In this document: piece after piece, positions 1-64,000 of the stretch
Layout of the letters: each line of letters begins with the position of its first letter
Numbering within the stretch: position 1 is the first letter of the stretch
NCBI GenBank assembly: GCA_963757465.1
Contig: CAVWRY010000002.1
Coordinates: 72,905-136,904, forward strand
DNA from: an uncultured Chloroflexia bacterium
GTDB lineage: Bacteria; Chloroflexota; Anaerolineae; Anaerolineales; Villigracilaceae
Direction: 5' to 3'
Length of the DNA: 64,000 nt
Notes under the pieces: generated by a model
Seen by the model: the letters and a program-made list of their open reading frames with translations, nothing else
Told to the model about the DNA's origin: nothing
Database searches by the model: none
Position numbers and translations under genes: made by a program

Positions 1-321
1 GGTGTGGGCCGCAAAAAAAGTCTGACTTCGCAACTCTCGAAACGCCGCATGACCGAACAGGCCAGAGCGGATGTGGATGAATCGATTGCGACCATTAAGC
101 AATATAAGCAGCAAATTCAGGATCTGGAGCAAAAGCGCGAACAATTTGTCAGCCAGGTTAATGACAAATGGGCTGCGCTCGTCAACCAGGTCGAAGAAAT
201 CCAAATCCCGGCCAAGAAAAGCGATGTCTTTGTCGAATATTTTGGTGTAGCCTGGCAGCCCTTCTACCTCATCCGCGCCGCCGGAGAAATTTATGAGCTG
301 CCCGGTTTTGGTGCTGAATGA
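1..321 (+). CDS. hypothetical protein, C-terminal fragment (5' end upstream of window)
   Basis: Frame is open from base 1 to TGA 319-321. K/E/Q-rich coiled-coil-like stretch followed by a compact C-terminus. No family recognised. Confidence 0.5.
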   Translation, partial: GVGRKKSLTSQLSKRRMTEQARADVDESIATIKQYKQQIQDLEQKREQFVSQVNDKWAALVNQVEEIQIPAKKSDVFVEYFGVAWQPFYLIRAAGEIYELPGFGAE

Positions 322-330
322 AAACGACAA

Positions 331-362
331 TTGGATATTGGGTGTTCGAATATCGAATATCG
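331..362. repeat. short palindromic element built from CGAATATC / GGATATTG octamers (copy 1)
   Basis: ttggatattgggtgttcgaatatcgaatatcg lies directly after the stop of the first gene. A related element is at 7378-7440. Confidence 0.5.
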
Positions 363-392
363 TCTTTCTCTAACCCTAACAGCTAAAATCGA

Positions 393-1028
393 ATGGCTTT
401 CTTAGGAACAATCTACATCATCATTGCGTCCATCTTGTGGGGTGTTTTGCACTCCATCCTCGCATCGCATACTGTTAAGGGAGCTTTGCGTCGGGCTGCG
501 GGTGGGCCCGCCTTTGACAGGATGTACCGTTTCTCGTACAATTTCTTTGCGCTGTCCAGTCTCTACCCGATTGCGCTGATGCTTTACACCTTTCCAGACC
601 AGCTCCTTTATAAGATTCCGTCCCCCTGGGTCTATCTAACAGCGATTGTTCAGTCGCTTGCCTTGATTGTTCTGGTCTCAGCTGTTGTCCAGACCGGTTT
701 TTCCGAGTTCATTGGCTGGGAACAACTCTCGCAGATTGGTGAAAGTCAGCCGCCCACCCTCATCACCGATGGCTGGTATGCGTATGTCCGGCATCCGTTG
801 TATAGTGGCATTCTGGTCTTCAGTTGGCTCATCCCTGAAATGACTGTTAATCGACTTGCTGTGCTCGCTGTTTTTACCCTCTATCTCTTTGTCGGCGCAT
901 GGTTTGAAGAACGCAAGCTGCTCAAAGATTTCAACCCGGCCTACGCTGAATACAAGGCGCGCCTTCCAATGTTCCTGCCGAAAATCAGTAAAATCATAAA
1001 TCGTAACGCCCCTGATGGAAAAAAATGA
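393..1028 (+). CDS. isoprenylcysteine carboxyl methyltransferase (ICMT/PEMT) family membrane protein
   Basis: Multi-TM protein with the C-terminal signature 'VRHPLYSGILVFSWL...WFEERKLLKDFNPAYAEYKARLP' typical of this family. Confidence 0.75.
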   Translation: MAFLGTIYIIIASILWGVLHSILASHTVKGALRRAAGGPAFDRMYRFSYNFFALSSLYPIALMLYTFPDQLLYKIPSPWVYLTAIVQSLALIVLVSAVVQTGFSEFIGWEQLSQIGESQPPTLITDGWYAYVRHPLYSGILVFSWLIPEMTVNRLAVLAVFTLYLFVGAWFEERKLLKDFNPAYAEYKARLPMFLPKISKIINRNAPDGKK

Positions 1029-2914
1029 CCACACACCGTTTTGTTCGACCCCGCAGAACCCCTAGCGAAGTTGGCGCAATCTGGATGCAGATGGCGCTGG
1101 CTTTGTTTGGCGGCATGATGATCTTTATCCTGCTGCTGTCGATCCCCTCCCTTCTTTATAATATTGTCTATTTTGGCCGCATCCTTCCGGGTGTCTCGGT
1201 GGCGGGGGTTGACCTTTCAGGCATGTCCGTCACAGATGCTACTGCCAAGCTGGACGCATCACTGACCTACCCTATCAGTGGGCACCTCGCTTTCCGTGAT
1301 GGGCAAAATGTCTGGATCGAGTCACCGGCTCAGCTTGGCATGGTTTTTGATGCCACCGCCAGTGCCGAGGCTGCCGCAAATGTTGGGCGCACGTTCAACG
1401 TTTTTCAGAACATTGCCGATCAGGTCGGCGCCGCGCAAACTGGCGTTGACCTTCCACCCATCAGCATTCTCGACCAGCGGATCGCGCATCAATACTTGCA
1501 GGACCTGGCAACCAAAATCAACCGCCCTGTTACCGAAGCCAGTTTGCAGGTCAACGGACTGGATGTAATCGCCCAACCTGGTAAACCGGGCCGCAGCTTG
1601 AATGTGGATGCCACCCTGGTCTATCTCAGCCTGCAGATGAAGTTTTTTCGCGATGGGGAGATACCGCTGACGATCACCGAGCAGGCTCCTGAAATTGGGG
1701 ACGCATCTGCTCAGGCAGATGTCGCCCGCCAGTTGCTTTCTGCCCCTTTGACCCTGTCGCTGCCCGATATGCATACCGGCGACCCTGGACCGTGGCAAAT
1801 CCAGCCGGTTGAACTGGCGTCGATCCTGAAAGTGGGACGCGCCAAGGTTAATGGCAAAATCCAATATGCGTTGCAACTCGACCGCGATGCGCTCCAGATT
1901 CGTCTGGAAGAGATTGCGAAAAACGTCAATCGTGATGCCGAAAACGCCCGTTTCACCTTCAACGACGACACCAAACAGCTTGACTTGATCCAATCGTCCA
2001 TTGTCGGCCTGAACATGGATGTTCCGGGTTCGATTAGCCAGATTGAAACCGCCATCGCCCAAGGTCAGCAAAATGTCATGCTCAAAGTAACCGCCGAACA
2101 GCCCAAGGTCGGCGATCAATCCACCGCCCAGGAACTCCACATCACCGAGAATACCCAGACATACACGTCTTATTTCCGTGGTTCCAGCGCGGCTCGCTTG
2201 CAGAACATTAAGGCTGCCGCCAGCAAATTTCACGGGCTGCTCATTGCCCCCGGAGAAGTTTTCTCGATGGGCAAATATGTGGGTGACATCAGCCTGGATA
2301 ACGGTTTTGCCGAAGCGCTGATTATCTATAATGGGCAAACGATTGTAGGGGTGGGGGGTGGTGTTTGTCAGGTCAGTTCCACGCTGTTCCGCACCGTCTT
2401 TTTGGCAGGGCTTCCTGTCAACGAAAGGCACCCTCATGCCTATCGCGTTTATTATTACGAACAAACTGCTGCTGGCATTGATCCCAACTGGGCCGGGTTG
2501 GATGCGACGGTCTACTTTCCGCTGGTGGATTTCAAATTTACCAATGACAGCGCTTCCTGGATTTTGATGGAAACCTATTTCAACCCGGTCGATTATTCCC
2601 TGACCTGGAAGCTCTACTCTACAAAGGATGGGCGCACTGTCGATTGGCAGACCACTGGCCCAACCAATCCTGTGCCTGCGCTCGCCCCAGTCATTCGGGA
2701 AAACCCCGATCTGAAGGAAGGCGAGATCAAGCATGTTGATTACGCCGCCCAGGGAGCGGATGTGACTGTCAACCGCATTGTCACGCGTGATGGGAAAATT
2801 CTGTTTGTCGATAAATTTGTCACCCAATATCAGCCCTGGGCGGATGTCTGCGAATATGGTCCTGGCACCAAGAATCTCGAAAAACAACTGCGGAAGTTGA
2901 CATACTGTCAGTGA
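1025..2914 (+). CDS. VanW family protein with N-terminal TM anchor
   Basis: VanW core 'GGGVCQVSSTLFRTVFLAGLPVNERHPHAYRVYYYE'. N-terminal TM helix. ATGA overlap with the upstream gene. Confidence 0.85.
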   Translation: MTTHRFVRPRRTPSEVGAIWMQMALALFGGMMIFILLLSIPSLLYNIVYFGRILPGVSVAGVDLSGMSVTDATAKLDASLTYPISGHLAFRDGQNVWIESPAQLGMVFDATASAEAAANVGRTFNVFQNIADQVGAAQTGVDLPPISILDQRIAHQYLQDLATKINRPVTEASLQVNGLDVIAQPGKPGRSLNVDATLVYLSLQMKFFRDGEIPLTITEQAPEIGDASAQADVARQLLSAPLTLSLPDMHTGDPGPWQIQPVELASILKVGRAKVNGKIQYALQLDRDALQIRLEEIAKNVNRDAENARFTFNDDTKQLDLIQSSIVGLNMDVPGSISQIETAIAQGQQNVMLKVTAEQPKVGDQSTAQELHITENTQTYTSYFRGSSAARLQNIKAAASKFHGLLIAPGEVFSMGKYVGDISLDNGFAEALIIYNGQTIVGVGGGVCQVSSTLFRTVFLAGLPVNERHPHAYRVYYYEQTAAGIDPNWAGLDATVYFPLVDFKFTNDSASWILMETYFNPVDYSLTWKLYSTKDGRTVDWQTTGPTNPVPALAPVIRENPDLKEGEIKHVDYAAQGADVTVNRIVTRDGKILFVDKFVTQYQPWADVCEYGPGTKNLEKQLRKLTYCQ

Positions 2915-2980
2915 TGAAAATTTCCCTGCATGGGTATGGTACAATTTCCCATCTATATTGCAACCTTAAGGAGATTAAAG

Positions 2981-3199
2981 ATGATCGCTCAAGATTTGAT
3001 GGAAGTATTGCGCTGCCCAGTTTGCGTCCGCGAGAAGAAGGGTATTCTTGAAGTTTCTCGGGATTCCTGGCTCGTTTGTAAAGATTGCAATCGCAAGTAC
3101 CCCATTGTCGATAATATCCCTGTCATGCTCATTGACGAAGGCGACAAGTGGGTCACCACTGCCCTGGAAAGTTTGCCCGTTCCGCCCCCTGCCCGTTAG
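2981..3199 (+). CDS. Trm112 family zinc-ribbon protein
   Basis: 'LRCPVC...CKDCNRKYPIVDNIPVMLIDE'. AAGGAG RBS about 8 nt upstream of ATG 2981 (track ORF starts at 2930). Confidence 0.8.
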   Translation: MIAQDLMEVLRCPVCVREKKGILEVSRDSWLVCKDCNRKYPIVDNIPVMLIDEGDKWVTTALESLPVPPPAR

Positions 3200-3290
3200 T
3201 TTGATTGTGTTGATTGGAATTCTTTGAAAAACGAGATGTGCTCTTTCAGCAAAGAAACGATTCTTTCTGGCATGAGCAGACAAAAAAACT

Positions 3291-4778
3291 ATGAAAATTA
3301 ACTTTAAACCAACAACCGGCCAGATCATACTTGGTGTCGTTGCCTTGGTTCTGTTTGTGGCAGCCTTCATTGGTGTCAATTCTCTTGTTTCTGGGTGGTG
3401 TTTGAGCCCCATTGAAGGCGATGCCGTTAATGGCTGTGGTCAAAAGGCTGCAGTTGCTACACCAACCCTTACCGCCGGTGAAACCCCCGGGACTCCCATT
3501 CCCCAGGCCACAGATGTTGCCAAAGCCCCCGAAGTGGATTTACCCGTCCCCTGGGATGGGGCCAGCCGCGTCAACGTGCTGATACTGGGTCTCGATAGCG
3601 AAGTTGCTGTTGATAAAGACGGGAATGTTTTACCCGTCAGCCCAGATCGTCAAGGCCCAGCCCGCTCGGATACGATGATTGTGCTGACGCTTGACCCGCA
3701 GACCAAAACAGCCGGGATGATTTCCATTCCGCGTGATATGTTGGTTAACATTCCGAATTATGGCTACAGCCGCATTAATACAGCGTATTATGATGGCGAA
3801 GCTGATAAGCTGCCTGGTGGTGGCCCTGCTTTGGCGATGAAAACCGTCGAACAATTTCTGGGTGTCCCCATTCAGTATTATGCACAGGTTGAGTTTTGGG
3901 CCTTTTCCAAGTTCATTGACGATATCGGAAAAATCAATGTTTTTGTGCCCAAGAAAATCAGCGTTGATCCAATTGGTCCTGGTGCCGATGACTGGGTATT
4001 CTCGGCAGGCTGGCACTTGATGAATGGTTCAAGAGCGCTGGCCTATGTGCGCAACCGCCACACCGCCAACGGCGATGTGGATCGTTCGCAGCGTCAGCAG
4101 GATGTTATTTTTGCCATCCGAGACCGCATTCTTAGCCCGGATAATTTCACCTCGCTGGTGGCGAATGCCCAATACCTTTACAATGACTTGCAAAGTGGCA
4201 TCCATACCAACATGACTTTTGAGCAGATGATGCAGTTGGGCATGTTGGCCAAGGATATTCCAAAAGAACAGATCAAGCGTGGCTTGATTGATAACTCAAT
4301 GGTGACTGAGGGCAATATTACCCTTGGCGGTCAGGCTGCAGCGGTACTTCGTCCGATTACCGACAAGGTGCGTGTGTTGCGTGATGAGATTTTTGCTACT
4401 GGCGGTGCGACCAGCCCGTTAGCAAAAGGCGCAAATGCGCTGGAAGTGGCAAAACAGGAAAATGCGACGGTGATTGTTTTGAACGGTACCTTTACGCAGG
4501 GCATTGCCATCCAGACTGGTGATTACCTGAAAACTCAGGGCATCAATATCATCAACAATGGTAATGCTAATCAAAGTACGGGCGTGACCAAAATAATCGA
4601 TCACAGCGGGCGGCCTGCAACGGTGAAGTATCTTAAAGAATTGTTTGGCGTTACCAGTAGCGCGCAAATTATCTGTGCTTACGATCCCACTATTCCCGGC
4701 TATGACCCCAATGCGCCCGCTGATATTGAGATTATTCTTGGCGACGACTGGGTAAATAAAAATCCCATGCCCAAATAA
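3291..4778 (+). CDS. LytR-CpsA-Psr (LCP) family cell-wall glycopolymer transferase
   Basis: N-terminal TM helix. LCP motifs 'VNVLILGLDS', 'RSDTMIVLTLDP', 'ISIPRD', 'INTAYYDG'. C-terminal LytR_C-like domain. Confidence 0.9.
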   Translation: MKINFKPTTGQIILGVVALVLFVAAFIGVNSLVSGWCLSPIEGDAVNGCGQKAAVATPTLTAGETPGTPIPQATDVAKAPEVDLPVPWDGASRVNVLILGLDSEVAVDKDGNVLPVSPDRQGPARSDTMIVLTLDPQTKTAGMISIPRDMLVNIPNYGYSRINTAYYDGEADKLPGGGPALAMKTVEQFLGVPIQYYAQVEFWAFSKFIDDIGKINVFVPKKISVDPIGPGADDWVFSAGWHLMNGSRALAYVRNRHTANGDVDRSQRQQDVIFAIRDRILSPDNFTSLVANAQYLYNDLQSGIHTNMTFEQMMQLGMLAKDIPKEQIKRGLIDNSMVTEGNITLGGQAAAVLRPITDKVRVLRDEIFATGGATSPLAKGANALEVAKQENATVIVLNGTFTQGIAIQTGDYLKTQGINIINNGNANQSTGVTKIIDHSGRPATVKYLKELFGVTSSAQIICAYDPTIPGYDPNAPADIEIILGDDWVNKNPMPK

Positions 4779-4793
4779 GCAAATCGATTAAAC

Positions 4794-4831
4794 AAAAAAC
4801 TGGTTCATCGAATTCGATGAACCAGTTTTTT
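4794..4831. terminator. bidirectional rho-independent terminator
   Basis: aaaaaactggttcatcgaattcgatgaaccagtttttt: perfect stem flanked by an A-run and a T-run, between convergent genes. Confidence 0.85.
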
Positions 4832-4875
4832 GTTTAAGACCGACTGTTGCTCTGTGTGTAGCTCTCGTAATTTGG

Positions 4876-5784
4876 CTAAGGTTCTTTGAAATCGAGATGG
4901 ATGCCGCCAATGGACTGGCTACCGTCCTTGGCGGTGCAGGCGGATGTAATTATGCCAGTCACGCGTGTCTTGCCGTCGCTCAAACTCAAGGCATATTCCA
5001 CATTGGCCGACAGCACAAAATCAGCGTAGCCGTAGCCAAGCTCGGGTTTCAAGCCACTAAAGAAGTGTCCTTCACCGCCAGCCCAGGTAATCACCAGTTC
5101 GACCCCAGCGATGGGTTGATCGTTTGAGTTTTTGAGTGAGACTTGCAGCAGACCGGGTTGGCTTGGTTCGCAAAATTCGGCTTTGTTTGCCAGGTTAAAT
5201 GGCGGACCCGGTGTGAAGGTGGCGGTAAATGTTGGGCGTGGCGCAAGGCTAATAGCGGATGTCGGCAGCGGGGATGGCGTTGCCGCAGCAGTGCCAGGAG
5301 ACTCAAGGGTAGGGGTTTCGCTCTCAGCAGGGGAAACGGTCTCAGTAGCGCTGCCGGTTGCCGGTGTGGATGTTTCGGGGCCGAGCGTGTCCTGCGCAGC
5401 GACCGATGAAGCTTCAGGGGAGGCCGGGATCGTTGTCGGCTCGGTATCTGCTTTCATCAGGGCATCTGAAAGAACCGACAGGCTGCGCACTACGCTTGGC
5501 GCTGCATTATTGGACAGCATTCGCTGCGTTTGGTCGCCAAGCATTTGGAGGGTATTTCCATCCTGCAGCAGCGCCAGACGCGCCTTGGCGCGCCCCAGGT
5601 TGCCCGTGGCGGCGTAGGATGCAGCAATCATGTAGCGATATTCATCCTTGAAGTCTGCGCGCAGGTTGGCAGGCAGGCCCGCCTGATATTGCACAGGGAA
5701 AAGCTGCCAGGCGATCAAAAGCCCCAGCCCGATGCCCAGAATAAGCCCTGTCAACAAGTACCACTGACCACGTGCCTGGTTCAT
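4876..5784 (-). CDS. membrane-anchored hypothetical protein (TM, helical domain, Ser/Thr/Pro linker, beta-rich C-terminal domain)
   Basis: N-terminal TM 'WYLLTGLILGIGLGLLIAW'. N-domain is paralogous to the upstream gene 5781-6146. Low-complexity 'PTTIPASPEASS...TPSPLPTS' linker. Confidence 0.7.
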   Translation of the reverse strand: MNQARGQWYLLTGLILGIGLGLLIAWQLFPVQYQAGLPANLRADFKDEYRYMIAASYAATGNLGRAKARLALLQDGNTLQMLGDQTQRMLSNNAAPSVVRSLSVLSDALMKADTEPTTIPASPEASSVAAQDTLGPETSTPATGSATETVSPAESETPTLESPGTAAATPSPLPTSAISLAPRPTFTATFTPGPPFNLANKAEFCEPSQPGLLQVSLKNSNDQPIAGVELVITWAGGEGHFFSGLKPELGYGYADFVLSANVEYALSLSDGKTRVTGIITSACTAKDGSQSIGGIHLDFKEP

Positions 5785-6146
5785 GGGGTTGCTCCGGCGG
5801 TTGGTGCTGGTTGTTGAAGTTGCAGGGCCAATACCAGGTCTTGCAGCAGGGCTACATCTGCCGAACTATAGCCATTTTTCTTTGCAAACGAAAGTGACTG
5901 GGTGGCAATATCGGCGGGGGGCTGGGTGCCAAGCGTGCTGATGCGCTCTGCGGCAAGATCAATATTCTGGTCGCTCTGAAACACTTCCGCGATCATCAGC
6001 GTATAATCGGTCTGGTAGTCAATGCGCAGGGTGGTGGGGGCCGTATCCCTATATTGGATGGGGTCAACCACCCAGCCATAGTATAGGCTCAGGCCGAGCC
6101 CCAGGGCGAGCGAAAGAAAGAAGAGAATCAGGCGGCGGGTCGTCAT
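5781..6146 (-). CDS. membrane-anchored hypothetical protein, short paralog of 4876-5784
   Basis: Start moved to 'MTTRRLILFFLSLALGLGL' (track ORF extends to 6374). 'LRIDYQTDYTLMIAEVF' aligns with 'LRADFKDEYRYMIAASY' of the next gene. ATGA stop/start overlap. Confidence 0.65.
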   Translation of the reverse strand: MTTRRLILFFLSLALGLGLSLYYGWVVDPIQYRDTAPTTLRIDYQTDYTLMIAEVFQSDQNIDLAAERISTLGTQPPADIATQSLSFAKKNGYSSADVALLQDLVLALQLQQPAPTAGATP

Positions 6147-6443
6147 AGTTGTGGTGGTTTGGGGAATTTTCTCGATGATCGATCTTAACAAAATGTCCGG
6201 ACAGGGAACCGGCGGCACCCAGAAACGCCTCCTTACCGTTGCTTCCTTTCGGATCTGGCGGGGTTCGCAGGGTTCTGCCGCGCCGGGCCTGCCCGGACGG
6301 GCGTAAGGATACTCGAACTGGGGTGTGGTGTCAATAAAGCGGGGCCAATCTGCTCGCTGAAAAACTTTACGCAATCTTTATCTTTTTTTCAAATGGCCTT
6401 CACGTTCAAATTTTATACTTGGGTCAGAAAAGGAGATTTACCC

Positions 6444-7370
6444 ATGAACAATATTCTAAAGGTTTCACTGATCGTTCTGGCAGGGCTCGTCATTGCAGGC
6501 GGATTGTTCTTTGCCGGGAGCATGTTTGGCAATCTGATGTCGCGGCGGATGGGCGTTTCTGCCCCTGGAGCAAATTCGCAACTCCCCGGGAACGGCCCCG
6601 GTAATCCGGGAGGTGTCCAGCCAAACCAAAATGGTAATAGCGGTATCATGCCCGGCCAACGCGGCGGGCTGCGTCAGGGACAGCAAGGTGGCCCCATGCA
6701 ACGCGGTGGCGGACGCATGGGCGGTCGGAATGGTGGTCCCGGCATGGGTGGCTGGATGAGCCCAGGCGGCATGATGCAGGGACAAAATATCACGCCCCTG
6801 ACCGCTGACGAAGCCAAAAAAGCAGCGCAGGATTACATTACTTCGCTCAAGATCGACGGACTGGAAGTTGGCGAAGTACTGACCTTTAACACCAATGCTT
6901 ATGTTGTCGTCAAAGAAACCGCGACTGGCAATGGCGCTTTTGAACTGATGGTTGATCCATTCAACAAAATTGCCCACCCGCTTATGGGTCCCGCCAGCGC
7001 CTGGAATCTGAAATATGGCGGTGTGCTCCAGGCGAACAGGCCTTATCGTCCAATGATGATGGGTCAAAACGCTGGAGCAACTGCTACTCCTGCTGCTACC
7101 CCTGCCGCTACGGCTGCTCCAGCGGCCACTCCGGCGGATATCTCAGCAGATATGCCCATCAGCGCAGACCAGGCCATCAAAGACGCGCAGACCTATCTGG
7201 ATGCCCATTATGCTGGCACAACGGCTGCCACAACAGCGTTCAAGTTCTATGGCTATTACACGATCGACTTTTTGAAAGATGGCAAAGTCATTGGGAAACT
7301 CAGCGTCAATGGCTATAATGGACAGGTGGTTGGTCGCGCCTGGCGTGGAATAGTGACCAGTAATCCGTAA
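6444..7370 (+). CDS. membrane-anchored protein with Gly/Met-rich region and two PepSY-like domains
   Basis: AGGAGA RBS before ATG 6444. TM 'VSLIVLAGLVIAGGLFFAG'. 'GGPMQRGGGRMGGRNGGPGMGGWMSPGGMMQGQ'. PepSY-like 'ADEAKKAAQDYI...' and 'ADQAIKDAQTYL...'. Confidence 0.75.
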   Translation: MNNILKVSLIVLAGLVIAGGLFFAGSMFGNLMSRRMGVSAPGANSQLPGNGPGNPGGVQPNQNGNSGIMPGQRGGLRQGQQGGPMQRGGGRMGGRNGGPGMGGWMSPGGMMQGQNITPLTADEAKKAAQDYITSLKIDGLEVGEVLTFNTNAYVVVKETATGNGAFELMVDPFNKIAHPLMGPASAWNLKYGGVLQANRPYRPMMMGQNAGATATPAATPAATAAPAATPADISADMPISADQAIKDAQTYLDAHYAGTTAATTAFKFYGYYTIDFLKDGKVIGKLSVNGYNGQVVGRAWRGIVTSNP

Positions 7371-7377
7371 TCAATGC

Positions 7378-7440
7378 AACGATATTGGATATTCGTTATT
7401 CAGAATCTAACGAGTATCCAATATCGAATTATCGAATATC
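7378..7440. repeat. palindromic element built from CGAATATC / GGATATTCG octamers (copy 2)
   Basis: cgatattggatattcg...tatccaatatcgaattatcgaatatc. Inner dyad is ggatattcgtta/taacgagtatcc. Lies in the 75-nt gap upstream of the response regulator. Confidence 0.5.
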
Positions 7441-7445
7441 TTCCT

Positions 7446-8147
7446 ATGCCCAAAATTCTCATCGTTGACGACGAACCATCCATTATCACCCTCGTAAGCG
7501 CCTACCTGAAACCGGAAGGCTATGAAGTCTTGACTGCCAGCGATGGCCCAACCGGGTTGAAGATGGCGAAGTCTTACAAGCCCGATCTTGTCGTGCTCGA
7601 CTTGATGCTCCCTGGCATGGATGGGATTGAAATCCTGACGCGCTTGCGTCGCGAGTCGGATGTCTACGTCATCCTGCTCACGGCGCGCACCGAGGAAACC
7701 GACAAGATCGTCGGCCTGTCGGTTGGGGCGGATGACTACGTCACGAAACCATTCAGCCCCCGCGAACTGGTAGCGAGAATCAAAGCGGCGCTGCGCCGTC
7801 TGCAAACGGGAGCAAGCGCAGGTGAATCTGCACTTCTCTCGTTTAAACGGGTGCAGATCGATGCCAGTGCCCGCACCGTCATCGTGGACGGCCATCTGGC
7901 GGATTTAACCGCCATCGAATTTGATCTGCTCAAAGCGCTTGCTGAAAATCGCGGACGCGTGCTGACCCGCGAGCGCCTGATCGAGAAGGTCTGGGGTGGC
8001 GAATATTTTGGCGAAATGCGCGTTGTGGATGTACATCTCGGCCACTTGCGCCAAAAACTTGGCACTTCGACAAGCTCAGTGCAAGCCCTTCCTTTGATTG
8101 TTACCGTGCGCAGTGTGGGCTACCGCTTCGAGGATGAGCCGCTATGA
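7446..8147 (+). CDS. OmpR/PhoB-family response regulator
   Basis: Receiver 'ILIVDDEP...DLVVLDLMLPGMDG'. Winged helix 'TAIEFDLLKALAENRGRVLTRERL...VDVHLGHLRQKL...SVGYRF'. Confidence 0.93.
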   Translation: MPKILIVDDEPSIITLVSAYLKPEGYEVLTASDGPTGLKMAKSYKPDLVVLDLMLPGMDGIEILTRLRRESDVYVILLTARTEETDKIVGLSVGADDYVTKPFSPRELVARIKAALRRLQTGASAGESALLSFKRVQIDASARTVIVDGHLADLTAIEFDLLKALAENRGRVLTRERLIEKVWGGEYFGEMRVVDVHLGHLRQKLGTSTSSVQALPLIVTVRSVGYRFEDEPL

Positions 8148-9286
8148 TCGATGAATTACGCAGTCATCTGAGCGTCAAGATCCTGCTTTCATACCTGGCT
8201 GTCATTTTACTGGCGGCGTTCATCATGGTCAGCGCTACGCAAATCACCCTGCCTGGCGCATTTAGCCGTCATCTGGGCGACATGAATCCGCAGATGATGA
8301 GCGACCGTCCGCTCGGTGGGCCTCCCCAGAACCGTCCTAACTTCATCCCTGATCTTTACAATGGTTTTCGCGCCAGCTTCAATGATGCGCTGACCCTTGC
8401 CCTGTTGGCCTCCGGGCTGGCGGCGCTGGGCGTCAGCCTGTTTTTTAGTCGCAGCATTGTTGCGCCTTTGCAAGCCATCATGAAGGCATCCCAGCGTATT
8501 GCCGACGGACACTTTGACGAGCGCGTGCGCGTTACAGGCACCGACGAACTTGCCCAGCTTGGCAGGCGCTTCAACCGCATGACGGAGCGTCTCGAGCAGA
8601 CCGAACTGATGCGTCGTCAACTGCTTGGGGATGTCAGCCACGAGTTGCGCACACCGTTGACGGCGATTGGCGGCTACATGGAAGGCCTGATTGACGGTGT
8701 GCTGCCCGCTACGCCCGAAACCTACGAACAGGTGCGTCATGAAGCCCTGCGCCTGAGTCGCCTTGTCGACGATTTGCAGGAACTCAGCCGTGTTGAGTCG
8801 CATTCGTTTCAACTGGATTTGCGCCCGATGGCATTGTCGATCCCTTTGGCGACGGCTGCCAGACGGTTGGCCCGGCCCCTTGAAGAAAAACGCATCACCC
8901 TTACCCTCAGCCTGCCCGCGGATTTGCCAGCCGTTCTGGCGGACGAGGATCGCCTGACCCAGGTGCTGACGAATTTGCTCGGCAATGCAGTGGCCTACAC
9001 CCCGGCGGATGGCACTGTGACTGTTTCGGCGGCGCAGCGCGGTAACGAAGTGCGCGTCACCATCACAGATAGTGGCATTGGCATTCCTGCCGAGCATTTG
9101 CCCTATATCTTTGACCGTTTCTATCGTGTTGATGCATCTCGCTCGCGCGGCGCAGGTGGCGGCTCCGGCATCGGCCTGACGATTGCCCGCCATCTTGTCG
9201 AGGCGCATGGCGGTCGCATCCAGGTCGAAAGCGCCGGGGAAGGCAAAGGCAGTGCTTTTACCTTTACCTTGCAGGTGGCAAAATGA
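8144..9286 (+). CDS. sensor histidine kinase (TM-HAMP-HisKA-HATPase_c)
   Basis: H-box 'SHELRTPLT'. 'LGNAVAYT', 'DSGIGIP', 'GGSGIGLTIAR'. ATGA overlap with the regulator. Confidence 0.93.
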   Translation: MIDELRSHLSVKILLSYLAVILLAAFIMVSATQITLPGAFSRHLGDMNPQMMSDRPLGGPPQNRPNFIPDLYNGFRASFNDALTLALLASGLAALGVSLFFSRSIVAPLQAIMKASQRIADGHFDERVRVTGTDELAQLGRRFNRMTERLEQTELMRRQLLGDVSHELRTPLTAIGGYMEGLIDGVLPATPETYEQVRHEALRLSRLVDDLQELSRVESHSFQLDLRPMALSIPLATAARRLARPLEEKRITLTLSLPADLPAVLADEDRLTQVLTNLLGNAVAYTPADGTVTVSAAQRGNEVRVTITDSGIGIPAEHLPYIFDRFYRVDASRSRGAGGGSGIGLTIARHLVEAHGGRIQVESAGEGKGSAFTFTLQVAK

Positions 9287-9387
9287 CTAAACAAGGTTAT
9301 CGGGCAAACGCCAGTCAGCCGTAGGGCAGGCGTCAAGCAGTTCGCAGCCACACGTGATAAAGTAAGGCTACTTCTCCTCCTTAACAA

Positions 9388-9420
9388 AGAGAGCCGGGGT
9401 CGGCGTCCCCGGCTCTCTTG
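9388..9420 (+). terminator. putative rho-independent terminator
   Basis: agagagccgggg-tcggcgt-ccccggctctct: 12-bp GC-rich stem with a weak T tract. Confidence 0.55.
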
Positions 9421-9498
9421 ATTCCTGTAAACCTGTTGATTTTGATCGTATGGGGCTAAAATCAATCAACCGTGTCTGATTGTCTTACAGGAGAAAAC

Positions 9499-10371
9499 AT
9501 GAAAACCAATCCTCGTCCTCTATTGTTTGGCCTTAGTCTTGTTGCGCTGATGCTTTTTGCTTGCAACCTCGCCGCCCCCACGCCCACCACTGTTCCAGGG
9601 TTGATGGAGACCCTTGTTGCTGCAACACTTCAAGTGATGGCATCTCCCACAGCAGCCACCATCCCCGCCACGGATCTGCCTCCCCTCGCCACTGCTACCT
9701 CAGCCCCCTTGCCGCCGCCAACAACGCCGCCAACAAATACGTCTGCGCCGGTTGGCGGTGCTGCTGTGCGCATCAAATTCGCAACCGGTGCCACTTCAGG
9801 AGTTCAGGAAGGGCAGCTACAGCCAGGCCAGTCTCAGCGCTTTTTGGTCGGTGCAGCCGCAGGGCAGCCCTTGATGGTTTCCGTCAACTCGTTGAACAAC
9901 GATGTGACTTTCTCGGTGACAGGTGTCTCTGACGGCCATGTTCTCGTGGCTGCATCTGAGCAGCTTGGTTCCTGGCAAACCATGCTCACCACCACGCAGG
10001 ACTATCTCATCCAGGTCTATGCCGGGGCGAAGACCGAAAATTTTACCTTGAACATTATCACCCCGGCGCGCATCAAATTTGCCCCTGGGGCTGTCTCTGC
10101 AAAATTAAGCGGTGCCACTGTTGGTGGTTTAAACGTTGCCTACGTGATCCGCGCCAATGCCGGGCAAAAGCTTCAACTGACTCTGGCTGCGCCGCAAGGT
10201 AACGCAGTTTTGAGCATGTACGGTTATCAGGATGGTCAACCTTACCTGCGCTATGTAGTTGAACAAACGGCCTTCGACATGACTTTGCCTGCCACGCAGG
10301 ATTACATCATTCAGGTTGTCCCACGTGCCGGGGCAGTGGCTGATTATGATTTAACCGTGGAAATTAAATAA
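9499..10371 (+). CDS. secreted lipoprotein with two tandem ~95-aa beta-domain repeats
   Basis: AGGAGA RBS. Lipobox 'LMLFAC'. Pro/Thr linker. Internal repeat 'VRIKFATGATS...DYLIQVY' / 'ARIKFAPGAVS...DYIIQVV'. Confidence 0.75.
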   Translation: MKTNPRPLLFGLSLVALMLFACNLAAPTPTTVPGLMETLVAATLQVMASPTAATIPATDLPPLATATSAPLPPPTTPPTNTSAPVGGAAVRIKFATGATSGVQEGQLQPGQSQRFLVGAAAGQPLMVSVNSLNNDVTFSVTGVSDGHVLVAASEQLGSWQTMLTTTQDYLIQVYAGAKTENFTLNIITPARIKFAPGAVSAKLSGATVGGLNVAYVIRANAGQKLQLTLAAPQGNAVLSMYGYQDGQPYLRYVVEQTAFDMTLPATQDYIIQVVPRAGAVADYDLTVEIK

Positions 10372-10395
10372 TCGGGAAAAGGAAAATTCACGCTG

Positions 10396-11040
10396 ATGAC
10401 CAAACCCCTTGTTTTGTGTTTTCTTTTGCTCCTGTCAGTCGGCCTCGCTTGTAGCATGTCTCCCCTTGGGCAGGATTTTGTCCCTTCGGGTGGGGTGCTT
10501 TATCAGGACAAATTCAGCGATGTTCAATCTGGCTGGGGCACGCTGGCCAACGACGCCGGGGTGGCTGCTTATAACAATGCGGCTTATCGAATTTATATCA
10601 AATCCCCCAATGTCAACCTGTGGGCGCATCCCGGCCTTAACTTTGGCGCAACGCGCATCGAAGCCGATGTGGTCACCCAAAACGGCCCACCCGAAAATCG
10701 GATGGGCCTGATCTGTCGTATGCAAGACGCTGCTAATTTTTATTATTTTGTCATCAGCAATGACGGCTATTACGGTATTGGCAAAGTCAAAAATGGCAAG
10801 TGGTCGTTGTTGGAGACGACTGAAATGCGTCCAAGCAGCGCAATTTTGACAAATCGTCAGATCAATCACTTGCGTGCCGATTGTGTTGAAGGCTTGTTTG
10901 CTCTATATGTCAACAACCAGTTGGTGGGCACGGCAGCCGATAAGGATTTTTCCAGCGGAGATGTCGGCATTCTGGCTGGTTCCTTTGAAGCCCCGGGCGT
11001 TGATGTCTATTTTGACAATTTCACAGTGTATAAGCCCTGA
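10396..11040 (+). CDS. lipoprotein with concanavalin A-like (DUF1080/LamG-like) domain
   Basis: Lipobox 'GLAC'. 'NRMGLICRMQDAANFYYFVISNDGYYGIGK...LYVNNQLVG...VYFDNFTVYK' fits a jelly-roll lectin/glucanase fold. Confidence 0.65.
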   Translation: MTKPLVLCFLLLLSVGLACSMSPLGQDFVPSGGVLYQDKFSDVQSGWGTLANDAGVAAYNNAAYRIYIKSPNVNLWAHPGLNFGATRIEADVVTQNGPPENRMGLICRMQDAANFYYFVISNDGYYGIGKVKNGKWSLLETTEMRPSSAILTNRQINHLRADCVEGLFALYVNNQLVGTAADKDFSSGDVGILAGSFEAPGVDVYFDNFTVYKP

Positions 11041-11074
11041 AAAAGCTTATCCTATCGCTTAAAAGGTTTGGTCT

Positions 11075-11461
11075 TTACCTTGGGCGCAGGGATGTCATCC
11101 GGCGCATAGCGTGGCGGCCCGACGAGCCGGTAAATATAGGCATACACCATCGAAAATAAGCCCGAGACAACCACCAGGATAAACACAAAAAGTACAATGG
11201 TAGCAGGAAGTTCATTAAATAGTACCCAAGAAAACTTAAACCCGGGATCGCGCTAAGAAAGCCCAGACTTAAATACTGTGGAAAGCTATTAAGAAGCGAC
11301 CAATGTTGTGCTCTTCCAAAAGTTGCCAGTTCTGATGCTGACGCCCAGACAATAATGGGCACAAGAATAATTATCAAAAAACCAATCCCCGACCAGACTG
11401 GGTGTATTTTGTAGCCTTTTGGTGCTGGTTTCTTGTGATCATATTGGGAATACTTTGCCAT
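11075..11461 (-). CDS. small membrane protein, hypothetical
   Basis: Start at 'MAKYSQYDHKK'. Two or three hydrophobic helices. The Trp/Arg-rich C-terminal third looks atypical and could hide another indel. Confidence 0.45.
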   Translation of the reverse strand: MAKYSQYDHKKPAPKGYKIHPVWSGIGFLIIILVPIIVWASASELATFGRAQHWSLLNSFPQYLSLGFLSAIPGLSFLGYYLMNFLLPLYFLCLSWWLSRAYFRWCMPIFTGSSGRHAMRRMTSLRPR

Positions 11462-11551
11462 TAGAACCTCGCTTTGCATGAGATGGTATTTTTCTTGAGG
11501 CAATCTCTGCTCACATTGTACCGCTGCCCGTTATTTTTTGCCATTAAAATA

Positions 11552-11584
11552 AAAAAGCGTACAGGATTTAAGTTTGTACGCTTT
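11552..11584 (-). terminator. rho-independent terminator of 11608-12132
   Basis: Minus strand reads agcgtaca-N11-tgtacgct followed by TTTTTT. Confidence 0.75.
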
Positions 11585-11607
11585 CTTTACCAGATAAAAT
11601 TTATACT

Positions 11608-12132
11608 TTATTTCGGTGTCCCACTAAAAACTTCATAGCGGTGGTCAAAGGCATTTACCGCATCGCGGCTCAAAGTCACCAGGTTGCGGATGACGGCAGG
11701 CAGGGCATCCGTGTTGCCCATGGTTGCTTCAATCGTGTCAAGCGCATTTTTAATGGCGTCTGCTGTATCAAAAAATGCAGCATCGTACGCATAGATTTTT
11801 GCCAGTTCATCTTGATTAATTTTGACAGAGTCAAACAGACCTGCATATCCATAGGTGGCATTGCGCACTTTGTCTGTAAAAGTGCGCAATTGCAGCGCAG
11901 CTTTTTCAAGATCGTCAATAAATTCAATACCACCTTGGCTGATCAGTTCGGTCTGTAAGGCTGAAAGACGCTTGTATAATTCTTCGAAGCGAGTGGCGAT
12001 GCTATCGCGCATTAGCTTGTCTGCGGCGCGGCGGTTTTCCCGCTCAATGTAACCGCTAAAGCCGGGGATGTGCGAAGCCAGCTTCTTCAATGGATCTTGA
12101 TCTCCGGTAACGCGCTCAAAAAAGTCGCTCAT
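11608..12132 (-). CDS. hypothetical cytosolic helical protein
   Basis: GGAGGA RBS upstream of ATG 12132 ('MSDFFERVTG'). No family recognised. Confidence 0.7.
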   Translation of the reverse strand: MSDFFERVTGDQDPLKKLASHIPGFSGYIERENRRAADKLMRDSIATRFEELYKRLSALQTELISQGGIEFIDDLEKAALQLRTFTDKVRNATYGYAGLFDSVKINQDELAKIYAYDAAFFDTADAIKNALDTIEATMGNTDALPAVIRNLVTLSRDAVNAFDHRYEVFSGTPK

Positions 12133-12169
12133 TGTTCCTCCTGCAAATTGGTGGGTAAAATCAGTTTCA

Positions 12170-12199
12170 TTCATTATAGCCTGAGTTTATGGGTATAAT
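12170..12199 (+). promoter_or_regulatory. candidate sigma-70 promoter of fba
   Basis: TTCATT, 18 nt, TATAAT (12194-12199), about 110 nt upstream of the fba ATG. Confidence 0.3.
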
Positions 12200-12312
12200 C
12201 AAGCAGTTTGTTGTCCGCTACATCAGCATCTACGGGGTTGTATTGCAAAAGTTGCAAGTGGCCCGCATACTGTATTGCGGATAAATCTCAACTCTTAAAA
12301 AGGAATGCACAC

Positions 12313-13272
12313 ATGATTGTTACAACCAAAAAACTGTTTCAGGCTGCTTACGGTAAGTATGCCATTGGCGCTTACAATATTAATAACCTTGAGCAGGCAA
12401 TGGGCCTGTTCAAGGGTTGTGTTGATAGCAAAGCGCCCTTTATTATTCAGATCAGCAAAGGTGCACGCGCTTACACCCACAAGAAAATGCTCGAAGCCCT
12501 GATTACTGCTACCAATGACGTTTTCCCTGAAGCAATTTTTGCCGTTCACCTCGATCACGGCGATGAAGAAACCTGCTACGACTGCATTGACAGCGGTTTC
12601 TATAGCTCCGTCATGATTGACGCCAGCCATGAAACCTTCGAGAAAAACATTGAAATCACCCGCCGCGTGGCGGATCGTGCGCATGCCAAGGGGCTGGTTG
12701 TTGAATCTGAACTCGGCCAGTTGGGCGGCGTCGAAGAACATGTTGCTGTGGATGAAGCCCACGCCAAACTGACCGACCCGCGTCAGGCCCTCGAATTCGT
12801 CGAACGCTCCGGCTGCGATTCTCTCGCGGTGGCAATCGGCACCAGCCATGGCGCTTTCAAATTTAGCGGCACCCAGGCCCTTCGTTTGGATGTGCTCGCT
12901 CAAATCCAGGCGGTGCTGCCCGGTTTCCCACTCGTTATGCACGGCTCCAGCTCCGTCCCCGAAGAGGAAGTACAACGCATCAACGCCGCTGGTGGCAAAA
13001 TGCTTGACACCAAAGGCGTCAATGCCGATGAATTCCTTGGCGCTGCCAAACTTGGTGTCACCAAGGTCAACATCGACACCGATGGTCGCCTGGTCTGGAC
13101 ACGCGTTCACCGCGAATATTTCCGCGACAACCCCGACCAGTTTGACCTGCGCCCGGTTGGCAAAATCTTTATGGCCGAATACGCCAAGTTCATCGTTGCA
13201 AAGAATGGCAAGTTGGGCTCCGCTGGTCATCTCGACGAAGTCCGCGAAATCGTTTCAGCGGTGGTTGCCTAA
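12313..13272 (+). CDS. fba: class II fructose-1,6-bisphosphate aldolase
   Basis: 'YAIGAYNINNLEQ', 'VHLDHG', 'SVMIDASH', 'VESELGQLGG', 'LAVAIGTSHGAFKF', 'LVMHGSSS'. Confidence 0.93.
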   Translation: MIVTTKKLFQAAYGKYAIGAYNINNLEQAMGLFKGCVDSKAPFIIQISKGARAYTHKKMLEALITATNDVFPEAIFAVHLDHGDEETCYDCIDSGFYSSVMIDASHETFEKNIEITRRVADRAHAKGLVVESELGQLGGVEEHVAVDEAHAKLTDPRQALEFVERSGCDSLAVAIGTSHGAFKFSGTQALRLDVLAQIQAVLPGFPLVMHGSSSVPEEEVQRINAAGGKMLDTKGVNADEFLGAAKLGVTKVNIDTDGRLVWTRVHREYFRDNPDQFDLRPVGKIFMAEYAKFIVAKNGKLGSAGHLDEVREIVSAVVA

Positions 13273-13281
13273 GCAATAAAA

Positions 13282-13319
13282 AAAAGACCCTGAGACATTT
13301 TCTTCTCAAGGTCTTTTTT
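13282..13319 (+). terminator. rho-independent terminator of fba
   Basis: aaaagaccctgaga-N7-tctcaaggtcttttttc. Confidence 0.75.
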
Positions 13320-13351
13320 CTGCTTTCTATTTTCTGTTCACTCATCATCGA

Positions 13352-13852
13352 ATGCCATCCACCGAGCAAGGTATCACATCCAATCGTTATCTGGTGATTC
13401 CGCGCACCGCCATTTTTTTGCGCGCTGATGATTCGTATCTTTTGCTCAAAGGCGCGTCCACCAAGCGCCTGTGGGCCAACAAGTACAACGGCCTGGGCGG
13501 CCATGTTGAACGCGGAGAAGATGTTCTCTCTGCTGCAAAGCGCGAGCTTTTTGAAGAATCAGGGATCATTGCGGAGTTATGGTTGTGTGGAACGCTGATG
13601 ATCGATACCGCTCAAACCCCGGGAATTTGTCTGTACCTATTTACGGGTGAGGCCTCCAAAGTTGCGCCGACCCCTTCCCGTGAAGGAGTGCCGGAGTGGA
13701 TACCATTCCATCAGCTTTCAGCGCTCCCCGTGGTGGAAGATTTGCCCGTTCTTCTCGGGCGAATCCACACCATGCAGCGTGGCTATCCACCCTTTGCGGC
13801 GTCATCTTATTACGATGAGAATCAGCAATTGCAGGTAGTCTTCGGCCATTAA
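13352..13852 (+). CDS. NUDIX hydrolase
   Basis: Nudix box 'GLGGHVERGEDVLSAAKRELFEESGI'. Confidence 0.88.
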   Translation: MPSTEQGITSNRYLVIPRTAIFLRADDSYLLLKGASTKRLWANKYNGLGGHVERGEDVLSAAKRELFEESGIIAELWLCGTLMIDTAQTPGICLYLFTGEASKVAPTPSREGVPEWIPFHQLSALPVVEDLPVLLGRIHTMQRGYPPFAASSYYDENQQLQVVFGH

Positions 13853-13853
13853 A

Positions 13854-13891
13854 TAAAAAAATCCCGATGCCGTAACAGCATCGGGATTTTT
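13854..13891. terminator. bidirectional rho-independent terminator
   Basis: aaaaaaatcccgatgc-cgtaaca-gcatcgggattttt between convergent genes. Confidence 0.85.
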
Positions 13892-13893
13892 CT

Positions 13894-15093
13894 CTAAAGC
13901 ATCACTTTGGTTGCTTTTAATCGCATTGTAAATGTACTGCCCTGGCCAACATTGCTTTGAACCGAGAGATTTCCATTATGTTGTTTGATGACTTGATACG
14001 TAATCGACAGCCCTAAACCGATGCCGCCGAAGAGGTCTTTGTCGTTTCGATCAATATGATAAAAGCGGTCAAAAATGCGGGAAATGTTGCCTGCTTCAAT
14101 ACCAATTCCTTCATCCACTACATCCACTACAACATCATTGGCTTCTTCACGGATTTTAATGGTGATATGACCGCCGTTGGGGCTGAATTTTACTGCATTG
14201 TCGATCAATGCCATCAAAGCACGTTCCAGCGATTTGTGGTCGCCAGAGACATTCGGCAGATCAGGTTCCGCATTGACGTTAATGGTCACCATGTTTGCTG
14301 CGGCTTTGTCCTCGTATTTTTTTGCTACATCTTCAACAATCTCAACCATGTTAACCGGCTGAAATTTGGGCAAAATCAAATCCATTTCTTGCATGAAAAG
14401 AATATCATTGACCAGCGTTGTAATCTGGTGGATATTGCGCGTCACAGTTTCCAGCGCGTCGGGTATCTTGTCGCCTGAAATTGCGCCTTTTTGCATCAGT
14501 TGAAGAAATCCGCCAGCAGCCATTAAGGGTGTGCGCAGTTCGTGAGCCATATTGCTTAAAAATTCGCGGCGGGTTAGTTCTTCTTCGGCCAGTTTTTGGT
14601 AGGCATGGGCCAATTCGGATGCACGCATACGCAAGTCTTCAATGGCCATTTCATCATTTCCCCGCAGCCGATTGGAAATTTCACGCACCATTGCGATTGA
14701 AACGGTGGTTGAACGCTGCAACACCCGATCAAAATTTTCCTTGTCAATTTCGAGCACGGTCACATGTGTGGTTGCGGTGACATTGGCAGCACGGGGTGCG
14801 TTGTGGATCAAGGCCATTTCGCCAAAAAAAGCGCCCGGTCCCAGTGATTTCAAATAGCGTTGTTCCAGATTGTTGATCATCTTTGTGATGTCAACCGTTC
14901 CATCCAGCAGAATGTAAAAGGTTGCTTCGATGGCGCCTTCATGACAGAGCACACTGCCCGAAGCAAAATTTTTTACTTCGGCGTGCGAAATCATTTCATC
15001 CATTTCGAACTGGGATATTCCCGGAAAAGCAATGGGGATGATTTCTGCTGGTGATGGGATGTTTTTGCGTGGAAGATTGAGCTTATTATGCAT
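13894..15093 (-). CDS. cyclic-nucleotide-binding domain histidine kinase (orphan)
   Basis: CAP_ED 'FFGEMALIHNAPRAANV'. H-box 'AHELRTPL'. 'DNAVKFSP', 'DEGIGI', 'GGIGLGLSI'. No adjacent response regulator. Confidence 0.88.
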   Translation of the reverse strand: MHNKLNLPRKNIPSPAEIIPIAFPGISQFEMDEMISHAEVKNFASGSVLCHEGAIEATFYILLDGTVDITKMINNLEQRYLKSLGPGAFFGEMALIHNAPRAANVTATTHVTVLEIDKENFDRVLQRSTTVSIAMVREISNRLRGNDEMAIEDLRMRASELAHAYQKLAEEELTRREFLSNMAHELRTPLMAAGGFLQLMQKGAISGDKIPDALETVTRNIHQITTLVNDILFMQEMDLILPKFQPVNMVEIVEDVAKKYEDKAAANMVTINVNAEPDLPNVSGDHKSLERALMALIDNAVKFSPNGGHITIKIREEANDVVVDVVDEGIGIEAGNISRIFDRFYHIDRNDKDLFGGIGLGLSITYQVIKQHNGNLSVQSNVGQGSTFTMRLKATKVML

Positions 15094-15191
15094 AAAAAGA
15101 CACCTTGCTTGAGCTATATACTTAATCTTATCATGGAAGCAGTCTGTTTTGGGCGTCCGCTCTTTTCGCTTAGCTAAAAAAATGGTAAATA

Positions 15192-15222
15192 AAAAAAGCC
15201 GGGCGAGTAGCGCCCGGCTTTC
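15192..15222 (-). terminator. rho-independent terminator of the IscA-like gene
   Basis: Minus strand reads aaagccgggcg-ctac-tcgcccggcttt followed by a T-run. Confidence 0.8.
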
Positions 15223-15236
15223 TGCTTTCTGAAAAA

Positions 15237-15698
15237 TTAGTTAGCGCTGCCGCAACCGCAATTTCCGCCGCAGCCGCAAGAGCTTTCGGATTCTGAATGG
15301 CTGTGAGCCTCGCTGGATGAACCACATCCGCAGGAACCACCACCACACCCGCACGAGCCGCCTTTTTGGGAGTTCGGGCTGTCTACAAGGAAGCCAGCGC
15401 CACGGACGGGGTCGTTGACAAAGTCAATCTTTGCGCCAACCAGGTAGTTCATGGATTGGTCATCAATGAGAACTTTCACGCCATCAGTTTCGAAGGACAT
15501 GTCATTTTCATGGATATTATTATCCAGTGCCATGCCGAACTGAACGCCACTACAACCGCCGCCTGCGACATATACACGGAGGCCGTAGCCTTCCAATTTG
15601 CGTTCGGCAAGAATTTCACGTACTGCATTTGCGGCGGCAGATGTGATTGTGACGGTTTCATTTATAACCTGAAAGTTGGTTTCGATTTCCTGAAGCAT
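15237..15698 (-). CDS. HesB/IscA-family Fe-S cluster insertion protein with extended Cys/Gly-rich tail
   Basis: AAGGAGAA RBS. 'GLRVYVAGGGCSGVQFGM', 'LIDDQSMNYLVGAKIDF'. The tail carries four CGC motifs: 'SCGCGGGSCGCG...SCGCGGNCGCG'. Confidence 0.85.
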   Translation of the reverse strand: MLQEIETNFQVINETVTITSAAANAVREILAERKLEGYGLRVYVAGGGCSGVQFGMALDNNIHENDMSFETDGVKVLIDDQSMNYLVGAKIDFVNDPVRGAGFLVDSPNSQKGGSCGCGGGSCGCGSSSEAHSHSESESSCGCGGNCGCGSAN

Positions 15699-15884
15699 GT
15701 GATTCTCCTTATTTGTGATTTTCTGCTTTATGAATAAATTAGCTTCTGGCGCAGAAAATTCAATGGGTATGATTTGAGTTTTTATATCGCAATTTTGATA
15801 AATATTATCAGCAATGAACGCGATTGTCAACATAAAAAAATTCCTCGCTGTTGCGGCGAGGAATTTGGGGAGCAAATTTAAAAG

Positions 15885-16730
15885 TTAATTGGTAGGCAAG
15901 CGATTTTTTAGTGTGCGATCAAGAATCTCGTCCTGCTCTTGATTCGGCTTTGCTTTTTTTGATCGCGCAGCTTTTTCAGCTTTTTGGCGATCAAGGGCGG
16001 TTTGCCAGGCAATTTCAAAAGCGGTTGGTTCGGGCTCGGATGGTTCTTCTGAAACCGGCATTTCGAATTTCTCACTCTTGCCTTTGTTGCTCTTTCTCGG
16101 GCCGCGTTCGCGGTTGTCTGAAGGATTCTCTGAGCGTACTTTGGCTGCAGGCGCTGTCGAGTTTGCAGTTGGGATGCGCTTGGAGCGGGGAGTTTCAATT
16201 TCTTCTTTTTCTTCGGGCGGAGCAATGGTTGCTTTCATGCTCAGACGAATTTGTTTTTTCTTGCGGTCAACGTCGATAATCATGACGTCGATTTCATCGC
16301 CTTCCTTGACAACTTCTTGGGGAGTCTTGACATAACCATGTGCCATTTCACTGATGTGAACGAGACCTGGACGTTCTGCTCCGATTTCGACAAAGACACC
16401 GTATGTTTCGAGGCGAACTACTTTGCCCTTGATGACGGTTTCGGGTTTGAGGTCTTTCCAGTCCAGCCCAAGGGGTTCGATGGTGGTTAATTCAATACGA
16501 TCTGCCTTTGCACGGCGTACCCACACATCAATGCTTTGGCCTACCTGTAATATTTCATCAATGCGCTTGGCGGGGTCTGCCTGGATTTGTGAAACGTGGA
16601 GAATGCCGGGTACGCTTTCCCCAATATCGATCACGGCTCCTGCCAGTGTGGTTTTTACTACTTTTCCTGTTATTTTTGTTTTCGGTTTAAGTTCCGTGCC
16701 GCGAACAGCGGTATCTGCTGATGTGCTCAT
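15885..16730 (-). CDS. S1 RNA-binding domain protein (two S1 domains, K/E-rich tail)
   Basis: 'ITGKVVKTTLAGAVIDIG...GILHVSQI' and 'IKGKVVRLETYGVFVEIG...GLVHISEM'. Confidence 0.85.
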   Translation of the reverse strand: MSTSADTAVRGTELKPKTKITGKVVKTTLAGAVIDIGESVPGILHVSQIQADPAKRIDEILQVGQSIDVWVRRAKADRIELTTIEPLGLDWKDLKPETVIKGKVVRLETYGVFVEIGAERPGLVHISEMAHGYVKTPQEVVKEGDEIDVMIIDVDRKKKQIRLSMKATIAPPEEKEEIETPRSKRIPTANSTAPAAKVRSENPSDNRERGPRKSNKGKSEKFEMPVSEEPSEPEPTAFEIAWQTALDRQKAEKAARSKKAKPNQEQDEILDRTLKNRLPTN

Positions 16731-16822
16731 AAAATTTTCTCCTGGAGCGTAATTATAGCGAATATTGATTATACCGCAGAACAGTCAAACGTCAATTAGC
16801 TAATTTGAGCAAATCAGAATTT

Positions 16823-17728
16823 TCATAAGGTTTGGCGAGATAGCAAAGCAAAAACTGCAATAATTGCCAGTTGCGCCATTGGATAGTAGCTGGCCCTGTC
16901 AAACAGTTTGGCGGCCAGTCGTCCTTCGTGTTGTTTGTAGAGTTGGAAGCCAGGCACCAGCAGCAGAAAGAATCCGGCAGCGGCGCTGGCGATTAGGTAT
17001 GCAATGCCCAGGGGGAGGGGCGAAGCCAACGGTAGGAACAGGCTGGTAAGCACGGTCAGCCCGAGGGTAATCAACACCACCAGCCCCGCCCTTTGCGGGC
17101 CGAAATGAATCGGGATGGTTTTGGCACCAACGCGCAAATCTTCAACAGTATCGTTCCAATCAGCGGGTACGTTTTGCCCACCAATTTCCCAGAAGAGAAT
17201 CCAGACGAAGAGTAGCAACAAAAAATAAGGGGATGGGTTGCGGTCTACGACAAAAACGGCGGAGATGGGTCCGCTGGCTTTGACCAATCCGCTGACCAAA
17301 GTGCGCCAGTAGGTGACTTTGAGCAGCAGGCAGTAAATTACTTCCAGCAGGGCGGCGGCAATCAGAATGAAGATGATGGCCGGGTTGAGAATGTAAGAGC
17401 CAACCAGCGCCAGGGCAAACCAAAAACCAAACCATAGCAAACCACTCCGATAAGGAAGCACATTTTGCGCGAGGGGATAGCGCATGTCTGACGATTCGAC
17501 AGAATAGCCTGCGTTAATGCCGCCTGCAAATTTTTCCTTGTCTACTGCCATGCCGACAAGGTCATTGAGGGCATAAATGGCGGTGTAGGCTGCAAAGGCG
17601 GTGAAGATCGAGAGCAGGATGATTTGCCAGCTTGGAAAATTGCCGAGCCACAGGATGGCGCAAAAGCCGGGGGCGGCCAGGTCTAAAACACCGTGCATAG
17701 TTCTGGAGAGTGCCAAAAATCGTTTCAT
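16823..17728 (-). CDS. UbiA-superfamily prenyltransferase (EboC-like by context)
   Basis: About 9 TM helices. 'YALNDLVGMAVDKE' (NDxxDxxxD) and second Asp-rich motif 'DWNDTVEDLRVGAKTIP'. Confidence 0.85.
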   Translation of the reverse strand: MKRFLALSRTMHGVLDLAAPGFCAILWLGNFPSWQIILLSIFTAFAAYTAIYALNDLVGMAVDKEKFAGGINAGYSVESSDMRYPLAQNVLPYRSGLLWFGFWFALALVGSYILNPAIIFILIAAALLEVIYCLLLKVTYWRTLVSGLVKASGPISAVFVVDRNPSPYFLLLLFVWILFWEIGGQNVPADWNDTVEDLRVGAKTIPIHFGPQRAGLVVLITLGLTVLTSLFLPLASPLPLGIAYLIASAAAGFFLLLVPGFQLYKQHEGRLAAKLFDRASYYPMAQLAIIAVFALLSRQTL

Positions 17729-17759
17729 CGAATGGATCCCTGTGGCTAAGTTTTTGTGT

Positions 17760-18470
17760 TTATTGTTTTTTGATAAAGTGCATCATGTAGTTCATGTCTT
17801 CGACATTGTCAGCGACTTTGAAGGTGTGCATGATTGGGTTGAAGATCAGGCTGGCAATGCGCGAAAATGCGAGACCATTCTTTTGTGACCAGAAGGTCAG
17901 TTCGCTGGGCTTAATCAATTTGCTGTAGGTATGCGTCCCCTTTGGAAGCATGTGCAAAATATATTCGCCAACGAAAATGACTGCGAAAAGCGACTTGGGC
18001 GTGCGGTTGATGCTGGAGAAAAAGGCGTGACCACCCGGTTTGAGTGCCTGGGCACAGGCCGCAACGACCTTTTCGGGTTCGGGGACATGTTCGAGCATTT
18101 CCATGCACGTGACAACATCAAAGGTGCCTGCCTGCTCACGGGCGAGCTCTTCGGCGCTGACGACACGGTAGTCGATGGATAAGCCCTGGGATTTGGCATG
18201 CAATTTGGCGGCTTCAATCGACGGTTGGGACAGATCGATGCCGGTTACCCGACCTCCAGCCTTTGCCAGTGCTTCGGACAGGATTCCGCCGCCGCAGCCT
18301 ACGTCCAATACCTTTGGCGAAGCCACCGTTAACTTTTCGGTGATGAATTTGGTCCGCAGCGGGTTGATGGTATGCAGCGTGCCCATCTCACCCTTTAAAT
18401 CCCACCAGATGTCAGCAACATTGTCAAACTTGGTAATTTCTTCGCCGTCAAAATTATTAAATTCGGTCAT
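17760..18470 (-). CDS. ubiG: UbiG-type SAM-dependent O-methyltransferase
   Basis: Colinear by eye with proteobacterial UbiG: 'WWDLKGEMGTLHTINPLR', 'VLDVGCGGGILSE', 'DVVTCMEMLEHVPEP', 'YILHMLPKGTH...LIKPSEL'. Confidence 0.8.
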   Translation of the reverse strand: MTEFNNFDGEEITKFDNVADIWWDLKGEMGTLHTINPLRTKFITEKLTVASPKVLDVGCGGGILSEALAKAGGRVTGIDLSQPSIEAAKLHAKSQGLSIDYRVVSAEELAREQAGTFDVVTCMEMLEHVPEPEKVVAACAQALKPGGHAFFSSINRTPKSLFAVIFVGEYILHMLPKGTHTYSKLIKPSELTFWSQKNGLAFSRIASLIFNPIMHTFKVADNVEDMNYMMHFIKKQ

Positions 18471-19596
18471 GGTGTAATACCATCCTGTTTACAAGCGCTT
18501 GATGCGCAGATTGGATTTCATCGTATCGGATGTCGTTGACAAAGGTACATTCGCCAAGCCCATCGGGCATGGGTACTCTTTGAAGGCCGTTGCGGTGATA
18601 GGTTCGTTCTTCCAGTGATTGCCAGAGCGTATCAACGTCCAGCGCTGCAATGTTGAGCGGAATTCCGAGATTGGCGACCAGTTGAAATATGCGCTCAATC
18701 TCTGCGTCGGTTAACATGCCACGTGCGTGGGCAATCAGGCACGAGACGATAATATCCAGCAGTACAGCCTCGCCATGCAGCAAATCGGCTTCGCGACGGG
18801 TTTCGAGGCCGTAACTGAAGGTGTGTCCAAAATCGACTTTGCGCGCCAGGTCATCTTCGAAGAGATTCGGCTCCAACTCCTCGCGCATGCCAGCAATCGC
18901 GCTGTCAAGCAGGATGGTGCCCATTTCATTCTGAAACTGACAGTTGACGCTGCTGGCGCCGTGACTTTCGAGCAGAGCAAACAGCCCGGCATCTTTGATG
19001 ACAGCCAGCTTGATGATTTCGCCTACGCCGTTCAGAATATGTCGTTTGGGGAGGGTTTTCAGGAATGATTTATCGAGCAAAACTTTTTTTGGCGCCTCGA
19101 ATGAGCCGATGCGGTTTTTGTTTCCGTTGTAGTTGATGCCGGTTTTGATGCCGATGGATGCATCCACATAGCCCATCAGGGTGGTGGGAACTTTGATGTG
19201 CGGAACGCTGCGACGGTAGGTACTGGCGACAAAGCCGACGACATCTGTCAGCACGCCGCCACCGATGGCGATGATCGGCTCGTCCCGGCGATGGATCGGA
19301 AAAGCATCGAGTGCCCGGACAATGGAGAAGTAATACTCAACGGTTTTGTTTTCTTCCCCACCAGGGAAAGTGACGATCTTTGCTTCGATTCCGTGGTGCT
19401 CGAAGTAGTTTCTGATTTCAACCGCGTAATGTTTTTCCACGTTGGCGTCGATCACGACAAGGCGACGACGGCTCTGCGTTGCGTTTGGAAAGAGCAGGTC
19501 GGTGTTCTGTGGGTCAAATAAATTGGGCGAATTTAGAATTTCGTATTCGATTGTGCGCTGATAGGTCACACGCCATTGTTTGCGTTCGGTGTTCAT
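18457..19596 (-). CDS. sugar-phosphate cyclase of the 3-dehydroquinate synthase superfamily (EboD/EEVS/DDGS-like)
   Basis: 'IAIGGGVLTDVVGFVASTYRRSVPHIKVPTTLMGYVDASIGIKTGINYNGNKNRIGSF'. 14-nt overlap with the methyltransferase gene. Confidence 0.85.
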   Translation of the reverse strand: MNTERKQWRVTYQRTIEYEILNSPNLFDPQNTDLLFPNATQSRRRLVVIDANVEKHYAVEIRNYFEHHGIEAKIVTFPGGEENKTVEYYFSIVRALDAFPIHRRDEPIIAIGGGVLTDVVGFVASTYRRSVPHIKVPTTLMGYVDASIGIKTGINYNGNKNRIGSFEAPKKVLLDKSFLKTLPKRHILNGVGEIIKLAVIKDAGLFALLESHGASSVNCQFQNEMGTILLDSAIAGMREELEPNLFEDDLARKVDFGHTFSYGLETRREADLLHGEAVLLDIIVSCLIAHARGMLTDAEIERIFQLVANLGIPLNIAALDVDTLWQSLEERTYHRNGLQRVPMPDGLGECTFVNDIRYDEIQSAHQALVNRMVLHHDRI

Positions 19597-20072
19597 TTCA
19601 CCTGTCGCCAGTTGGACTTTGCATCCAATACCCTGCTGGCAAGGGTCTGCGCCAGTTCCAGACTGTGATTCTTATAATTTCCACATTGCTGAATATTGGC
19701 ATAAGGGACTTCATTGGCAATCAAAATATCGTTCAGGATGTTTTCGTAAGTGCCGCAAATTTTTTCGGCGCCGCCTTCGTTGAACAGGATCAGGTAAAAG
19801 CCTGTCTGGCAGCCCATTAACCCGACTGAGATGAAATTTTGCGGCATGTATTTTTGAAAACCCGCCAGCAGAAAATGTTCAAAGGAATGCATTTCTGTGG
19901 TTGATAGGAAATCTTTATTGGGCTGATTGATCCGCAAATCGACTGCGTAGACCACATCGCCGGCTTGTCCAACGGTAAAGGAACGCAATTTGACATGTGG
20001 CGCGCTCAGCAATCGGTGATCCAACTCGCCAACGGTATCTGCAACCCAGCCTAATTGTTCGACATTAATCAT
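19593..20072 (-). CDS. luxS: S-ribosylhomocysteine lyase
   Basis: 'HSFEH' (HxxEH metal site), 'MGCQTGFY', 'QCGNYKNHSLELAQ'. AGGAG lies 7 nt before ATG 20072 (track ORF starts at 20090). ATGA overlap with the cyclase. Confidence 0.85.
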   Translation of the reverse strand: MINVEQLGWVADTVGELDHRLLSAPHVKLRSFTVGQAGDVVYAVDLRINQPNKDFLSTTEMHSFEHFLLAGFQKYMPQNFISVGLMGCQTGFYLILFNEGGAEKICGTYENILNDILIANEVPYANIQQCGNYKNHSLELAQTLASRVLDAKSNWRQVK

Positions 20073-20126
20073 AGAATGGCTCCTATTCATTTATAAAATT
20101 TTGCCTACTGAACCAACGCAAATGGA

Positions 20127-21368
20127 TTAGACGTACTGCGCTAAATGGCTGTAACTATCCGCCAGTGCTTTTTCCCAGGATTGGACATGGTGATACAACT
20201 CAACGGATGCGTAGCCGGAAAAACCGTTATCGGAGAGTGCCTTGAAGCTGGCGGCAAAATCCATCGTCCCTTCGCCGGGAATCTCGTGGAAGTGGACAAT
20301 GCTCGTCAGGGTGTTGGCGACCATCTTGTCCATCAATAATTTGCCTTCGCTATCTTTTGTTGTGCGCAGGTAGTAGAGAATCGGTTTGGCGCGTTCAAGC
20401 ACATCAAAGCTGAGGGCGGGCACCGAGATCAGGTAGGTGAAAATCTCGTCGTCAAAGGAGGATGCCCCGGCATAGAGACGATTGTAGTCGATGAAGGCTA
20501 CCTCCATTTGGATGTTGACGCTGCCGAGAATTTGCTCGATCTGTTTCTTTTGTGTCGTGCTGATGGGATCGTCGTAAAAATAAATTGGGTGGTTGCGGTC
20601 GACAAGCAGATAGTTGGCCGATTCGGGGAAGTAGATCAGGTAATGGGCGAAGTTCAGGTCGAGTTTTAGATTTTCGGCCATCTTGATAATTTTCAGGTTG
20701 TAGCCAGCTTTGGCATCGGAGACGTGCAAGTAGCGTGTGAGCGGGGCGGCTTTTGCCAGTGCGCCAATGTAATCGACATCAGAGCAGTACATGTGGCACA
20801 TATCGAGATGCAGGCCAAAGCGTGGCGAGTTGACGGCGTTGATCAATCGCAATCCATCCTCGACCGTTTCAATGTACATGCCAGGTTCGGGTTCCACCAG
20901 CAGGGTGATGTCTTCATCGTCGTGGATTTCTTTCAAACTACGGTGAACGCTATCCGCCAGCAGCTCCAGCGGATCTTGATCCGGATGGAGCACATGTTCC
21001 TCGCGGATAAATCCGCTGCCAAAGGTGACGAGATTCACTCCCAGCTTGCGGGCGACATCGATTCCGCGTTTAACCAGGCTGATGCGACGCTTTCTACCCG
21101 CCAAATCCACGCTCATCATCGATGGTTCATGCGGACGGGATGGGGTGAAAAAGTGGGATGCGGTGGCGACGCAGGCCGCTTTGACCTGGGTGGTCTGTAG
21201 TTTGCGTTTGACACTGGCAATGTCTTCATCGCTGATGTTGAAGGGGTTGAACTGGTCACGATGAAAGGAAATCTCAATGCCAGGGTAGCCGGCCTGATCT
21301 ACAACGTCAATGGCGTCCAGAAAGGGCAGGTTGGTCAGGCCAAATGTGCTGTAACTGAGTTTAATCAT
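20127..21368 (-). CDS. xylose-isomerase-like TIM-barrel protein with large insertion (EboE-like by size and context)
   Basis: 'GYPGIEIS', 'LLVEPEPG', 'GLHLDMCHMY', 'LHVSDAK' ... 'VHFHEIPGEGTMDF', 'ASVELYH'. It is 413 aa, versus roughly 270 aa that I recall as typical for this fold. Confidence 0.8.
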   Translation of the reverse strand: MIKLSYSTFGLTNLPFLDAIDVVDQAGYPGIEISFHRDQFNPFNISDEDIASVKRKLQTTQVKAACVATASHFFTPSRPHEPSMMSVDLAGRKRRISLVKRGIDVARKLGVNLVTFGSGFIREEHVLHPDQDPLELLADSVHRSLKEIHDDEDITLLVEPEPGMYIETVEDGLRLINAVNSPRFGLHLDMCHMYCSDVDYIGALAKAAPLTRYLHVSDAKAGYNLKIIKMAENLKLDLNFAHYLIYFPESANYLLVDRNHPIYFYDDPISTTQKKQIEQILGSVNIQMEVAFIDYNRLYAGASSFDDEIFTYLISVPALSFDVLERAKPILYYLRTTKDSEGKLLMDKMVANTLTSIVHFHEIPGEGTMDFAASFKALSDNGFSGYASVELYHHVQSWEKALADSYSHLAQYV

Positions 21369-21406
21369 GGTTGCTGCTCCGATTTGTTAGCGTCGTCTTG
21401 TGTCTT

Positions 21407-21904
21407 TTATTTGACGATCAGAACATACATTGTGCCATCCGCCTGGGGAATAATTGAGACGGAGGCTGTTGCAGTATCTTTCATGAAAATCAATAGAATC
21501 GTTTCAGTTGTGCCTTTGCCAGTTGCAAACATTGTCCAGCCCAATTTTGCCATTGCCTTGGCATAGAAATCCTGGATTTCGTCGGATGTTGCCTGGATGG
21601 TAAAGGTATAGCCTTTGCTGTCGCCATCGCCTGCGATGGCTTTTGGCATAATCGGGAAACCTTCCCAACTGGTTGCGGGTTTTCCGGTGGGCATAGTCAA
21701 AGCCGGCTCGGTTGGCGTTTCGGTTGGGGAGATGGCTGTTGCGGTGAGGGTTGGCGTAATGGTCGGCGCAGGCGTGGACGTGGTGGTTGGCAAATCTGTG
21801 GCAGTGGGGATGGGCGTTGTTGTGGGGGTTGGCGCAAGCGTGCTGCAAGCAGTAAGTGCGATTGCCAAAAATGGAATAAGGATGATTTTATGGATGGTTT
21901 TCAT
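21407..21904 (-). CDS. lipoprotein, hypothetical (Thr/Pro linker plus small alpha/beta domain)
   Basis: Lipobox 'ALTAC'. 'PTPTTTPIPTATDLPTTTSTPAPTITPT' linker. Confidence 0.7.
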   Translation of the reverse strand: MKTIHKIILIPFLAIALTACSTLAPTPTTTPIPTATDLPTTTSTPAPTITPTLTATAISPTETPTEPALTMPTGKPATSWEGFPIMPKAIAGDGDSKGYTFTIQATSDEIQDFYAKAMAKLGWTMFATGKGTTETILLIFMKDTATASVSIIPQADGTMYVLIVK

Positions 21905-21959
21905 TTGTATTCCTCATAGCGCTTTAATGTTTTGTGGACGGTATTATATAGCAGGCAAA

Positions 21960-22601
21960 TTATTTTTGCCCATACAAGAAGGTCAACGTGCCAAAGAAGG
22001 TCTGAAAATCGCCCATGGGAAGCATCGTCAGGCCGGGCGCGCCAAAGATTTCGGGTAGCAGGCCGTCGATGTTGTCATTAGCTTCTTCAAATTCGTGCAG
22101 CAAGGGGCCGAGTAGTTTTGCGTAAAGCGTGCTGGGTTTGCCAAAGTCGATGATGTGCAGTTGTCCGCCAGGTTTTAGCACGCGATAGATTTCTTTCGCG
22201 GTGCGGATTTTGTCGGGGGTTTTCAGGTGATGAATCATAATGCTGGAAAGAACGCGGTCAATCGAGCCATCGGCGTAGGGTAGAGCAAAGGTCATGCCCT
22301 CGTCGAATGTCACGTCCACGCCCAGGGTAGTAGCTTTCTTGAAGGCGATGCCCAAAATTTCCGGGTCGCCATCCAGGCCGCTGACATGTGCCAGGGGTTG
22401 CGACTGCTTCGCCATGATTGCCAGCGTGCCGGTGCCACAGCCCAAATCCACCACGCGCTGACCGGGTTGGATGTTTGCCTGCTCAATCAGGCGGCGCTTA
22501 TAGATTACGTCGCGCACCAATCCGCTTTGGATGGCGTCAAAATAAGGGGTCAGAAAGCGAAAGCTGAGCGCGGGGATGTAATCTTGTTTGTCTGTGGTCA
22601 T
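21960..22601 (-). CDS. class I SAM-dependent methyltransferase
   Basis: AAGGAGA RBS before ATG 22601. 'VVDLGCGTGTL', 'RVLSSIMIHHL', 'VLKPGGQLHIIDF'. Confidence 0.85.
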   Translation of the reverse strand: MTTDKQDYIPALSFRFLTPYFDAIQSGLVRDVIYKRRLIEQANIQPGQRVVDLGCGTGTLAIMAKQSQPLAHVSGLDGDPEILGIAFKKATTLGVDVTFDEGMTFALPYADGSIDRVLSSIMIHHLKTPDKIRTAKEIYRVLKPGGQLHIIDFGKPSTLYAKLLGPLLHEFEEANDNIDGLLPEIFGAPGLTMLPMGDFQTFFGTLTFLYGQK

Positions 22602-22744
22602 GAAAAAATCTCCTTCTTGCTGATACACTCATTGTATCAAACTGTTTGTTCATTTTAGCACAAATGAGATCGTAAAGGTGCGAATTGACAAATTTGACAG
22701 ATTCACCGAACTTTTGATGCATAAGCTGTGTATAGTATTGTGTG

Positions 22745-23326
22745 ATGCAAAATAAAATGACAGAAACCAACTTGCAATTAATCCGCCGCGCACAGGCTCA
22801 CGACCGGGATGCTTTTGCCGCGCTCTTTGCGCAGTACAAAAACTTGGTATATCGCAGCGCTTATCTGATGCTTGATGATGCGCATGATGCTGAAGATGCC
22901 CTTCAGGAAGTTTTTGTGCAGGTGCATCGTTCGCTGGTGGGGTTTGATCCGCAAAAGGGTGCGTTTACGACCTGGCTGCACCGCATCACAATCAACCATT
23001 GTCTTAACCATCGTCGCAGACGCGGTTTTGTTGCTGCATCGCTTGATGAAAGCCTATCTTCGGGCGAATTCCCTGGGGCACAGTCAGCAGAGCAGCAATC
23101 TGTTTGGCAGGCGGTGTGCGGATTGGGTGAGAAGTTGCAGGTTGTGATTGTGTTGCGTTATTTCTGGGATTTGTCGTATGCAGAAATTGCCCAAATTTTG
23201 GAAATTCCCCTGGGGACGGTTAAATCAAGGCTCGATCTGGCCTTGAAAACGCTGCGCCCCGTGTTCGACGATGAAAAATCCCGCTCCGGCTCTGGCCCGG
23301 CGGTAGAGGTGACTCATGAATTGTGA
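22745..23326 (+). CDS. ECF (group 4) RNA polymerase sigma factor, copy 1
   Basis: Region 2 'DAEDALQEVFVQVHRSL...FTTWLHRITINHCLNHRR'. Region 4 'SYAEIAQILEIPLGTVKSRL'. Confidence 0.9.
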   Translation: MQNKMTETNLQLIRRAQAHDRDAFAALFAQYKNLVYRSAYLMLDDAHDAEDALQEVFVQVHRSLVGFDPQKGAFTTWLHRITINHCLNHRRRRGFVAASLDESLSSGEFPGAQSAEQQSVWQAVCGLGEKLQVVIVLRYFWDLSYAEIAQILEIPLGTVKSRLDLALKTLRPVFDDEKSRSGSGPAVEVTHEL

Positions 23327-24836
23327 ACAGGTACAGTCATTATTGGTCTCATATCTTCATCACGAGACAACCCCTTCTGAACGGATATTGATCTGCACCC
23401 ACATCTCAACTTGTGAGGCCTGTCAGAAGGAACTGGCACTGCTTTCCACCACGCAGAGTCAGATCAGTTTGGCGTTGCAGCGTCGGGCTGCCAACGCCGT
23501 CCCATTGCCCGACGCATGGGACAGACTGGAAGCAAGACTGGTAAAGGATGCACAACCTGCGCCAGTGCAACCCGCAATGTGGTTCTCGCGCTTTGGGCCC
23601 GGCGTGAACCGCATCACTTCAAGACTTTTTTCAGGAGACCCAAAAATGAACAAGCGATATACACTGGCAACCGCCAGCATTGCAATACTGGCCGCAATTA
23701 CGCTGACTGCTGTTTTAATGTTCAACAGTGCCACATCCGTTTCGGCACAGCAAATCATTGATCGGGCCACCGCAGTCCAATCCGCTGCGCAAGACACTAC
23801 CGGGATTGAGCACTACCGTATTGAAAGCTACCGTAACATGCTGGCGCTCGCAGGCGACAACCCTGGAACCACGACCACAACCGATGACTATGATTACACT
23901 AAAAAAGGTCTGTACCGCTCCACTACTTATGACGCGGCTGGCAAGATCCTGACTGTCTCTTCAACGGATGGTGCTTTCTCTTACTGGCTGCCCGAAGCAG
24001 AGAGTGTTGTTCATCGCAGCCCGATTGGTTCGGATGGTCAACGAAAAGCAATGGCACAATCTGACGATGGTAATACCCAGGCAGCGAGTTTGTTCAATTA
24101 TTACCGCAACAATCCGCGCGTGGAACTGAAAGGCAAAGAAACCCGCCCCGATGGTACACAGATTTATGTGCTGATCGACCGCAACTACCAGACTAGCAGT
24201 GATGGAAAAGATCAGCCAGTCTATACCGGTTCAATGAGCATGGTTTTCGATGCCCAAACGTATCGGCTGTTGGAGAGTGAGACCACCGTGCATAAAAACG
24301 GACAGGATATTGTGGTCGAAAAGGTGCGCTTCCTGCTGCAAGAGACTCTCCCGGTGGAAACATCAGTAGCCTGGGACCTGAGCGACCTGAAAGGCGTCAC
24401 TTTTGTGGACGATGCCCCTGCTGATGAAACGGCTGAAGCACTGCCTGTGCCGATCTCGCTCGAAGAACTCGCCACGCATGAGCATACCTATGTGCTCAAA
24501 ACGATCCCCGCAGGGTATACACTCGAAATCGTTGCTGCACCTCACCAGCCAATCGATCAGCCCTACGCCTACGAAGCCAATTACAAGAATGCTGCTGGTG
24601 ATTATTATTTTGGCTTGCAGGCCGTCGGTATAATGGAACCCGGCTTCATCGAATCCAGTTTTTATGATGGCAGCTACAAAGCAAAATCGGGTTTGATTTT
24701 GAATTACGGCGAAAATGGCCCAGGCGGCATGTTGACCACCCCCGATGGTTACAGTTTTCTGGTCTTCACTAGTTTCAAATCCACTACCCGTGAACAGTTT
24801 CAGGCGCTGATTGAAGATTTGGTGCCGCTCCATTAA
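23316..24836 (+). CDS. zf-HC2 anti-sigma factor with TM helix and ~370-aa extracytoplasmic domain, copy 1
   Basis: 'HISTCEACQKEL' (Hx3Cx2C). TM 'LATASIAILAAITLTAVLMF'. 11-nt overlap with the sigma gene. Confidence 0.8.
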   Translation: MNCEQVQSLLVSYLHHETTPSERILICTHISTCEACQKELALLSTTQSQISLALQRRAANAVPLPDAWDRLEARLVKDAQPAPVQPAMWFSRFGPGVNRITSRLFSGDPKMNKRYTLATASIAILAAITLTAVLMFNSATSVSAQQIIDRATAVQSAAQDTTGIEHYRIESYRNMLALAGDNPGTTTTTDDYDYTKKGLYRSTTYDAAGKILTVSSTDGAFSYWLPEAESVVHRSPIGSDGQRKAMAQSDDGNTQAASLFNYYRNNPRVELKGKETRPDGTQIYVLIDRNYQTSSDGKDQPVYTGSMSMVFDAQTYRLLESETTVHKNGQDIVVEKVRFLLQETLPVETSVAWDLSDLKGVTFVDDAPADETAEALPVPISLEELATHEHTYVLKTIPAGYTLEIVAAPHQPIDQPYAYEANYKNAAGDYYFGLQAVGIMEPGFIESSFYDGSYKAKSGLILNYGENGPGGMLTTPDGYSFLVFTSFKSTTREQFQALIEDLVPLH

Positions 24837-24870
24837 TCCTGCAAGGCAAAGCCCAACCGGGCAAACCATC

Positions 24871-24907
24871 AACATCCCCGACATCTTCAAGGTGTTGGGG
24901 ATGTTTT
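24871..24907 (+). terminator. rho-independent terminator
   Basis: aacatcccc-N17-ggggatgtt followed by a T tract. Confidence 0.65.
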
Positions 24908-24968
24908 CTTAACCGAAAAACTCCCACTTTTCACATCCAAAGGATAGTATAGATAGAGGACCTCATCT

Positions 24969-25589
24969 GTGATTGTGAAACCCCCAGGCTTGGACGAAAA
25001 AAGAGCAATTACCCAACTAAAGCAAGGTGATCTCGACGGAATGGAAGTGCTCGTACGGCGCTATCAGATCCGCGCTGTTTCTGCTGCCTTTTTGATTGTG
25101 CGCGACCCAAAGTTGGCTGAAGATATTGTTCAAGATGCTTTTCTGCACGTGGCGGAAAAGATCAGCCAGTTTGACGAGAATCGGCCTTTTGGGGCGTGGT
25201 TTTTGCGCAGCGTTGTCAATGCATCGGTCAAGGCGGCAAAACGGCAAAAGCGTTTGATCCCCCTGAATGGGGAGGCGCAGGATGAAGAAGGCACCAGCAT
25301 AGCGGATTGGTTAATGGACCCAGACCCGCATCCGGAATTCCTGATCGAAACGGAGCAAATCCGTCAGGTGGTCTGGAAAGCCCTCGGGCAGTTGTCTCCC
25401 GATCAACGGGCGGCGATTATCATGCGCCATTTTCTCGATATGAGCGAAGCCGAAATGACAGGCGAGTTGCAGCGTCCGCTGACCACCATTCGCTGGCGTT
25501 TGAAAACGGCGCGCAACCAGCTTAGGAAAATCCTGCAACATTTCTGGAAATCAGACTATCAGGAAGTGAACGATGAAAGACAAATCTAA
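24969..25589 (+). CDS. ECF RNA polymerase sigma factor, copy 2
   Basis: 'AEDIVQDAFLHVAEKI...FGAWFLRSVVNASVKAAKR'. 'SEAEMTGELQRPLTTIRWRL'. GTG start in the track. Confidence 0.88.
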   Translation: MIVKPPGLDEKRAITQLKQGDLDGMEVLVRRYQIRAVSAAFLIVRDPKLAEDIVQDAFLHVAEKISQFDENRPFGAWFLRSVVNASVKAAKRQKRLIPLNGEAQDEEGTSIADWLMDPDPHPEFLIETEQIRQVVWKALGQLSPDQRAAIIMRHFLDMSEAEMTGELQRPLTTIRWRLKTARNQLRKILQHFWKSDYQEVNDERQI

Positions 25590-26931
25590 TTCCGTCATCC
25601 AATCCATGCTGGAACATTTGGCACACGAAACCATCCATCCAGATCAAGTAAATATGTGGCCTGCTATTCGGGCCAGCCTTGCGACACGTAAAATGTTATC
25701 CAAACCCAAGGAGCTTTCAGTGAACAAACGAATCCTACTCTCTGCTGGTACAGCAGTGCTATTTCTAACGATTGTGGTTGTTTTCATGGCCCGTAGTGCC
25801 ACCCCTGTCTCTGCGCAGGCCATTCTCGACAAGGCTTATGCAGCCCAATCCAGTGCAAGCCCGGCGGATGGGATTGAGCACATCCGCAGTGAGATATATA
25901 CCAATATTCAGGTCTTACCCGCCGATCAAGGTACGGATCAGATTGTCGAAAGTTATCACGATCTGGAAACCGGCAAAAGGCGGCTGGTGACATTGGATGC
26001 CAAAACGGGCAAGGTGGTTGATGTCTTCGGATACAACGGTACATTCACTTACAGCGTTGAATACCCCGCCGACAGTCCGCGCCCGACGAATCCCAGTGGC
26101 CCCTTGACAGTCTATCGCACGCCGCAAGGCAAACTGGCAGATCAGGATGGCAAACGGCGTGGTGATGACATCACGTCGAAAGACATTTTTGACAAAATGC
26201 GCGGTCAGTCTGATACGCATCTTGACGGTCAGGAAACCTGGCCTGACGGGCGCCAAGTCTACGTGCTTAGTACGCAGCAGCCCATCAAAGTGCAGGTCAA
26301 CGGAAAAATTGAGCAGCCAATTGGCAAAGTGATCGTTTACTTTGACGTGGAAACCTACAAGATGGTTGGTAACCGCACGACCATGCAAAAAGATGGACAG
26401 GAAATCATCATTACTTCACAAACCATCCTGGCTGATGAATTTCTCCCCGCGAGCGCCAGCGTTGCCTGGGACTTAAGCGACCTGCAAGGCATCACCCTGG
26501 TCGATGACCCCAACCGCGAACATGGCGATCTGTTGCCCGAAGTTATCACCTCGCAGCAGCTTGCCGCTCGAACAACAACAGCCTATCTGCTCAAGTCCGT
26601 CCCGGATGGCTACTCGCTGGAAATCAGCGAACCACAGCGCAAAAAGGGCAGCACTGAGCCGTATATTTACATTGCTTCTTATCGCACTGAAGCCAATGAT
26701 TACTTTGTCATTCAGACGGGCATGTACAAGGATTTCAGCGACGAAGGGGAAGCTTACACCACCGCCAGTGGACTGGTTTTGCACTTTACGCGTGAAGTGA
26801 TTGACCCATCGGGCAAACAGTATGTCACAATGGGTGTGGATGCGCCCAATGGCGTTTTCTTCATGGTCACAAGCACGCTGCCCAAAGAGACCGTCAAAGC
26901 CTGGGCAGAGAATCTGGTGCTGGTGAAATAG
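25573..26931 (+). CDS. anti-sigma-like membrane protein, copy 2 (no zinc motif)
   Basis: Paralog of 23316-24836: 'VSAQAILDKAYAAQS...GIEHIRSEIY' and 'VAWDLSDLQGITLVDD'. 17-nt overlap with sigma copy 2. Confidence 0.78.
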   Translation: MKDKSNSVIQSMLEHLAHETIHPDQVNMWPAIRASLATRKMLSKPKELSVNKRILLSAGTAVLFLTIVVVFMARSATPVSAQAILDKAYAAQSSASPADGIEHIRSEIYTNIQVLPADQGTDQIVESYHDLETGKRRLVTLDAKTGKVVDVFGYNGTFTYSVEYPADSPRPTNPSGPLTVYRTPQGKLADQDGKRRGDDITSKDIFDKMRGQSDTHLDGQETWPDGRQVYVLSTQQPIKVQVNGKIEQPIGKVIVYFDVETYKMVGNRTTMQKDGQEIIITSQTILADEFLPASASVAWDLSDLQGITLVDDPNREHGDLLPEVITSQQLAARTTTAYLLKSVPDGYSLEISEPQRKKGSTEPYIYIASYRTEANDYFVIQTGMYKDFSDEGEAYTTASGLVLHFTREVIDPSGKQYVTMGVDAPNGVFFMVTSTLPKETVKAWAENLVLVK

Positions 26932-27662
26932 CAAAATCTGTAATTTCCATCCACGCCGGGACGGGGTTCGCCTCTGTCCCGGCTTTTATTTTTCCATCGG
27001 GAGGAAAGGATGCAAACTGATTATCGATCCAGATAACCAAACCAAGCGGCCCCTTGGGGCAGGCCGCCGTTTCGAAGACGGCCTGCCCATCGACAAAATA
27101 TTCCACGCGGTCTTTGCTCCACCTGAGTTCATACGCATGCCATTGAGTCAAATCTAGCTCCAGACGAGTCGCGTCCTCGCGGATAATTTTGCCCGCCATT
27201 GCGCGTATCCACTTAGCAGAAGTTTTCCAGCTGAGCAGGGGTAGAAGTCAGCAAGCCGGGGGCAAGCAGCAACGATGGGATTTTGGGCGATGCGAAAGTT
27301 TGGGCCAAAAATCCCTGGGCGGGGATGCCGTTTTGTAAGGAAAGATGGTTTGCCTTCGATGCGTGAAAAAACCATCCGGCGTTGGGCAAAACCGGCAGCC
27401 GCCGCTTGGTCCCTTGCAGGCCGAGCGACAGCGTAAACGGATCGTTCCAAAAGCCAAAGCCCCACGTTCCGGGTAAGTTTGCGTCCGAGACGCGGCAACG
27501 CAGGCGCAGGGTGGATGGGGTGCTTAGCGGCAAACTTTTTCGGTAGTTATCCAGTTGCGCCAGCCGATATTTTCCCGCTGGCCCCGCTGGGATTTCGAGC
27601 CGCCATCCATTTTCAAGGGCGGTGATACTTGCATCTGGCGTATTACGCGGGGTCAGCTGCAT
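26894..27662 (-). pseudogene. concanavalin A-like lectin/glucanase-fold protein, split by a frameshift (pieces 27213-27662 and 26894-27199)
   Basis: 'GTWGFGFWNDPF' in the upstream piece and 'YELRWSKDRVEYFVDGQAVFE...LVIWIDN' in the downstream piece. The frames rejoin at a C4/G4 run near 27237-27240. Confidence 0.5.
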
Positions 27663-28569
27663 GTTTATCGGGACGATTAACAAAATAAATGCCAAAGAGA
27701 ATCATCACTGCGCCAAGCACAATGACCCAGGTGATGCTTTCGCCAAGCACAAGGGCCGCAATCACCGTCGTGATAAGCGGTTCCACGTTGATAAATACCG
27801 AAAGTTGCCCGGCGGGCAGGGCTTGTAGCGCATCATACCAGGTGATGTATGCCACACCCGAACCAAGCAAACCCAAAATGAGAATCCCGCCCCAGCCTTG
27901 CGCACTAAGATGCGGAATCTCGCTCAGGCCGCTGCCAAAACCAAATAGCCAGATGTTGGCAAACAGCCAGCCAAATACCATGACATAGAACATCATCAGC
28001 GTGGCCGGGTAGATCTTAAGGCCGCGCCGTGAAAGGATCGAAAAAACTGCCCAGTTAACCGAGCTGATCAGGATCAAAAATTCGCCGAGCGTGCCAAAAA
28101 CGCCCTTGAAGAGCGCTGGCATATCGCCTTTGCTGACAATTACCAGCACACCGATAGTTGCCAGCACAATACCGCCAATCCGAACAGCCCCAAGTTTTTC
28201 TTTGAGCACCAGCCAGCCCAGCAGCGCCGTAAACATTGGGATGGTGGCAACGATCCAGGCGGTGTTGGTGGCGGCGGCGGTTTGCAAACCGGTGGCTTGC
28301 AGCCACTGGTGCAGGGTAACGCCCAAAAAACCGAGTAGCGCCAGATAAGGCAACTCGCGCCAAGCTGGGATGGTGAACTGTTTGCGGGCAACAACGGTCA
28401 CGCCAAGAACAACAATCCCAATCGCAAATCGCATCCAGACAATCAGCGCGGGGGATGCTTCTTGCAATGTTTTCTTGGTGGCCACAAAGGTTGCGCCCCA
28501 GATGACGACGGTCAGCAGGGCTTCCATATAGATAATCAGTTTACGGTTCATGTGATTTGTCCTTATCAT
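27643..28569 (-). CDS. DMT-superfamily (EamA) transporter
   Basis: Ten hydrophobic helices in two EamA repeats: 'VIWGATFVATK', 'ALQALPAGQLSVFINVEPLITTVIAALVLGE'. Confidence 0.88.
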   Translation of the reverse strand: MIRTNHMNRKLIIYMEALLTVVIWGATFVATKKTLQEASPALIVWMRFAIGIVVLGVTVVARKQFTIPAWRELPYLALLGFLGVTLHQWLQATGLQTAAATNTAWIVATIPMFTALLGWLVLKEKLGAVRIGGIVLATIGVLVIVSKGDMPALFKGVFGTLGEFLILISSVNWAVFSILSRRGLKIYPATLMMFYVMVFGWLFANIWLFGFGSGLSEIPHLSAQGWGGILILGLLGSGVAYITWYDALQALPAGQLSVFINVEPLITTVIAALVLGESITWVIVLGAVMILFGIYFVNRPDKHAADPA

Positions 28570-28583
28570 GAAATTATAGCCGC

Positions 28584-28643
28584 CCTTTCATCCTTCCTAC
28601 TTTACTGAAACCTTCAAACCTGACAACTTTCAACCTGCAACTG
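28584..28643. repeat. GTTGAAAG-octamer element (copy 1, single arm)
   Basis: gaaaccttcaaacctgacaactttcaacctgcaac, which is the reverse complement of GTTGCAG GTTGAAA GTTGTCAG GTTTGAAG. Confidence 0.45.
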
Positions 28644-28700
28644 CTGAGAGAGGGTAAAGTGCCGTGTTCTCGCGGTATAATTAATACGGAGATTAAATAC

Positions 28701-29348
28701 ATGGAAATTACCTGGTACGGACATTCCTGCTTTCGTCTCACCGAGCGCTCAATGGCGACGGTGGTGACCGATCCTTTTGATAGCGATGTAATTGGGTATC
28801 AACCGCTTAAGCTGAAGGCTGATATTGTGACTACCAGCCACGACGCGCCTGGACACAGCTATACCAGCGTTGTGAAAGGTACCAGCCACGAGATTAGAGG
28901 CGCGGGCGAATACGAAATTGGCGGCGTGTTTATTACGGGTGTGCAAACAGACGCCCATGGTAAAAAGACCACAGAAGGGCCGCGGAATACGCTGTATGTT
29001 TTCGATTACGATGGCCTGACGATTGCCCATCTGGGCGATTTGCGCAATCTGCCGACCCAGGCCGAAGTGGAAGCGCTGGGCTCGGTCAACGTGGCGCTGG
29101 TGCCGGTTGGTGGTGGCGGCGGATTGAATGCCGCCAAGGCCGCCGAAGTCATCAGCATGTTGGAACCGAACATCGTCATCCCAATGCATTATGCCCACCC
29201 GGCATCAACCGTTGGGATTGATCCGCTTGAAAAGTTTTTGAAGGAAATGGGGCTGACCACACATGAGACATTGGCATCCATCAAGGTCACCCGCTCATCC
29301 CTGCCAGATGAGACCAAGGTGATCGTGCTGGACCTGGCGGGCAGTTAG
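28701..29348 (+). CDS. MBL-fold metal-dependent hydrolase (UPF0173-like)
   Basis: 'MEITWYGHSCFRL...VVTDPF...TTSHDAPGH...IAHLGDL'. Confidence 0.85.
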   Translation: MEITWYGHSCFRLTERSMATVVTDPFDSDVIGYQPLKLKADIVTTSHDAPGHSYTSVVKGTSHEIRGAGEYEIGGVFITGVQTDAHGKKTTEGPRNTLYVFDYDGLTIAHLGDLRNLPTQAEVEALGSVNVALVPVGGGGGLNAAKAAEVISMLEPNIVIPMHYAHPASTVGIDPLEKFLKEMGLTTHETLASIKVTRSSLPDETKVIVLDLAGS

Positions 29349-29375
29349 CATCGTGAAACTGTCCATGGAGGTCCT

Positions 29376-29678
29376 ATGACCGTCAAACTTTTGATGAGCT
29401 GGGATATCGCGCCTGAACACGAACAGGAATACTTTGAGTTCGTCATCGGTGAGTGGATTCCGGGGATTCAGCGCATGGGGTTGGAGCCAACCGAAGCCTG
29501 GGCCACCGTCTATGGCGAATATCCGCAGATTCAGGTTGCCTTGCTGGCCCCCAACCTGTCTGAAGCGCAGCGTGTGCTCAACTCGATGGATTGGACACAT
29601 TTGCGCGACCAGTTGTTTACATTTGTCAAAAATTATTCTTATAAAGTTGTGCCTGCCAAAGGCGGGTTTCAGTTCTAA
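29376..29678 (+). CDS. small hypothetical protein (100 aa)
   Basis: GGAGG upstream of the ATG. Compact alpha/beta-looking sequence. No family recognised. Confidence 0.6.
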   Translation: MTVKLLMSWDIAPEHEQEYFEFVIGEWIPGIQRMGLEPTEAWATVYGEYPQIQVALLAPNLSEAQRVLNSMDWTHLRDQLFTFVKNYSYKVVPAKGGFQF

Positions 29679-29682
29679 GATC

Positions 29683-29769
29683 GGTTGCAAGTTATAAAGT
29701 TGAAAGGTCGGAAGGTTGAAGATAGTTTTGCTTCAACCTTCTCATTTTTAAACCTTTCAACCTTCCAAC
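29683..29769. repeat. GTTGAAAG-octamer palindromic element (copy 2), probable terminator hairpin
   Basis: gttgcaagttataaagttgaaaggtcggaaggttgaag-atagttttg-cttcaaccttctcatttttaaacctttcaaccttccaac. Confidence 0.6.
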
Positions 29770-29781
29770 GAGAAAGGCAAT

Positions 29782-30816
29782 ATGGAATTTTCAACTCGCA
29801 TCCTCGCCTGGTATGAAAAACACGCCCGCACATTGCCCTGGCGCGGTTCTGAAAATGCGTATGCCATCTGGGTTTCCGAGATTATGCTGCAACAGACGCG
29901 GGTTGAGACGGTGATTCCGTACTTTGAGCGCTGGCTGAAACTGTTTCCGTCAGTTGCGGCGCTGGCAGATGCCCCTGAGCAACAGGTGCTTTCGGCGTGG
30001 GAGGGGCTTGGCTATTACAGCCGCGCCCGCAATTTGCACAAAGCTGCCAAAATGGTTGTCAGCGAGTTTGGCGGCGAGATTCCCTGTGAAGTTGCCCAGC
30101 TTCGACGGTTGCCCGGTATTGGGCGTTATACCGCTGCCGCGATTGCATCGATTGCTTTCAATCAGGACGTTGCCACGCTGGATGGCAACCTGCGACGCGT
30201 CTTTTCACGTGTCTTCAATGTGGCTGTGCCTGCCGATAGTCCTGTGGGTGAAGAGCAGCTTTGGGTGCTGGCGCAGGAGCATCTGCCGCCCGGTCGCGCC
30301 GGGGATTACAGCCAGGCGCTGATGGATTTGGGCGCAAGCATTTGCCTGCCCAAAAATCCGTTGTGTTTGTTATGTCCGTTGGGAGAGCTATGTCAGGCGC
30401 GCGCGCTGGGTGTGCAGGAGCAGCGTCCTGTGCTCAAGCCGAAGGTCGCAGTTCCACATAGAACGAAAGGGGCGGCAGTCATTTTACGGGATGGGGATGT
30501 CCTGCTTTGTCAGCGTCCGGCCACGGGGCTGCTCGGCGGTTTATGGGAATTCCCTTCCGCCGAAGTGGATGCGGACTCACCTGAAGCGTTGATCGCCGCC
30601 ATTGAAACGGAATACAGGCTGCGGGTCAGTCCATTGGCGCGCCTTGGCGAATTCCGTCACGGTTACACTCACTTTACCCTGACCGAATCCGCCTGGAGCT
30701 GTGAGTTGGTCGGCGGGGGTGGGGAAACCCCGCCCCTGCAATGGATTGCGCTTGAACAATTGGCGCAGTACCCGATGGGCAAAGTAGACCGGGCGATTGC
30801 GAAGCTGCTTGGCTGA
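29782..30816 (+). CDS. mutY: A/G-specific adenine DNA glycosylase
   Basis: 'WVSEIMLQQTRV', HhH 'LPGIGRYTAAAI', Fe-S loop 'CLPKNPLCLLCPLGELC', C-terminal NUDIX-like domain. Confidence 0.92.
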   Translation: MEFSTRILAWYEKHARTLPWRGSENAYAIWVSEIMLQQTRVETVIPYFERWLKLFPSVAALADAPEQQVLSAWEGLGYYSRARNLHKAAKMVVSEFGGEIPCEVAQLRRLPGIGRYTAAAIASIAFNQDVATLDGNLRRVFSRVFNVAVPADSPVGEEQLWVLAQEHLPPGRAGDYSQALMDLGASICLPKNPLCLLCPLGELCQARALGVQEQRPVLKPKVAVPHRTKGAAVILRDGDVLLCQRPATGLLGGLWEFPSAEVDADSPEALIAAIETEYRLRVSPLARLGEFRHGYTHFTLTESAWSCELVGGGGETPPLQWIALEQLAQYPMGKVDRAIAKLLG

Positions 30817-30819
30817 TTA

Positions 30820-31478
30820 TTATTGCTTCTGTACAAATTTACGCCCACGCCTACGTTCGGTGACAATAAAGGCATGGTTACGGCAAACTTTTGCCAGCCG
30901 TAGGCGTAGTCGATGAAATTCGGCGTTAAACATATCTGGAGTTACGCCATTGTAGGCATGTTCATCCGGCCAACTGGCAGCCGCGATTTCGTCTTTGGTC
31001 ACGTATGGTTCGGGAGTTTGATCTTTTTAATCAGTAAAGCCAAAATGGTAAACTGACGTTTGCTTAATTTGGGCGTCAGGCGCTGATTGTCAACCCATAC
31101 TTCGCGCCGTTCGAGATCAAGCCACAGGCCGTTGATGACCTGATGACTGCTTTCGCTGGCGGTTTGGTTGGGGTCGTCAAAATGAAAGATCAGCGTCGCC
31201 TGCGCCGCCAGTTGAATGCGGTCTCCATCTTTAAGGATTTCGGTTTCAATTTTGAGATTATTCAGGCGGGTGCCATTCTTGCTTTTCAGGTCTGTCAGCA
31301 CCCAGCGCTCATTTTGTAAGGCGATTTGCGCATGGCGGCGCGAGATTCTTTCGTGCAGAATAGCATAGTCGCTCAAATCATCGCGCCCCAGCACAAGTTT
31401 GCTGCCAGTAATCTGGATTTCAGCCCCCGCACCAGGGCCTGTTTCAATCGTTAAATAAGGGTTACGATTCATCTGCAT
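30820..31478 (-). pseudogene. FHA-domain plus OmpR-type winged-helix regulator, split by a frameshift (pieces 30999-31478 and 30820-31002)
   Basis: FHA 'LVLGRD...ISRRHAQI...LTDLKSKNGTRLN'. The wHTH starts 'LTPKLSKRQFTILALL' and continues in the next frame 'TKDEIAAASWP...FHRLRLRLAK...IVTERRRG'. The shift is at an A5 run near 31012. Confidence 0.75.
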
Positions 31479-31518
31479 GATCCTTTTAATGATGGTTGAT
31501 TCAGAAAAATTATATATT

Positions 31519-32526
31519 ACGTCTGATGTGAAATCAAAAAGTGGTTTGAAAAGTTTGAATATCGATATTGAAATCTGAGAAAAGAATACGGCGTAATAAA
31601 TGGCTAGTCATTTTGAGAATTACACGAGTTGATAAACCGAGCACAGTTTTGCAAAGCAAACGTTCAATATTACGCCCAGTATTTTGGATTTCATGGAAAA
31701 CACCTTCGATACGTTCCCTAGTTTTGGAAAGCCAGCGGTCAAGTTCTTTCGAATTTTGAAGGTGCTGATTAGAACGTTTTGGTGTCCATATCAAATTATT
31801 GGTTTGCTCAAAAATATTGGTCTGCCACTCAAAACCGATAAAACCCTTATCAGCAAAAATATCACAATATGTCAGATGATCAATGACCGCTTCTGCGGCA
31901 AAACGTTCATCTAAATTAGCTGGAACCAGATCATAAATAACAGGAATTCCTTGTAAAGTGGAAATTGTGACCAATTTGTAGCCGAAGTAATCCATTTTGC
32001 GGCTGGCACAATGTCCATAATCGGCACTCCCAGCAAAATCGCTTCTGTTTTTGCGTCTTTTGTAGCCAAGAACTGGCACAGGTTTGGTATCTAGCAGATA
32101 TTTGTTATGCAAATGACAGTGCTTTTGAACAATCCAGTAGCGTCTCAATTGTTCCACCAGCAGACGTAATGCCCGTGCTCGACGATTGAACTGGCTTTGA
32201 TCCACTAATCTTGGAAATAGTGCCAGATAGTTGGCCCGAATAAACTCGACATACTGCGTTTCGCTCGGATAGGGAATGTAATCTTGCGCCAGCATCAATG
32301 TCATCAACTCGCTATCTTTGAATTCAGGCTTCTTACCAGCTTTTCCTTTCAGTAGTTTCACGCCTTCTATTTCGTACCAATCATCTACCAGCACATAGAT
32401 GATCGTTAAAACATCAGAAATGGTTATACTTGTCATGGGAATGTCCTTTCAAGATTTCGTTTGGCGACTTTATCTTGAAGGCATTCCCAATTCCTGTCAA
32501 TATTTCTTCGATTTCACATCAGACGT
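31519..32526 (-). mobile_element. IS982-family-like insertion sequence (~1.0 kb)
   Basis: Perfect 17-bp terminal inverted repeats ACGTCTGATGTGAAATC (31519-31535) and GATTTCACATCAGACGT (32510-32526). Single DDE transposase ORF. Visibly AT-rich. No clear target-site duplication seen. Confidence 0.8.
31534..32436 (-). CDS. IS982-family DDE transposase
   Basis: 'VLVDDWY...KPEFKDSELMTLMLAQ', 'LLDTKPVPV', 'DYFGYKLV', 'IFADKGFIG'. 300 aa. Confidence 0.8.
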   Translation of the reverse strand: MTSITISDVLTIIYVLVDDWYEIEGVKLLKGKAGKKPEFKDSELMTLMLAQDYIPYPSETQYVEFIRANYLALFPRLVDQSQFNRRARALRLLVEQLRRYWIVQKHCHLHNKYLLDTKPVPVLGYKRRKNRSDFAGSADYGHCASRKMDYFGYKLVTISTLQGIPVIYDLVPANLDERFAAEAVIDHLTYCDIFADKGFIGFEWQTNIFEQTNNLIWTPKRSNQHLQNSKELDRWLSKTRERIEGVFHEIQNTGRNIERLLCKTVLGLSTRVILKMTSHLLRRILFSDFNIDIQTFQTTF

Positions 32527-32575
32527 TTGTCATAATTATGCTTATCTAAACATTCGATCTAGGTTGGGAATTGAT

Positions 32576-34840
32576 ATGGACTCGACTGCTTCTGAAAACG
32601 AAATGGATGTTAATAATCCGGGTTGGGTTGTGGATCCGCCCGGTTACCACCTTGTTGATCGGCTGGGCAAAGGTGGTATGGGGGTGGTTTATCGCGCTCA
32701 GGATTTAACGACTGGTCAGTTTGTCGCCATAAAATTTGCGACGGGAAATGCCGGGCTCAGGTTTCAGCGCGAGTATAGGCAGCTTGCCAGCTTGCAACAT
32801 CCCTATATCATCAAGGTTTATCGTTTTGATGAGCAAATGCAGTCGCCTTATATGGTGATGGAATATTTATCGGGGCAAACCCTTACTGCATATCTCCAGG
32901 GCTTTCCGGCAAAGCGTTTGCCGCTGCACATTGGTATTCCGCTTTTGTTGCAATTGACCGAGGCGTTGGTCTACCTGCACGAGCTGACTATTGTCCACCG
33001 TGATTTGAAGCCGCAAAACATTATGGTTTTGGGGGGGCGTGACCAACCCTATCTCAAGCTGATGGATTTTGGGCTGGCGCGCCCGGCCCAAGTTTCGCGC
33101 CCACTCACTGAAGACGGGAGCTTTCTCGGCACGGCGGACTATGCAGCGCCAGAGCAGTTTTTGGATGCTGCCAATGTTACAGTCCAAGCGGATTTGTATG
33201 CGCTGGGCGCCATCATGTATGAAATGTTTACAGGGCAGCGCCCGTTTGATGGAGCTGATCGCCAGACTTTGAAAGACCAGCACCTGAAGCTTTTCCCATT
33301 TCATCCAGCGCAGATTGCGCCCGAAATTCCTGCCAAGCTGGATGAGCTGATTCTGTCATTGTTGGCGAAACTCCCTGAAGAAAGGCCTTCTGGTGCGGGC
33401 GCAGTTCAATTTCTGCTGAACAGCATCCCGTTTGCGTCAGTGATGCCGCAACCTGTTTTGCAAACGATCAAGGGCAGCATTATCCATCAGCGTTACTGTA
33501 TTGGCGGTCAGCTTGGTCAGGGCGGGTATGCAACAGTTTACCGGGCAGATGATCTGGTGTTGGGCCAGCCAGTGGCGATCAAGGTCAATGCCGATGTTTC
33601 GGCCATTGCGCTGGAGCAATTTCAGCGTGAAGCAAAGCTTGGGAATTTGCAGCAACATCCCAGCCTGCCGCGCGTGCGTGATTACTTTGTGGAGGGTGGC
33701 GCCCAGTTCATTGTGATGGATTTCATCCCGGGGCGAAATCTGGTGCAGATATTGCAGGGTGGCCCCATCCCTGAGGCCGATTTGTTGCCCTGGGTTGATC
33801 AAATTTGCGGGGCGTTGAGTTATCTTCATGGGCAGATTCCGCCAGTGATTCATTGTGATATTAAGCCAGAAAATATCATTATTAGCAATGAAAATAATCG
33901 CGCCTATCTTGTCGATTTTGGCATCGCCAAAGTGATTTTATCTACCCAAGTAGATGGAGTTTCGTTGGTAGGCACACCTGGTTACGCTGCGCCAGAGCAA
34001 TATCGTGGCGCCCAGGCTTTGGATGTTCGGGCTGATATTTATGCATTGGGTGCGACGCTTTACCATACACTGACAGGTCGGCTTCCAACACTACATATGG
34101 CACCACATGAGCTAAATCCAGCAGTCTCGCTACGAACCAGTCGTACAATTGCGGCGGCGTTGACGCAAGACTTTGCTCAGCGCCCGGTCAGCGTTCAGGA
34201 GTTTAACGACATGTTGCATGGGCGTTCCCGTCGGTTGACGCGGCCCCAGATGGCAATGAGTTGTGGGCTTGCAGGGGTGGTGCTTTTGATGATGTTTTTA
34301 GGGATATTCTTGTTAAGCTGGCTGGGTATTGCTGCTGCCGCCCCACTCTTGATGCCAACGTCTACATCAACATCAACTCCAACTTTTACGCCCCGGCCAC
34401 CGCCCGTCAGGCGTGCCAGAACCCTTGTGCCGAAAGCAACCCGATCGCCAGTTCGTTTGGTGGTGTCGCGTACTGCTACCTTGACAGTTGCGCCAACCAT
34501 CAAGCTTCTTCCCAACAGTACGAACACGCCGACAAGGCGGATGCCGACAATGACCTTGGCGCCATCTGATACTGTTGCCTTGCTTTTGGTCGAGCCATCT
34601 GAAACCGCAGTTTTTGTGCCGTCAGAAACGCCGGCTCTTACCCTTACACCATCCATCACGCTGACGAAAGCGCCGTCAAAAACCCGGACTCTTACACCGA
34701 CGATCACACCGTCAAAGAGACCAACGACGACGGCGACATTTACGTTGACCAAGACCATATCACCCATCCCAACTGTGACTCAATCACGCACACCATCGGT
34801 TACGGTGACGTTCACTTTTAACTGCAACGATTACTTTTAA
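32576..34840 (+). CDS. Ser/Thr protein kinase with two tandem kinase domains, TM helix and Thr/Pro-rich tail (probably truncated by an indel)
   Basis: Domain 1: 'GKGGMGVVYRA', 'VAIKF', 'HRDLKPQN', 'DFGLA', 'APEQ'. Domain 2: 'GQGGYATVYRA', 'VAIKV', 'HCDIKPEN', 'DFGIA', 'APEQ'. TM 'GLAGVVLLMMFLGIFLLSWLGIAAAA'. Confidence 0.88.
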   Translation: MDSTASENEMDVNNPGWVVDPPGYHLVDRLGKGGMGVVYRAQDLTTGQFVAIKFATGNAGLRFQREYRQLASLQHPYIIKVYRFDEQMQSPYMVMEYLSGQTLTAYLQGFPAKRLPLHIGIPLLLQLTEALVYLHELTIVHRDLKPQNIMVLGGRDQPYLKLMDFGLARPAQVSRPLTEDGSFLGTADYAAPEQFLDAANVTVQADLYALGAIMYEMFTGQRPFDGADRQTLKDQHLKLFPFHPAQIAPEIPAKLDELILSLLAKLPEERPSGAGAVQFLLNSIPFASVMPQPVLQTIKGSIIHQRYCIGGQLGQGGYATVYRADDLVLGQPVAIKVNADVSAIALEQFQREAKLGNLQQHPSLPRVRDYFVEGGAQFIVMDFIPGRNLVQILQGGPIPEADLLPWVDQICGALSYLHGQIPPVIHCDIKPENIIISNENNRAYLVDFGIAKVILSTQVDGVSLVGTPGYAAPEQYRGAQALDVRADIYALGATLYHTLTGRLPTLHMAPHELNPAVSLRTSRTIAAALTQDFAQRPVSVQEFNDMLHGRSRRLTRPQMAMSCGLAGVVLLMMFLGIFLLSWLGIAAAAPLLMPTSTSTSTPTFTPRPPPVRRARTLVPKATRSPVRLVVSRTATLTVAPTIKLLPNSTNTPTRRMPTMTLAPSDTVALLLVEPSETAVFVPSETPALTLTPSITLTKAPSKTRTLTPTITPSKRPTTTATFTLTKTISPIPTVTQSRTPSVTVTFTFNCNDYF

Positions 34841-34854
34841 CGGTTACCCCATCA

Positions 34855-35421
34855 ATGACACCAAGAGAAATAGCAGCGCTTACACCAACGGTGACACCAT
34901 CTTTTACTTTTGCAGCGTCAACACTAACATTATTTCCCACTCCGGGGCCAATGATTGTTAATGCAGTAATTTCCCCCGTTTATACAACTTGTGCTTCTAC
35001 CGCTTGGTATAAAATTGTAAATGCAGGGTATGACAGCACTGATCTTTATTTGACTCTAAACACAAATGTGGCCGCCAACTCTACAAACCATGCTACATGG
35101 ACTCCTAATTTGCCTCTTTCTGGGCGCTATAAAGTTGAAGCATTTGTTGCTTTTCATAACCAGATTACATTTTGCGGTCCCAAAACCACTATCGGGTATG
35201 ATACATCTAATGCACGGTACAAAGTTTATCAAAATGGCTCTTTGTTTCAGACAGTGTCAGTTGACCAGAAACCATTAAATAACCAATGGGCTACTATTGG
35301 GACATATCGTTTTATGGCTGGTGTAGATAGCTATGTGGTTCTCACTGATCTTAACGGTAAATCTTCATTAACTCGAACTGTCTCGTTCAACGTATTACGT
35401 TTTACATATGTAGGCCCTTAG
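34855..35421 (+). CDS. golvesin C-terminal-like (carbohydrate-binding-like) domain ORF, probably the detached C-terminus of the kinase
   Basis: No signal peptide. Begins inside a TP-rich linker. 'ATWTPNLPLSGRYKVEAFV...YKVYQNGSLFQTVSVDQKPLNNQWATIGTY'. One extra T in the T4 run before 34840 would fuse it in frame to the kinase. Confidence 0.6.
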   Translation: MTPREIAALTPTVTPSFTFAASTLTLFPTPGPMIVNAVISPVYTTCASTAWYKIVNAGYDSTDLYLTLNTNVAANSTNHATWTPNLPLSGRYKVEAFVAFHNQITFCGPKTTIGYDTSNARYKVYQNGSLFQTVSVDQKPLNNQWATIGTYRFMAGVDSYVVLTDLNGKSSLTRTVSFNVLRFTYVGP

Positions 35422-35993
35422 ATGTTTTATCCTTTGGCTGTTTACAAAAGCGCTTCTGAGAGTTTATTTCTCAGAAGCGCTTTTCTTCTTTCTATATATT
35501 TTTGTATTAGAGTTTAAGGGCCAACGTAGGTAAATCGTAGCACGTTAAAAGAAACGGTGCGCGTTAGGCTGGCTTCATTGTTGAGGTCAGATAAGACAAC
35601 ATAGTTGCCTATCCCACTAGAAAAACTGAATGTGCCTATTGTAGCCCATTGGTTATTCAATGGTTTCTGGTCAATTGACACTGTCTGAAATAAAGAGCCA
35701 TTTTGGTAAACTTTATATTGTGCATCAGATGTATCGTATCCAATTGTGGTTATAGGACCACAAAATGTAATCTGGTTATGAAAAGCAGTAAATTCTTCGA
35801 CTTTATAGCGCCCAGAAAGAGGCAAATTAGGAGTCCATGTAGCATGGTTTGTAGAGTTGGCTGCCACGCTTGTGTTGAGAGTCACATAAAGATCAGTGCT
35901 GTCATACCCTGCATTTGCAATTTTATACCAAGCGGTAGAAGCACAAGTTGTATAAGCGGGGGAAAGTGCTGGATTGACAATAATTGGTGCAGG
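34942..35993. repeat. large inverted repeat (~480-bp arms, ~90-bp spacer) formed by the convergent 3' ends of 34855-35421 and 35514-37424
   Basis: The arms encode C-terminal modules that look mostly identical by eye (PGPMIVNAVISPVYTTCASTAWYK... versus PAPIIVNPALSPAYTTCASTAWYK...). Long runs of identical nucleotides are visible. Confidence 0.85.
35446..35484. terminator. bidirectional rho-independent terminator in the spacer of the inverted repeat
   Basis: aaaagcgcttctgag-agtttattt-ctcagaagcgctttt. Confidence 0.85.
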
Positions 35994-37424
35994 AAATGTT
36001 GGTGTGGGGGTGATTGTATTTGTTGGCACTTCCGCATTGGTTGGTGTGTAAGTTGTTGTAATTACTGGTGTGATAGTGGCTGTTTTAATAACTAGAGTGG
36101 CCGTGACGGTAGGTGTTTTGGTCCGTGTAGGCGTTATTGTTGGAGTTATGATCGTTGGATTGTGCAGCCACCCACTTACTGCCATACTGTTTTGCACTTT
36201 CCAGTTGACAACATTTAGGTTTTTGCTACCTTTGGCAGATGCGTTTTGCTCAACAATTGTAATTGTGCCATTGCCGCTTGCGTTGACATTAGATGCTGAA
36301 ACTACGCTGGTATGTCCAAAGGTTGCACTGGGGCCGTAGCTTAATACGTCACCAGCCTTGGGAGCATTTCCAATACTTCCATTGCCAAATTTTTTAAGTT
36401 TGGTACCTTTATAGTTCCATACAACATCTTTTCCGTTTGCACCATAAGGGGCGATACCATAAGCATCGTACAGATACCGCATACTTAATTCAACACATTC
36501 CCATTCATATTCACCCCACGCACCTGGGAAAAATCGGACAAGAACATCTGGGCCCTCTCCGTAATATGGGCGCGGTCCGCATGCTTTCACTCCTCTATAA
36601 GATCCTCCCAGTGGATAGGCTTTCTTGTGGCCCGAGCGAGCATAATAATAATTGGTATCGCAATCCCCATGCCACCAGCTTGGCGTAGGCAGGTTCGTAA
36701 AGCCGCTCAGGTTGAGTTCTGGTTCTGGGCTTTGCGCTTGGGCGGCTTCATTTTGTAAGCTTTTAAGCAGGGTAGATGCCTGCACCAAATTGGAGCTGCT
36801 CATACTGAAGTTGGTGAACAGCGCATTTATACTCACTGCAGTCATTCCTTGACTGTACTCTTGGCTGGCACGCACAATCCATAGTCTTTTTCCAGCTTCG
36901 ACGACCCATTCGGTGATAAGCACAGGTTTTTCAACATCTGAATTAGTCTTGATCTTGACCAGGCTTGTTGAACCCACCACCTGCTTTCCGAAAAGGGTGA
37001 TAGGCTGGCTTGGTTGTGGTGTTCCGCCTTGCCTAATGCGATATTTTTGCAAAAGGTTGCGATATTGTCCCGCCATGCCGGCTTGGGCAACGGGCAAATC
37101 TTCCGATGACAATTTTGTTCCAAACGGGACTGCCATGACTGAAATTTCTCGGAATTGGTCCCAACCGACAGCCGTTGCTACCTGCATACTATTATCGGGC
37201 TCGGCCACAGTAAACGTATCTGGTAAAAATGATGTGCAGATATTCAGCGCGACACCATCCAAGGTGAAAGCTGCGTTTTGCAAGCTGGTATTTTTGCAAA
37301 TATTCGTTTTCGCGTTGCTTTGTTGGCCCTGCGCAGAAGCAGTCGAAGGGGAGATATTCAATCCACTGATTACAAGTGCAAGTAAGACAACAAATAACGC
37401 AACCTTCCATGTTTTGATCTTCAT
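35514..37424 (-). CDS. secreted CHAP-domain peptidoglycan hydrolase with TP linker and golvesin C-terminal-like domain
   Basis: AGGAG RBS. Signal peptide 'MKIKTWKVALFVVLLALVISG...ASA'. CHAP 'YEWECVELSMRYL...GDVLSYG...FGHTSVV...VEQN'. Confidence 0.85.
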   Translation of the reverse strand: MKIKTWKVALFVVLLALVISGLNISPSTASAQGQQSNAKTNICKNTSLQNAAFTLDGVALNICTSFLPDTFTVAEPDNSMQVATAVGWDQFREISVMAVPFGTKLSSEDLPVAQAGMAGQYRNLLQKYRIRQGGTPQPSQPITLFGKQVVGSTSLVKIKTNSDVEKPVLITEWVVEAGKRLWIVRASQEYSQGMTAVSINALFTNFSMSSSNLVQASTLLKSLQNEAAQAQSPEPELNLSGFTNLPTPSWWHGDCDTNYYYARSGHKKAYPLGGSYRGVKACGPRPYYGEGPDVLVRFFPGAWGEYEWECVELSMRYLYDAYGIAPYGANGKDVVWNYKGTKLKKFGNGSIGNAPKAGDVLSYGPSATFGHTSVVSASNVNASGNGTITIVEQNASAKGSKNLNVVNWKVQNSMAVSGWLHNPTIITPTITPTRTKTPTVTATLVIKTATITPVITTTYTPTNAEVPTNTITPTPTFPAPIIVNPALSPAYTTCASTAWYKIANAGYDSTDLYVTLNTSVAANSTNHATWTPNLPLSGRYKVEEFTAFHNQITFCGPITTIGYDTSDAQYKVYQNGSLFQTVSIDQKPLNNQWATIGTFSFSSGIGNYVVLSDLNNEASLTRTVSFNVLRFTYVGP

Positions 37425-37662
37425 TTTTTTAGTCTCCTGAATGTGGATATTCGGTGGGTAAAAATTAATCAATCGAAGAAATGTTATTGATCTCAGTAAC
37501 CTGAGAAGGCTTTTTTCATAAATTCCTCCTTGCTTGAATGTTGTTGAACTTGCCTGTATTGTAGACTGCGTATTCCCCCTAGACCATTGCCTTGACTATG
37601 ACGATTTCTGGCTTTAACCTGACGTTTTCTGCGCAAATCTGACGACAATCGATTGGAGAATG

Positions 37663-37708
37663 AAAAAAGAGACCCAGCATCCGGTTTACCCGGTGCTGGG
37701 TCTCTTTT
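37663..37708 (-). terminator. rho-independent terminator of the lipoyl-NeuD gene
   Basis: Minus strand reads aagagacccagcaccgg-gtaaa-ccggatgctgggtctctttttt. Confidence 0.85.
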
Positions 37709-37723
37709 CTGTTGGAATTTTTA

Positions 37724-38857
37724 CTACCCGGCCCAGACCTTGCCCGCTGGGACGATGGCCCTGGCTGGAACGTCTGCCAGCAGCACAGCGCCATTGCCGA
37801 TGCGTGCTCCTGCGCCGATCTTGAGCCCGATGATGGTGGTGACGCCCATGCCGACCAGTGCGCGCTCGCCCACATGGACGTGGCCAGCCAGCAGTGCGCC
37901 TGGCGCAATGTGGCTGTAGGCGCCAATCTCGCAGTCGTGCGAGATGATTGCGGCAGTATTAATCATGCAGCGCTCATGCAAAATCACTTCAGAGCCAACG
38001 TAGGCGTTAGCAAAAATCTGTACGCCGTCGGCGATGCGGGCGCTGGCTTCGACGGTGGCGCGGGGATGGCGCAAAATGGGGAAGGCGAAACCGCTGCTGG
38101 CGAGCAATTCAAACAGGCGGATGCGCACGTCAATATTGATGATGCCCCCGACGCCGTTGGCTGCCAGATGAAAGCCCTGTGCCATTAATGGTTTTAGCAT
38201 TTCACTGCCCCCGAGCACCTGCACGCCTAGAACAGAGTTGCCTTTCAAGGCTTTATTATCGTCAAGGATGCCGGCGATGTTGAATGCGCCAATGGCCCGC
38301 ACCATTTCGAGCACGGTTTTGGCGTGTCCGCCTGCGCCGTATAGGATCATTTGAGAGTTGGAAGATGGGAAAATCTGGGGTGGGGGAACTGCGGAATTGG
38401 GAGCAAGCGAGCGGATGAAAGCTTCGGTAACAAGGCGATCTGTAGGAAGTGTGGAAAGGTCGAGGCCGAGTGATTCCGCCAGTGCGCGGGCTGGTTTGGT
38501 GATGCGCAGGTCAGAAGGCGGAAGGGGTTGCCCTGGGTGTGTCGAAGGGATGAAGGATGAAGGATGAAGTTTCGAAGCAGAAGAAAGGCTACGGGGAGCG
38601 TGTTCGATGGCTTCATCCGCAGTGGCTGTGATAAAGGCCAGCACATCCCCCACCGCGAGCGTTTCCCCTTGGGTGGCAATCATGCGCACAAACCCGGCGG
38701 CTGGAGCTTCCACGTCTGCTGCGGCCTTGGTGGTTTCGATGGTGAAGAGCAGGGCATCTTTTTCAACACGCTGACCATCGGCAATATGCAATTGCACAAG
38801 GCGTGCTTCTGGTTCGTTGGCATTTAACATTGGGATGGGCACGGGGATTTGGTTCAC
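37724..38857 (-). CDS. lipoyl domain + E3-binding domain + NeuD/PglD-type hexapeptide acyltransferase fusion (non-canonical E2)
   Basis: Lipoyl 'LLFTIETTKAAADVEAPAAGFV'. PSBD 'ITKPARALAESLGLDLSTL'. NeuD N-subdomain 'ILYGAGGHAKTVLEMV'. LbH repeats 'IISHDCEIGAYSHIAPGALLAGHVHVGERALVGMG'. No DHRxxDG motif. Confidence 0.8.
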   Translation of the reverse strand: MNQIPVPIPMLNANEPEARLVQLHIADGQRVEKDALLFTIETTKAAADVEAPAAGFVRMIATQGETLAVGDVLAFITATADEAIEHAPRSLSSASKLHPSSFIPSTHPGQPLPPSDLRITKPARALAESLGLDLSTLPTDRLVTEAFIRSLAPNSAVPPPQIFPSSNSQMILYGAGGHAKTVLEMVRAIGAFNIAGILDDNKALKGNSVLGVQVLGGSEMLKPLMAQGFHLAANGVGGIINIDVRIRLFELLASSGFAFPILRHPRATVEASARIADGVQIFANAYVGSEVILHERCMINTAAIISHDCEIGAYSHIAPGALLAGHVHVGERALVGMGVTTIIGLKIGAGARIGNGAVLLADVPARAIVPAGKVWAG

Positions 38858-39058
38858 AAAATGCTCCTTTTGCTGTTGAAATTTTACCTAGTTTCAGTCT
38901 ATAATCAGTGTAACGTCTTGATACTTGGATGGGTTGTACATTAGTCGTGTGTTTAATACAGGGTGGTGTCACTAAGTATTGTTGGATGTAAGTGTTTGTG
39001 CGGGGTTTCCCAATTATCTAATTTTCGCTCATCAACTATGGAAAATACAAGGAGAAAA

Positions 39059-39484
39059 ATGAATTGCTATTATCACCCCAATCTTGAAGCAGTGGCTACT
39101 TGTGTAGTTTGTGGAAAAGCGATATGTTCAAATTGCTCAGTGAATGTTGCCGGCAGAATTACCTGCCAGTCTTGTGTATCTTCAGGGAATGTTGGGCGTC
39201 TTCAAACTCAATCAAGCCGACCAACCAATATTCTTGCGATTATTAGTCTTATTTTGAGCATTATGGGGTTATGTACGGGTATATTTGCGATTCCTGCATG
39301 GATTACTGGCTATATCGCGGAGAAGCAAATCCTGGCGAACCCAAACCAGGATGGTTTGCAAATGGCGAAAGCCGGAAAAATAATCGGCATGGTGGTAACC
39401 ATCATTTATGGTCTTCTTTTGGTATGTTATATTCTGTTAGTGATTGTCAGTTTTATATTTTCTTTAAGCCAACAAAGGTATTAA
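39059..39484 (+). CDS. zinc-ribbon (B-box-like) membrane protein, DUF4190-like C-terminus
   Basis: AAGGAGA RBS. 'MNCYYHPNLEAVATCVVCGKAICSNCS...CQSC'. Two C-terminal TM helices. Confidence 0.75.
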   Translation: MNCYYHPNLEAVATCVVCGKAICSNCSVNVAGRITCQSCVSSGNVGRLQTQSSRPTNILAIISLILSIMGLCTGIFAIPAWITGYIAEKQILANPNQDGLQMAKAGKIIGMVVTIIYGLLLVCYILLVIVSFIFSLSQQRY

Positions 39485-39526
39485 TAACCTTTGACCACTT
39501 ATTATAATTCAGAGGAGAGTGCGCAC

Positions 39527-39967
39527 ATGAATTGTTATATTCACGCCGAAAATCAGGCAGTAGGAGCTTGCACCAGTTGTGGAAGACCCATCTGTCAAGA
39601 ATGTGCTTTAGAAGTGCAAGGCAAGTTGGTTTGTCGGACCTGTCTTGCGGAGGGTAGAGTAAACACGGCTCGTCCAACCGATAAAGATCCAAACACGGCT
39701 TTTTTGCTCGAGCTCATCGGCGGTTTTCTGGGCTTTCTGGGAGTGGGGCATATCTATATCGGGCAAACCAATGACGGCGTACTCCGCCTTATTTTATGGA
39801 TACTCTATAACGTCATTGCATATATCACCATTACACTGCTAATTAGTGTTTTCATTGGTATTCTTTGCATTCCTATTCAGTTGGTTATTCAAATTTGCGT
39901 TCCGCTTTGGTCAGCGAACAATTTGAAGAATCAAATGCTCAAGAATGCTAGCGGTACGGGAGTTTAG
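39527..39967 (+). CDS. zinc-ribbon (B-box-like) membrane protein with TM2-like domain
   Basis: GAGGAG RBS. 'MNCYIHAENQAVGACTSCGRPICQECA...CRTC'. 'FLLELIGGFLGFLGVGHIYIGQ'. Confidence 0.75.
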   Translation: MNCYIHAENQAVGACTSCGRPICQECALEVQGKLVCRTCLAEGRVNTARPTDKDPNTAFLLELIGGFLGFLGVGHIYIGQTNDGVLRLILWILYNVIAYITITLLISVFIGILCIPIQLVIQICVPLWSANNLKNQMLKNASGTGV

Positions 39968-39980
39968 TTTTGTGCTATTC

Positions 39981-40013
39981 AAAAAAGGACACGGCGTCGC
40001 CGTGTCCTTTTTT
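39981..40013. terminator. bidirectional rho-independent terminator
   Basis: aaaaaaggacacg-gcgtcgc-cgtgtcctttttt. Confidence 0.85.
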
Positions 40014-40015
40014 AT

Positions 40016-41008
40016 TTAACCGACTTTTAATGCCGCCTGCATCAGATCAGCCTGCGCTGGCAAAATGGCATCTTCAATCGTTTTGGAGTTGCCAATCGGC
40101 AAATCGAGCGCGGCCACCCGTTTGATGGTGGTGCCGGGTAGGGCTTCAGCAGTTTGTGCGGCGACTTCCGCGCCCCAGCCCAGGCTGATGCTGCCCTCCT
40201 CGACGGTGAGCAAGCGTCGGGTGTGGCGCACAGAGTCGAAAAGCGCAGAAAGTTCAAAGGGGCTGAGTTGTGAAAAGAGCACAATCTCGGCGAAAATTTC
40301 GTGTTCCAACATCAACTCATTGGCGGCTGCCAGGGCAAGCTCAAAGTTGTAGCCATAGGTGGCAATCGTAAGCTGCGCGGATTCGGCGGTGCACAGCGTG
40401 AAGGTCGGGTATGCCCCTGCACTTTTCTCAATTTCCCAATCGACCAACTCCCCTTTTCCCAGCGTAAGCATCTGGCGGGTATAGAGTAATTTGTGTTCAA
40501 TGAACAGCACCGGGTCATCATCGTGGCGGATGGCGTGTTCCAATAAATCAGCCGGGTCGCCTAGGCAGTTGGGGGCGACAACCCGTAGCCCTGGTACCCC
40601 TAAAAATAGCTTTTCCAGCGACTGGGAGTGAGTCGGGCCATAGCCGCGCCGTCCGCCCATAGGTGCGCGAACAACAACCGGCACACGCACTTGCTCGTTA
40701 TACATCCAGCGAAATTTGGATGCGTGGTTAATCAGTTGATCGGCCATCAGGGTGATGAAGTCGCCGAACATGACCTCGACCACGGGTCGAAGTCCGCGCA
40801 GGGCCATGCCGTTGGCGATGCCCAAAATCGCCGCTTCCGAGATTGGCGTTGTCAATACCCGTTGCGAAAATTTTGTCGAAAGGCCGCGCGTCACCTTGAA
40901 CGCGCCGCCATAGGGGTCGAGAATATCTTCACCCAGCACAAAAACGCGCTCATCTGTTTCGAGAGCGTGGTGGAGGGCGTGGTTTAAGCGTTCGAGGGCG
41001 GTGGGCAT
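40016..41008 (-). CDS. 2-oxoacid (pyruvate/acetoin-type) dehydrogenase E1 beta subunit
   Basis: 'VFVLGEDI..YGGAFKVTRGL', 'RVLTTPISEAAILGIANGMAL.GLRPVVEVMF.DF', 'GPTHSQS'. Confidence 0.9.
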   Translation of the reverse strand: MPTALERLNHALHHALETDERVFVLGEDILDPYGGAFKVTRGLSTKFSQRVLTTPISEAAILGIANGMALRGLRPVVEVMFGDFITLMADQLINHASKFRWMYNEQVRVPVVVRAPMGGRRGYGPTHSQSLEKLFLGVPGLRVVAPNCLGDPADLLEHAIRHDDDPVLFIEHKLLYTRQMLTLGKGELVDWEIEKSAGAYPTFTLCTAESAQLTIATYGYNFELALAAANELMLEHEIFAEIVLFSQLSPFELSALFDSVRHTRRLLTVEEGSISLGWGAEVAAQTAEALPGTTIKRVAALDLPIGNSKTIEDAILPAQADLMQAALKVG

Positions 41009-41010
41009 AG

Positions 41011-41086
41011 GGTTTTAAAGTTGGAAGGTTACAGGTTGAAAGTTGAAAGCTATTGGCCTTGCAATTTTCAACTTTCAACCTTCAAC
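41011..41086. repeat. GTTGAAAG-octamer palindromic element (copy 3) filling the E1alpha-E1beta gap
   Basis: gttggaaggttacaggttgaaagttgaaag-ctattggccttgcaatt-ttcaactttcaaccttcaac. The last codons and stop of E1 alpha (VLKVES*) lie inside it. Confidence 0.6.
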
Positions 41087-41965
41087 ACGGGAAATGGATC
41101 TTTAAAGGCACGCGTGAAAGCATCATCCACGATCGCCAACACTTCGGTTTCGGCGGTAGCCCTTTGATTTTGGTCCAGGCGGATGGTGGGGGCCAGCAAC
41201 GGGTCGTGTTTTTTTGCCTGCTCAATTTCAGCACGGTCGCGGATGTCGTCGCCCTTGCTATGCGCCGAGAAGCGATACGTATGCAGGATCAAGGCTGCGG
41301 GGCGGGTTTGCCTGCGCACATAGCCAAGCGCCTCCTCAGCAGCAGCGTGAATCTCCAGTACATCGGTTGTGTCGCGTTCCCAGTGTTTGATATCAAAAGC
41401 CGTAAAACGCGCTGAAATGGAGCCTGCCACGCCCAGCGCAATCGGCGTGGTCTGGGCGTAACGATTATTTTCAACCACAAACAAGACAGGAATTTGCCAG
41501 AGTGAAGCAATGTTCAGGCTTTCGTAGAGCACACCTTCGCCCAGTGTGCCGTCGCCAATGAAGACCAGTGCCACATTGCCGGTTTGTTGGACTTTCTCGG
41601 CCAGCGCAGCGCCCGTTGCCAGCGGCACAATGCCGCCCTGAATGCCGTTCGAGTAAAAATTGCGCCACTGGATGTGCTGGCTGCCACCGCGCCCGCCGAC
41701 CAGCCCGGTGGCGCGGCCCATCAGTTCTTGCAGCCAATGCATACGGGTCGCCGCCGTAGGCGAGAAAATGTCCATGGCAGCGATGACTGCTAAAGACGAC
41801 ATCCCCGGCCCCGGCTGCGGCAAAAATACCGGCGGCGTCGGCTTCCTGCCCAATGTAGGCATGGGTTGTGCCAAAGAGCTTGCCGGTCGAAAATTCGGCT
41901 AGTGCGCGTTCTTCAAAGCGCCGAATAAGCAACATGGTGCGGTAGAGTGTGTAATGGTCAGTCAT
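41068..41965 (-). pseudogene. 2-oxoacid dehydrogenase E1 alpha subunit, split by a 1-nt frameshift (pieces 41471-41965 and 41068-41874 in the track)
   Basis: N-piece 'YRTMLLIRRFEERA...THAYIGQEA...HRCHGHFLAYGGDPYAL'. C-piece 'LQELMGRATGLVGGRGGSQH...IGDGTLGEG...ENNRYAQTT'. Removing one C near 41734 rejoins them. Confidence 0.8.
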
Positions 41966-41976
41966 GGGCTGGAATT

Positions 41977-43053
41977 TTACTTCAAATATGTGTCAAAAAA
42001 TGCAATGGTAAGTTTCATTGCCAGACTGAAATAGCCTGAAAGGTTGTGGTTGTCGTCCTTATAAGTATAGAGTTCAACTGTGCCACCCACTTGCTTAATT
42101 TGCGCTTCCAGCGTTTGCGAAAATGCCAGCGGCACTTCTTCATCTGCTGTGCCGTGATGCAGTTGAAGCGGGCCCGAAAGGTCTGCCAGATAGCTGTTGG
42201 CCGAGATCGAATCCCAGAAGGCCGGGTTTTCTGCAGGTGAACCATACGTTTCAATCCACTGGTCGCGCCAGCGGCGCGAATCGGGTGGCGGTGTTGGTGT
42301 CATGGCGGCGGTATTGTGCCAGCGATAGAGTAAGTCAGGATATGATGCGACCACCCCTGCCCAGATTACGCCAACTTTGATGCTTTTGTCGATGACCATG
42401 GCGCGCAGCGTAAGGTATCCGCCCATGGAGTGGCCCCACATACCAATCTTTTGTGGGTTGACCTTTTCAAAGCGTTTGAGGGATGCAACGGCGTTGAGCA
42501 CATCCACCTCGTAGCCTGGGTCGCCATACGCCCCAGCCGCTTGGCCTTCCGACTGATCGTGCCCGCGATAGTCAATGCGAAAAACAACGTAGCCATTCAG
42601 CGCCAGTTGATTGACATACTCAATATAGCGTTCGGTGGTCTTATAAATTTCCGGCGGAATGTAGCCGTGATTGAAAACAATCCCGGGCCAGCCGCCTGGG
42701 GGCATTTGCCCGTTTGGCACCGTCAGCAGCGCGTAGATTTTTAATCCTTGCGAAAGATAGTAAACGTAGTAACGCCGATAATTCGACCCGGAAACCAGCT
42801 CTTTGACAATCGTAATATCACTCCCAGGGTACTCTCCTTGACGCATGGCTGAGATGGAGAGCGGGAAGAGTGTCGGCGTGGCGGTTGGGAAGGCGGTGAC
42901 GGTGGGCGGGGGCGTCTGGCTGGGGGTGGGCGAGACGACCCTGATTTGTGGTTGCGCTAACGTGCTCGTTGCCGTGGCGGATGGGCGTGCTGCGGGGACG
43001 CATCCACATAGGAAAAAGCCAAAGACCAAAGAGATGAAGATTATTTTTTGCAT
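41977..43053 (-). CDS. lipoprotein, S9/alpha-beta hydrolase family (prolyl oligopeptidase-like)
   Basis: Lipobox 'FFLCGC'. Nucleophile elbow 'GMWGHSMGG'. 'HHGTADEEVP'. Confidence 0.82.
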   Translation of the reverse strand: MQKIIFISLVFGFFLCGCVPAARPSATATSTLAQPQIRVVSPTPSQTPPPTVTAFPTATPTLFPLSISAMRQGEYPGSDITIVKELVSGSNYRRYYVYYLSQGLKIYALLTVPNGQMPPGGWPGIVFNHGYIPPEIYKTTERYIEYVNQLALNGYVVFRIDYRGHDQSEGQAAGAYGDPGYEVDVLNAVASLKRFEKVNPQKIGMWGHSMGGYLTLRAMVIDKSIKVGVIWAGVVASYPDLLYRWHNTAAMTPTPPPDSRRWRDQWIETYGSPAENPAFWDSISANSYLADLSGPLQLHHGTADEEVPLAFSQTLEAQIKQVGGTVELYTYKDDNHNLSGYFSLAMKLTIAFFDTYLK

Positions 43054-43129
43054 GAGATTTCCTTGCACGATAAATAACAGTCCGATGCACATTGAGTATA
43101 CCCTGACTGAAACGTCGCTTCAAAAACCT

Positions 43130-43157
43130 GTGACATCCTTAAAAGTTATGCTATAAT
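43130..43157 (+). promoter_or_regulatory. candidate extended -10 promoter of rho
   Basis: GTGACA, 16 nt, TGcTATAAT. It would give a leader of about 175 nt before ATG 43338. Confidence 0.45.
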
Positions 43158-43337
43158 TTACGAAATTCCCGAACGGTCGACAGCTTGAGTAACATTCCCG
43201 GCACATGGGGTTGTTTCGGGCAACAAACATTAATGAATATTTCCCCCTTAATTGACAATCTAATATTGAACCGACCTGTTATTACAGGGCGGAGTTTTGC
43301 ACTCTATTCCCATCCCTAATCCCCGAGTTGAGACAAC

Positions 43338-44621
43338 ATGATGAACATTCTTGAACTGGAAAGTAGACCCCTGGCCGAGCTTCGCATAATGGCAACCAGG
43401 GATTTCGGCATTACAAACGCAAATCGTCTTAAAAAAGAAGCCTTGGTGATGCGCCTGCGTCAGGAGGAAGCCGCCAAAGATGGACTGGAAGTGCGCGGCG
43501 GTATTTTGGAAATTCTCGACGAAGGGATCGGATTTTTACGCTCTGCCCGCTACAATATCAGCGAAGATGATGTTTATGTTTCCCAGGCCCAACTGCGTCG
43601 CTACGAATTACGCAACGGTGATCTGATAATCGGGCATGTGCGCGCCCCGCGCGAATCAGAACGTCACTGGGGGCTGCTCAAAGTGGAATCAATCAACGGG
43701 GTGGATTCTGAAATTGCCCGCCAGCGCCCCAAATTCGAAAATCTCACTCCCATTTTCCCTGACATGCGTTTTGATCTTGAAACCCGCGGCGATGTGCTTT
43801 CCACCCGCCTGATTAACCTGATCGCCCCGATTGGGCGTGGTCAGCGCGGCCTGATTGTTTCCCCGCCCAAAGCCGGGAAAACGACCATTCTGAAGCAAAT
43901 CGCCAACGCCATTTCCACCCAATACCCGGATGTTCATTTGATGGTGGCCCTGATCGGCGAACGCCCCGAAGAAGTGACCGATATGGATCGCTCCGTCGAT
44001 GCCGAAGTCGTCGCATCCACCTTTGACGAGCCAGTGACATCGCATGTCCGCACGGCTGAAATTGCGCTTGAACGCGCCAAACGTCTGGTGGAAATTGGTC
44101 GCCACGTTGTCATTTTGATGGACTCAATCACCCGTCTTGCGCGCGCCTATAACCTGACGGTCAACCCATCGGGCCGCACCCTGAGCGGTGGTATGGATCC
44201 ATCGGCGTTGTACCCGCCCAAACATTTCTTTGGGGCTGCGCGCAACCTTGAAGAAGGCGGCTCGCTGACCATTATCGCCACCTGTTTGGTGGATACCGGC
44301 TCGCGTTTGGATGATGTCGTCTACGAAGAATTCAAAGGCACCGGCAACATGGAACTGCTGCTCTCGCGCAAACTTCAAGAACGTCGTATCTTCCCGGCTG
44401 TCGATATCGAACGCTCATCCACCCGCCGCGAGGAATTGCTCCTTGGCCCCGATATTCTCCAGCGTGTCTGGACAATGCGGCGCATGTATGGTCAGATGAC
44501 CAGCAACCCGCCTCAGGGTGCCGGCATGGATCAAACCGTCGCCACCGAAGCCATCACCACGCGCATGTCCAAAACTAAAAACAACATGGAATTTTTGGAA
44601 ACACTGGTGGATGGGCTGTAA
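43338..44621 (+). CDS. rho: transcription termination factor Rho
   Basis: N-terminal 'LAELRIMA', RNA-binding 'GILEILDEGIGFLR', Walker A 'SPPKAGKTT', 'LVDTGSRLDDVVYEEFKGTGNMEL'. Confidence 0.95.
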   Translation: MMNILELESRPLAELRIMATRDFGITNANRLKKEALVMRLRQEEAAKDGLEVRGGILEILDEGIGFLRSARYNISEDDVYVSQAQLRRYELRNGDLIIGHVRAPRESERHWGLLKVESINGVDSEIARQRPKFENLTPIFPDMRFDLETRGDVLSTRLINLIAPIGRGQRGLIVSPPKAGKTTILKQIANAISTQYPDVHLMVALIGERPEEVTDMDRSVDAEVVASTFDEPVTSHVRTAEIALERAKRLVEIGRHVVILMDSITRLARAYNLTVNPSGRTLSGGMDPSALYPPKHFFGAARNLEEGGSLTIIATCLVDTGSRLDDVVYEEFKGTGNMELLLSRKLQERRIFPAVDIERSSTRREELLLGPDILQRVWTMRRMYGQMTSNPPQGAGMDQTVATEAITTRMSKTKNNMEFLETLVDGL

Positions 44622-44762
44622 ATTTCCACCGACATTAAGAAAATCCTGAAGTCATCTCTCTTCCAGGATTGACGGAAAAGCATAGACCATTTACTATCGT
44701 CTGATCCATTCCATTTGTCCTGCGCAGTGTCGTTGAAGGACATTTTCCGGCAAATTTTCTCC

Positions 44763-45788
44763 ATGAAAAAAATCACAACACTTCCCTGGTTTGGCATTAC
44801 AAGCTGGTTGATCACCGTCCTGATTGTGGCGGGTCTACTGACTTTTGCTTTCTGGCGTCTCAGCATTCCGATGATCGCATCGCCTACTGTCACACAGGCT
44901 GGGCCCGCGCAAAATACGCAGGTCATCCCGACTAGCTCGGCGATTAACATTTCATGGTTGCAGCTTCCATCCATTGAACGCAGGTTGAAGCTCAAGACAA
45001 TCATCCCAAAACGCCCACAGTACAACGTTATCACCCGCACAGTTGAACGTGGCGATGCCATCAGCCGCATGGCCAAAGAATTTAATATCAAGCCTGACAC
45101 CTTGCTGTTTGCCAATTATGACATTCTCAAAGACAATCCCGATGGTTTGCGCCCCGGTCAGGAGTTGAACGTCCCACCGGTGGATGGCATTCTCTATCAA
45201 TGGCAAGAAGGCGACCAGCTCGATAAAGTCGTCGCGGAATTCAAGGCCAACGTGGAAGATGTGCTTAGTTGGCCGGGTAACAGTGTTGACCTGACCGACC
45301 CGACAATTAAACCGGGCCAACTGATCATGATTCCCGGCGGAACACGCGAATCGAAAGCCCAGACCATCGAAACGGCTGGAGATGGTGGTGGTTCCACGGG
45401 TTGTCCAAGCAGCGGGGGCAGCCGGGGCTTCTTTTCCTGGCCGGCTGATAATCATTATCTTTCAGGCAACGATTATTCGGCTGGTCATCCTGGTATTGAC
45501 ATTGCTGCCAGTGAAGGCGCGCCGATTTATGCTGCCGATAGTGGTGTCGTCACCATGTCGCAGGATGGCTATAACTTTGGCTATGGCAGCGTTATCCAGA
45601 TCAATCATGGTAAGTTCACAACACTTTATGCCCATTTAAGCGCCCGCTTTGTTGAACGATGCCAGGTCGTTGGTGGTGGGTCACAAATTGGTACAGCGGG
45701 CAATACCGGCAATTCGTTTGGCGCGCATTTGCACTTTGAAATTCGTTCAGGCGGCACTCACGTTAATCCCTGGGATTATCTCCCCTAA
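44763..45788 (+). CDS. LysM-domain M23 metallopeptidase
   Basis: TM anchor. Two LysM-like repeats ('TVERGDAISRMAKEFNI...LRPGQEL'). M23 'HPGIDIA...GYGSVIQINHG...YAHLS...GAHLHFEIR'. Confidence 0.88.
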   Translation: MKKITTLPWFGITSWLITVLIVAGLLTFAFWRLSIPMIASPTVTQAGPAQNTQVIPTSSAINISWLQLPSIERRLKLKTIIPKRPQYNVITRTVERGDAISRMAKEFNIKPDTLLFANYDILKDNPDGLRPGQELNVPPVDGILYQWQEGDQLDKVVAEFKANVEDVLSWPGNSVDLTDPTIKPGQLIMIPGGTRESKAQTIETAGDGGGSTGCPSSGGSRGFFSWPADNHYLSGNDYSAGHPGIDIAASEGAPIYAADSGVVTMSQDGYNFGYGSVIQINHGKFTTLYAHLSARFVERCQVVGGGSQIGTAGNTGNSFGAHLHFEIRSGGTHVNPWDYLP

Positions 45789-45791
45789 ATC

Positions 45792-46568
45792 ATGGACGAA
45801 ACCAACTTTCGCAAACGACTGGCTGACCTGCCGATTAAGCATATCCGCTACTTTGAAAGTATCGGCTCGAGTAACGATGATGCACTGGCGTGGGCGACGA
45901 GTGGCGCTCCTGATCTGTCACTGGTCTATGCCGAAGAGCAAACCAGCGGACGCGGGCGCATGGGCCGCACATGGTTTACGCCCCCCGGAACGGCACTCGC
46001 TCTCAGCCTGATCTTGCGCCCGACGGGGATGGAACGAAAAAATATCGGCTTATTCTCCGGGTTGGGCGCGCTGGCGCTCGTCAGCGCCCTCCAAAAACAC
46101 GGTATTACCGCCCAGATTAAATGGCCCAATGATGTATTGATCAACAACCGTAAAACAGCCGGGATTTTGGCCGAAGCCATCTGGATGGGGGATGAAGCGG
46201 AAAGTGTCGTGCTGGGCATGGGCGTTAACGTTGCCCCACAGTCGGTGCCGCCTTCTGAAATGCTCGGATTCCCCGCAACCTGTGTCCTGTCCGAGGCGGC
46301 GGTGCCTGTTGATCGCCTTGATCTGCTCCACACGCTGCTGCTTGAACTGATTGCATGGCGCACCAAACTGACGTCTGCTGAATTTTTGCGTACCTGGGAT
46401 GAAGCACTCGCCTTTCGGGGCGAGATGGTGCAGGTCTGGGCGGGCGAAGCCGAACCCATCACCGGGCAGGTGGACGGTATCGAAACGGATGGCAGCCTGC
46501 GGTTGAGTCTGAGCAATGGTGTCATCAAGGTAGTACATTTCGGGGAAGTCCATCTGCGCCCATTGTGA
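45792..46568 (+). CDS. birA: biotin--[acetyl-CoA-carboxylase] ligase (no HTH domain)
   Basis: 'EEQTSGRGRMGRTWFTPPG', 'IKWPNDVLINNRKTAGILAE'. Confidence 0.9.
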   Translation: MDETNFRKRLADLPIKHIRYFESIGSSNDDALAWATSGAPDLSLVYAEEQTSGRGRMGRTWFTPPGTALALSLILRPTGMERKNIGLFSGLGALALVSALQKHGITAQIKWPNDVLINNRKTAGILAEAIWMGDEAESVVLGMGVNVAPQSVPPSEMLGFPATCVLSEAAVPVDRLDLLHTLLLELIAWRTKLTSAEFLRTWDEALAFRGEMVQVWAGEAEPITGQVDGIETDGSLRLSLSNGVIKVVHFGEVHLRPL

Positions 46569-46616
46569 TATACTTTAAGAAAGATTTCTTTAACAATCTC
46601 CCACAAGAGGTGTCTT

Positions 46617-46895
46617 ATGTTTGAAGATCTTCGTAAAGAGGGTGAAGACTCTCCATTTTTTCAACAAAAAGATGAATTTGATCCCTTGCTGGATGCGCCT
46701 TCCAAAAAAAAGCGCCCCAGCAAGAGTGGGGGCAGCGGCAAAAAAGGCGGCTTTAAGTTAAAGTTTAACCGCAAGTTTTTGGGGATGACTGCCACGCAAC
46801 GTTTTGCTGTCGCTTTTGCACTCTTTATTATGGTTTCTGCTGCGAGTGTAGCGCTTCTGGTTGTGACAGGCAGTATTGTTCTGATTTCGGGCTAG
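46617..46895 (+). CDS. small Lys-rich membrane-anchored hypothetical protein
   Basis: GAGG RBS. 'KKKRPSKSGGSGKKGGFK' followed by one TM helix. Confidence 0.55.
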   Translation: MFEDLRKEGEDSPFFQQKDEFDPLLDAPSKKKRPSKSGGSGKKGGFKLKFNRKFLGMTATQRFAVAFALFIMVSAASVALLVVTGSIVLISG

Positions 46896-46911
46896 ACCAA
46901 AAGTTGTATAT

Positions 46912-46940
46912 AAAAAAACGCGCCAAACGGCGCGTTTTTT
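46912..46940. terminator. bidirectional rho-independent terminator
   Basis: aaaaaaacgcgcc-aaac-ggcgcgtttttt. Confidence 0.88.
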
Positions 46941-46957
46941 GGTTTCTGTTAGCCATA

Positions 46958-49486
46958 CTACAAAAGGACAGGTTGCTCTTTGGTCGCTTCGGTTTCACCG
47001 GCACTTTCTGCACCAGCCGCCTGTAAATCTGCGGCGGCAATACGGGCGACGGCGGCGACACTATCACCTGTCTGCAGCCTGATCGTATGCACGCCGCGTG
47101 TGGAGCGTCCCGCTTCTTTAATATCTTTGACCTTCAGACGCAGCATGATCCCGTTGGTAGACATGATGGTGACATCGTCGGAAGCCTGGACGACGTGCGC
47201 GGCAGCAATCTTCCCGGTGGTATCGAGTGCTTTTTGGTCAATGGTGGCGACGCCGCCGGTGGCCCGCCCCTTGGCAGGATACTGCTTCAGCGGCGTTTGC
47301 TTGCCAAAGCCGCGCTCGGTAATAATCAGCAGTGAACCACCTTCTTCGACAACTTCCATACTGGTCACGCAGTCGCCAGCGCGCAGGCGAATGCCCTGCA
47401 CGCCACCCGCGCTGCGCCCCATCGAGCGCACTTCGCTGATGGCAAAGCGCAAGGCCTGACCTTGTTCGGTTACGATTAAGATTTCATCTTTGGCATTGAC
47501 AAGATGAGCCCAACCTAGCTCATCGCCGCTTTCAAGCGACATGGCAATCAGGCCCGATGGGCGCACAGCCGCAAATTCGTCCAGATCAACACGCTTGACT
47601 TTGCCCTGCGTGGTGACCAGCGCAAAGTAGTAATTGGGCGTATTGAAATCGCCCACGGCCAGCGTTGCCGTGATGTGTTCGTTCGGGTCAAGCGCCAGGA
47701 CGTTGAAGATCGAAATCCCTTTCCCGGTGCGGTCTGCGTCTGGAATCTGGTACACCTTTTCAGAGTAGACCTTGCCCTTATCTGAGAAGAAAAGCACCGT
47801 TTGCAGCGTCCGTGCCGGGAACATGAAGAGTACTTCATCTTCTTCCTTGGTGGCATGTCCAGTCACGCCGCGCCCGCCAACACCCTGCGATTTGTACACC
47901 GCGGATGTGACACGCTTGATATAGCCGCGTTGGGTCAGCGTAATCAGCACGGCTTCATCCTGCACCAGGTCTTCCTCACGCAGTTCTTCCTTGGCATCTC
48001 CAGCGACTTTTGTGCGGCGTTCGTCGCCATATTTCTCGGCCAATTCTCTCATGTCGCTCTGAATGAGCGCTAAAATTTTCTTCGGATGCGCCAGCAGATC
48101 TTCATATGAAGCGATCAAATCTCTGACGTGTTTGGCTTCTTCTTCAATTTTCCAGCGTTCCAGCGCGGCCAGACGGCGCAGTTGCATATCGAGAATGGCC
48201 TGAGCCTGGATTTCGCTCAACTTGAAGCGTTCGACCAGTCGCCCCTTGGCGGCGTCGGCATCTTCAAATTCGCGGATGGTCTGGATCACGGCGTCGAGAT
48301 TGTTGAGCGCGATCAAATAGCCGTCCAAAATGTGGGCGCGGGCACGGGCTTTGTCAAGCTCAAACTGGGTGCGGCGCGTGATGACGGTTTGGCGGTGCTC
48401 GATGAAGATCTGCAGGCAGCGCTTCAGGGTCAGGGTGCGCGGTTCGCTGCGACCCGTTTCAGGGTCGGTGACGAGGGCCAGCAACTGCACCCCAAAGGTG
48501 GATTGCAGTGCAGTGTACTTGTAAAGCTGGTTGAGCACCTTCTTGGGCTGCGCATTCCGTTTGAGTTCGATATAAATGCTCATGCCGCGCTGGTCAAATT
48601 CATCGCGCAGGTCTGAGATCATATCCAGCTTATCTTCGCGCACCAGTTCTGCGATGCGCGAAATCAGGGTTGATTTGTTGACCTGGTAGGGAATCTCGGT
48701 GATGATGATGACATGGCGTCCGTTTTTGGTTTCTTCGATGTGTGCCTGGCCGCGCACGACCAGACGGCCGCGCCCGGTGCTGTAAGCATGGGTGATGCCC
48801 TCAGTCCCTACGATTATGCCGCCGGTGGGAAAATCGGGACCGGTGACGAATTCCATCAGTTTTTCAACTTGTACATCTTCAATGGTCTCGTAGTTTTCGA
48901 TCAGATAATCAATCGCTCCGGCCAGTTCACGCAGATTGTGTGGCGGAATATTGGTTGCCATGCCGACTGCAATGCCTGATGAACCATTAAGCAGCAGGTT
49001 GGGCAGGCGACTGGGGAGTACCAGCGGTTCCTGGAGCGAATCGTCAAAGTTGGGGCCAAAGTTGACGGTGTTTTTATCGATGTCAGCGAGCATCTCCTCG
49101 GATAATCGGTTTAGCCGCGCTTCGGTGTAACGCATCGCTGCAGGGGCATCGCCATCCACCGAACCGAAGTTCCCCTGACCATCCACCAGCATATAGCGCA
49201 GCGAAAAATCCTGGGCCATGCGCGCCATTGATTCGTAAACTGCCGAATCACCATGGGGATGGTACTTGCCGAGCACTTCGCCAACGATACGGGCAGATTT
49301 TTTGTGCGACGTATTGGCGCGTATGCCCATATCGTGCATGGCAAACAAAATACGCCGGTGGACGGGTTTTAATCCATCCCGGGCGTCTGGCAGGGCGCGA
49401 GCCACGATAACACTCATCGCGTAATCGAGATAGGCGTCACGCATCTGTGCGTCAATATCAACTTGTTGAATAGTACCGATTTCCAT
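46958..49486 (-). CDS. gyrA: DNA gyrase subunit A
   Basis: '[13 protein letters not shown]', 'HPHGDSAVY', '[10 protein letters not shown]', C-terminal beta-pinwheel repeats. Start set at 'MEIGTIQQV' (GAGGAAAAC RBS); track ORF extends to 49510. Confidence 0.95.
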
Positions 49487-49530
49487 GTTTTCCTCACGCA
49501 TGCTGTGCATCTGGTATGATGCTGTGCATC

Positions 49531-49582
49531 AAAATACGCAGTACGAAAATACGGGTCACGTATTGCGTGCTGCGTATCACGG
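49531..49582 (-). promoter_or_regulatory. long imperfect palindrome (AATACG-type units) in the gyrA leader
   Basis: aaaatacgcagtacg-aaaatacgggtcacgtatt-gcgtgctgcgtat. On the gyrA sense strand the hairpin is followed by TATTTTG. It is preceded by the direct repeat ATGCTGTGCATC x2 (about 49500-49530). Confidence 0.45.
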
Positions 49583-49711
49583 CTTTCTGAACCAATGTCA
49601 GGGCCTTAATTATACCAAACGACTTGTCAAAAAGCACTCAGGAGTTTATAGTTGAACATCAGAGTATGTACTACTTTCTCTGGTCTGGTAAGATGACGTA
49701 AGGAGAAAAAA

Positions 49712-50422
49712 ATGAGATCTCTAAAAATTTACCTTTCTGGAATGATGATTCTGTTCATTTTGGCTGGGTGTGCACAGGCTACACCGGAGCAGCCGACGAG
49801 TGGGATTCAGAATATAGATGTTCCTATAATTACATCAACATTGATGTCTGGTGTAAATACCCCCACACTTACGGTTACGCCTATCCCGCCTCCCACGCGT
49901 CGCCCGACGCCAACAATCGATTTGACCAATATTACACCTACCATAACAGCCATTCCATCTTTTACACGGGTGCCAGCCAGCAAGTATACAAAGACGGTCA
50001 CGGCGACAGTTACGGGTACCAATACCTTATATGTACGCCCAAAATATTGGTGGATCACTGGCACGCCAACACCAATCCCGTATGACTGTAAAGCAACTAC
50101 CCTGAAGCCCGAATGGGGGGCAGTCTTCAAGCCTCGCCAAAATTTTATCGCCCAATGGCGTATTATTAATTCTGGCGCAGATCCATGGCATGTTGACGAC
50201 ATTATATTTGGGTTCGTAAGCGGGACGAAAATGCAAAGTCCAGGTCGTCCAGACGAATCATATTTAACCGATGGCCTTTCGAAAACCAGTCAAATCGCTC
50301 TTCAGGTGCAGATGATCCCTCCTCAAGCCCCCGGGTTTTACACAGCGTATTGGGGTTTGCGAAAGTCGAATAAAAAAGAATTCTTTTGCACATTTTCGGT
50401 CACCATTCAAGTGCAAAAATAA
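49712..50422 (+). CDS. lipoprotein with Thr/Pro linker and NBR1-like Ig domain
   Basis: AGGAGA RBS. Lipobox 'ILAGC'. 'FIAQWRIINSGADPW...IPPQAPGFYTAYWGLRKSNKKEFFCTFSVTIQV'. Confidence 0.72.
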   Translation: MRSLKIYLSGMMILFILAGCAQATPEQPTSGIQNIDVPIITSTLMSGVNTPTLTVTPIPPPTRRPTPTIDLTNITPTITAIPSFTRVPASKYTKTVTATVTGTNTLYVRPKYWWITGTPTPIPYDCKATTLKPEWGAVFKPRQNFIAQWRIINSGADPWHVDDIIFGFVSGTKMQSPGRPDESYLTDGLSKTSQIALQVQMIPPQAPGFYTAYWGLRKSNKKEFFCTFSVTIQVQK

Positions 50423-50464
50423 ACCGCTGATTTTCGCACTTTGTGCTCTCCATGGAGCTAATTT

Positions 50465-51097
50465 ATGAATATGATCGAAACGACCCGTGAGCAAATCAAA
50501 CAAAGTGGCATCATTGCCATCTTGCGCGGTGATTACAGCACAGATGATCTGCTCCGTATTGGTGATGCGTTGCTGGCTGGGACGGTTATCGCAATGGAAG
50601 TGACCCTGAACAGCCCATCTGCGCTGATAGCTTTGCCCGAACTGCGCAAACACTTTGGCGACACCATGCTGATTGGCGCTGGCACCGTCCGCGATGCTTC
50701 GCAGGTACGCCATGCTGTGGATGCGGGGGCGCAGTTCATGGTCTCGCCCAATTTCGACGCAGAAACCGTTGCAGTGGCACACTCTCAGGGTGTGCTGCAC
50801 CTGCCAGGTATTTTGACTCCCACCGAAGCCCAGAGCGCCTTTACAGCCGGGGCCCAAATGCTCAAGCTTTTCCCGATGGATTTCTTTGGGCCGACTTATC
50901 TCAAAATTTTGCGCGGTCCGCTCGATGATATTGATTTTGTCCCGACCGGCGGCATTTCGCTCGAAAACATTGGCGATTATGTCCGCGCTGGGGCCGCCGC
51001 GGTTGGTTTGGGCAGCAAGTTGGTGGGCAATGTTGCTGAAATTACTCCCAACGCCCTCGCTTTGCGTCAGGCCTGGCAGAAAGCCAAAGATGCCTGA
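50465..51097 (+). CDS. eda: KDPG/KHG aldolase
   Basis: 'IIAILRG', 'MEVTLNSP', 'IGAGTV', 'FMVSPN', 'PGILTPTE', 'LKLFP', 'FVPTGGI'. Confidence 0.88.
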   Translation: MNMIETTREQIKQSGIIAILRGDYSTDDLLRIGDALLAGTVIAMEVTLNSPSALIALPELRKHFGDTMLIGAGTVRDASQVRHAVDAGAQFMVSPNFDAETVAVAHSQGVLHLPGILTPTEAQSAFTAGAQMLKLFPMDFFGPTYLKILRGPLDDIDFVPTGGISLENIGDYVRAGAAAVGLGSKLVGNVAEITPNALALRQAWQKAKDA

Positions 51098-51108
51098 AGG
51101 GATTTCTT

Positions 51109-52242
51109 ATGCTTACGATTGAAAAAGTCAGCACATCCAATTCAGCACAGGTCAAACGGTTTGTGCAGTTCCCGCACCAACTGTATAAAAATTGTCCGCA
51201 GTGGGTGCCGCCAATGAATGTAGATGCGTATGCCCAACTCAACCCGAAAAAGCATCCCTTTTATGAGCACTCGGATATAGATTTTTTCCTGGCTGTGCGC
51301 GATGGTCGTGATGTTGGGCGGATTGCTGCGCTTGAGAATAAACCGTTTAATCAGTATCACCACGTCAAGGAAGCGGATTTCTACTTTTTTGACTGTGAAA
51401 ACGACCCGGCAGCGGCCTCCGCGCTCTTCGAGACGGTCTTTGCCTGGGCCAAAGCCCGCAGCCTTGACGCTGTCATTGGCCCGAAGGGCATGGGGCCCTT
51501 GGATGGGTATGGCGTGCTCATCTTCGGGCAAGAGCAGCGTCAGACCATGACCATGCTCAATTACAACTACTCCTATTATCAAACTCTCGTCGAAACGCAG
51601 GGCTTTGTCAAAGAAGTCGATTTTGTCTCATGCTACCTGCCAGCCGATTCCTTCAAAATCCCCGAGCGGGTGGAACGCATCACCCGCCGCGCCATGCAAC
51701 GCGGACATCTGCAAACGCACCAGTTCAAAGACAAGAAAGAATTGTTGCAATGGGCTCCGCGCATTGGCGAAGCCTACAACAAGGCTTTTGTCAACAACTG
51801 GGAATATTATCCGCTGACGCAGCGTGAAATTGATTTTGTCGTCGAAAACATCATGGTTGTTGCCGACCACAGGTTGATTAAGGTCATCACACATGGCGAA
51901 GACGTGGTTGGTTTTCTCTTTGCCTTTCCCGATGTTTCGGCGGCGTTGCAGCGCGCCAAAGGTCAACTCCTTCCTTTCGGGTTGGTGGATTTGCTGTTCG
52001 AGATGAAACGCACCGATACAGTGGCGGTCAATGGCATGGGCATTCTGCCCGAGTTTCAGGGGCACGGTGGCAATGCCATTTTATATTCCGAAATGGGTCA
52101 CTCCCTGCTGGCATTTCGTCAGTTTGTGAATGTCGAAATGACTCAGGTGGCTGAAACTACTACTCAGATGCGCGCCGATTTGCAAAATCTCAATGGGGTG
52201 GAGTATAAAAATCATCGCGTTTATCGCAAGGTGCTTGGGTAA
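51109..52242 (+). CDS. GNAT-like N-acyltransferase family protein (~380-aa type)
   Basis: 'FVQFPHQLYKNCPQWVPPM...HPFYEH...VGRIAALEN'. C-terminal 'NGMGILPEFQGHGGNAILY' acetyl-CoA-site-like motif. Confidence 0.55.
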   Translation: MLTIEKVSTSNSAQVKRFVQFPHQLYKNCPQWVPPMNVDAYAQLNPKKHPFYEHSDIDFFLAVRDGRDVGRIAALENKPFNQYHHVKEADFYFFDCENDPAAASALFETVFAWAKARSLDAVIGPKGMGPLDGYGVLIFGQEQRQTMTMLNYNYSYYQTLVETQGFVKEVDFVSCYLPADSFKIPERVERITRRAMQRGHLQTHQFKDKKELLQWAPRIGEAYNKAFVNNWEYYPLTQREIDFVVENIMVVADHRLIKVITHGEDVVGFLFAFPDVSAALQRAKGQLLPFGLVDLLFEMKRTDTVAVNGMGILPEFQGHGGNAILYSEMGHSLLAFRQFVNVEMTQVAETTTQMRADLQNLNGVEYKNHRVYRKVLG

Positions 52243-52263
52243 AAATTGGGTACAATCAACGCC

Positions 52264-53431
52264 ATGCGAAAAATCCTTCTTCTGCCGCTTTTGCTTTTGT
52301 TGACAGGCTGCTCCTTTGCCGTATCCGTTCAGGATACACCTACCCCTACGGCTGTGCCATTTTTTACGGCCACTCTGCTGGCCTCCGTAACCCCTTATCC
52401 GAGCGCCACATATGCGCCGCCAACGATTACGCCCACCATTGAGCCGCTTGAAGCGCTCACCAACGCCCAGGTCAATGTGCGCAGCGGACCGGCACAGACG
52501 AATGCTTCACTTGGCCTGATCGATTTTGGTACGAAAGTCCAGCTTATTGGCAAAAACACGGACGGAACGTGGTATCGCATCGTCTACACAGATGCTGCTG
52601 AGGGGATGGGCTGGGTGACAGCCAGCTTCATCACCTTTGGCGGGGATGTCGATAAAATCCCGGTGGTGGATGCCGCGCCCACAGACGCAACCCCACCCGA
52701 TGGCACGCCCGCAACTGCGGCCCCATCGCCTACTGCACAGGGAAAAACATCCAGCGTAACGGCTACAATCAACGTCCGCGCTGGCCCTGCTACATCCTTT
52801 GATTCGCTTGGCATGATTGAAGCGGATACAACCGTTACCCTTACCGGGCGCAACGAAATCAATAACTGGGTACAGATCGAATTTGCTGATGCGCCGGATG
52901 GCAAAGGCTGGGTGGCGGCGCTCTATCTCAAAGACCCCGACCTGCGCGGATTGCCTGTTTATGGGAACGATGGCAAGCTGATTTCCGGCTCCACCCCGCA
53001 ACCGAATCCCGGAGAACCGACTCCTACGCCCACCGGGTATGCCCCTGCTGCCGCGGACAATGACTCAGCCAGCAACCCCGGTGTTCGTCAGAACTCTCTC
53101 CACAGACGGGGTGGGTGTTTTGATCTATTCCAGTGATCTTTCAGCGCCCGATGGTGACAATACCGATTGGGTTGCCTTCACGCTCGATGGCCCAGCCAGC
53201 CAGTCATCCTATCTCTACTTTCGCCTCGATTGTACTGGTAATGATTCCATTCTTGTTACCCTTCAAAAAGATGGTCATCCTGTTGCTGATGCCAAATCCT
53301 TGCAATGTGGAAACTACGACCTGGCTATGAAAGTTCTTGACGGACAGGAATACATGCTCGTACTGCGCGCCGATACGGCGGGGACTCTGCGCTTTGTGAG
53401 CTACAAACTTACCATCAAAGCATCACGCTAA
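52264..53431 (+). pseudogene. lipoprotein with two SH3b domains and a PPC-like C-terminal domain, split by a frameshift (pieces 52264-53136 and 53039-53431)
   Basis: Lipobox 'LLTGC'. SH3b 'AQVNVRSGP...GTWYRIVY...GWVTASFI' x2. C-piece 'LSAPDGDNTDWVAFTL'. The frames rejoin at the C4 run near 53080. Confidence 0.7.
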
Positions 53432-53449
53432 TTTGTTTTTGGAGTAAAC

Positions 53450-54595
53450 ATGAATAAATTCTGGATACTTTCGCTTGCCGTTTTGTTAATCATTACGGGT
53501 TGTTCTCCCGCTGCCATTAATACCACGCCCACCGTTGATGTGGATGCCTTGGTAAAAAGCAGCGCTGCAACCCTTTTTGTCCATCATACCGAAACCGCTG
53601 CTGCGATGGTTCCTACCGCGAGCGTTACCGTTACGCCTACTCTGCCGCCAACCATAACCTCCACCAGCGCGCCCATACCAGCTCCCGTAGATGCGGTGGC
53701 GGCAAGCAATGTCACCGTCCGTGCCGAGCCGCGCAAAGGTGGGCAAAACGTTGGCGGGATCTTTTTTAATCAGGGCATGAAAGTAATTGCCCGTAACGAT
53801 GCAGCCAGTTGGTATTATATTGAGTGGTCAAAATCACCAACGGGTACAGCCTGGGTACTTGCCGCTGCAGTTAATCTGAAAGAAAATGATCCTACTCATT
53901 TGCCAATCGCCATCATTACAAACGCAAAAAATGTTGTTATTCTTCCCCCCATTATTTGGGAAATCACTGGCGCGCCTTTGCCATTAAACGGGCCTGCCGC
54001 TGGTGCAAAAACCGCAGTAATACAGCAAACCCTTAAAGTCCGGGTAGGGCCTGGTGTGGGCTACTCCACAATGGGCGATCTTAATGTTGGTATCACAGTG
54101 GTTGTCACAGGTCGTACTGCTACAAATGACTGGCTGCAAATCGAATACCCATCCGGGCCTGGGGGGCGTGGTTGGGTTTCGAGCGGCTTGGTAACATTTA
54201 CGGCTGGATTTGCTGGCTTACCCTTCTTTAATTCTCTCGCAACACCCATCGTTGATCCTCAACTGGCAGGCACTGCTACCGCTGACCCCAACGAAACGCC
54301 CGAGGCCACACCCACTCCGGAACCAACTCCCCCTGGCCCGCCTGGACAAGTGACAGCGTCTAAGCTGGTTGTGCATAGCGGTCCTGCAGCAAGCTTTGCC
54401 GTGGTTGGTACTTTAAATCTGGGCGATACTGTATTTGTAACAGGCGAGACGCTTAACCAGCTCTGGTATCGCATTGCATATCCTGATGCTCCCGATGGCT
54501 ACGGGTATGTATCGGTAAAATATATCAAAGCAAGTGGTGGTGACTGGCGTACATTAGTGTATATTAATGATCTTGGTACACCTGTAAAACCTTGA
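53450..54595 (+). CDS. lipoprotein with four SH3b domains
   Basis: Lipobox 'IITGC'. Repeated 'V.VR.GP....V.G......V..TG.....W..I.Y.....G.GWV' units. Confidence 0.8.
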   Translation: MNKFWILSLAVLLIITGCSPAAINTTPTVDVDALVKSSAATLFVHHTETAAAMVPTASVTVTPTLPPTITSTSAPIPAPVDAVAASNVTVRAEPRKGGQNVGGIFFNQGMKVIARNDAASWYYIEWSKSPTGTAWVLAAAVNLKENDPTHLPIAIITNAKNVVILPPIIWEITGAPLPLNGPAAGAKTAVIQQTLKVRVGPGVGYSTMGDLNVGITVVVTGRTATNDWLQIEYPSGPGGRGWVSSGLVTFTAGFAGLPFFNSLATPIVDPQLAGTATADPNETPEATPTPEPTPPGPPGQVTASKLVVHSGPAASFAVVGTLNLGDTVFVTGETLNQLWYRIAYPDAPDGYGYVSVKYIKASGGDWRTLVYINDLGTPVKP

Positions 54596-54708
54596 TGCTC
54601 TAAAATACTGGACATTTGTCTGACAACCTCGATAAATGTCCAGTATTGTCAAAGAACGAATTCGCCTTTATAATCTGCTTAATCTTTTTGTATTGGAGCA
54701 ATTTACTC

Positions 54709-55944
54709 ATGATGGATCAACAGAACGGCTTGACGGGCATTGGGGGCCAGGACGAGGATACCCAGAACGACAGTAATCAAGAAACGATGGAAAGTCTCAT
54801 GCAATCGGAAGATGCCGGACTTGAATTTCCCATTCAAGGTGAAATTCGTACCGGCGTGATTGCCAGCATTTCTCAGAGCCAGATTCTTGTCAGCATCGGC
54901 GCAAAATCAGAAGGTGTGATTTTGGGCCGAGACCTTGAACAAATCTCTGCGCTTGAGCGTGATGTTTTCAAAGTTGGGCAGGAAATTCCTGTCTATGTTG
55001 TCAACCCTGAAGACGACAACGGAAACGTCATCCTCTCTTACGTCCGCGCCCGTAAATCAATGGGCTGGGAAGTGGTTGAGAAGATGCAGGAGAATGCGAG
55101 ATTCCTTTGACGGCCAGATCGAAGGTTACAACAAGGGCGGTCTGATTGTTCTCGTTCACGGCTTGCGCGGCTTCATCCCCGCCTCGCAGATCAGTATGGC
55201 TCGCCGCAGTTCGGTTCAGGGCGATACCCCTGACCGCTGGGCCAAGATGATTGGCGAAACCATCAGCGTCCGCATTATCGAAGTGGATCGCGCTCGCCGC
55301 CGCCTGATTTTGTCTGAGCGTGCCGCTAACCCCGAGTCTCGCCAATCGATCAAGGAACGTGTGATTGACGAACTGGAAGAAGGCGCAACCTATACCGGTC
55401 GTGTCACTTCCATTGCCGACTTTGGCGCATTTGTTAACATCAACGGCGCCGATGGTCTGGTTCACCTTTCAGAGCTTTCATGGGAGCGCGTACAGCACCC
55501 CAACGAAGTTTTGACAGTTGGTCAGGAAGTCAAAGTCAAGGTCATCAGTGTTGATAAAGAAAAGAAGCGCATTGGCCTCTCGATCCGCGCATTGCAAGGC
55601 GATCCTTGGCATGACAAGGTTGAGAAGTTCAAGGTTGGTCAACTTGTGGAAGGCAGCATCACCCGCCTGACCAAGTTCGGCGCTTTTGCCCGCCTGGATG
55701 GTGATATTGAAGGTCTGATTCACATCTCGGAACTGAGCGAAAACCGCATTAATCACCCCAAGGAAGCTGTCAAAGAAGGCGACACGCTTACCCTGCGTGT
55801 GATCCGTATTGACGCCGACCAGCGCCGCATCGGTTTGAGCCTGCGCAAAGTGGATTTTCCTCCTTCGCCGATCAGGACATGAAAGCCCTGGCCGCCGGGT
55901 TGAGTGAAGAAGCTCCTGCAGAAGAAACCCCTGAAGCAGAATAA
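54709..55944 (+). pseudogene. rpsA: 30S ribosomal protein S1, interrupted by two frameshifts (frames 1>2>1; track pieces 54616-55110 and 54935-55882)
   Basis: Four S1 domains ('GVIASISQSQILVSIG', 'GQIEGYNKGGLIVLVHGLRGFIPASQ', 'GRVTSIADFGAFVNI', 'GSITRLTKFGAFARL'). The C-terminal 'SFADQDMKALAAGL...AE*' resumes the first frame after a T4 run near 55855. Confidence 0.85.
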
Positions 55945-55956
55945 GCATAGATTATC

Positions 55957-55986
55957 AGAGAGCGCACCACTCGGTGCGCTCTCTTT
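55957..55986 (+). terminator. rho-independent terminator of rpsA
   Basis: agagagcgcacc-actc-ggtgcgctctcttt. Confidence 0.8.
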
Positions 55987-56010
55987 ATGTTAAAAGGGTA
56001 CTTTTTTCTT

Positions 56011-57099
56011 ATGAACTATCTTTTGGTTGATGCGCATCAAGACCTGGCGTGGAATATGCTCAATTTCAAGCGTGACTACACTCGTTCAGCATTGGAAACA
56101 CGCCGCATCGAAATAAATAGCGCTGCACCTGCGCAAAATGGCGACACGCTGCTTGGCTGGCCTGAATATCAGCAGGGAAACGTGGCGGTGATCTTCAGTA
56201 CGCTGTTTACTTCTCCGGCGCGGGCTGCAATGGGCGCATGGGATAACCAGGCTTATACCAGCCTGGGCCAGGCCCGTCGAAACGCGCTTGCCCAGATGGA
56301 CGTATACCGCCGTCTCACCGACGAGCACCCCGACCAGTTTCGCTTGATCCGCTCCAAGGGCGAGTTGGAAAGTCATCTGGCGCTGTGGAATGCACCTACG
56401 CCGACGACAAACTGCCCGGTAGGATTTGTCATCCTAATGGAAAACGCTGAAGGGGTGCGTGTTCCTGATGAACTGGCGGAATGGTGGGAACTGGGCGTCC
56501 GCATCATCGGCCCAGCCTGGTGCGGAACGCGTTTTTGCGGCGGTACTCATGAGCCGGGGCCGTTGACCAAAGATGGATATGCTCTGTTGGATGCCATGGC
56601 CGAGATTGGTTTTACGCTTGATCTCAGTCATATGGACCGTCAGGCGGCGTTGCAGGCGCTAAATCATTATCCTGGCCCGGTGATTGCCAGCCACGCCAAC
56701 CCGCTGAAACTGCTTAAAGGCTCCGAGAGCAATCGCCACCTGAGTGAAGACGTGATTGACGGCATTTTTGAACGCGATGGCGTGATTGGGGTTGTACCGT
56801 ACAATTCCTTTTTGAAGCCGGGGTGGGTCGAAAAAGATGGCCGCGAAGCCGTCTCAATGGAGTCGATTCTGGATCGGATTGATTACTATTGCCAACGCGC
56901 CGGGGATGCCCGCCATGTTGGCTTTGGCTCGGACTTTGACGGCGGCTTTGGATTGCAACGCGTCCCGGCAGGGATTGATTCGATTGCTGATTTGCAAAAA
57001 CTGGCCCCGCTTTTGGAGGGGAGAGGGTACAATTCCAGTGATATTGCCGCTGTCTTTGGCGGCAACTGGCTCACATCTCTTCGTAAAGCGCTGCCATGA
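56011..57099 (+). CDS. M19-family membrane dipeptidase-like metallohydrolase
   Basis: 'VDAHQDLAWN', 'VIASHANP', 'NRHLSEDVIDGIFERDGVIGV', 'VGFGSDFDGG'. Confidence 0.8.
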   Translation: MNYLLVDAHQDLAWNMLNFKRDYTRSALETRRIEINSAAPAQNGDTLLGWPEYQQGNVAVIFSTLFTSPARAAMGAWDNQAYTSLGQARRNALAQMDVYRRLTDEHPDQFRLIRSKGELESHLALWNAPTPTTNCPVGFVILMENAEGVRVPDELAEWWELGVRIIGPAWCGTRFCGGTHEPGPLTKDGYALLDAMAEIGFTLDLSHMDRQAALQALNHYPGPVIASHANPLKLLKGSESNRHLSEDVIDGIFERDGVIGVVPYNSFLKPGWVEKDGREAVSMESILDRIDYYCQRAGDARHVGFGSDFDGGFGLQRVPAGIDSIADLQKLAPLLEGRGYNSSDIAAVFGGNWLTSLRKALP

Positions 57100-57566
57100 C
57101 CAATCCACCTACTCAACCTTCCCAAAATGCTCCTCGAATGCTCCCAGAAAAGGATCGTGTTCGCCTGGGGTTGATCGTTACCTTTATAGGACTGTTTGTC
57201 TTTATCATTGGTGCAAAGCCTGAATGGTTGGGACTTAACCATAGCTCAGCAATTGGCTTTACTCAGATTTGTGTTTTCATCCTCGGGCTGGCGATTATTT
57301 GTCTGGGTGGTTATATCGGCTTAACGGGCATCTGGGCGGATGAAGAAAAAAGTATCGGTGCGGATATTGGTCTGCGACTGGTGGGCACGGGCTATGTCAT
57401 TTCCATTTATAGTGGGTTGGCAGACGTCTTTGGCATGAGTATCAAGGATAATCCGCACGGCCCGTTTTTTGGCCCCTGGCAGCAAACCGGCATTGAAATC
57501 GGCATGATTGTGATTACTATTGGAATGTTGATGTATATTCCCTGGCGACGCTTTCGCAAACCTTAA
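57096..57566 (+). CDS. integral membrane protein, hypothetical
   Basis: ATGA overlap with the dipeptidase gene. Four hydrophobic helices. Confidence 0.65.
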   Translation: MTNPPTQPSQNAPRMLPEKDRVRLGLIVTFIGLFVFIIGAKPEWLGLNHSSAIGFTQICVFILGLAIICLGGYIGLTGIWADEEKSIGADIGLRLVGTGYVISIYSGLADVFGMSIKDNPHGPFFGPWQQTGIEIGMIVITIGMLMYIPWRRFRKP

Positions 57567-57972
57567 TGATCCGTTTTCCGGCGAAGTCTGGCGGCCGCAA
57601 TGGCATGCGCCTCCACAATAAGTTGCTTTGTCGTTTCGGCATTTTCGCCAGACGGATTAAGGATACAGACGAAGTTCTGCTTTGCATATTCAGGATGTGG
57701 CAGGAAAGTGTTCAGGACTGAATAATCAATCGGTTCAGGATTGGCTTGGGCAATCAGGCTCTTAATGTCTTTTTGCTTATCCCGATATTGATACGAAAGA
57801 CCCCATCGCGATTGAGATTGGACACATTGTCATATTCCGAGTCGGAATTCGCAATGGTGACAAACGGCAGGCGGTGGTCATCGCCAACGAAGAAGAACAG
57901 GTATCCATAAGCTTCTTCTTGCTGAACATTTTCCAGAGTGGTTATGAACGCCTCAACTTCTGCTTGATTCAT
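57563..57972 (-). pseudogene. small cytosolic hypothetical protein split by a frameshift at an A5 run
   Basis: AGGAGAAT RBS before ATG 57972. 'YGYLFFFVGDDHRLPFVTIANSD...GVFRINIGISK' stops at 57754. The next frame continues 'DIKSLIAQANPEPIDYSVLNTFLPHPEYAKQNFVCILNP...' to TAA near 57563. Confidence 0.6.
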
Positions 57973-57999
57973 ATTCTCCTCATTCTTTCTTTGATCCTT

Positions 58000-58040
58000 A
58001 ATATTCTGGTTCAGCGGCACGCCGCTGAACCAGAATATTC
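58000..58040 (-). terminator. 19-bp perfect-stem hairpin downstream of katG
   Basis: aatattctggttcagcggc-acg-gccgctgaaccagaatatt. Confidence 0.75.
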
Positions 58041-58061
58041 TTAAAGAAGTCTATGTCGCGA

Positions 58062-60365
<2,304 letters not shown>

Positions 60366-60423
60366 TATGCTTTGTTGGACAGGTTTTATAAGATGTTGGG
60401 ATGCAGTCAAACGATGATAACAC

Positions 60424-61179
60424 TCAAAATTTGATACGTTGACCAGCACGATATAGTTGGACATTCAACGCTCTGGCTGCCCGGCGTTGAACATGATACG
60501 CATGCCCAAGCCCCCCGATGGTGAGTTGATCTCCGTACGTGTGTATGACGGTATTTTCATCAATCGCCCATCCATCAGCCACCATTTCCAGATCGACAGC
60601 CTGTATCAATCGCGTGATCGTTCCCCATTGACTGGCATGCACATCCACCGCGAATGGGAGCAGGCCCAATCCCGGGCGAACTTCCAGGTATTCTATTCCT
60701 TCGCCAAAGTCTGCATCCAGGATACCAATCGCTTGTTCTGCGCGCTGCACTTTCCAGCCTCCTACAATCGCTTGTTCAACGGCGATTGCTGCTCCTGCCG
60801 AAAATCCCGCATACGGTATTTGCTCTTGATGCAAGTAGTCAAGCCAGGTTTTGTCAGCGCACAAAGCTGTCTGATAAGCGGGTGTTATGCCACCGCCAAC
60901 GAATACGCCTGTCGGCTGGCTGGCAGTTAACATTTCTGGTTTTAAGGGGCAAGTTTCAGAAACCCAGACAATCGTCATTTCTTCGGCAGCAAGTCCCAAT
61001 GTCTCAAAAACACTGCGATACCGGGTAGCAATTTCCATCTTTTCATCATTGTGATCGGCGGCAAGGATCAAAGAAATCTGGCATCGACCAGACACCTGAG
61101 CGGCTTGAACAAAAGGCCCATAGGTCTGAGGCCAGCCTTCAGGCTCCCAACCGCCACCCATCAGAAAAACCGGTATCAT
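60424..61179 (-). CDS. peptidase S51 / type 1 glutamine amidotransferase-like protein
   Basis: 'VFVGGGITPAYQ', 'IPYAGFSAGAAI', 'VDVHASQWG'. Confidence 0.7.
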   Translation of the reverse strand: MIPVFLMGGGWEPEGWPQTYGPFVQAAQVSGRCQISLILAADHNDEKMEIATRYRSVFETLGLAAEEMTIVWVSETCPLKPEMLTASQPTGVFVGGGITPAYQTALCADKTWLDYLHQEQIPYAGFSAGAAIAVEQAIVGGWKVQRAEQAIGILDADFGEGIEYLEVRPGLGLLPFAVDVHASQWGTITRLIQAVDLEMVADGWAIDENTVIHTYGDQLTIGGLGHAYHVQRRAARALNVQLYRAGQRIKF

Positions 61180-61200
61180 TTTGCTCTCCCTGGAAAAAAA

Positions 61201-61277
61201 GGCTCAACGGTCTGCTTTCGCCGACAGGTTGCCACGCAGACCAGCCCACGGAACGGAACGGGGCAAACTGTCCGATT
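61201..61277. repeat. modular intergenic repeat, copy B (3' of the zinc-ribbon gene)
   Basis: ggctcaacggtctgctttcgccgacaggttgcc...ccacggaacggaacggggcaaactgtccgatt. Internal dyads are ggtctgc/gcagacc and gacaggttgcc/ggcaaactgtc. Confidence 0.6.
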
Positions 61278-61344
61278 GCACCCAGACATAATGGTTCACC
61301 ATCATTTTTTACGCCAGAAACAGAGATGTTTCTGAATTTGAATA

Positions 61345-61818
61345 TTAAGATGGAAACAACGCTTTTTTTGCTGCTTCTGAAAGAACATCCATGAGTATCT
61401 CGCGGAATATATTCGCGGTAGTTTGACCTACCTTTAGCATGATTTTCTTGAACCTTGTTGTCGCCAATAGGCTTAATGGAGTATCTTTCACTAACTCGTC
61501 AATGCTTTTTTGCAAAATGATTCTATCTTCATCGGTAATATTATCTATTTCTTGTGCCAGCTCATGGGCAGCTTGAAGTTTTAATTTTGTCCAGGGATAA
61601 GGCTGACCACAATTTATGCAGAAACTTGGTATCTCGTAATTGAGCGAGCCTGAATTTCTATAGTAACCACGAATTGAAGCTTTGCAAGCGGGACATTGTG
61701 TAATCGTCGCCGTTCCACATTTTTTGCAGAAGTTTTGATTAAGCTGTGGATAATCTATAAAACTGGTATTGATAACGTGTCCGTTTTGACAAATTTGTGC
61801 TACATCATATACTTCCAT
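61345..61818 (-). CDS. zinc-ribbon protein resembling DUF2321
   Basis: 'AQICQNGHVIN...FCKKCGTATITQCPACKASIRG...FCINCGQPYPW' followed by a helical C-terminal half. AT-rich codon usage. Confidence 0.7.
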   Translation of the reverse strand: MEVYDVAQICQNGHVINTSFIDYPQLNQNFCKKCGTATITQCPACKASIRGYYRNSGSLNYEIPSFCINCGQPYPWTKLKLQAAHELAQEIDNITDEDRIILQKSIDELVKDTPLSLLATTRFKKIMLKVGQTTANIFREILMDVLSEAAKKALFPS

Positions 61819-61863
61819 GATTTATATCTTCCTTTTTGATCTTACTTGATTTTGCCGACCAAA

Positions 61864-61972
61864 CGCCCAACGGTTTGCTTTCGTGGATGTTTGCCATTAG
61901 AACCAGCCACCGAAACGGGCACTGTTTTCGAGCGAGAAAAAGCCGCGAAATGGAACGCGGCAAATCGTTCGC
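61864..61972. repeat. modular intergenic repeat, copy C (3' of the HNH gene; B-like head plus A-like tail)
   Basis: cgcccaacggtttgctttcgtggatgtttgcc...ccaccgaaacggg...gagcgagaaaaagccgcgaaatggaacgcggcaaatcgttcgc. On the gene strand GCCGCG-N8-CGCGGC followed by TTTTT looks like a terminator. Confidence 0.6.
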
Positions 61973-61983
61973 TGAGTGTGATG

Positions 61984-63288
61984 TTAGCTGGCGTTTTTTG
62001 GGGAGGGCTCCAGCGATAACTTTTGAAACCCTACAGCTATTAAATCATCATCATTTGGCTCTATTAATGGTTCCTTCTCTAAATTAAACATGAATATTAT
62101 GCCAAATATATCAAGCACAAATGGAGTGCCTGACTCTAAATCTTTATGAGTAACTCTTAAGTATGGATGTGGTTGAATACTTGTGCTTATCAGTACATTA
62201 TTAGGAAAACTCGTTTTACCATTTATGTAATCTCGTGCGAGATCAAATCTTGGTGACAATGCTACTTCAACACCCTGATTAAGTGCAACAAAACCTAAAG
62301 CAATTTTATATAGTGAACGACCAAGACGTATTGGATTAACAGGCTTTCCTTTAAAGTTCATATTCCAAGTGACCCAACCATCTCCAAGTTCTTGCTTGTT
62401 TGACATCCATCCCGATTTATCTTTTGCGGTTATCTTAATATGTCTTGGTTGCGTTTGTTCAATCGTCATATTATGAAAATTAGCTTTTGGAAGTTTTCCA
62501 GATTTTGTGTATGAAACATATTGAACTTGCAAAAATGCTATTGGCTCAAATTCCATGAGATATGAATCTAATCCTGACAATGTCTCATTATTACAACGGT
62601 CGCATACACAGCCCTTTGGCAAGACAGCTTCATCGTTACCTAACCCTTCTGGAAAAATATGCTCTTCTGATTGAAATGTATTATCTGACTTCAAACAATA
62701 TATACACTTTTTTACTTTTGTATCAGTAGCTTCCTCGTTTCCATCCTCGCTCTTTTGCCATTCTATAATCAAGTCGAATAATATAGAAATCAGGAAAAAA
62801 CCGGTGAGTGTATATGAGTAAAACTGATGCCAAAATAAAGGTCCTACAATGGGCGCTGACGAAAGTTCTCTTAAATCGTTCGAAATTTTCTCATCGTTCT
62901 GGAAAAATTCACCATCTGAAACCAAAGAATATATTTCATCTGCGGTGAACTGCTTATTATTTATTTGTATTGAAATCGGCCCCTGTTTCATAGAATTAAT
63001 ATAGGCATTGATTTTTTCTAATTTCTCTTCTGAAAGAATATGAGGCCCATTTTCTAGAATAAGGTTCAATATTTTTTCATAATGTAAGTCAGACTGATAA
63101 GCTAAAAATCTACGCATCAAAACAGCAAATTGTATTGAAATCTCTTGTCCTGGTGTGCTTACACTTGCAGAGAGCATCTCATTTTGAAAATTGATCTTAA
63201 ATGAAAATGAGCCTTGTGCAGCTATATCAGGCATCAATTTGCGGACTTTATGATAATGGCGCTTGAAATCTCTAACAAATTTTTTCAT
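61984..63288 (-). CDS. HNH_5-like endonuclease with unrecognised ~190-aa N-terminal domain
   Basis: 'KCIYCLKSDNTFQSEEHIFPEGLGNDEAVLPKGCVCDRCNNETLSGLDSYL' (CxxC...H...CxxCN). Hydrophobic segment 'FYSYTLTGFFLISILFDLII'. AT-rich. Confidence 0.75.
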   Translation of the reverse strand: MKKFVRDFKRHYHKVRKLMPDIAAQGSFSFKINFQNEMLSASVSTPGQEISIQFAVLMRRFLAYQSDLHYEKILNLILENGPHILSEEKLEKINAYINSMKQGPISIQINNKQFTADEIYSLVSDGEFFQNDEKISNDLRELSSAPIVGPLFWHQFYSYTLTGFFLISILFDLIIEWQKSEDGNEEATDTKVKKCIYCLKSDNTFQSEEHIFPEGLGNDEAVLPKGCVCDRCNNETLSGLDSYLMEFEPIAFLQVQYVSYTKSGKLPKANFHNMTIEQTQPRHIKITAKDKSGWMSNKQELGDGWVTWNMNFKGKPVNPIRLGRSLYKIALGFVALNQGVEVALSPRFDLARDYINGKTSFPNNVLISTSIQPHPYLRVTHKDLESGTPFVLDIFGIIFMFNLEKEPLIEPNDDDLIAVGFQKLSLEPSPKNAS

Positions 63289-63393
63289 AAGTAAATGTTA
63301 TTCCATTACACAGCCAGCTAATTACAGCTTATGCCGCGCATGTATGAAAAACCAGATAAGAAAATTATAGCACCAGCAGCCTTGTTTTTGCTT

Positions 63394-63816
63394 TTATCGC
63401 TCCTGCTCAAACAGCGTATGATTGGCATTGATCTGCAGCAAGTCCCACCAATTGCCATATAAATCTTCAAAAACAGCCACCAGTCCATAGGCTTCTTCTT
63501 TTGGGTCTCGCACGAATTTGATGCCTTTGGCAAGCATCTCGTGATAATCGCGCCAGAAATCATCGGTGTTGAGAAATAAAAATACGCGTCCGCCGGTTTG
63601 GTTGCCGATGGAGGCCAGTTGTTCTGGTTTGGAGGCGCGGGCCAGCAGCAGGGTTGTTCCTGTCGAACCGGGAGGCGCGACAACCACCCAGCGTTTGTCC
63701 TGTTCTGGTTGATAGGTATCTTCCACGAGGGTAAAGTGAAGCTTTTCAGTATAAAAAGCAATCGCTTCGTCATAATCTCTGACAACCAACGCGATATGGA
63801 TGATGGATTGTTTCAT
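63394..63816 (-). CDS. VOC (glyoxalase/bleomycin-resistance/dioxygenase) family protein
   Basis: 'IIHIALVVRDYDEAIAFYTEKL', 'RVFLFLNTDDF', 'YGLVAVFEDLYGNWWDLLQ'. Confidence 0.85.
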   Translation of the reverse strand: MKQSIIHIALVVRDYDEAIAFYTEKLHFTLVEDTYQPEQDKRWVVVAPPGSTGTTLLLARASKPEQLASIGNQTGGRVFLFLNTDDFWRDYHEMLAKGIKFVRDPKEEAYGLVAVFEDLYGNWWDLLQINANHTLFEQER

Positions 63817-64000
63817 TGTTCTCTCTATTCTCTACAAAAACTTTTGTAAAAGTCTTTTTGCCACAGAGCGCACAGAGATTTTGAGAAAATCTTTTAAACG
63901 CTGGTTTTCTCCGTGATCTCTGTGGCGAAGCTTTTTTCTACTGGGTACTACTTTCTACTGTCTGCTTTCCCCGCCATCCCCAGCTTCTTCATCACCACCG

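Follow-up and report, generated by a model that had tools for sequence, protein, structure and literature searches.

A five-gene module conserved across Chloroflexota and Proteobacteria as a candidate route from sedoheptulose 7-phosphate to a prenylated, O-methylated ring

Five adjacent minus-strand genes in the window (i.e., the whole 64,000-nucleotide stretch of DNA that was analysed) form a conserved module, shared by hundreds of Chloroflexota and denitrifying Proteobacteria. Our best explanation, to which we give roughly an even chance as a whole, is that these genes constitute a self-contained, horizontally mobile biosynthetic module which converts sedoheptulose 7-phosphate into a C7 ring that is prenylated, O-methylated and anchored in the membrane. 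The original prediction had likewise proposed that a compact pathway starts from a sugar phosphate and ends at a membrane lipid, either a cyclitol carrying prenyl and O-methyl groups or a molecule of the catechol/quinol type, and this proposal is retained here. On the points by which it could have fallen, the cyclase was found not to be AroB, the five genes lay together in most of the relatives (62 of 68 informative loci), and a search of the literature turned up no paper that assigns a product to the five-gene cluster.

All seven open reading frames originally described were present, as follows:

16823-17728, minus strand: divergent, intramembrane prenyltransferase of the UbiA superfamily, 301 aa (Pfam PF01040, 86.8 bits)
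17760-18470, minus strand: SAM-dependent O-methyltransferase of the UbiG subfamily, 236 aa (NCBIfam TIGR01983, 261.7 bits)
18457-19596, minus strand: predicted EEVS-type sedoheptulose-7-phosphate cyclase (best PDB match ValA, 4p53)
19593-20072 (longest ORF from 20090), minus strand: LuxS-fold metalloenzyme of 159 aa, counted from the conserved start (Pfam LuxS, 113.6 bits)
20127-21368, minus strand: enlarged xylose-isomerase-like TIM barrel, 413 aa (Pfam PF01261, 128 bits)
21407-21904, minus strand: lipoprotein, upstream of the five-gene unit
21960-22601 (or to 22628), minus strand: second methyltransferase (MT2), UbiE/MenG-like class I (model matches below cut-off)

The tight packing reported for positions 16823-21368 was reproduced exactly, with a gap of 54 nt between the TIM barrel and LuxS genes, a 4-nt ATGA overlap between LuxS and the cyclase, a 14-nt overlap between the cyclase and the UbiG-like gene, and a gap of 31 nt before UbiA. 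Overlapping stop and start codons were also observed in Frateuria soli. The shorter LuxS start at 20072 matched the N-termini of homologues, and Pfam and NCBIfam confirmed the domain assignments. Of the run of seven consecutive genes, just five belong to the conserved unit. A homologue of MT2 (67-68% identical) adjoined the module in only three other loci (L013, L028 and L051), with differing gene arrangements; its matches to UbiE/MenG-type NCBIfam models were weak and all below cut-off, and it is a possible accessory gene outside the conserved module. No convincing case of the lipoprotein as a neighbour was found in other loci.

With regard to conservation, 68 loci of other species had enough sequence to be informative, and their hosts comprised Anaerolineales MAGs, Xanthomonadales and Burkholderiales. 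All five genes, including the luxS and ubiG genes whose co-localisation had been in question, were present in 63 of these loci, and in 62 they kept one gene order and spanned no more than 6.5 kb, an arrangement kept across two phyla and far beyond chance. The exceptions included a TIM barrel standing alone (L058) and a locus without UbiG (L055). Cultured hosts include Rhodanobacter, Castellaniella, Frateuria and Cognatiluteimonas. Homologues of the TIM barrel, 62-96% identical, fell into approximately 950 protein clusters, and sequence conservation across Anaerolineales was very high, at 62-76%. The module was found in variable genomic contexts, and any single flanking gene family was seen in at most 8 of about 80 loci. 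No polyprenyl-diphosphate synthase was linked to it.

The cyclase is classified by its sequence as an EEVS-type sedoheptulose-7-phosphate cyclase, and neither as EboD nor as AroB. Its best match among PDB sequences was ValA (4p53, E = 1.7e-95), compared with 2.4e-76 for DDGS (5tpr) and around 1e-41 for DHQS. The EEVS fingerprint Asp281/His360 was carried by 67 of 67 family members, and in a neighbour-joining tree the family formed a single clade, with the EEVS clade as its sister. The position of ValA Pro288 was occupied by a family-specific Tyr in 66 of 67 members, and the product may therefore differ from 2-epi-5-epi-valiolone. A housekeeping 3-dehydroquinate synthase in an incidental neighbourhood, a reading of practically negligible probability, would be consistent with the Pfam DHQ_synthase domains of the protein, but not with an aroB model score below cut-off (239.5 against 305), with a sequence much nearer to ValA than to any DHQS, with Asp, Tyr and His at three aligned active-site positions held by Asn, His and Val in DHQS 6lk2, or with a gene order kept across two phyla; fingerprint and phylogeny rule it out. 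In 6lk2, the Val of these positions sits beside the DHQS Lys-Lys pair.

The locus had originally been read as a non-canonical ebo operon, and the triad of UbiA-family protein, DHQS-like cyclase and enlarged xylose-isomerase fold is superficially the same. A reduced or non-canonical form of the ebo cluster, making thallusin or a related compound, is, however, very improbable. A genuine Deinococcus ebo cluster, used as a control, scored 472 bits for TIM_EboE, 107 for EboC and 561 for PRK06203 (EboD type), whereas the TIM barrel and UbiA of the window did not match the EboE and EboC models (NF035939, NF035940), and the cyclase reached 216 bits on PRK06203 against a cut-off of 333. Comparison of the TIM barrel and UbiA with their ebo counterparts gave BLASTP E-values of 5 and 0.43 and an hhalign probability of 10.6%; the cyclase was 29.6% identical to EboD and 43% identical to a sedoheptulose-7-phosphate cyclase. 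Ebo identity is ruled out at the level of orthology by these scores and comparisons. Furthermore, the module lacks the core genes eboB and eboF, and Chloroflexota are not named among the phyla in the accessible text of the thallusin survey (10.64898/2026.05.21.724671). The original description of the ebo product as unknown is outdated, since this same text links ebo to thallusin/saccharoquinoline.

The methyltransferase is assigned by sequence to a distinct UbiG paralogue. It exceeded the cut-off of TIGR01983 approximately 2.5-fold (261.7 against 102.95 bits) and matched E. coli UbiG (4kdc) end to end with 252 bits; the module copies formed one clade, and in both phyla their identity to E. coli UbiG was around 50%. 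The substrates of UbiG known so far are prenylated catechol or quinol rings. Between the module enzyme and the one that O-methylates 4-deoxygadusol in a Nostoc MAA cluster, no sequence similarity was detectable. UbiA was far below cut-off on all specific NCBIfam models, including that for 4-hydroxybenzoate polyprenyltransferase, and had no match among PDB sequences; its first Asp-rich motif is an atypical variant, NDxxGxxxD, and its second is DWNDxxED.

The TIM barrel is enlarged by an insert of some 150 aa, at approximately residues 220-365. Its invariant residues E161, D189, H215 and E390 sit in the motifs EPEPGM, HLDxxH, HVSD and VELYHH, which, assigned by eye, are predicted to be the sites where this fold usually carries metal ligands. 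Foldseek matched the model to ketose 3-epimerases, UlaE and a keto-glucal hydratase, and the protein thus resembles metal-dependent ketose epimerases and hydratases, although these matches give only general chemistry because model confidence was low (pLDDT 67). We predict that it enolises a keto-cyclitol in a metal-dependent manner, as an epimerase or a dehydratase. TIM-barrel proteins are also present in other C7-cyclitol clusters.

In the LuxS family, H11, R39, H54, E57, H58, C84 and C126 were invariant in 79 of 79 members, and a basic residue (K/R) was retained at the Arg65 position. The position of the substrate-binding Asp78 was Ser in 73 of 79 and Asp in none, and a new, conserved N-terminal LGW extension replaces the Ser6 region (residue roles according to PMC2656534). 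The ten listed matches to NCBIfam LuxS equivalogs were all below cut-off (best, 125.5 against 208). The paralogue has probably been recruited to a different substrate from S-ribosylhomocysteine, on which it would carry out carbonyl migration and beta-elimination. In one homologue (P0235) it is fused in frame to the TIM barrel, which argues that both proteins act together. As all catalytic and metal residues and the basic Arg65 position are kept, an ordinary S-ribosylhomocysteinase activity is conceivable, in which case the gene would be co-transcribed to recycle the methyltransferase by-product S-adenosylhomocysteine and the real pathway would comprise four genes. The Pfam LuxS match (113.6 bits) and the GenBank label of homologue RJP53742.1, S-ribosylhomocysteine lyase (PMC8756737, Table A1), agree with this. 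We consider it unlikely, given the equivalog scores, the loss of Asp78 and the Ser6 region, the overlap with the cyclase start codon, the fusion, and the lack of a pfs/mtnN gene linked to the module. Moreover, the gene accompanies the module in Xanthomonadales and Burkholderiales, orders that generally use SAH hydrolase and usually lack luxS.

In the route that we propose, the EEVS-type cyclase would convert sedoheptulose 7-phosphate, a pentose-phosphate intermediate and putative substrate of the module, into 2-epi-5-epi-valiolone or a close stereoisomer, as its fingerprint and phylogeny suggest. The LuxS-fold enzyme and the TIM barrel, both metal-dependent enolisers acting next to a carbonyl, would then move the carbonyl, and two waters would be eliminated, aromatising the ring with zero net redox change (C7H12O6 - 2 H2O -> C7H8O4). 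Judging by family membership, the UbiA-family enzyme would add a polyprenyl chain and the UbiG paralogue would O-methylate vicinal ring hydroxyls, in either order, to give a methoxylated polyprenyl quinol or catechol membrane lipid, which may be an electron carrier similar to ubiquinone whose synthesis needs no oxygen. An oxidoreductase would not be required, and the absence of oxidoreductase, kinase and aminotransferase from the conserved module fits such a redox-neutral aromatisation. BE-40644 biosynthesis provides a precedent. Counting against this route are the low confidence of the TIM-barrel model, the basic residue at the Arg65 position and the intact catalytic residues of the LuxS paralogue, the Tyr at the ValA Pro288 position of the cyclase, the atypical first Asp-rich motif of UbiA, the lack of a linked polyprenyl-diphosphate synthase, and the exceptional loci L055 and L058.

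A non-aromatic isoprenoid-cyclitol secondary metabolite, a protectant or signal and not a redox lipid, is possible but rather doubtful; candidates are a compound resembling valiolone or gadusol with prenyl and O-methyl groups, or a meroterpenoid like BE-40644. It is disfavoured by a methyltransferase near to UbiG, whose known substrates are aromatic, and dissimilar to the 4-deoxygadusol enzyme, by the absence of the oxidoreductase needed for gadusol formation, and by strong sequence conservation (62-76% across Anaerolineales) and presence in hundreds of species, a pattern closer to core physiology than to a specialised metabolite. It would, on the other hand, suit the EEVS-type cyclase, the variable contexts typical of mobile biosynthetic clusters, the TIM-barrel proteins of other C7-cyclitol clusters, and the combination of cyclitol and UbiA-type prenylation in BE-40644 (PMC5133447) and, as far as the accessible text goes, in ebo/thallusin (10.64898/2026.05.21.724671).

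Compared with known systems, the preferred quinol or catechol lipid route shares with BE-40644 of Actinoplanes sp. A40644 an EEVS-derived C7 cyclitol from sedoheptulose 7-phosphate, dehydration, and prenylation (there farnesylation) by a UbiA-family enzyme (PMC5133447, section 3.7). The BE-40644 genes, however, belong to a secondary-metabolite cluster of an actinomycete, to which genes of the mevalonate pathway are linked and for which, judging by its published description, no LuxS-fold enzyme or UbiG-type methyltransferase is reported. With ubiquinone biosynthesis, the module has in common a UbiA-superfamily prenyltransferase and a true O-methyltransferase of the UbiG family, whose genes are neighbours here, but it lacks chorismate lyase, UbiD/X decarboxylase, UbiE C-methyltransferase and any hydroxylase (in ubiquinone biosynthesis, O2-dependent enzymes or the O2-independent UbiT/U/V); its ring would come from a cyclitol made from sugar and not from 4-hydroxybenzoate, and the scores of its prenyltransferase fall far short of the cut-offs for 4-hydroxybenzoate polyprenyltransferase. 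The mycosporine/gadusol core (DDGS or EEVS with an O-methyltransferase) likewise has a sedoheptulose-7-phosphate cyclase directly followed by a SAM-dependent O-methyltransferase, but the module cyclase bears the EEVS and not the DDGS fingerprint, its methyltransferase is of UbiG type, unlike that of the Nostoc MAA cluster, and ATP-grasp, NRPS and oxidoreductase partners are absent. The C7-cyclitol clusters of S. clavuligerus, A. vitis and Bacillus contain the oxidoreductase, kinase and aminotransferase that the module lacks. With ebo (eboA-F), the module has in common the multi-phylum spread and the three folds in one operon, but its three counterpart proteins are not orthologous to EboC, EboD and EboE, LuxS and UbiG are missing from ebo as eboB and eboF are from the module, and EboD, according to the accessible text, forms a C6 cyclitol from mannose 6-phosphate, unlike the C7 route proposed here. 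Finally, the LuxS-fold protein differs from the S-ribosylhomocysteinase of the activated methyl cycle in lacking Asp78, in its remodelled N-terminus, in its scores below the ten listed equivalog cut-offs and in having its gene set within a cyclitol pathway, with one case of fusion to it, but both share the fold, the HxxEH and Cys metal site, the catalytic Glu57 and Cys84 and, as we take it, the chemistry of metal-assisted carbonyl migration followed by beta-elimination.

The module and its two upstream neighbours lie on the minus strand, as laid out below from the ORF list and, for the five module genes, from Pfam and NCBIfam searches.

Gene layout of the module and its upstream neighbours (window coordinates)
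16823-17728, minus strand: UbiA-family gene (ORF list, Pfam/NCBIfam)
17760-18470, minus strand: UbiG-like methyltransferase (ORF list, Pfam/NCBIfam)
18457-19596, minus strand: cyclase resembling DHQS (3-dehydroquinate synthase) (ORF list, Pfam/NCBIfam)
19593-20090, minus strand: LuxS, with a conserved start at 20072 (ORF list, Pfam/NCBIfam)
20127-21368, minus strand: enlarged TIM barrel (ORF list, Pfam/NCBIfam)
21407-21904, minus strand: lipoprotein with an LTAC lipobox (ORF list)
21960-22628, minus strand: second methyltransferase (MT2), UbiE/MenG-like (ORF list)

The ORF list reproduced all seven coordinates of the original prediction, together with its gaps and overlaps (54 nt, ATGA, 14 nt and 31 nt), and Pfam and NCBIfam agreed with its domain calls. 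The GC content of the gene cluster was 0.511, compared with 0.508 for the window. Among the 20 larger ORFs scanned, the remainder of the window consisted of ordinary chromosomal genes (e.g., gyrA, rho, 2-oxoacid dehydrogenase, two-component regulators and a transposase), and no further aromatic or quinone pathway genes were present. Other features of this stretch were a DDE transposase gene (DDE_Tnp_1 family, 31534-32436) about 10 kb from the module and a fall in GC to 0.385 at 62001-64000, as against ~0.51 in the remaining window. On the plus strand, 22742-26931 holds two successive pairs of a ~200-aa ECF sigma factor-like protein followed by a 450-500-aa protein, the latter with C-terminal domains that are alike; judged by eye from the translations alone, these pairs look like a sigma/anti-sigma unit that has been duplicated.

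Protein searches returned about 950-980 clusters at 90% identity for the module, from at least about 290 species genomes; relatives of the TIM barrel formed ~950 such clusters, and those listed were all 62-96% identical and ~413 aa long; a record of the exact window protein was not found. When each species was represented by a single genome, the scan gave at least 572 matching stretches, with up to two per gene, and the 80 best of these loci were taken as the neighbourhood set and searched by tblastn with seven window proteins. All five inner genes were present in 63 of the 68 loci with enough sequence, and the order TIM-LuxS-cyclase-UbiG-UbiA was kept within 6.5 kb in 62 of them. Apparent gaps in L009 and L019 were due to frameshifted cyclases, while the true exceptions comprised one locus with the TIM barrel alone (L058), one without UbiG (L055) and one with UbiA shifted upstream (L016). 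The five genes form a conserved, translationally coupled unit, and the module is under strong constraint.

Clustering of all flanking ORFs from about 80 loci yielded no other recurrent family in more than eight loci, and conserved flanks made up of polyprenyl synthase, nir/nor, ubi or men genes were rejected on this basis. Pfam scans of the proteobacterial flanks found unrelated housekeeping genes. Because of these two results, the lipoprotein and MT2 are placed outside the module; of the seven consecutive genes initially described, five are therefore conserved as a unit. The same five genes have been tabulated, uncommented, as nirS neighbours in a Chloroflexi MAG (PMC8756737, Table A1), and a NirS neighbour as in SURF MAG 42 (PMC8756737) did not emerge as a recurrent flanking family in the clustering of all flanking ORFs. 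By tblastn, an MT2 homologue adjoins the module in three other loci. The UbiE/MenG-like methyltransferase thus stands beside the module in four genomes (window 21960-22628; L013 5351-5989; L028 12759-13397; L051 12594-13241), and its three differing arrangements hint at an optional extra methylation step.

With regard to the hosts, the 80 best loci come mostly from Anaerolineales MAGs, and 18 of them belong to Xanthomonadales and Burkholderiales (Rhodanobacter, Dokdonella, Thermomonas, Lysobacter, Luteimonas, Chiayiivirga, Cognatiluteimonas, Castellaniella and Ottowia). Searching a second time at the protein level added Frateuria soli, with a complete genome, as well as Candidimonas, Alcaligenaceae and Steroidobacteraceae, and several hosts are cultured isolates. 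Denitrification is known from the proteobacterial host genera. In a neighbour-joining (NJ) tree of the cyclases, the proteobacterial sequences nest within those of Anaerolineales, and the UbiG tree is split into two clades, one per phylum. Taken together, both trees indicate that the module has moved between phyla as a block.

Several individual loci deserve separate description. A complete module is found on contig_57 of Mycobacterium szulgai DSM 44166 (L036, NZ_LQPW01000132.1; 131 kb, RefSeq), in a 17-kb locus of 61% GC, where it is 62-73% identical to the Anaerolineales type; this represents either assembly contamination or transfer into an actinobacterium. In Frateuria soli (L091, CP088252.1 1507590-1528849), a UbiD-family decarboxylase follows the module in convergent orientation, and a quinol-type NorB and an SCP2-domain protein lie ~5 kb and ~7 kb from it, respectively; none of these three neighbours recurs in the other loci. 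The Anaerolineales contig L001 carries two extra UbiA-family genes (8689-9741 and 14594-15625; 350 and 343 aa), which lie on either side of the module and are encoded on the other strand.

The cyclase was compared with PDB sequences, among which the EEVS (synthase of 2-epi-5-epi-valiolone) reference ValA scored highest (323 bits), followed by DDGS (260) and DHQS (146). Its score on the NCBIfam aroB model TIGR01357 was 239.5 bits, under the cut-off of 305, and this, together with the wide gap between its DHQS and ValA scores, led us to reject an AroB identity. In order to separate EEVS from DDGS, we relied on Asp281 and His360 (ValA) versus Ala268 and Thr347 (DDGS), which we take to be the discriminating positions; this fingerprint reportedly goes back to Osborn and colleagues in 2017. 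The positions were located by printed PDB alignments, in which the assumed residue numbers fitted the sequences once tag offsets had been allowed for. Both Asp and His were present in all 67 family members, which also retain ValA Glu302, whereas Ala and Thr occupy these positions in each of the two DDGS references. In the NJ tree, whose deep nodes are without bootstrap values, the family was monophyletic, with the ValA/S. clavuligerus/A. vitis clade as its sister group, and it was separate from DDGS, a Bacillus sedoheptulose 7-phosphate (SH7P) cyclase, EboD and DHQS. A DDGS identity was therefore rejected on residues, similarity and tree placement alike. Of the possibilities initially raised, fingerprint and phylogeny thus favour the EEVS side over AroB, DDGS or EboD, and both identify the cyclase as a predicted EEVS-type enzyme, which would convert SH7P to 2-epi-5-epi-valiolone. 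At the position of ValA Pro288, 66 of the 67 members carry Tyr, whereas all SH7P cyclase references share Pro there and DHQS and EboD both have His; this feature is new, and the product may differ from 2-epi-5-epi-valiolone.

The methyltransferase scored 261.7 bits on NCBIfam TIGR01983 (cut-off 102.95) and matched E. coli UbiG (4kdc) over its full length (252 bits, residues 5-232), which assigns it by sequence to the UbiG family; UbiG proper methylates polyprenyl-hydroxyphenol and demethyl-ubiquinol. Identity across the family was 44-55%. Since the cluster copies form one clade, and since Chloroflexota and proteobacterial copies alike are ~50% identical to E. coli UbiG, the cluster UbiG is a separate paralogue and not the hosts' housekeeping gene. 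No BLASTP match at E<1 was obtained between this protein and the O-methyltransferase of the Nostoc mycosporine (MAA) cluster. The mycosporine/4-deoxygadusol pathway combines the DDGS fingerprint with an MAA-type O-methyltransferase, whereas the window combines an Asp/His cyclase with a UbiG-type methyltransferase and has neither the Ala/Thr pair nor detectable similarity to the Nostoc enzyme.

The UbiA-family protein was recognized by Pfam PF01040 (86.8 bits) and keeps the Asp-rich motifs NDxxGxxxD (with Gly for the central Asp) and DWNDxxED. However, it reached only 32 bits on the 4-hydroxybenzoate polyprenyltransferase model TIGR01474 (cut-off 275), was far under the cut-off in all other specific NCBIfam models, and had no match among PDB sequences; it is a divergent member.

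The LuxS paralogue matched Pfam PF02664 (113.6 bits), and all 10 listed matches to NCBIfam LuxS equivalog models were under the cut-off. Residue roles were taken from PMC2656534. In B. subtilis numbering, His11, Arg39, His54, Glu57, His58, Cys84 and Cys126 were invariant in all 79 members, and Lys/Arg was kept at the substrate-binding Arg65 position. By contrast, Asp78, which LuxS crystal structures assign to substrate binding (PMC2656534), was Asp in none of the 79 and Ser in 73, and a conserved N-terminal extension replaces the Ser6 region. Because the catalytic and metal residues are invariant and Asp78 is never Asp, the enzyme keeps an intact catalytic apparatus for metal-assisted carbonyl migration and beta-elimination but has lost part of the homocysteine-binding site; it is a LuxS-fold protein whose substrate site is altered. 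A homologue of 19593-21368 on a 4.8-kb Logan contig (P0235) encodes a 590-aa in-frame TIM barrel-LuxS fusion with a linker of ~20 residues, which may represent a genuine Rosetta-stone fusion or else a stop codon lost in an assembly.

The AlphaFold model of the TIM barrel was moderate (pLDDT 67), and therefore its fold matches give no specific function. Foldseek matched it to ketose 3-epimerases, L-xylulose-5-phosphate 3-epimerase, SCO6571 and keto-glucal hydratase, which are metal-dependent enzymes that deprotonate beside a carbonyl. The last two strands of the barrel are separated by an insertion of ~150 residues. Small xylose-isomerase-fold proteins also occur in other C7-cyclitol clusters, namely on plasmids of Agrobacterium vitis (L088 10044-10886) and Bacillus bombysepticus (L089 11187-11963), and the Bacillus protein shows weak similarity (23% identity, E=5e-7) to the TIM barrel of the window on either side of the insertion.

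As the original prediction had proposed a non-canonical ebo operon, the window proteins were run against the EboC, EboD and EboE models, with the annotated ebo cluster on the Deinococcus sp. QL22 plasmid as positive control. The control proteins scored 472 bits for EboE on NF035939 (cut-off 250), 107 bits for EboC on NF035940 and 561 bits for EboD on NF004852/PRK06203 (cut-off 333). In contrast, the window TIM barrel had no NF035939 match at E<0.01, reached only E=5 with Deinococcus EboE by BLASTP, and its family compared with the EboE profile by hhalign at a probability of 10.6% that covered only the shared EPEP/metal strands. Window UbiA had no NF035940 match (BLASTP versus Deinococcus EboC, E=0.43), and the cyclase, 29.6% identical to EboD, scored 216 bits on NF004852/PRK06203, under its cut-off; EboD itself branches outside the SH7P-cyclase group in the NJ tree. 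Ebo membership was rejected, since all three window proteins fail models that the Deinococcus proteins pass. The predicted lack of eboB (TatD-like) and eboF (phosphodiesterase) was borne out, as neither was among the conserved neighbours of the ~80 loci or similar by BLAST to window proteins. The statement that the ebo product is unknown is outdated: according to a 2026 preprint (10.64898/2026.05.21.724671), eboB, C, E and F are linked to thallusin.

Regarding the chemistry, the two enolising metalloenzymes would dehydrate and aromatise the cyclitol with no net redox change, and the ring would then be prenylated and O-methylated to a membrane quinol or catechol. Chemical reasoning alone leads further to a speculative and rather unlikely proposal, namely that the module would be a third route to ubiquinone-type benzoquinol, needing neither oxygen nor hydroxylases. 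Here, 2-epi-5-epi-valiolone (C7H12O6) would lose two waters, one through its C5 hydroxyl and the other through the exocyclic hydroxyl at C7; the latter loss would be a LuxS-like beta-elimination at a CH2-X group beside a ketone. This double dehydration would give 5-methylbenzene-1,2,3,4-tetrol (C7H8O4), i.e., the unmethylated, unprenylated ubiquinol head group with its four ring oxygens and ring methyl in place; ubiquinol would then require one prenylation, at the only free carbon of the ring, plus two O-methylations of the UbiG type. Such a tetrol would explain how five genes suffice without decarboxylase, C-methyltransferase or hydroxylase. The ubiquinol proposal is also in line with the orthology to UbiG, with a host range rich in denitrifiers and with the reported absence of any known quinone pathway from many Chloroflexota, ubiquinone outside Pseudomonadota having been shown only in 2026 (PMC13386864).

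Despite its wide distribution, also in cultivable bacteria, a full-text literature search found no paper with a published function or product for the five-gene set, and a search on Rhodanobacter and LuxS yielded general LuxS papers only. To our knowledge, LuxS is associated almost exclusively with autoinducer-2 and methyl-cycle chemistry; its recruitment into a cyclitol pathway would be a new function for the fold. LuxS and UbiG annotations in genomes with the module should not be taken for quorum sensing or the canonical ubiquinone pathway. If the product were a quinol, the module would provide a sugar-derived, oxygen-free route to a respiratory quinone head group and, if this were true, a high-potential quinone for Anaerolineales, which are reported to be mostly without known quinone pathways, and, under anoxia, for denitrifying Xanthomonadales/Burkholderiales. 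This would bear on how anaerobes and denitrifiers are supplied with high-potential quinones, and on the apparent absence of quinone pathways in many Chloroflexota (PMC13386864). On a conservative reading, the product would still belong to a new family of isoprenoid-cyclitol lipids.

Compared with known systems, the conserved five-gene unit holds no oxidoreductase, kinase or aminotransferase, whereas S. clavuligerus, A. vitis and Bacillus have such enzymes in their C7-cyclitol clusters. A precedent is offered by BE-40644, in which EEVS, dehydration and UbiA-type prenylation are combined (PMC5133447). The module would fall among such isoprenoid-cyclitol hybrid pathways, and there is a real chance that it is a new kind of quinone pathway.

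Follow-up and report, generated by a model that had tools for sequence, protein, structure and literature searches.

Exchange of the catalytic core of an E2 component has a precedent in the acetoin system, where AcoC carries a swapped alpha/beta-hydrolase core and still makes acetyl-CoA. In amino-sugar acetylation, PglD, PerB and PglB-ATD all carry a C-terminal G-x-P-A-[KR] motif. An E1alpha/beta pair has reportedly been proposed for C2-branch attachment in a deoxysugar antibiotic pathway, that of the paulomycin cluster. The pair in this sugar pathway occurs without a lipoyl carrier (PMC4802897).

Here we describe a gene, found in a 64-kb window (the whole stretch of DNA that was analysed), that joins an E2-like swinging arm (lipoyl domain, peripheral-subunit-binding domain (PSBD) and flexible linkers) to a catalytic end of the PglD/NeuD family. 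We consider it probable that this E1/lipoyl module acylates an NDP-amino-sugar at its 4-amino group, drawing the acyl group from a 2-oxoacid and bypassing acyl-CoA.

Results

The fusion gene (37724..38857, minus strand, as are all features given coordinates below) encodes 377 aa, arranged as lipoyl domain, linker, PSBD, linker and a PglD_N plus left-handed beta-helix N-acyltransferase. Pfam identified Biotin_lipoyl at aa 6-76 (39.8 bits), PglD_N at aa 170-249 (43.7 bits) and Hexapep (49.1 bits), TIGR03570 of NCBIfam (NeuD/PglB/VioB) scored 176.3 bits over a cutoff of 160.8, and the AF2 model has a mean pLDDT of 91.1. The architecture is assigned on the agreement of Pfam, NCBIfam, PDB sequence search, AF2 model and Foldseek. 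Every feature named in an earlier, sequence-only reading is present, including its four quoted motifs, IETTKAAADVEAP (aa 40), ITKPARALAESLGLDLSTL (aa 119), ILYGAGGHAKTV (aa 171) and ISHDCEIG (aa 305). The CAT-like E2 core, which that reading had reported as replaced, is indeed absent: Pfam found no 2-oxoacid_dh domain in the fusion, a motif scan of the protein found neither DH[RK]xx[DN]G nor any DH dipeptide, and the C-terminal half matches the PglD/NeuD family.

The lipoyl domain (aa 1-80, 38618..38857), detected in all 121 family members, is modelled as a beta-barrel (pLDDT > 90), and in the PDB sequence search its best-characterised counterpart is an E2p lipoyl domain (7b9k, 1.1e-10). Its swinging-arm lysine, K44 (codon 38726..38728, in E-T-T-K-A), had been picked out from the letters and is invariant in 121/121 aligned sequences of 28-50% identity, with E41 kept in at least 90%; in the AF2 model it lies in a beta-turn (42-45) at the hairpin tip between strands 36-41 and 46-50. 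This invariance and position make K44 the predicted lipoylation site. The carrier-lysine motif of the family, E-T-[TS]-K-A, differs from the canonical lipoyl E-T-D-K-A, yet the K44 motif resembles both this site and that of GcvH (E-S-V-K-A), and 26 of the 121 members also match the GCV_H model; biotinyl sites read M-K-M, unlike the K44 motif.

Two flexible linkers follow, the first Pro/Ser-rich (aa 81-114, 38516..38617; 7 Pro and 7 Ser among its 34 residues; pLDDT < 50 for aa 93-109) and the second shorter (aa 153-167, 38357..38401; pLDDT < 50 for aa 154-164). Between them lies the PSBD (aa 115-152, 38402..38515), modelled as two helices (121-129 and 145-151, pLDDT about 90). Single-sequence Pfam misses it, E3_binding being detected in only 4/121 members, but a profile built from 68 linker segments of the family (A3) matches E2 PSBD structures (1w4i at 5.5e-8, 1w4j, and 2eq9_C at 9.1e-6) in an alignment carrying a 3-residue loop deletion, and the peripheral-subunit-binding motif first seen by eye is by this profile a true PSBD.

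For the catalytic domain (PglD_N plus LbH, aa 168-377, 37727..38356), the PDB sequence search returned Neisseria PglB-ATD (4m98, 2.2e-30) and PerB (1.8e-28), also VioB and PglD, and Foldseek aligned PerB at TM 0.90 (rmsd 1.1-1.3 A) and PglB-ATD at TM 0.89; PDB relatives have been solved with CoA or acetyl-CoA. These matches refine the NeuD/PglD label of the sequence-only reading, the nearest relatives being NDP-4-amino-4,6-dideoxy-sugar N-acetyltransferases. The sialate O-acetyltransferase NeuD was rejected as nearest relative, since Neisseria PglB-ATD, PerB, VioB and PglD are closer. Across the 121 sequences, S306, H307 and D308 are each kept in 90% or more, and H307 (codon 37937..37939) is the predicted catalytic base of this S-H-D, from conservation and the PerB alignment; H307-D308 align with an HD pair of PerB, which by our numbering would be His141-Asp142, the site of the mutation in the PDB entries 4eaa and 4eab. 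Within the N-terminal nucleotide-binding subdomain, G174, G176 and G177 are kept in at least 90% of set A1, and the closer set A2 keeps H178, D199 and D200 at the same level (90% or more).

The fusion is a member of a large, unnamed family. Its three-part architecture (lipoyl, PSBD, PglD) is common to over 100 clusters defined at 50% identity and was found in 351 species genomes, mostly Chloroflexota, by a motif-limited scan; it is far beyond chance, because it recurs with an invariant lysine in all 121 aligned relatives. The sequence-only reading was to be abandoned if E1 genes were never linked to such fusions in related genomes; instead, in about 62 of the 67 loci whose flank reaches 3.5 kb or more, E1alpha/beta immediately precede the fusion on its own strand, often stopping 20-50 bp short of it or running over its start. 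No 2-oxoacid_dh (E2 core) gene occurs in any Pfam-annotated neighbourhood.

In the window the E1 genes share the strand of the fusion and lie, as described earlier, some 1.1 kb away, the measured gap of 1158 bp between E1 beta and fusion holding two + strand membrane-protein genes. E1 beta (40016..41008, 330 aa, intact; Transket_pyr and Transketolase_C in Pfam) scores 211 bits against PRK09212, under the 321 cutoff, its nearest solved structure is 1ik6 (1e-49), and 65 of 66 E1beta sequences of the family keep the His of its GPTHSQ motif. E1 alpha (41068..41965), with E1_dh split over two ORFs, is broken by the single indel already noted, a 1-nt insertion of an extra A at ~41728 (GCTGCA[A]GAACTG) that gives one frame change at aa 79/80 in tblastn; without it the gene is a 298-aa ORF, 93% identical to the L003 orthologue. 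Its ThDP motif (GDG...N) and alpha His (R-F-x-x-H-S-K-G-D-D) are kept in 63-64 of 64 E1alpha relatives, and both E1 histidines for reductive acylation of lipoamide are retained. This E1 is nearest to the pyruvate-type (PDH-type) E1. All three genes are under purifying selection, with dN/dS of 0.09-0.13 (repaired E1alpha 0.094, fusion against L003 0.115, E1beta 0.130). Inserted genes, an IS element among them, adjoin the fusion. No E3 gene was found in the window, as the sequence-only reading had it: tblastn with E. coli Lpd gave no match in the 64 kb, and a credible E3 within 10 kb was found in none of 83 related loci. Nor did a lipoate ligase turn up, the nearby BPL-family gene being BirA.

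Outside the clade of the window, gene neighbourhoods often set the module among genes of glycan biosynthesis. A deeper Chloroflexota operon runs Bac_transf (PglC-like, 225 bits), E1alpha, E1beta, fusion, DegT (PglE/LegC-like, 365 bits), and 20 of 35 deeper-clade loci have DegT or Bac_transf no more than 10 kb away. Polysaccharide clusters make up five of seven distant context types, a clear glycan cluster being absent from the other two (L084/L092 and L089). For example, L086 encodes a LegC-family aminotransferase (533 bits, cutoff 420), a Polysacc_synt_2 dehydratase, Bac_transf, a fused E1alpha-beta and the fusion, whose start overlaps, whilst in L090, L091, L093 and L088 the module sits inside polysaccharide loci or beside DegT. 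No other beta-helix N-acetyltransferase is listed in L086, L090 or L091; L093 holds one small Hexapep acetyltransferase gene. E1 and fusion occur in polysaccharide clusters of unrelated lineages at the usual place of PglD, which, with the Chloroflexota operon, speaks for a sugar rather than CoA as the acceptor. Neither DegT nor Bac_transf lies near the module in the clade of the window (49 sequences that share 49-89% identity with the query); there the neighbours are housekeeping genes, and the clade has lost its sugar-gene neighbours with the module itself conserved.

Discussion

In the mechanism that we favour, PDH-type, ThDP-dependent E1alpha/beta would decarboxylate a small 2-oxoacid and reductively acylate lipoyl-K44 on the N-terminal arm, the PSBD tethering E1 and probably also a housekeeping E3. 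The flexible linkers would then bring the S-acyl-dihydrolipoyl arm into the fused, presumably trimeric, PglD-type beta-helix active site, filling the place taken in PglD, PerB and PglB by the acyl-pantetheine of acetyl-CoA. His307 would take a proton from the 4-amino group of an NDP-4-amino-4,6-dideoxy-hexosamine, probably made by a PglF-type dehydratase together with a PglE/LegC-type aminotransferase, and attack of the amine on the thioester would give an N-acylated nucleotide sugar, with which a PglC-type phosphoglycosyl transferase could start the glycan; the dihydrolipoyl arm would be re-oxidised in trans. Direct hand-over to a sugar or other non-CoA acceptor had been proposed from the letters, and the glycan-cluster context supports the sugar as acceptor; the lipoyl-to-amine transfer itself we infer. 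The gene-neighbourhood evidence fits direct transfer and a CoA-mediated relay in the same active site alike. Against the mechanism count the failure to find a credible E3 or a lipoate ligase nearby, the departure of the carrier motif from E-T-D-K-A, the lack of sugar genes around the module in the window clade, the two distant context types that show no clear glycan cluster, and the broken E1alpha of this window. The acyl group may be just acetyl, because the E1 is nearest the pyruvate type, and there would then be no obvious reason to bypass acetyl-CoA.

A non-orthologous E2 offers another, though unlikely, explanation, in which the beta-helix domain replaces the CAT-like core and hands the acyl group of dihydrolipoyl-K44 on to free CoA, so that the operon, likened to AcoC, would form a minimal trimeric PDH-like or acetoin-dehydrogenase-like complex making acyl-CoA. 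CoA is a ligand of beta-helix enzymes of this fold, the exchange of a thioester with a thiol is easy chemistry, and the conserved PSBD implies a PDH-like assembly. However, the nucleotide-sugar PglD_N subdomain and the general-base His-Asp are strictly conserved, which counts against a CoA acceptor since an amine needs both and a CoA thiol less so, and the C-terminal G-x-P-A-[KR] motif, which may have a role in CoA binding, is missing from all 121 fusions. The housekeeping neighbours of the window clade, which in L002 include citrate synthase and malate/lactate dehydrogenase and among which sugar genes are absent, would suit acyl-CoA synthesis, but this synteny may only be shared ancestry because it spans opposite-strand genes within a single order, and the PglD step has no candidate other than the fusion in L086, L090, L091 or the Chloroflexota PglC-E1-fusion-DegT operon.

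We think it very unlikely that the fusion is a conventional acetyl-CoA-dependent PglD whose lipoyl-like domain and PSBD only dock to E1 or regulate, with E1 performing separate sugar chemistry (e.g. a ThDP-dependent C2 branch onto a 4-keto sugar) or, in an alternative form, with a biotinylated or unmodified carrier domain. E1alpha/beta pairs without a lipoyl carrier are reported in sugar pathways, but the E1 here retains both histidines for lipoamide, and a pair of disordered Pro/Ser linkers is characteristic of a carrier that moves. BirA lies at a distance of 3.8 kb from E1alpha, both in the window and in L003, and the lysine motif departs from E-T-D-K-A; yet BirA adjacency is limited to the closest relatives, the motif is like lipoyl/GcvH sites and not biotinyl ones, and an invariant K44 at a hairpin tip is hard to explain as a mere tether. 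That the module is an inactive relic in this genome is equally hard to credit, for although E1alpha is split, opposite-strand genes separate E1 from the fusion, inserted genes and an IS element lie beside it and the sugar partners have been lost (DegT, Bac_transf, Lgt and Lpd were all looked for in the 64-kb window and not found), the lesion is single, an assembly error would also look like a 1-nt indel, the repaired E1alpha remains close to its orthologue, the three genes are equally constrained, and the window protein retains every family-invariant residue.

Direct transfer to the amino sugar, if true, would represent a widespread route of amino-sugar N-acylation without acyl-CoA; we found no publication describing E1 with a lipoyl-fed PglD-type enzyme. 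A parallel lies in LpxA and LpxD, beta-helix acyltransferases that use protein-tethered thioester donors (acyl-ACP) to acylate UDP-sugars, and LpxD-ACP complexes are among the Foldseek fold matches of the catalytic domain.

Domain architecture and fold of the fusion protein

The open-reading frame at 37724-38857 (minus strand) encodes a 377 aa protein, hereafter the fusion. From sequence alone it had been read as an N-terminal lipoyl domain with a modifiable lysine, a peripheral-subunit-binding motif and, in place of the usual E2 catalytic domain (the CAT-like core), a NeuD/PglD-type catalytic half; the four motifs quoted in that sequence-only reading are present at their places in the protein, and profile and structure searches upheld each of its domain assignments. 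Pfam detects Biotin_lipoyl at residues 6-76 (39.8 bits), PglD_N at residues 170-249 and Hexapep repeats, and the NCBIfam model TIGR03570 (NeuD/PglB/VioB sugar acetyltransferases) covers residues 170-369 with 176.3 bits, above its cutoff of 160.8; the homologue at L086, one of the numbered related loci from other genomes, scores 168.1 bits against the same model. Pfam returned no match to the CAT-like core (PF00198) in the fusion, none was among the PDB sequence or Foldseek matches of the C-terminal half, and a motif search found the DHRxxDG active-site motif to be absent.

An AlphaFold2 model of the fusion, built on 121 homologues (mean pLDDT 91.1), predicts three folded modules, a beta-barrel (residues 1-80), a two-helix domain (approximately residues 115-152) and a PglD_N plus beta-helix module (residue 168 to the end), parted by disordered Pro/Ser-rich linkers at residues 93-109 and 154-164. 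As modelled, this two-linker layout is the classic swinging-arm design. The predicted lipoylation lysine, K44, is invariant in all 121 aligned fusions and is placed by the model in the hairpin turn 42-45, between strands 36-41 and 46-50 of the high-confidence barrel. The peripheral-subunit-binding domain (PSBD) was recognised at the level of the family: a profile of 68 family segments, in an alignment with a 3-residue loop deletion, matched solved E2 PSBDs at 5.5e-8 to 9e-5 (1w4i at 5.5e-8, 1w4j, 2eq9_C at 9.1e-6, 6zzl), and also the PSBD of the alpha/beta-hydrolase chain 7qjm in the PDB. Single-sequence Pfam searches gave no E3_binding match in the window's fusion and were positive in only 4 of 121 relatives, which we did not accept as absence of a PSBD, since the PDB profile search was clearly positive.

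By sequence, the catalytic half is nearest to the acetyltransferase domain of Neisseria gonorrhoeae PglB (PglB-ATD; 4m98, 2.2e-30) and to PerB (1.8e-28), followed by VioB and C. jejuni PglD. Foldseek searches with the modelled half ranked PerB (TM 0.90, rmsd 1.1-1.3 Å) and PglB-ATD (TM 0.89) first, then VioB, PglD and WeeI, with TM 0.87-0.90 to PerB, PglB-ATD and VioB over ~200 columns. In the sequence search against the PDB, H307-D308 of the fusion, of which H307 is the predicted catalytic base, aligned with the HD pair in PerB that we take, on an inferred numbering, to be H141-D142; the PglD counterpart of H307 is presumably His125. The A-N-G-V-G-G-I loop carries a 3-residue insertion relative to known PglD-type relatives, with a 14-residue segment in 111 of 121 members, and the C-terminal G-x-P-A-[KR] motif occurs in none of the 121 fusions; we take a C-terminal G-x-P-A-K motif to be present in PglD, PerB and PglB. 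Judged from these sequence features, the loop insertion and the missing motif may reflect a changed acyl donor.

Family size, conservation and naming

A word-indexed search with the fusion returned 1533 matches. Among the 120 matches listed (63-100% identity), PF00364 and PF17836 were found in all and PF00132 in all but one truncated protein; the names given in the sources were "NeuD/PglB/VioB family sugar acetyltransferase", "sugar O-acyltransferase", "UDP-perosamine 4-acetyltransferase" and "hypothetical protein". When 1.84 billion representatives were searched exhaustively, 458 proteins reached E ≤ 1e-30; among the best 150 of these 458, 120 were 335-405 aa long, most of which aligned end to end at 30-52% identity. 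The architecture spans more than 100 clusters at 50% identity. Biotin_lipoyl and Hexapep occur in 121 of 121 aligned fusions and PglD_N in 120; E41, G174, G176, G177, H264, S306, H307 and D308 are among the residues kept in 90% or more of the 121, and the window's fusion retains every family-invariant residue. Family matches of 516-865 aa were mostly tandem PglD-type duplications lacking the lipoyl domain, and some strong matches of the catalytic half, the numbered proteins P0170 (865 aa), P0254 (638 aa), P0232 and P0260, carry two to four PglD_N plus beta-helix units per polypeptide, likewise without a lipoyl domain.

With one genome taken per species, a motif-limited scan located the family in 351 species genomes; almost all of the best 80 were Chloroflexota/Anaerolineae MAGs, and one was a Gemmatimonadales bin. 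This taxonomic picture is biased towards Chloroflexota because the profile was made from 23 closer sequences. A Bradymonadaceae member and marine TARA contigs widen the known range of the family.

Linkage to E1alpha and E1beta

The sequence-only reading had also proposed a linked E1 pair about 1.1 kb from the fusion, one member of it carrying an indel, and no E3 (dihydrolipoamide dehydrogenase, Lpd) gene in the window, all of which agrees with what we found. E1beta (40016-41008, minus strand; Transket_pyr and Transketolase_C in Pfam) is intact and lies 1158 bp from the fusion. E1alpha (41068-41965, minus strand; E1_dh) has one frame change at residue 79/80, caused by an extra A at ~41728, without which it encodes a 298 aa protein 93% identical to the intact orthologue in L003, a close syntenic relative. 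Against L003, dN/dS is 0.094-0.130 across the fusion, E1beta and the repaired E1alpha. The linkage holds in related genomes: in ~62 of the 67 loci with at least 3.5 kb of upstream flank, tblastn places E1alpha and E1beta directly upstream on the same strand, and the other five have unrelated genes there. A homodimeric AceE/SucA-type E1 was considered for these five and rejected on sequence inspection, a 1203 aa gene being SMC-like by eye and the others unrelated. At L084, L086, L089, L092 and L093 the two E1 genes are fused into one of ~650 aa, its stop often overlapping the start of the fusion. Further coordinates of fused E1alpha-E1beta genes, which occur in several independent lineages, are 7196-9181 in L001 and 8002-10008 in L086.

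The E1 partners keep their catalytic residues. In the ThDP motif of E1alpha, 63-64 of 64 sequences keep GDG, all 64 keep the second Asn (N167) and 52 of the 64 have N at the first position. The alpha His within R-F-x-x-H-S-K-G-D-D (all 64 sequences) and the His of beta "GPTHSQ" (65 of 66) are residues that we take, from PDH/BCKDH E1 structures, to serve the reductive acylation of lipoamide. Against the equivalog models TIGR03182 and PRK09212, the intact L003 E1alpha scores 258 bits (cutoff 393.85) and the window's E1beta 211 (cutoff 321), and because both fall below the cutoffs, the substrate and acyl group of E1 are assignable only as far as "PDH-type"; the nearest solved structures are human PDHA1 for E1alpha and Pyrobaculum PDH E1beta. 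With E. coli Lpd as query, tblastn found no E3 in the whole 64 kb window and no credible E3 within 10 kb at 83 related loci, where the sole match was 54 bits at 26% identity in L005. No E2 catalytic-core gene is present in any Pfam-annotated neighbourhood. The fused lipoyl arm and the E1 linkage together suggest a donor other than free acetyl-CoA.

Glycan gene neighbourhoods

Bacillosamine- and legionaminic-type pathways use a set of dehydratase, aminotransferase, N-acetyltransferase and phosphoglycosyl transferase, and the fusion stands in the usual place of PglD in such gene sets. In a deeper Chloroflexota clade (~45% identity to the window protein) the operon order is Bac_transf, E1alpha, E1beta, fusion and DegT, often with a UbiA-family gene; Bac_transf here is a PglC-type phosphoglycosyl transferase (225 bits) and the DegT/DnrJ/EryC1 aminotransferase (365 bits) has PseC and LegC as its best NCBIfam families. 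DegT and/or Bac_transf lie within 10 kb in 20 of 35 deeper-clade loci.

E1 and the fusion also sit in glycan clusters of unrelated lineages (32-38% identity). L086 combines DegT, Acetyltransf_6, a deacetylase, GT4, a LegC-family aminotransferase (533 bits, above the cutoff of 420), a Polysacc_synt_2 4,6-dehydratase and Bac_transf with the fused E1alpha-beta and the fusion; at L090, an exopolysaccharide locus of PEP-CTERM/Wza type, DegT occurs twice, alongside Bac_transf, GT4s, a formyltransferase and a deacetylase; L091 carries Bac_transf, GT4, an unannotated gene, a methyltransferase, E1alpha, E1beta, the fusion and GT4; L093 carries GT1, a methyltransferase, DegT, Wzm/Wzt, the fused E1alpha-beta, the fusion, YfhO and GT2; and at L088 DegT directly follows the fusion. 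No second beta-helix N-acetyltransferase is listed in L086, L090 or L091, and L093 holds one small Hexapep acetyltransferase gene besides the fusion. Two context types, L084/L092 and L089, have no obvious glycan cluster.

The window's own clade and its surroundings

The window clade comprises the 49 sequences nearest the window protein (L001-L048 and the window itself, 49-89% identity). Within 10 kb of the fusion in this clade we found no DegT or Bac_transf except weak, distant matches in L005 and L024, and no Lgt, DegT or Bac_transf was found in the window. In 16 window-clade loci lgt lies directly downstream of the fusion on the same strand (median ~27 bp), a hint that the acceptor or pathway of this clade might relate to the envelope in some other way. 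On the simplest view, the genes for its sugar-pathway partners lie at other places in the genome; a changed acceptor in this clade is possible. Loci with lgt downstream of the fusion include L002, L008, L010, L015, L029, L032, L033, L040, L043, L044, L047, L048 and L074, and in the 16 loci an opposite-strand sulfotransferase usually follows lgt.

Between E1beta and the fusion, the window clade has an opposite-strand membrane-protein gene of DUF4013 type, replaced in the window by two plus-strand genes for zinc-ribbon/B-box membrane proteins (DUF4190, TM2-like; 38963-39484 and 39491-39967). In 34 related loci the same slot is taken by just one DUF4013 membrane-protein gene, on the opposite strand, and comparison of the window with these 34 indicates that a small membrane-protein gene is conserved in the slot and its family is not.

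Relative to L003, where MutY comes right after the fusion, the window has an extra block of ~6.5 kb (30999-37472). It contains an FHA-domain protein (30999-31478, minus strand), an IS with a DDE transposase (31534-32436, minus strand; 47-nt imperfect inverted repeats at 31492-31538 and 32507-32553), a protein with two Ser/Thr kinase domains (32399-34840, plus strand) and two convergent Golvesin_C genes (34855-35421, plus strand; 35514-37472, minus strand) with near-identical C-terminal domains, the longer of which also encodes CHAP. The 3' 480 nt of the Golvesin_C genes form an inverted repeat (34941-35420 and 35515-35994, 84% complementary) with 94 nt between the arms. A 371 aa alpha/beta-hydrolase (Peptidase_S9/DLH-like; 41977-43092, minus strand), whose N-terminus is hydrophobic and whose linker is rich in Thr and Pro, stops 11 bp short of the start codon of E1alpha, in the same place as in L003, and may be co-transcribed with E1 in the window/L003 sub-clade only. 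A BirA biotin ligase of the BPL_LplA_LipB family (45792-46568, plus strand; TIGR00121 149.5 bits, cutoff 83.1; not a lipoate ligase) is syntenic in L003 and not in more distant relatives; biotinylation of the fusion by this nearby BirA is unlikely given the motif type, the E1 linkage and a synteny confined to the nearest relatives. GC content is 0.385 at 62001-64000 against ~0.50-0.55 elsewhere in the window, and this stretch may be a foreign or AT-rich island.

A candidate CoA-independent acyl relay

A far-reaching interpretation, which we consider somewhat less likely than not, is that the fusion and its E1 partners represent an unrecognised lipoate-dependent class, a CoA-independent relay in which the E1-loaded lipoyl arm would be the direct donor to a beta-helix N-acyltransferase, acylating bacillosamine-/legionaminic-type precursor sugars with a group from a 2-oxoacid or ketose. 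The acyl group of such a relay could be non-acetyl (e.g. glycolyl, propionyl or hydroxyacyl), of a kind that has no CoA-thioester pool in the cell. Our leading interpretation, which we consider moderately likely, is the following chemistry, inferred from the observed architecture, fold, conserved residues and genomic couplings: E1 would decarboxylate a small 2-oxoacid and reductively acylate lipoyl-K44, with the PSBD docking E1 and probably also a housekeeping E3; the acyl-dihydrolipoyl arm would then reach into the beta-helix domain, presumably trimeric like its relatives, by way of its donor tunnel, and there H307 would activate the 4-amino group of an NDP-amino-sugar and the amine would take the acyl group; the lipoyl arm would finally be re-oxidised in trans. 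Each step is plausible because it has precedents in AcoC, in QncN/L/M and SclQ1-4, and in LpxA/LpxD.

Alternatively, the beta-helix domain might be a non-orthologous E2 that makes acyl-CoA. Such an enzyme would fit both the housekeeping genes around the fusion in the window clade and the inherent ability of the PglD-type fold to bind CoA, but we consider it rather unlikely, as the nucleotide-sugar subdomain and the base are strictly conserved and PglD is missing from most of the glycan clusters. Another possibility is a conventional PglD that draws on acetyl-CoA and bears a docking tail, its E1 partners performing C2-branching chemistry of the kind reported for deoxysugar antibiotic clusters such as that of paulomycin (PMC4802897), where an E1 pair is said to attach a C2 branch; the invariant lysine at the hairpin tip, the two mobile linkers and the lipoamide-acylation histidines kept by E1 all argue against this, and we consider it improbable. 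That the window copy is a relic is similarly doubtful, since E1alpha bears only one lesion and dN/dS is low for all three genes, so the lesion is either an assembly artefact or of very recent origin.

In the characterised lipoate systems, the acyl or aminomethyl group passes from the lipoyl arm to CoA or tetrahydrofolate. Such systems are very few: a paper of 2018 puts the number of characterised lipoate-dependent complexes at only five (PMC6067878). A full-text literature search, with subscription journals mostly outside its scope, returned no description of a lipoyl arm combined with a NeuD-, PglD- or hexapeptide-type enzyme or with an E1 of a polysaccharide cluster; in one apparent match "lipoyl" meant fatty-acyl. 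We rate the parts, the E2-type swinging arm and the PglD-type transferase, as known and their combined logic as not described in the literature searched. Should the lipoyl arm feed a sugar N-acyltransferase, this would be a new output for an old cofactor, a new acyl-donor logic for the PglD/PerB family, and a new lipoylated protein family with a new way of diversifying bacterial surface glycans. It would also correct a systematic annotation error, in which members are named as sugar acetyltransferases only; when metabolism is reconstructed from Chloroflexota MAGs, their E1 partners are likely to be taken for pyruvate dehydrogenase. Unusual N-acylated di-amino sugars would then be predicted in the envelopes and exopolysaccharides of Anaerolineae and several other phyla.

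Comparison with known systems

PglB-ATD, PerB, VioB, PglD and WeeI N-acetylate the 4-amino group of NDP-4-amino-4,6-dideoxy sugars. The fusion shares with them PglD_N plus a left-handed beta-helix (TM 0.83-0.90, 23-35% identity), the catalytic His-Asp pair and, for PglD-type enzymes, a genomic place beside an aminotransferase of PglE/LegC type and a transferase of PglC type; however, PglD-type enzymes are stand-alone proteins of ~200 aa with free acetyl-CoA as donor, whereas the fusion adds a lipoyl domain and a PSBD and is coupled to E1alpha/beta. The E2 proteins of the pyruvate, branched-chain and 2-oxoglutarate complexes have the same order of lipoyl domain (with its hairpin-tip lysine), Pro/Ser-Ala linker, PSBD, linker and catalytic domain, and likewise partner a heterotetramer-type ThDP E1alpha/beta. 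Canonical E2 has a CAT-like core, CoA as acceptor and a 24- or 60-meric assembly; the fusion instead has a beta-helix, a predicted sugar amine as acceptor, an expected trimeric assembly and no linked E3.

AcoC is a precedent in that an E2-type arm is mounted on a non-CAT catalytic domain and the partner is again E1alpha/beta, but its core is an alpha/beta-hydrolase fold, which still delivers acetyl to CoA, in place of a sugar N-acyltransferase fold. The AcoC model NF011457 matches only the lipoyl region of the fusion (residues 6-83, 39.9 bits against a cutoff of 307), and an alpha/beta-hydrolase core after the lipoyl domain and PSBD is absent, the C-terminal half being modelled as a beta-helix. 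In QncN/QncL/QncM and SclQ1-4, E1-like, lipoyl and acyltransferase components load a glycolyl unit onto an ACP, so that, as is proposed for the fusion system, a ThDP/E1 and lipoyl arm work outside central metabolism with a non-CoA acceptor; the transferase is described only as an "acyltransferase catalytic domain" (PMC6335953). We assume that it is canonical E2-type. The Qnc/SclQ acceptor is a carrier-protein thiol and the product passes to an NRPS, whereas the fusion has a beta-helix transferase and a predicted amino-sugar acceptor.

LpxA and LpxD are left-handed beta-helix trimers that transfer a protein-tethered thioester (acyl-ACP) onto a UDP-sugar, the LpxD product being N-acyl, and the LpxD-ACP complexes 4ihf and 4ihg were among the Foldseek matches of the modelled fusion. 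They rely on a phosphopantetheinyl ACP as carrier, a separate protein charged in fatty-acid synthesis, whereas the carrier of the fusion would be a lipoyl domain in cis, loaded by E1.
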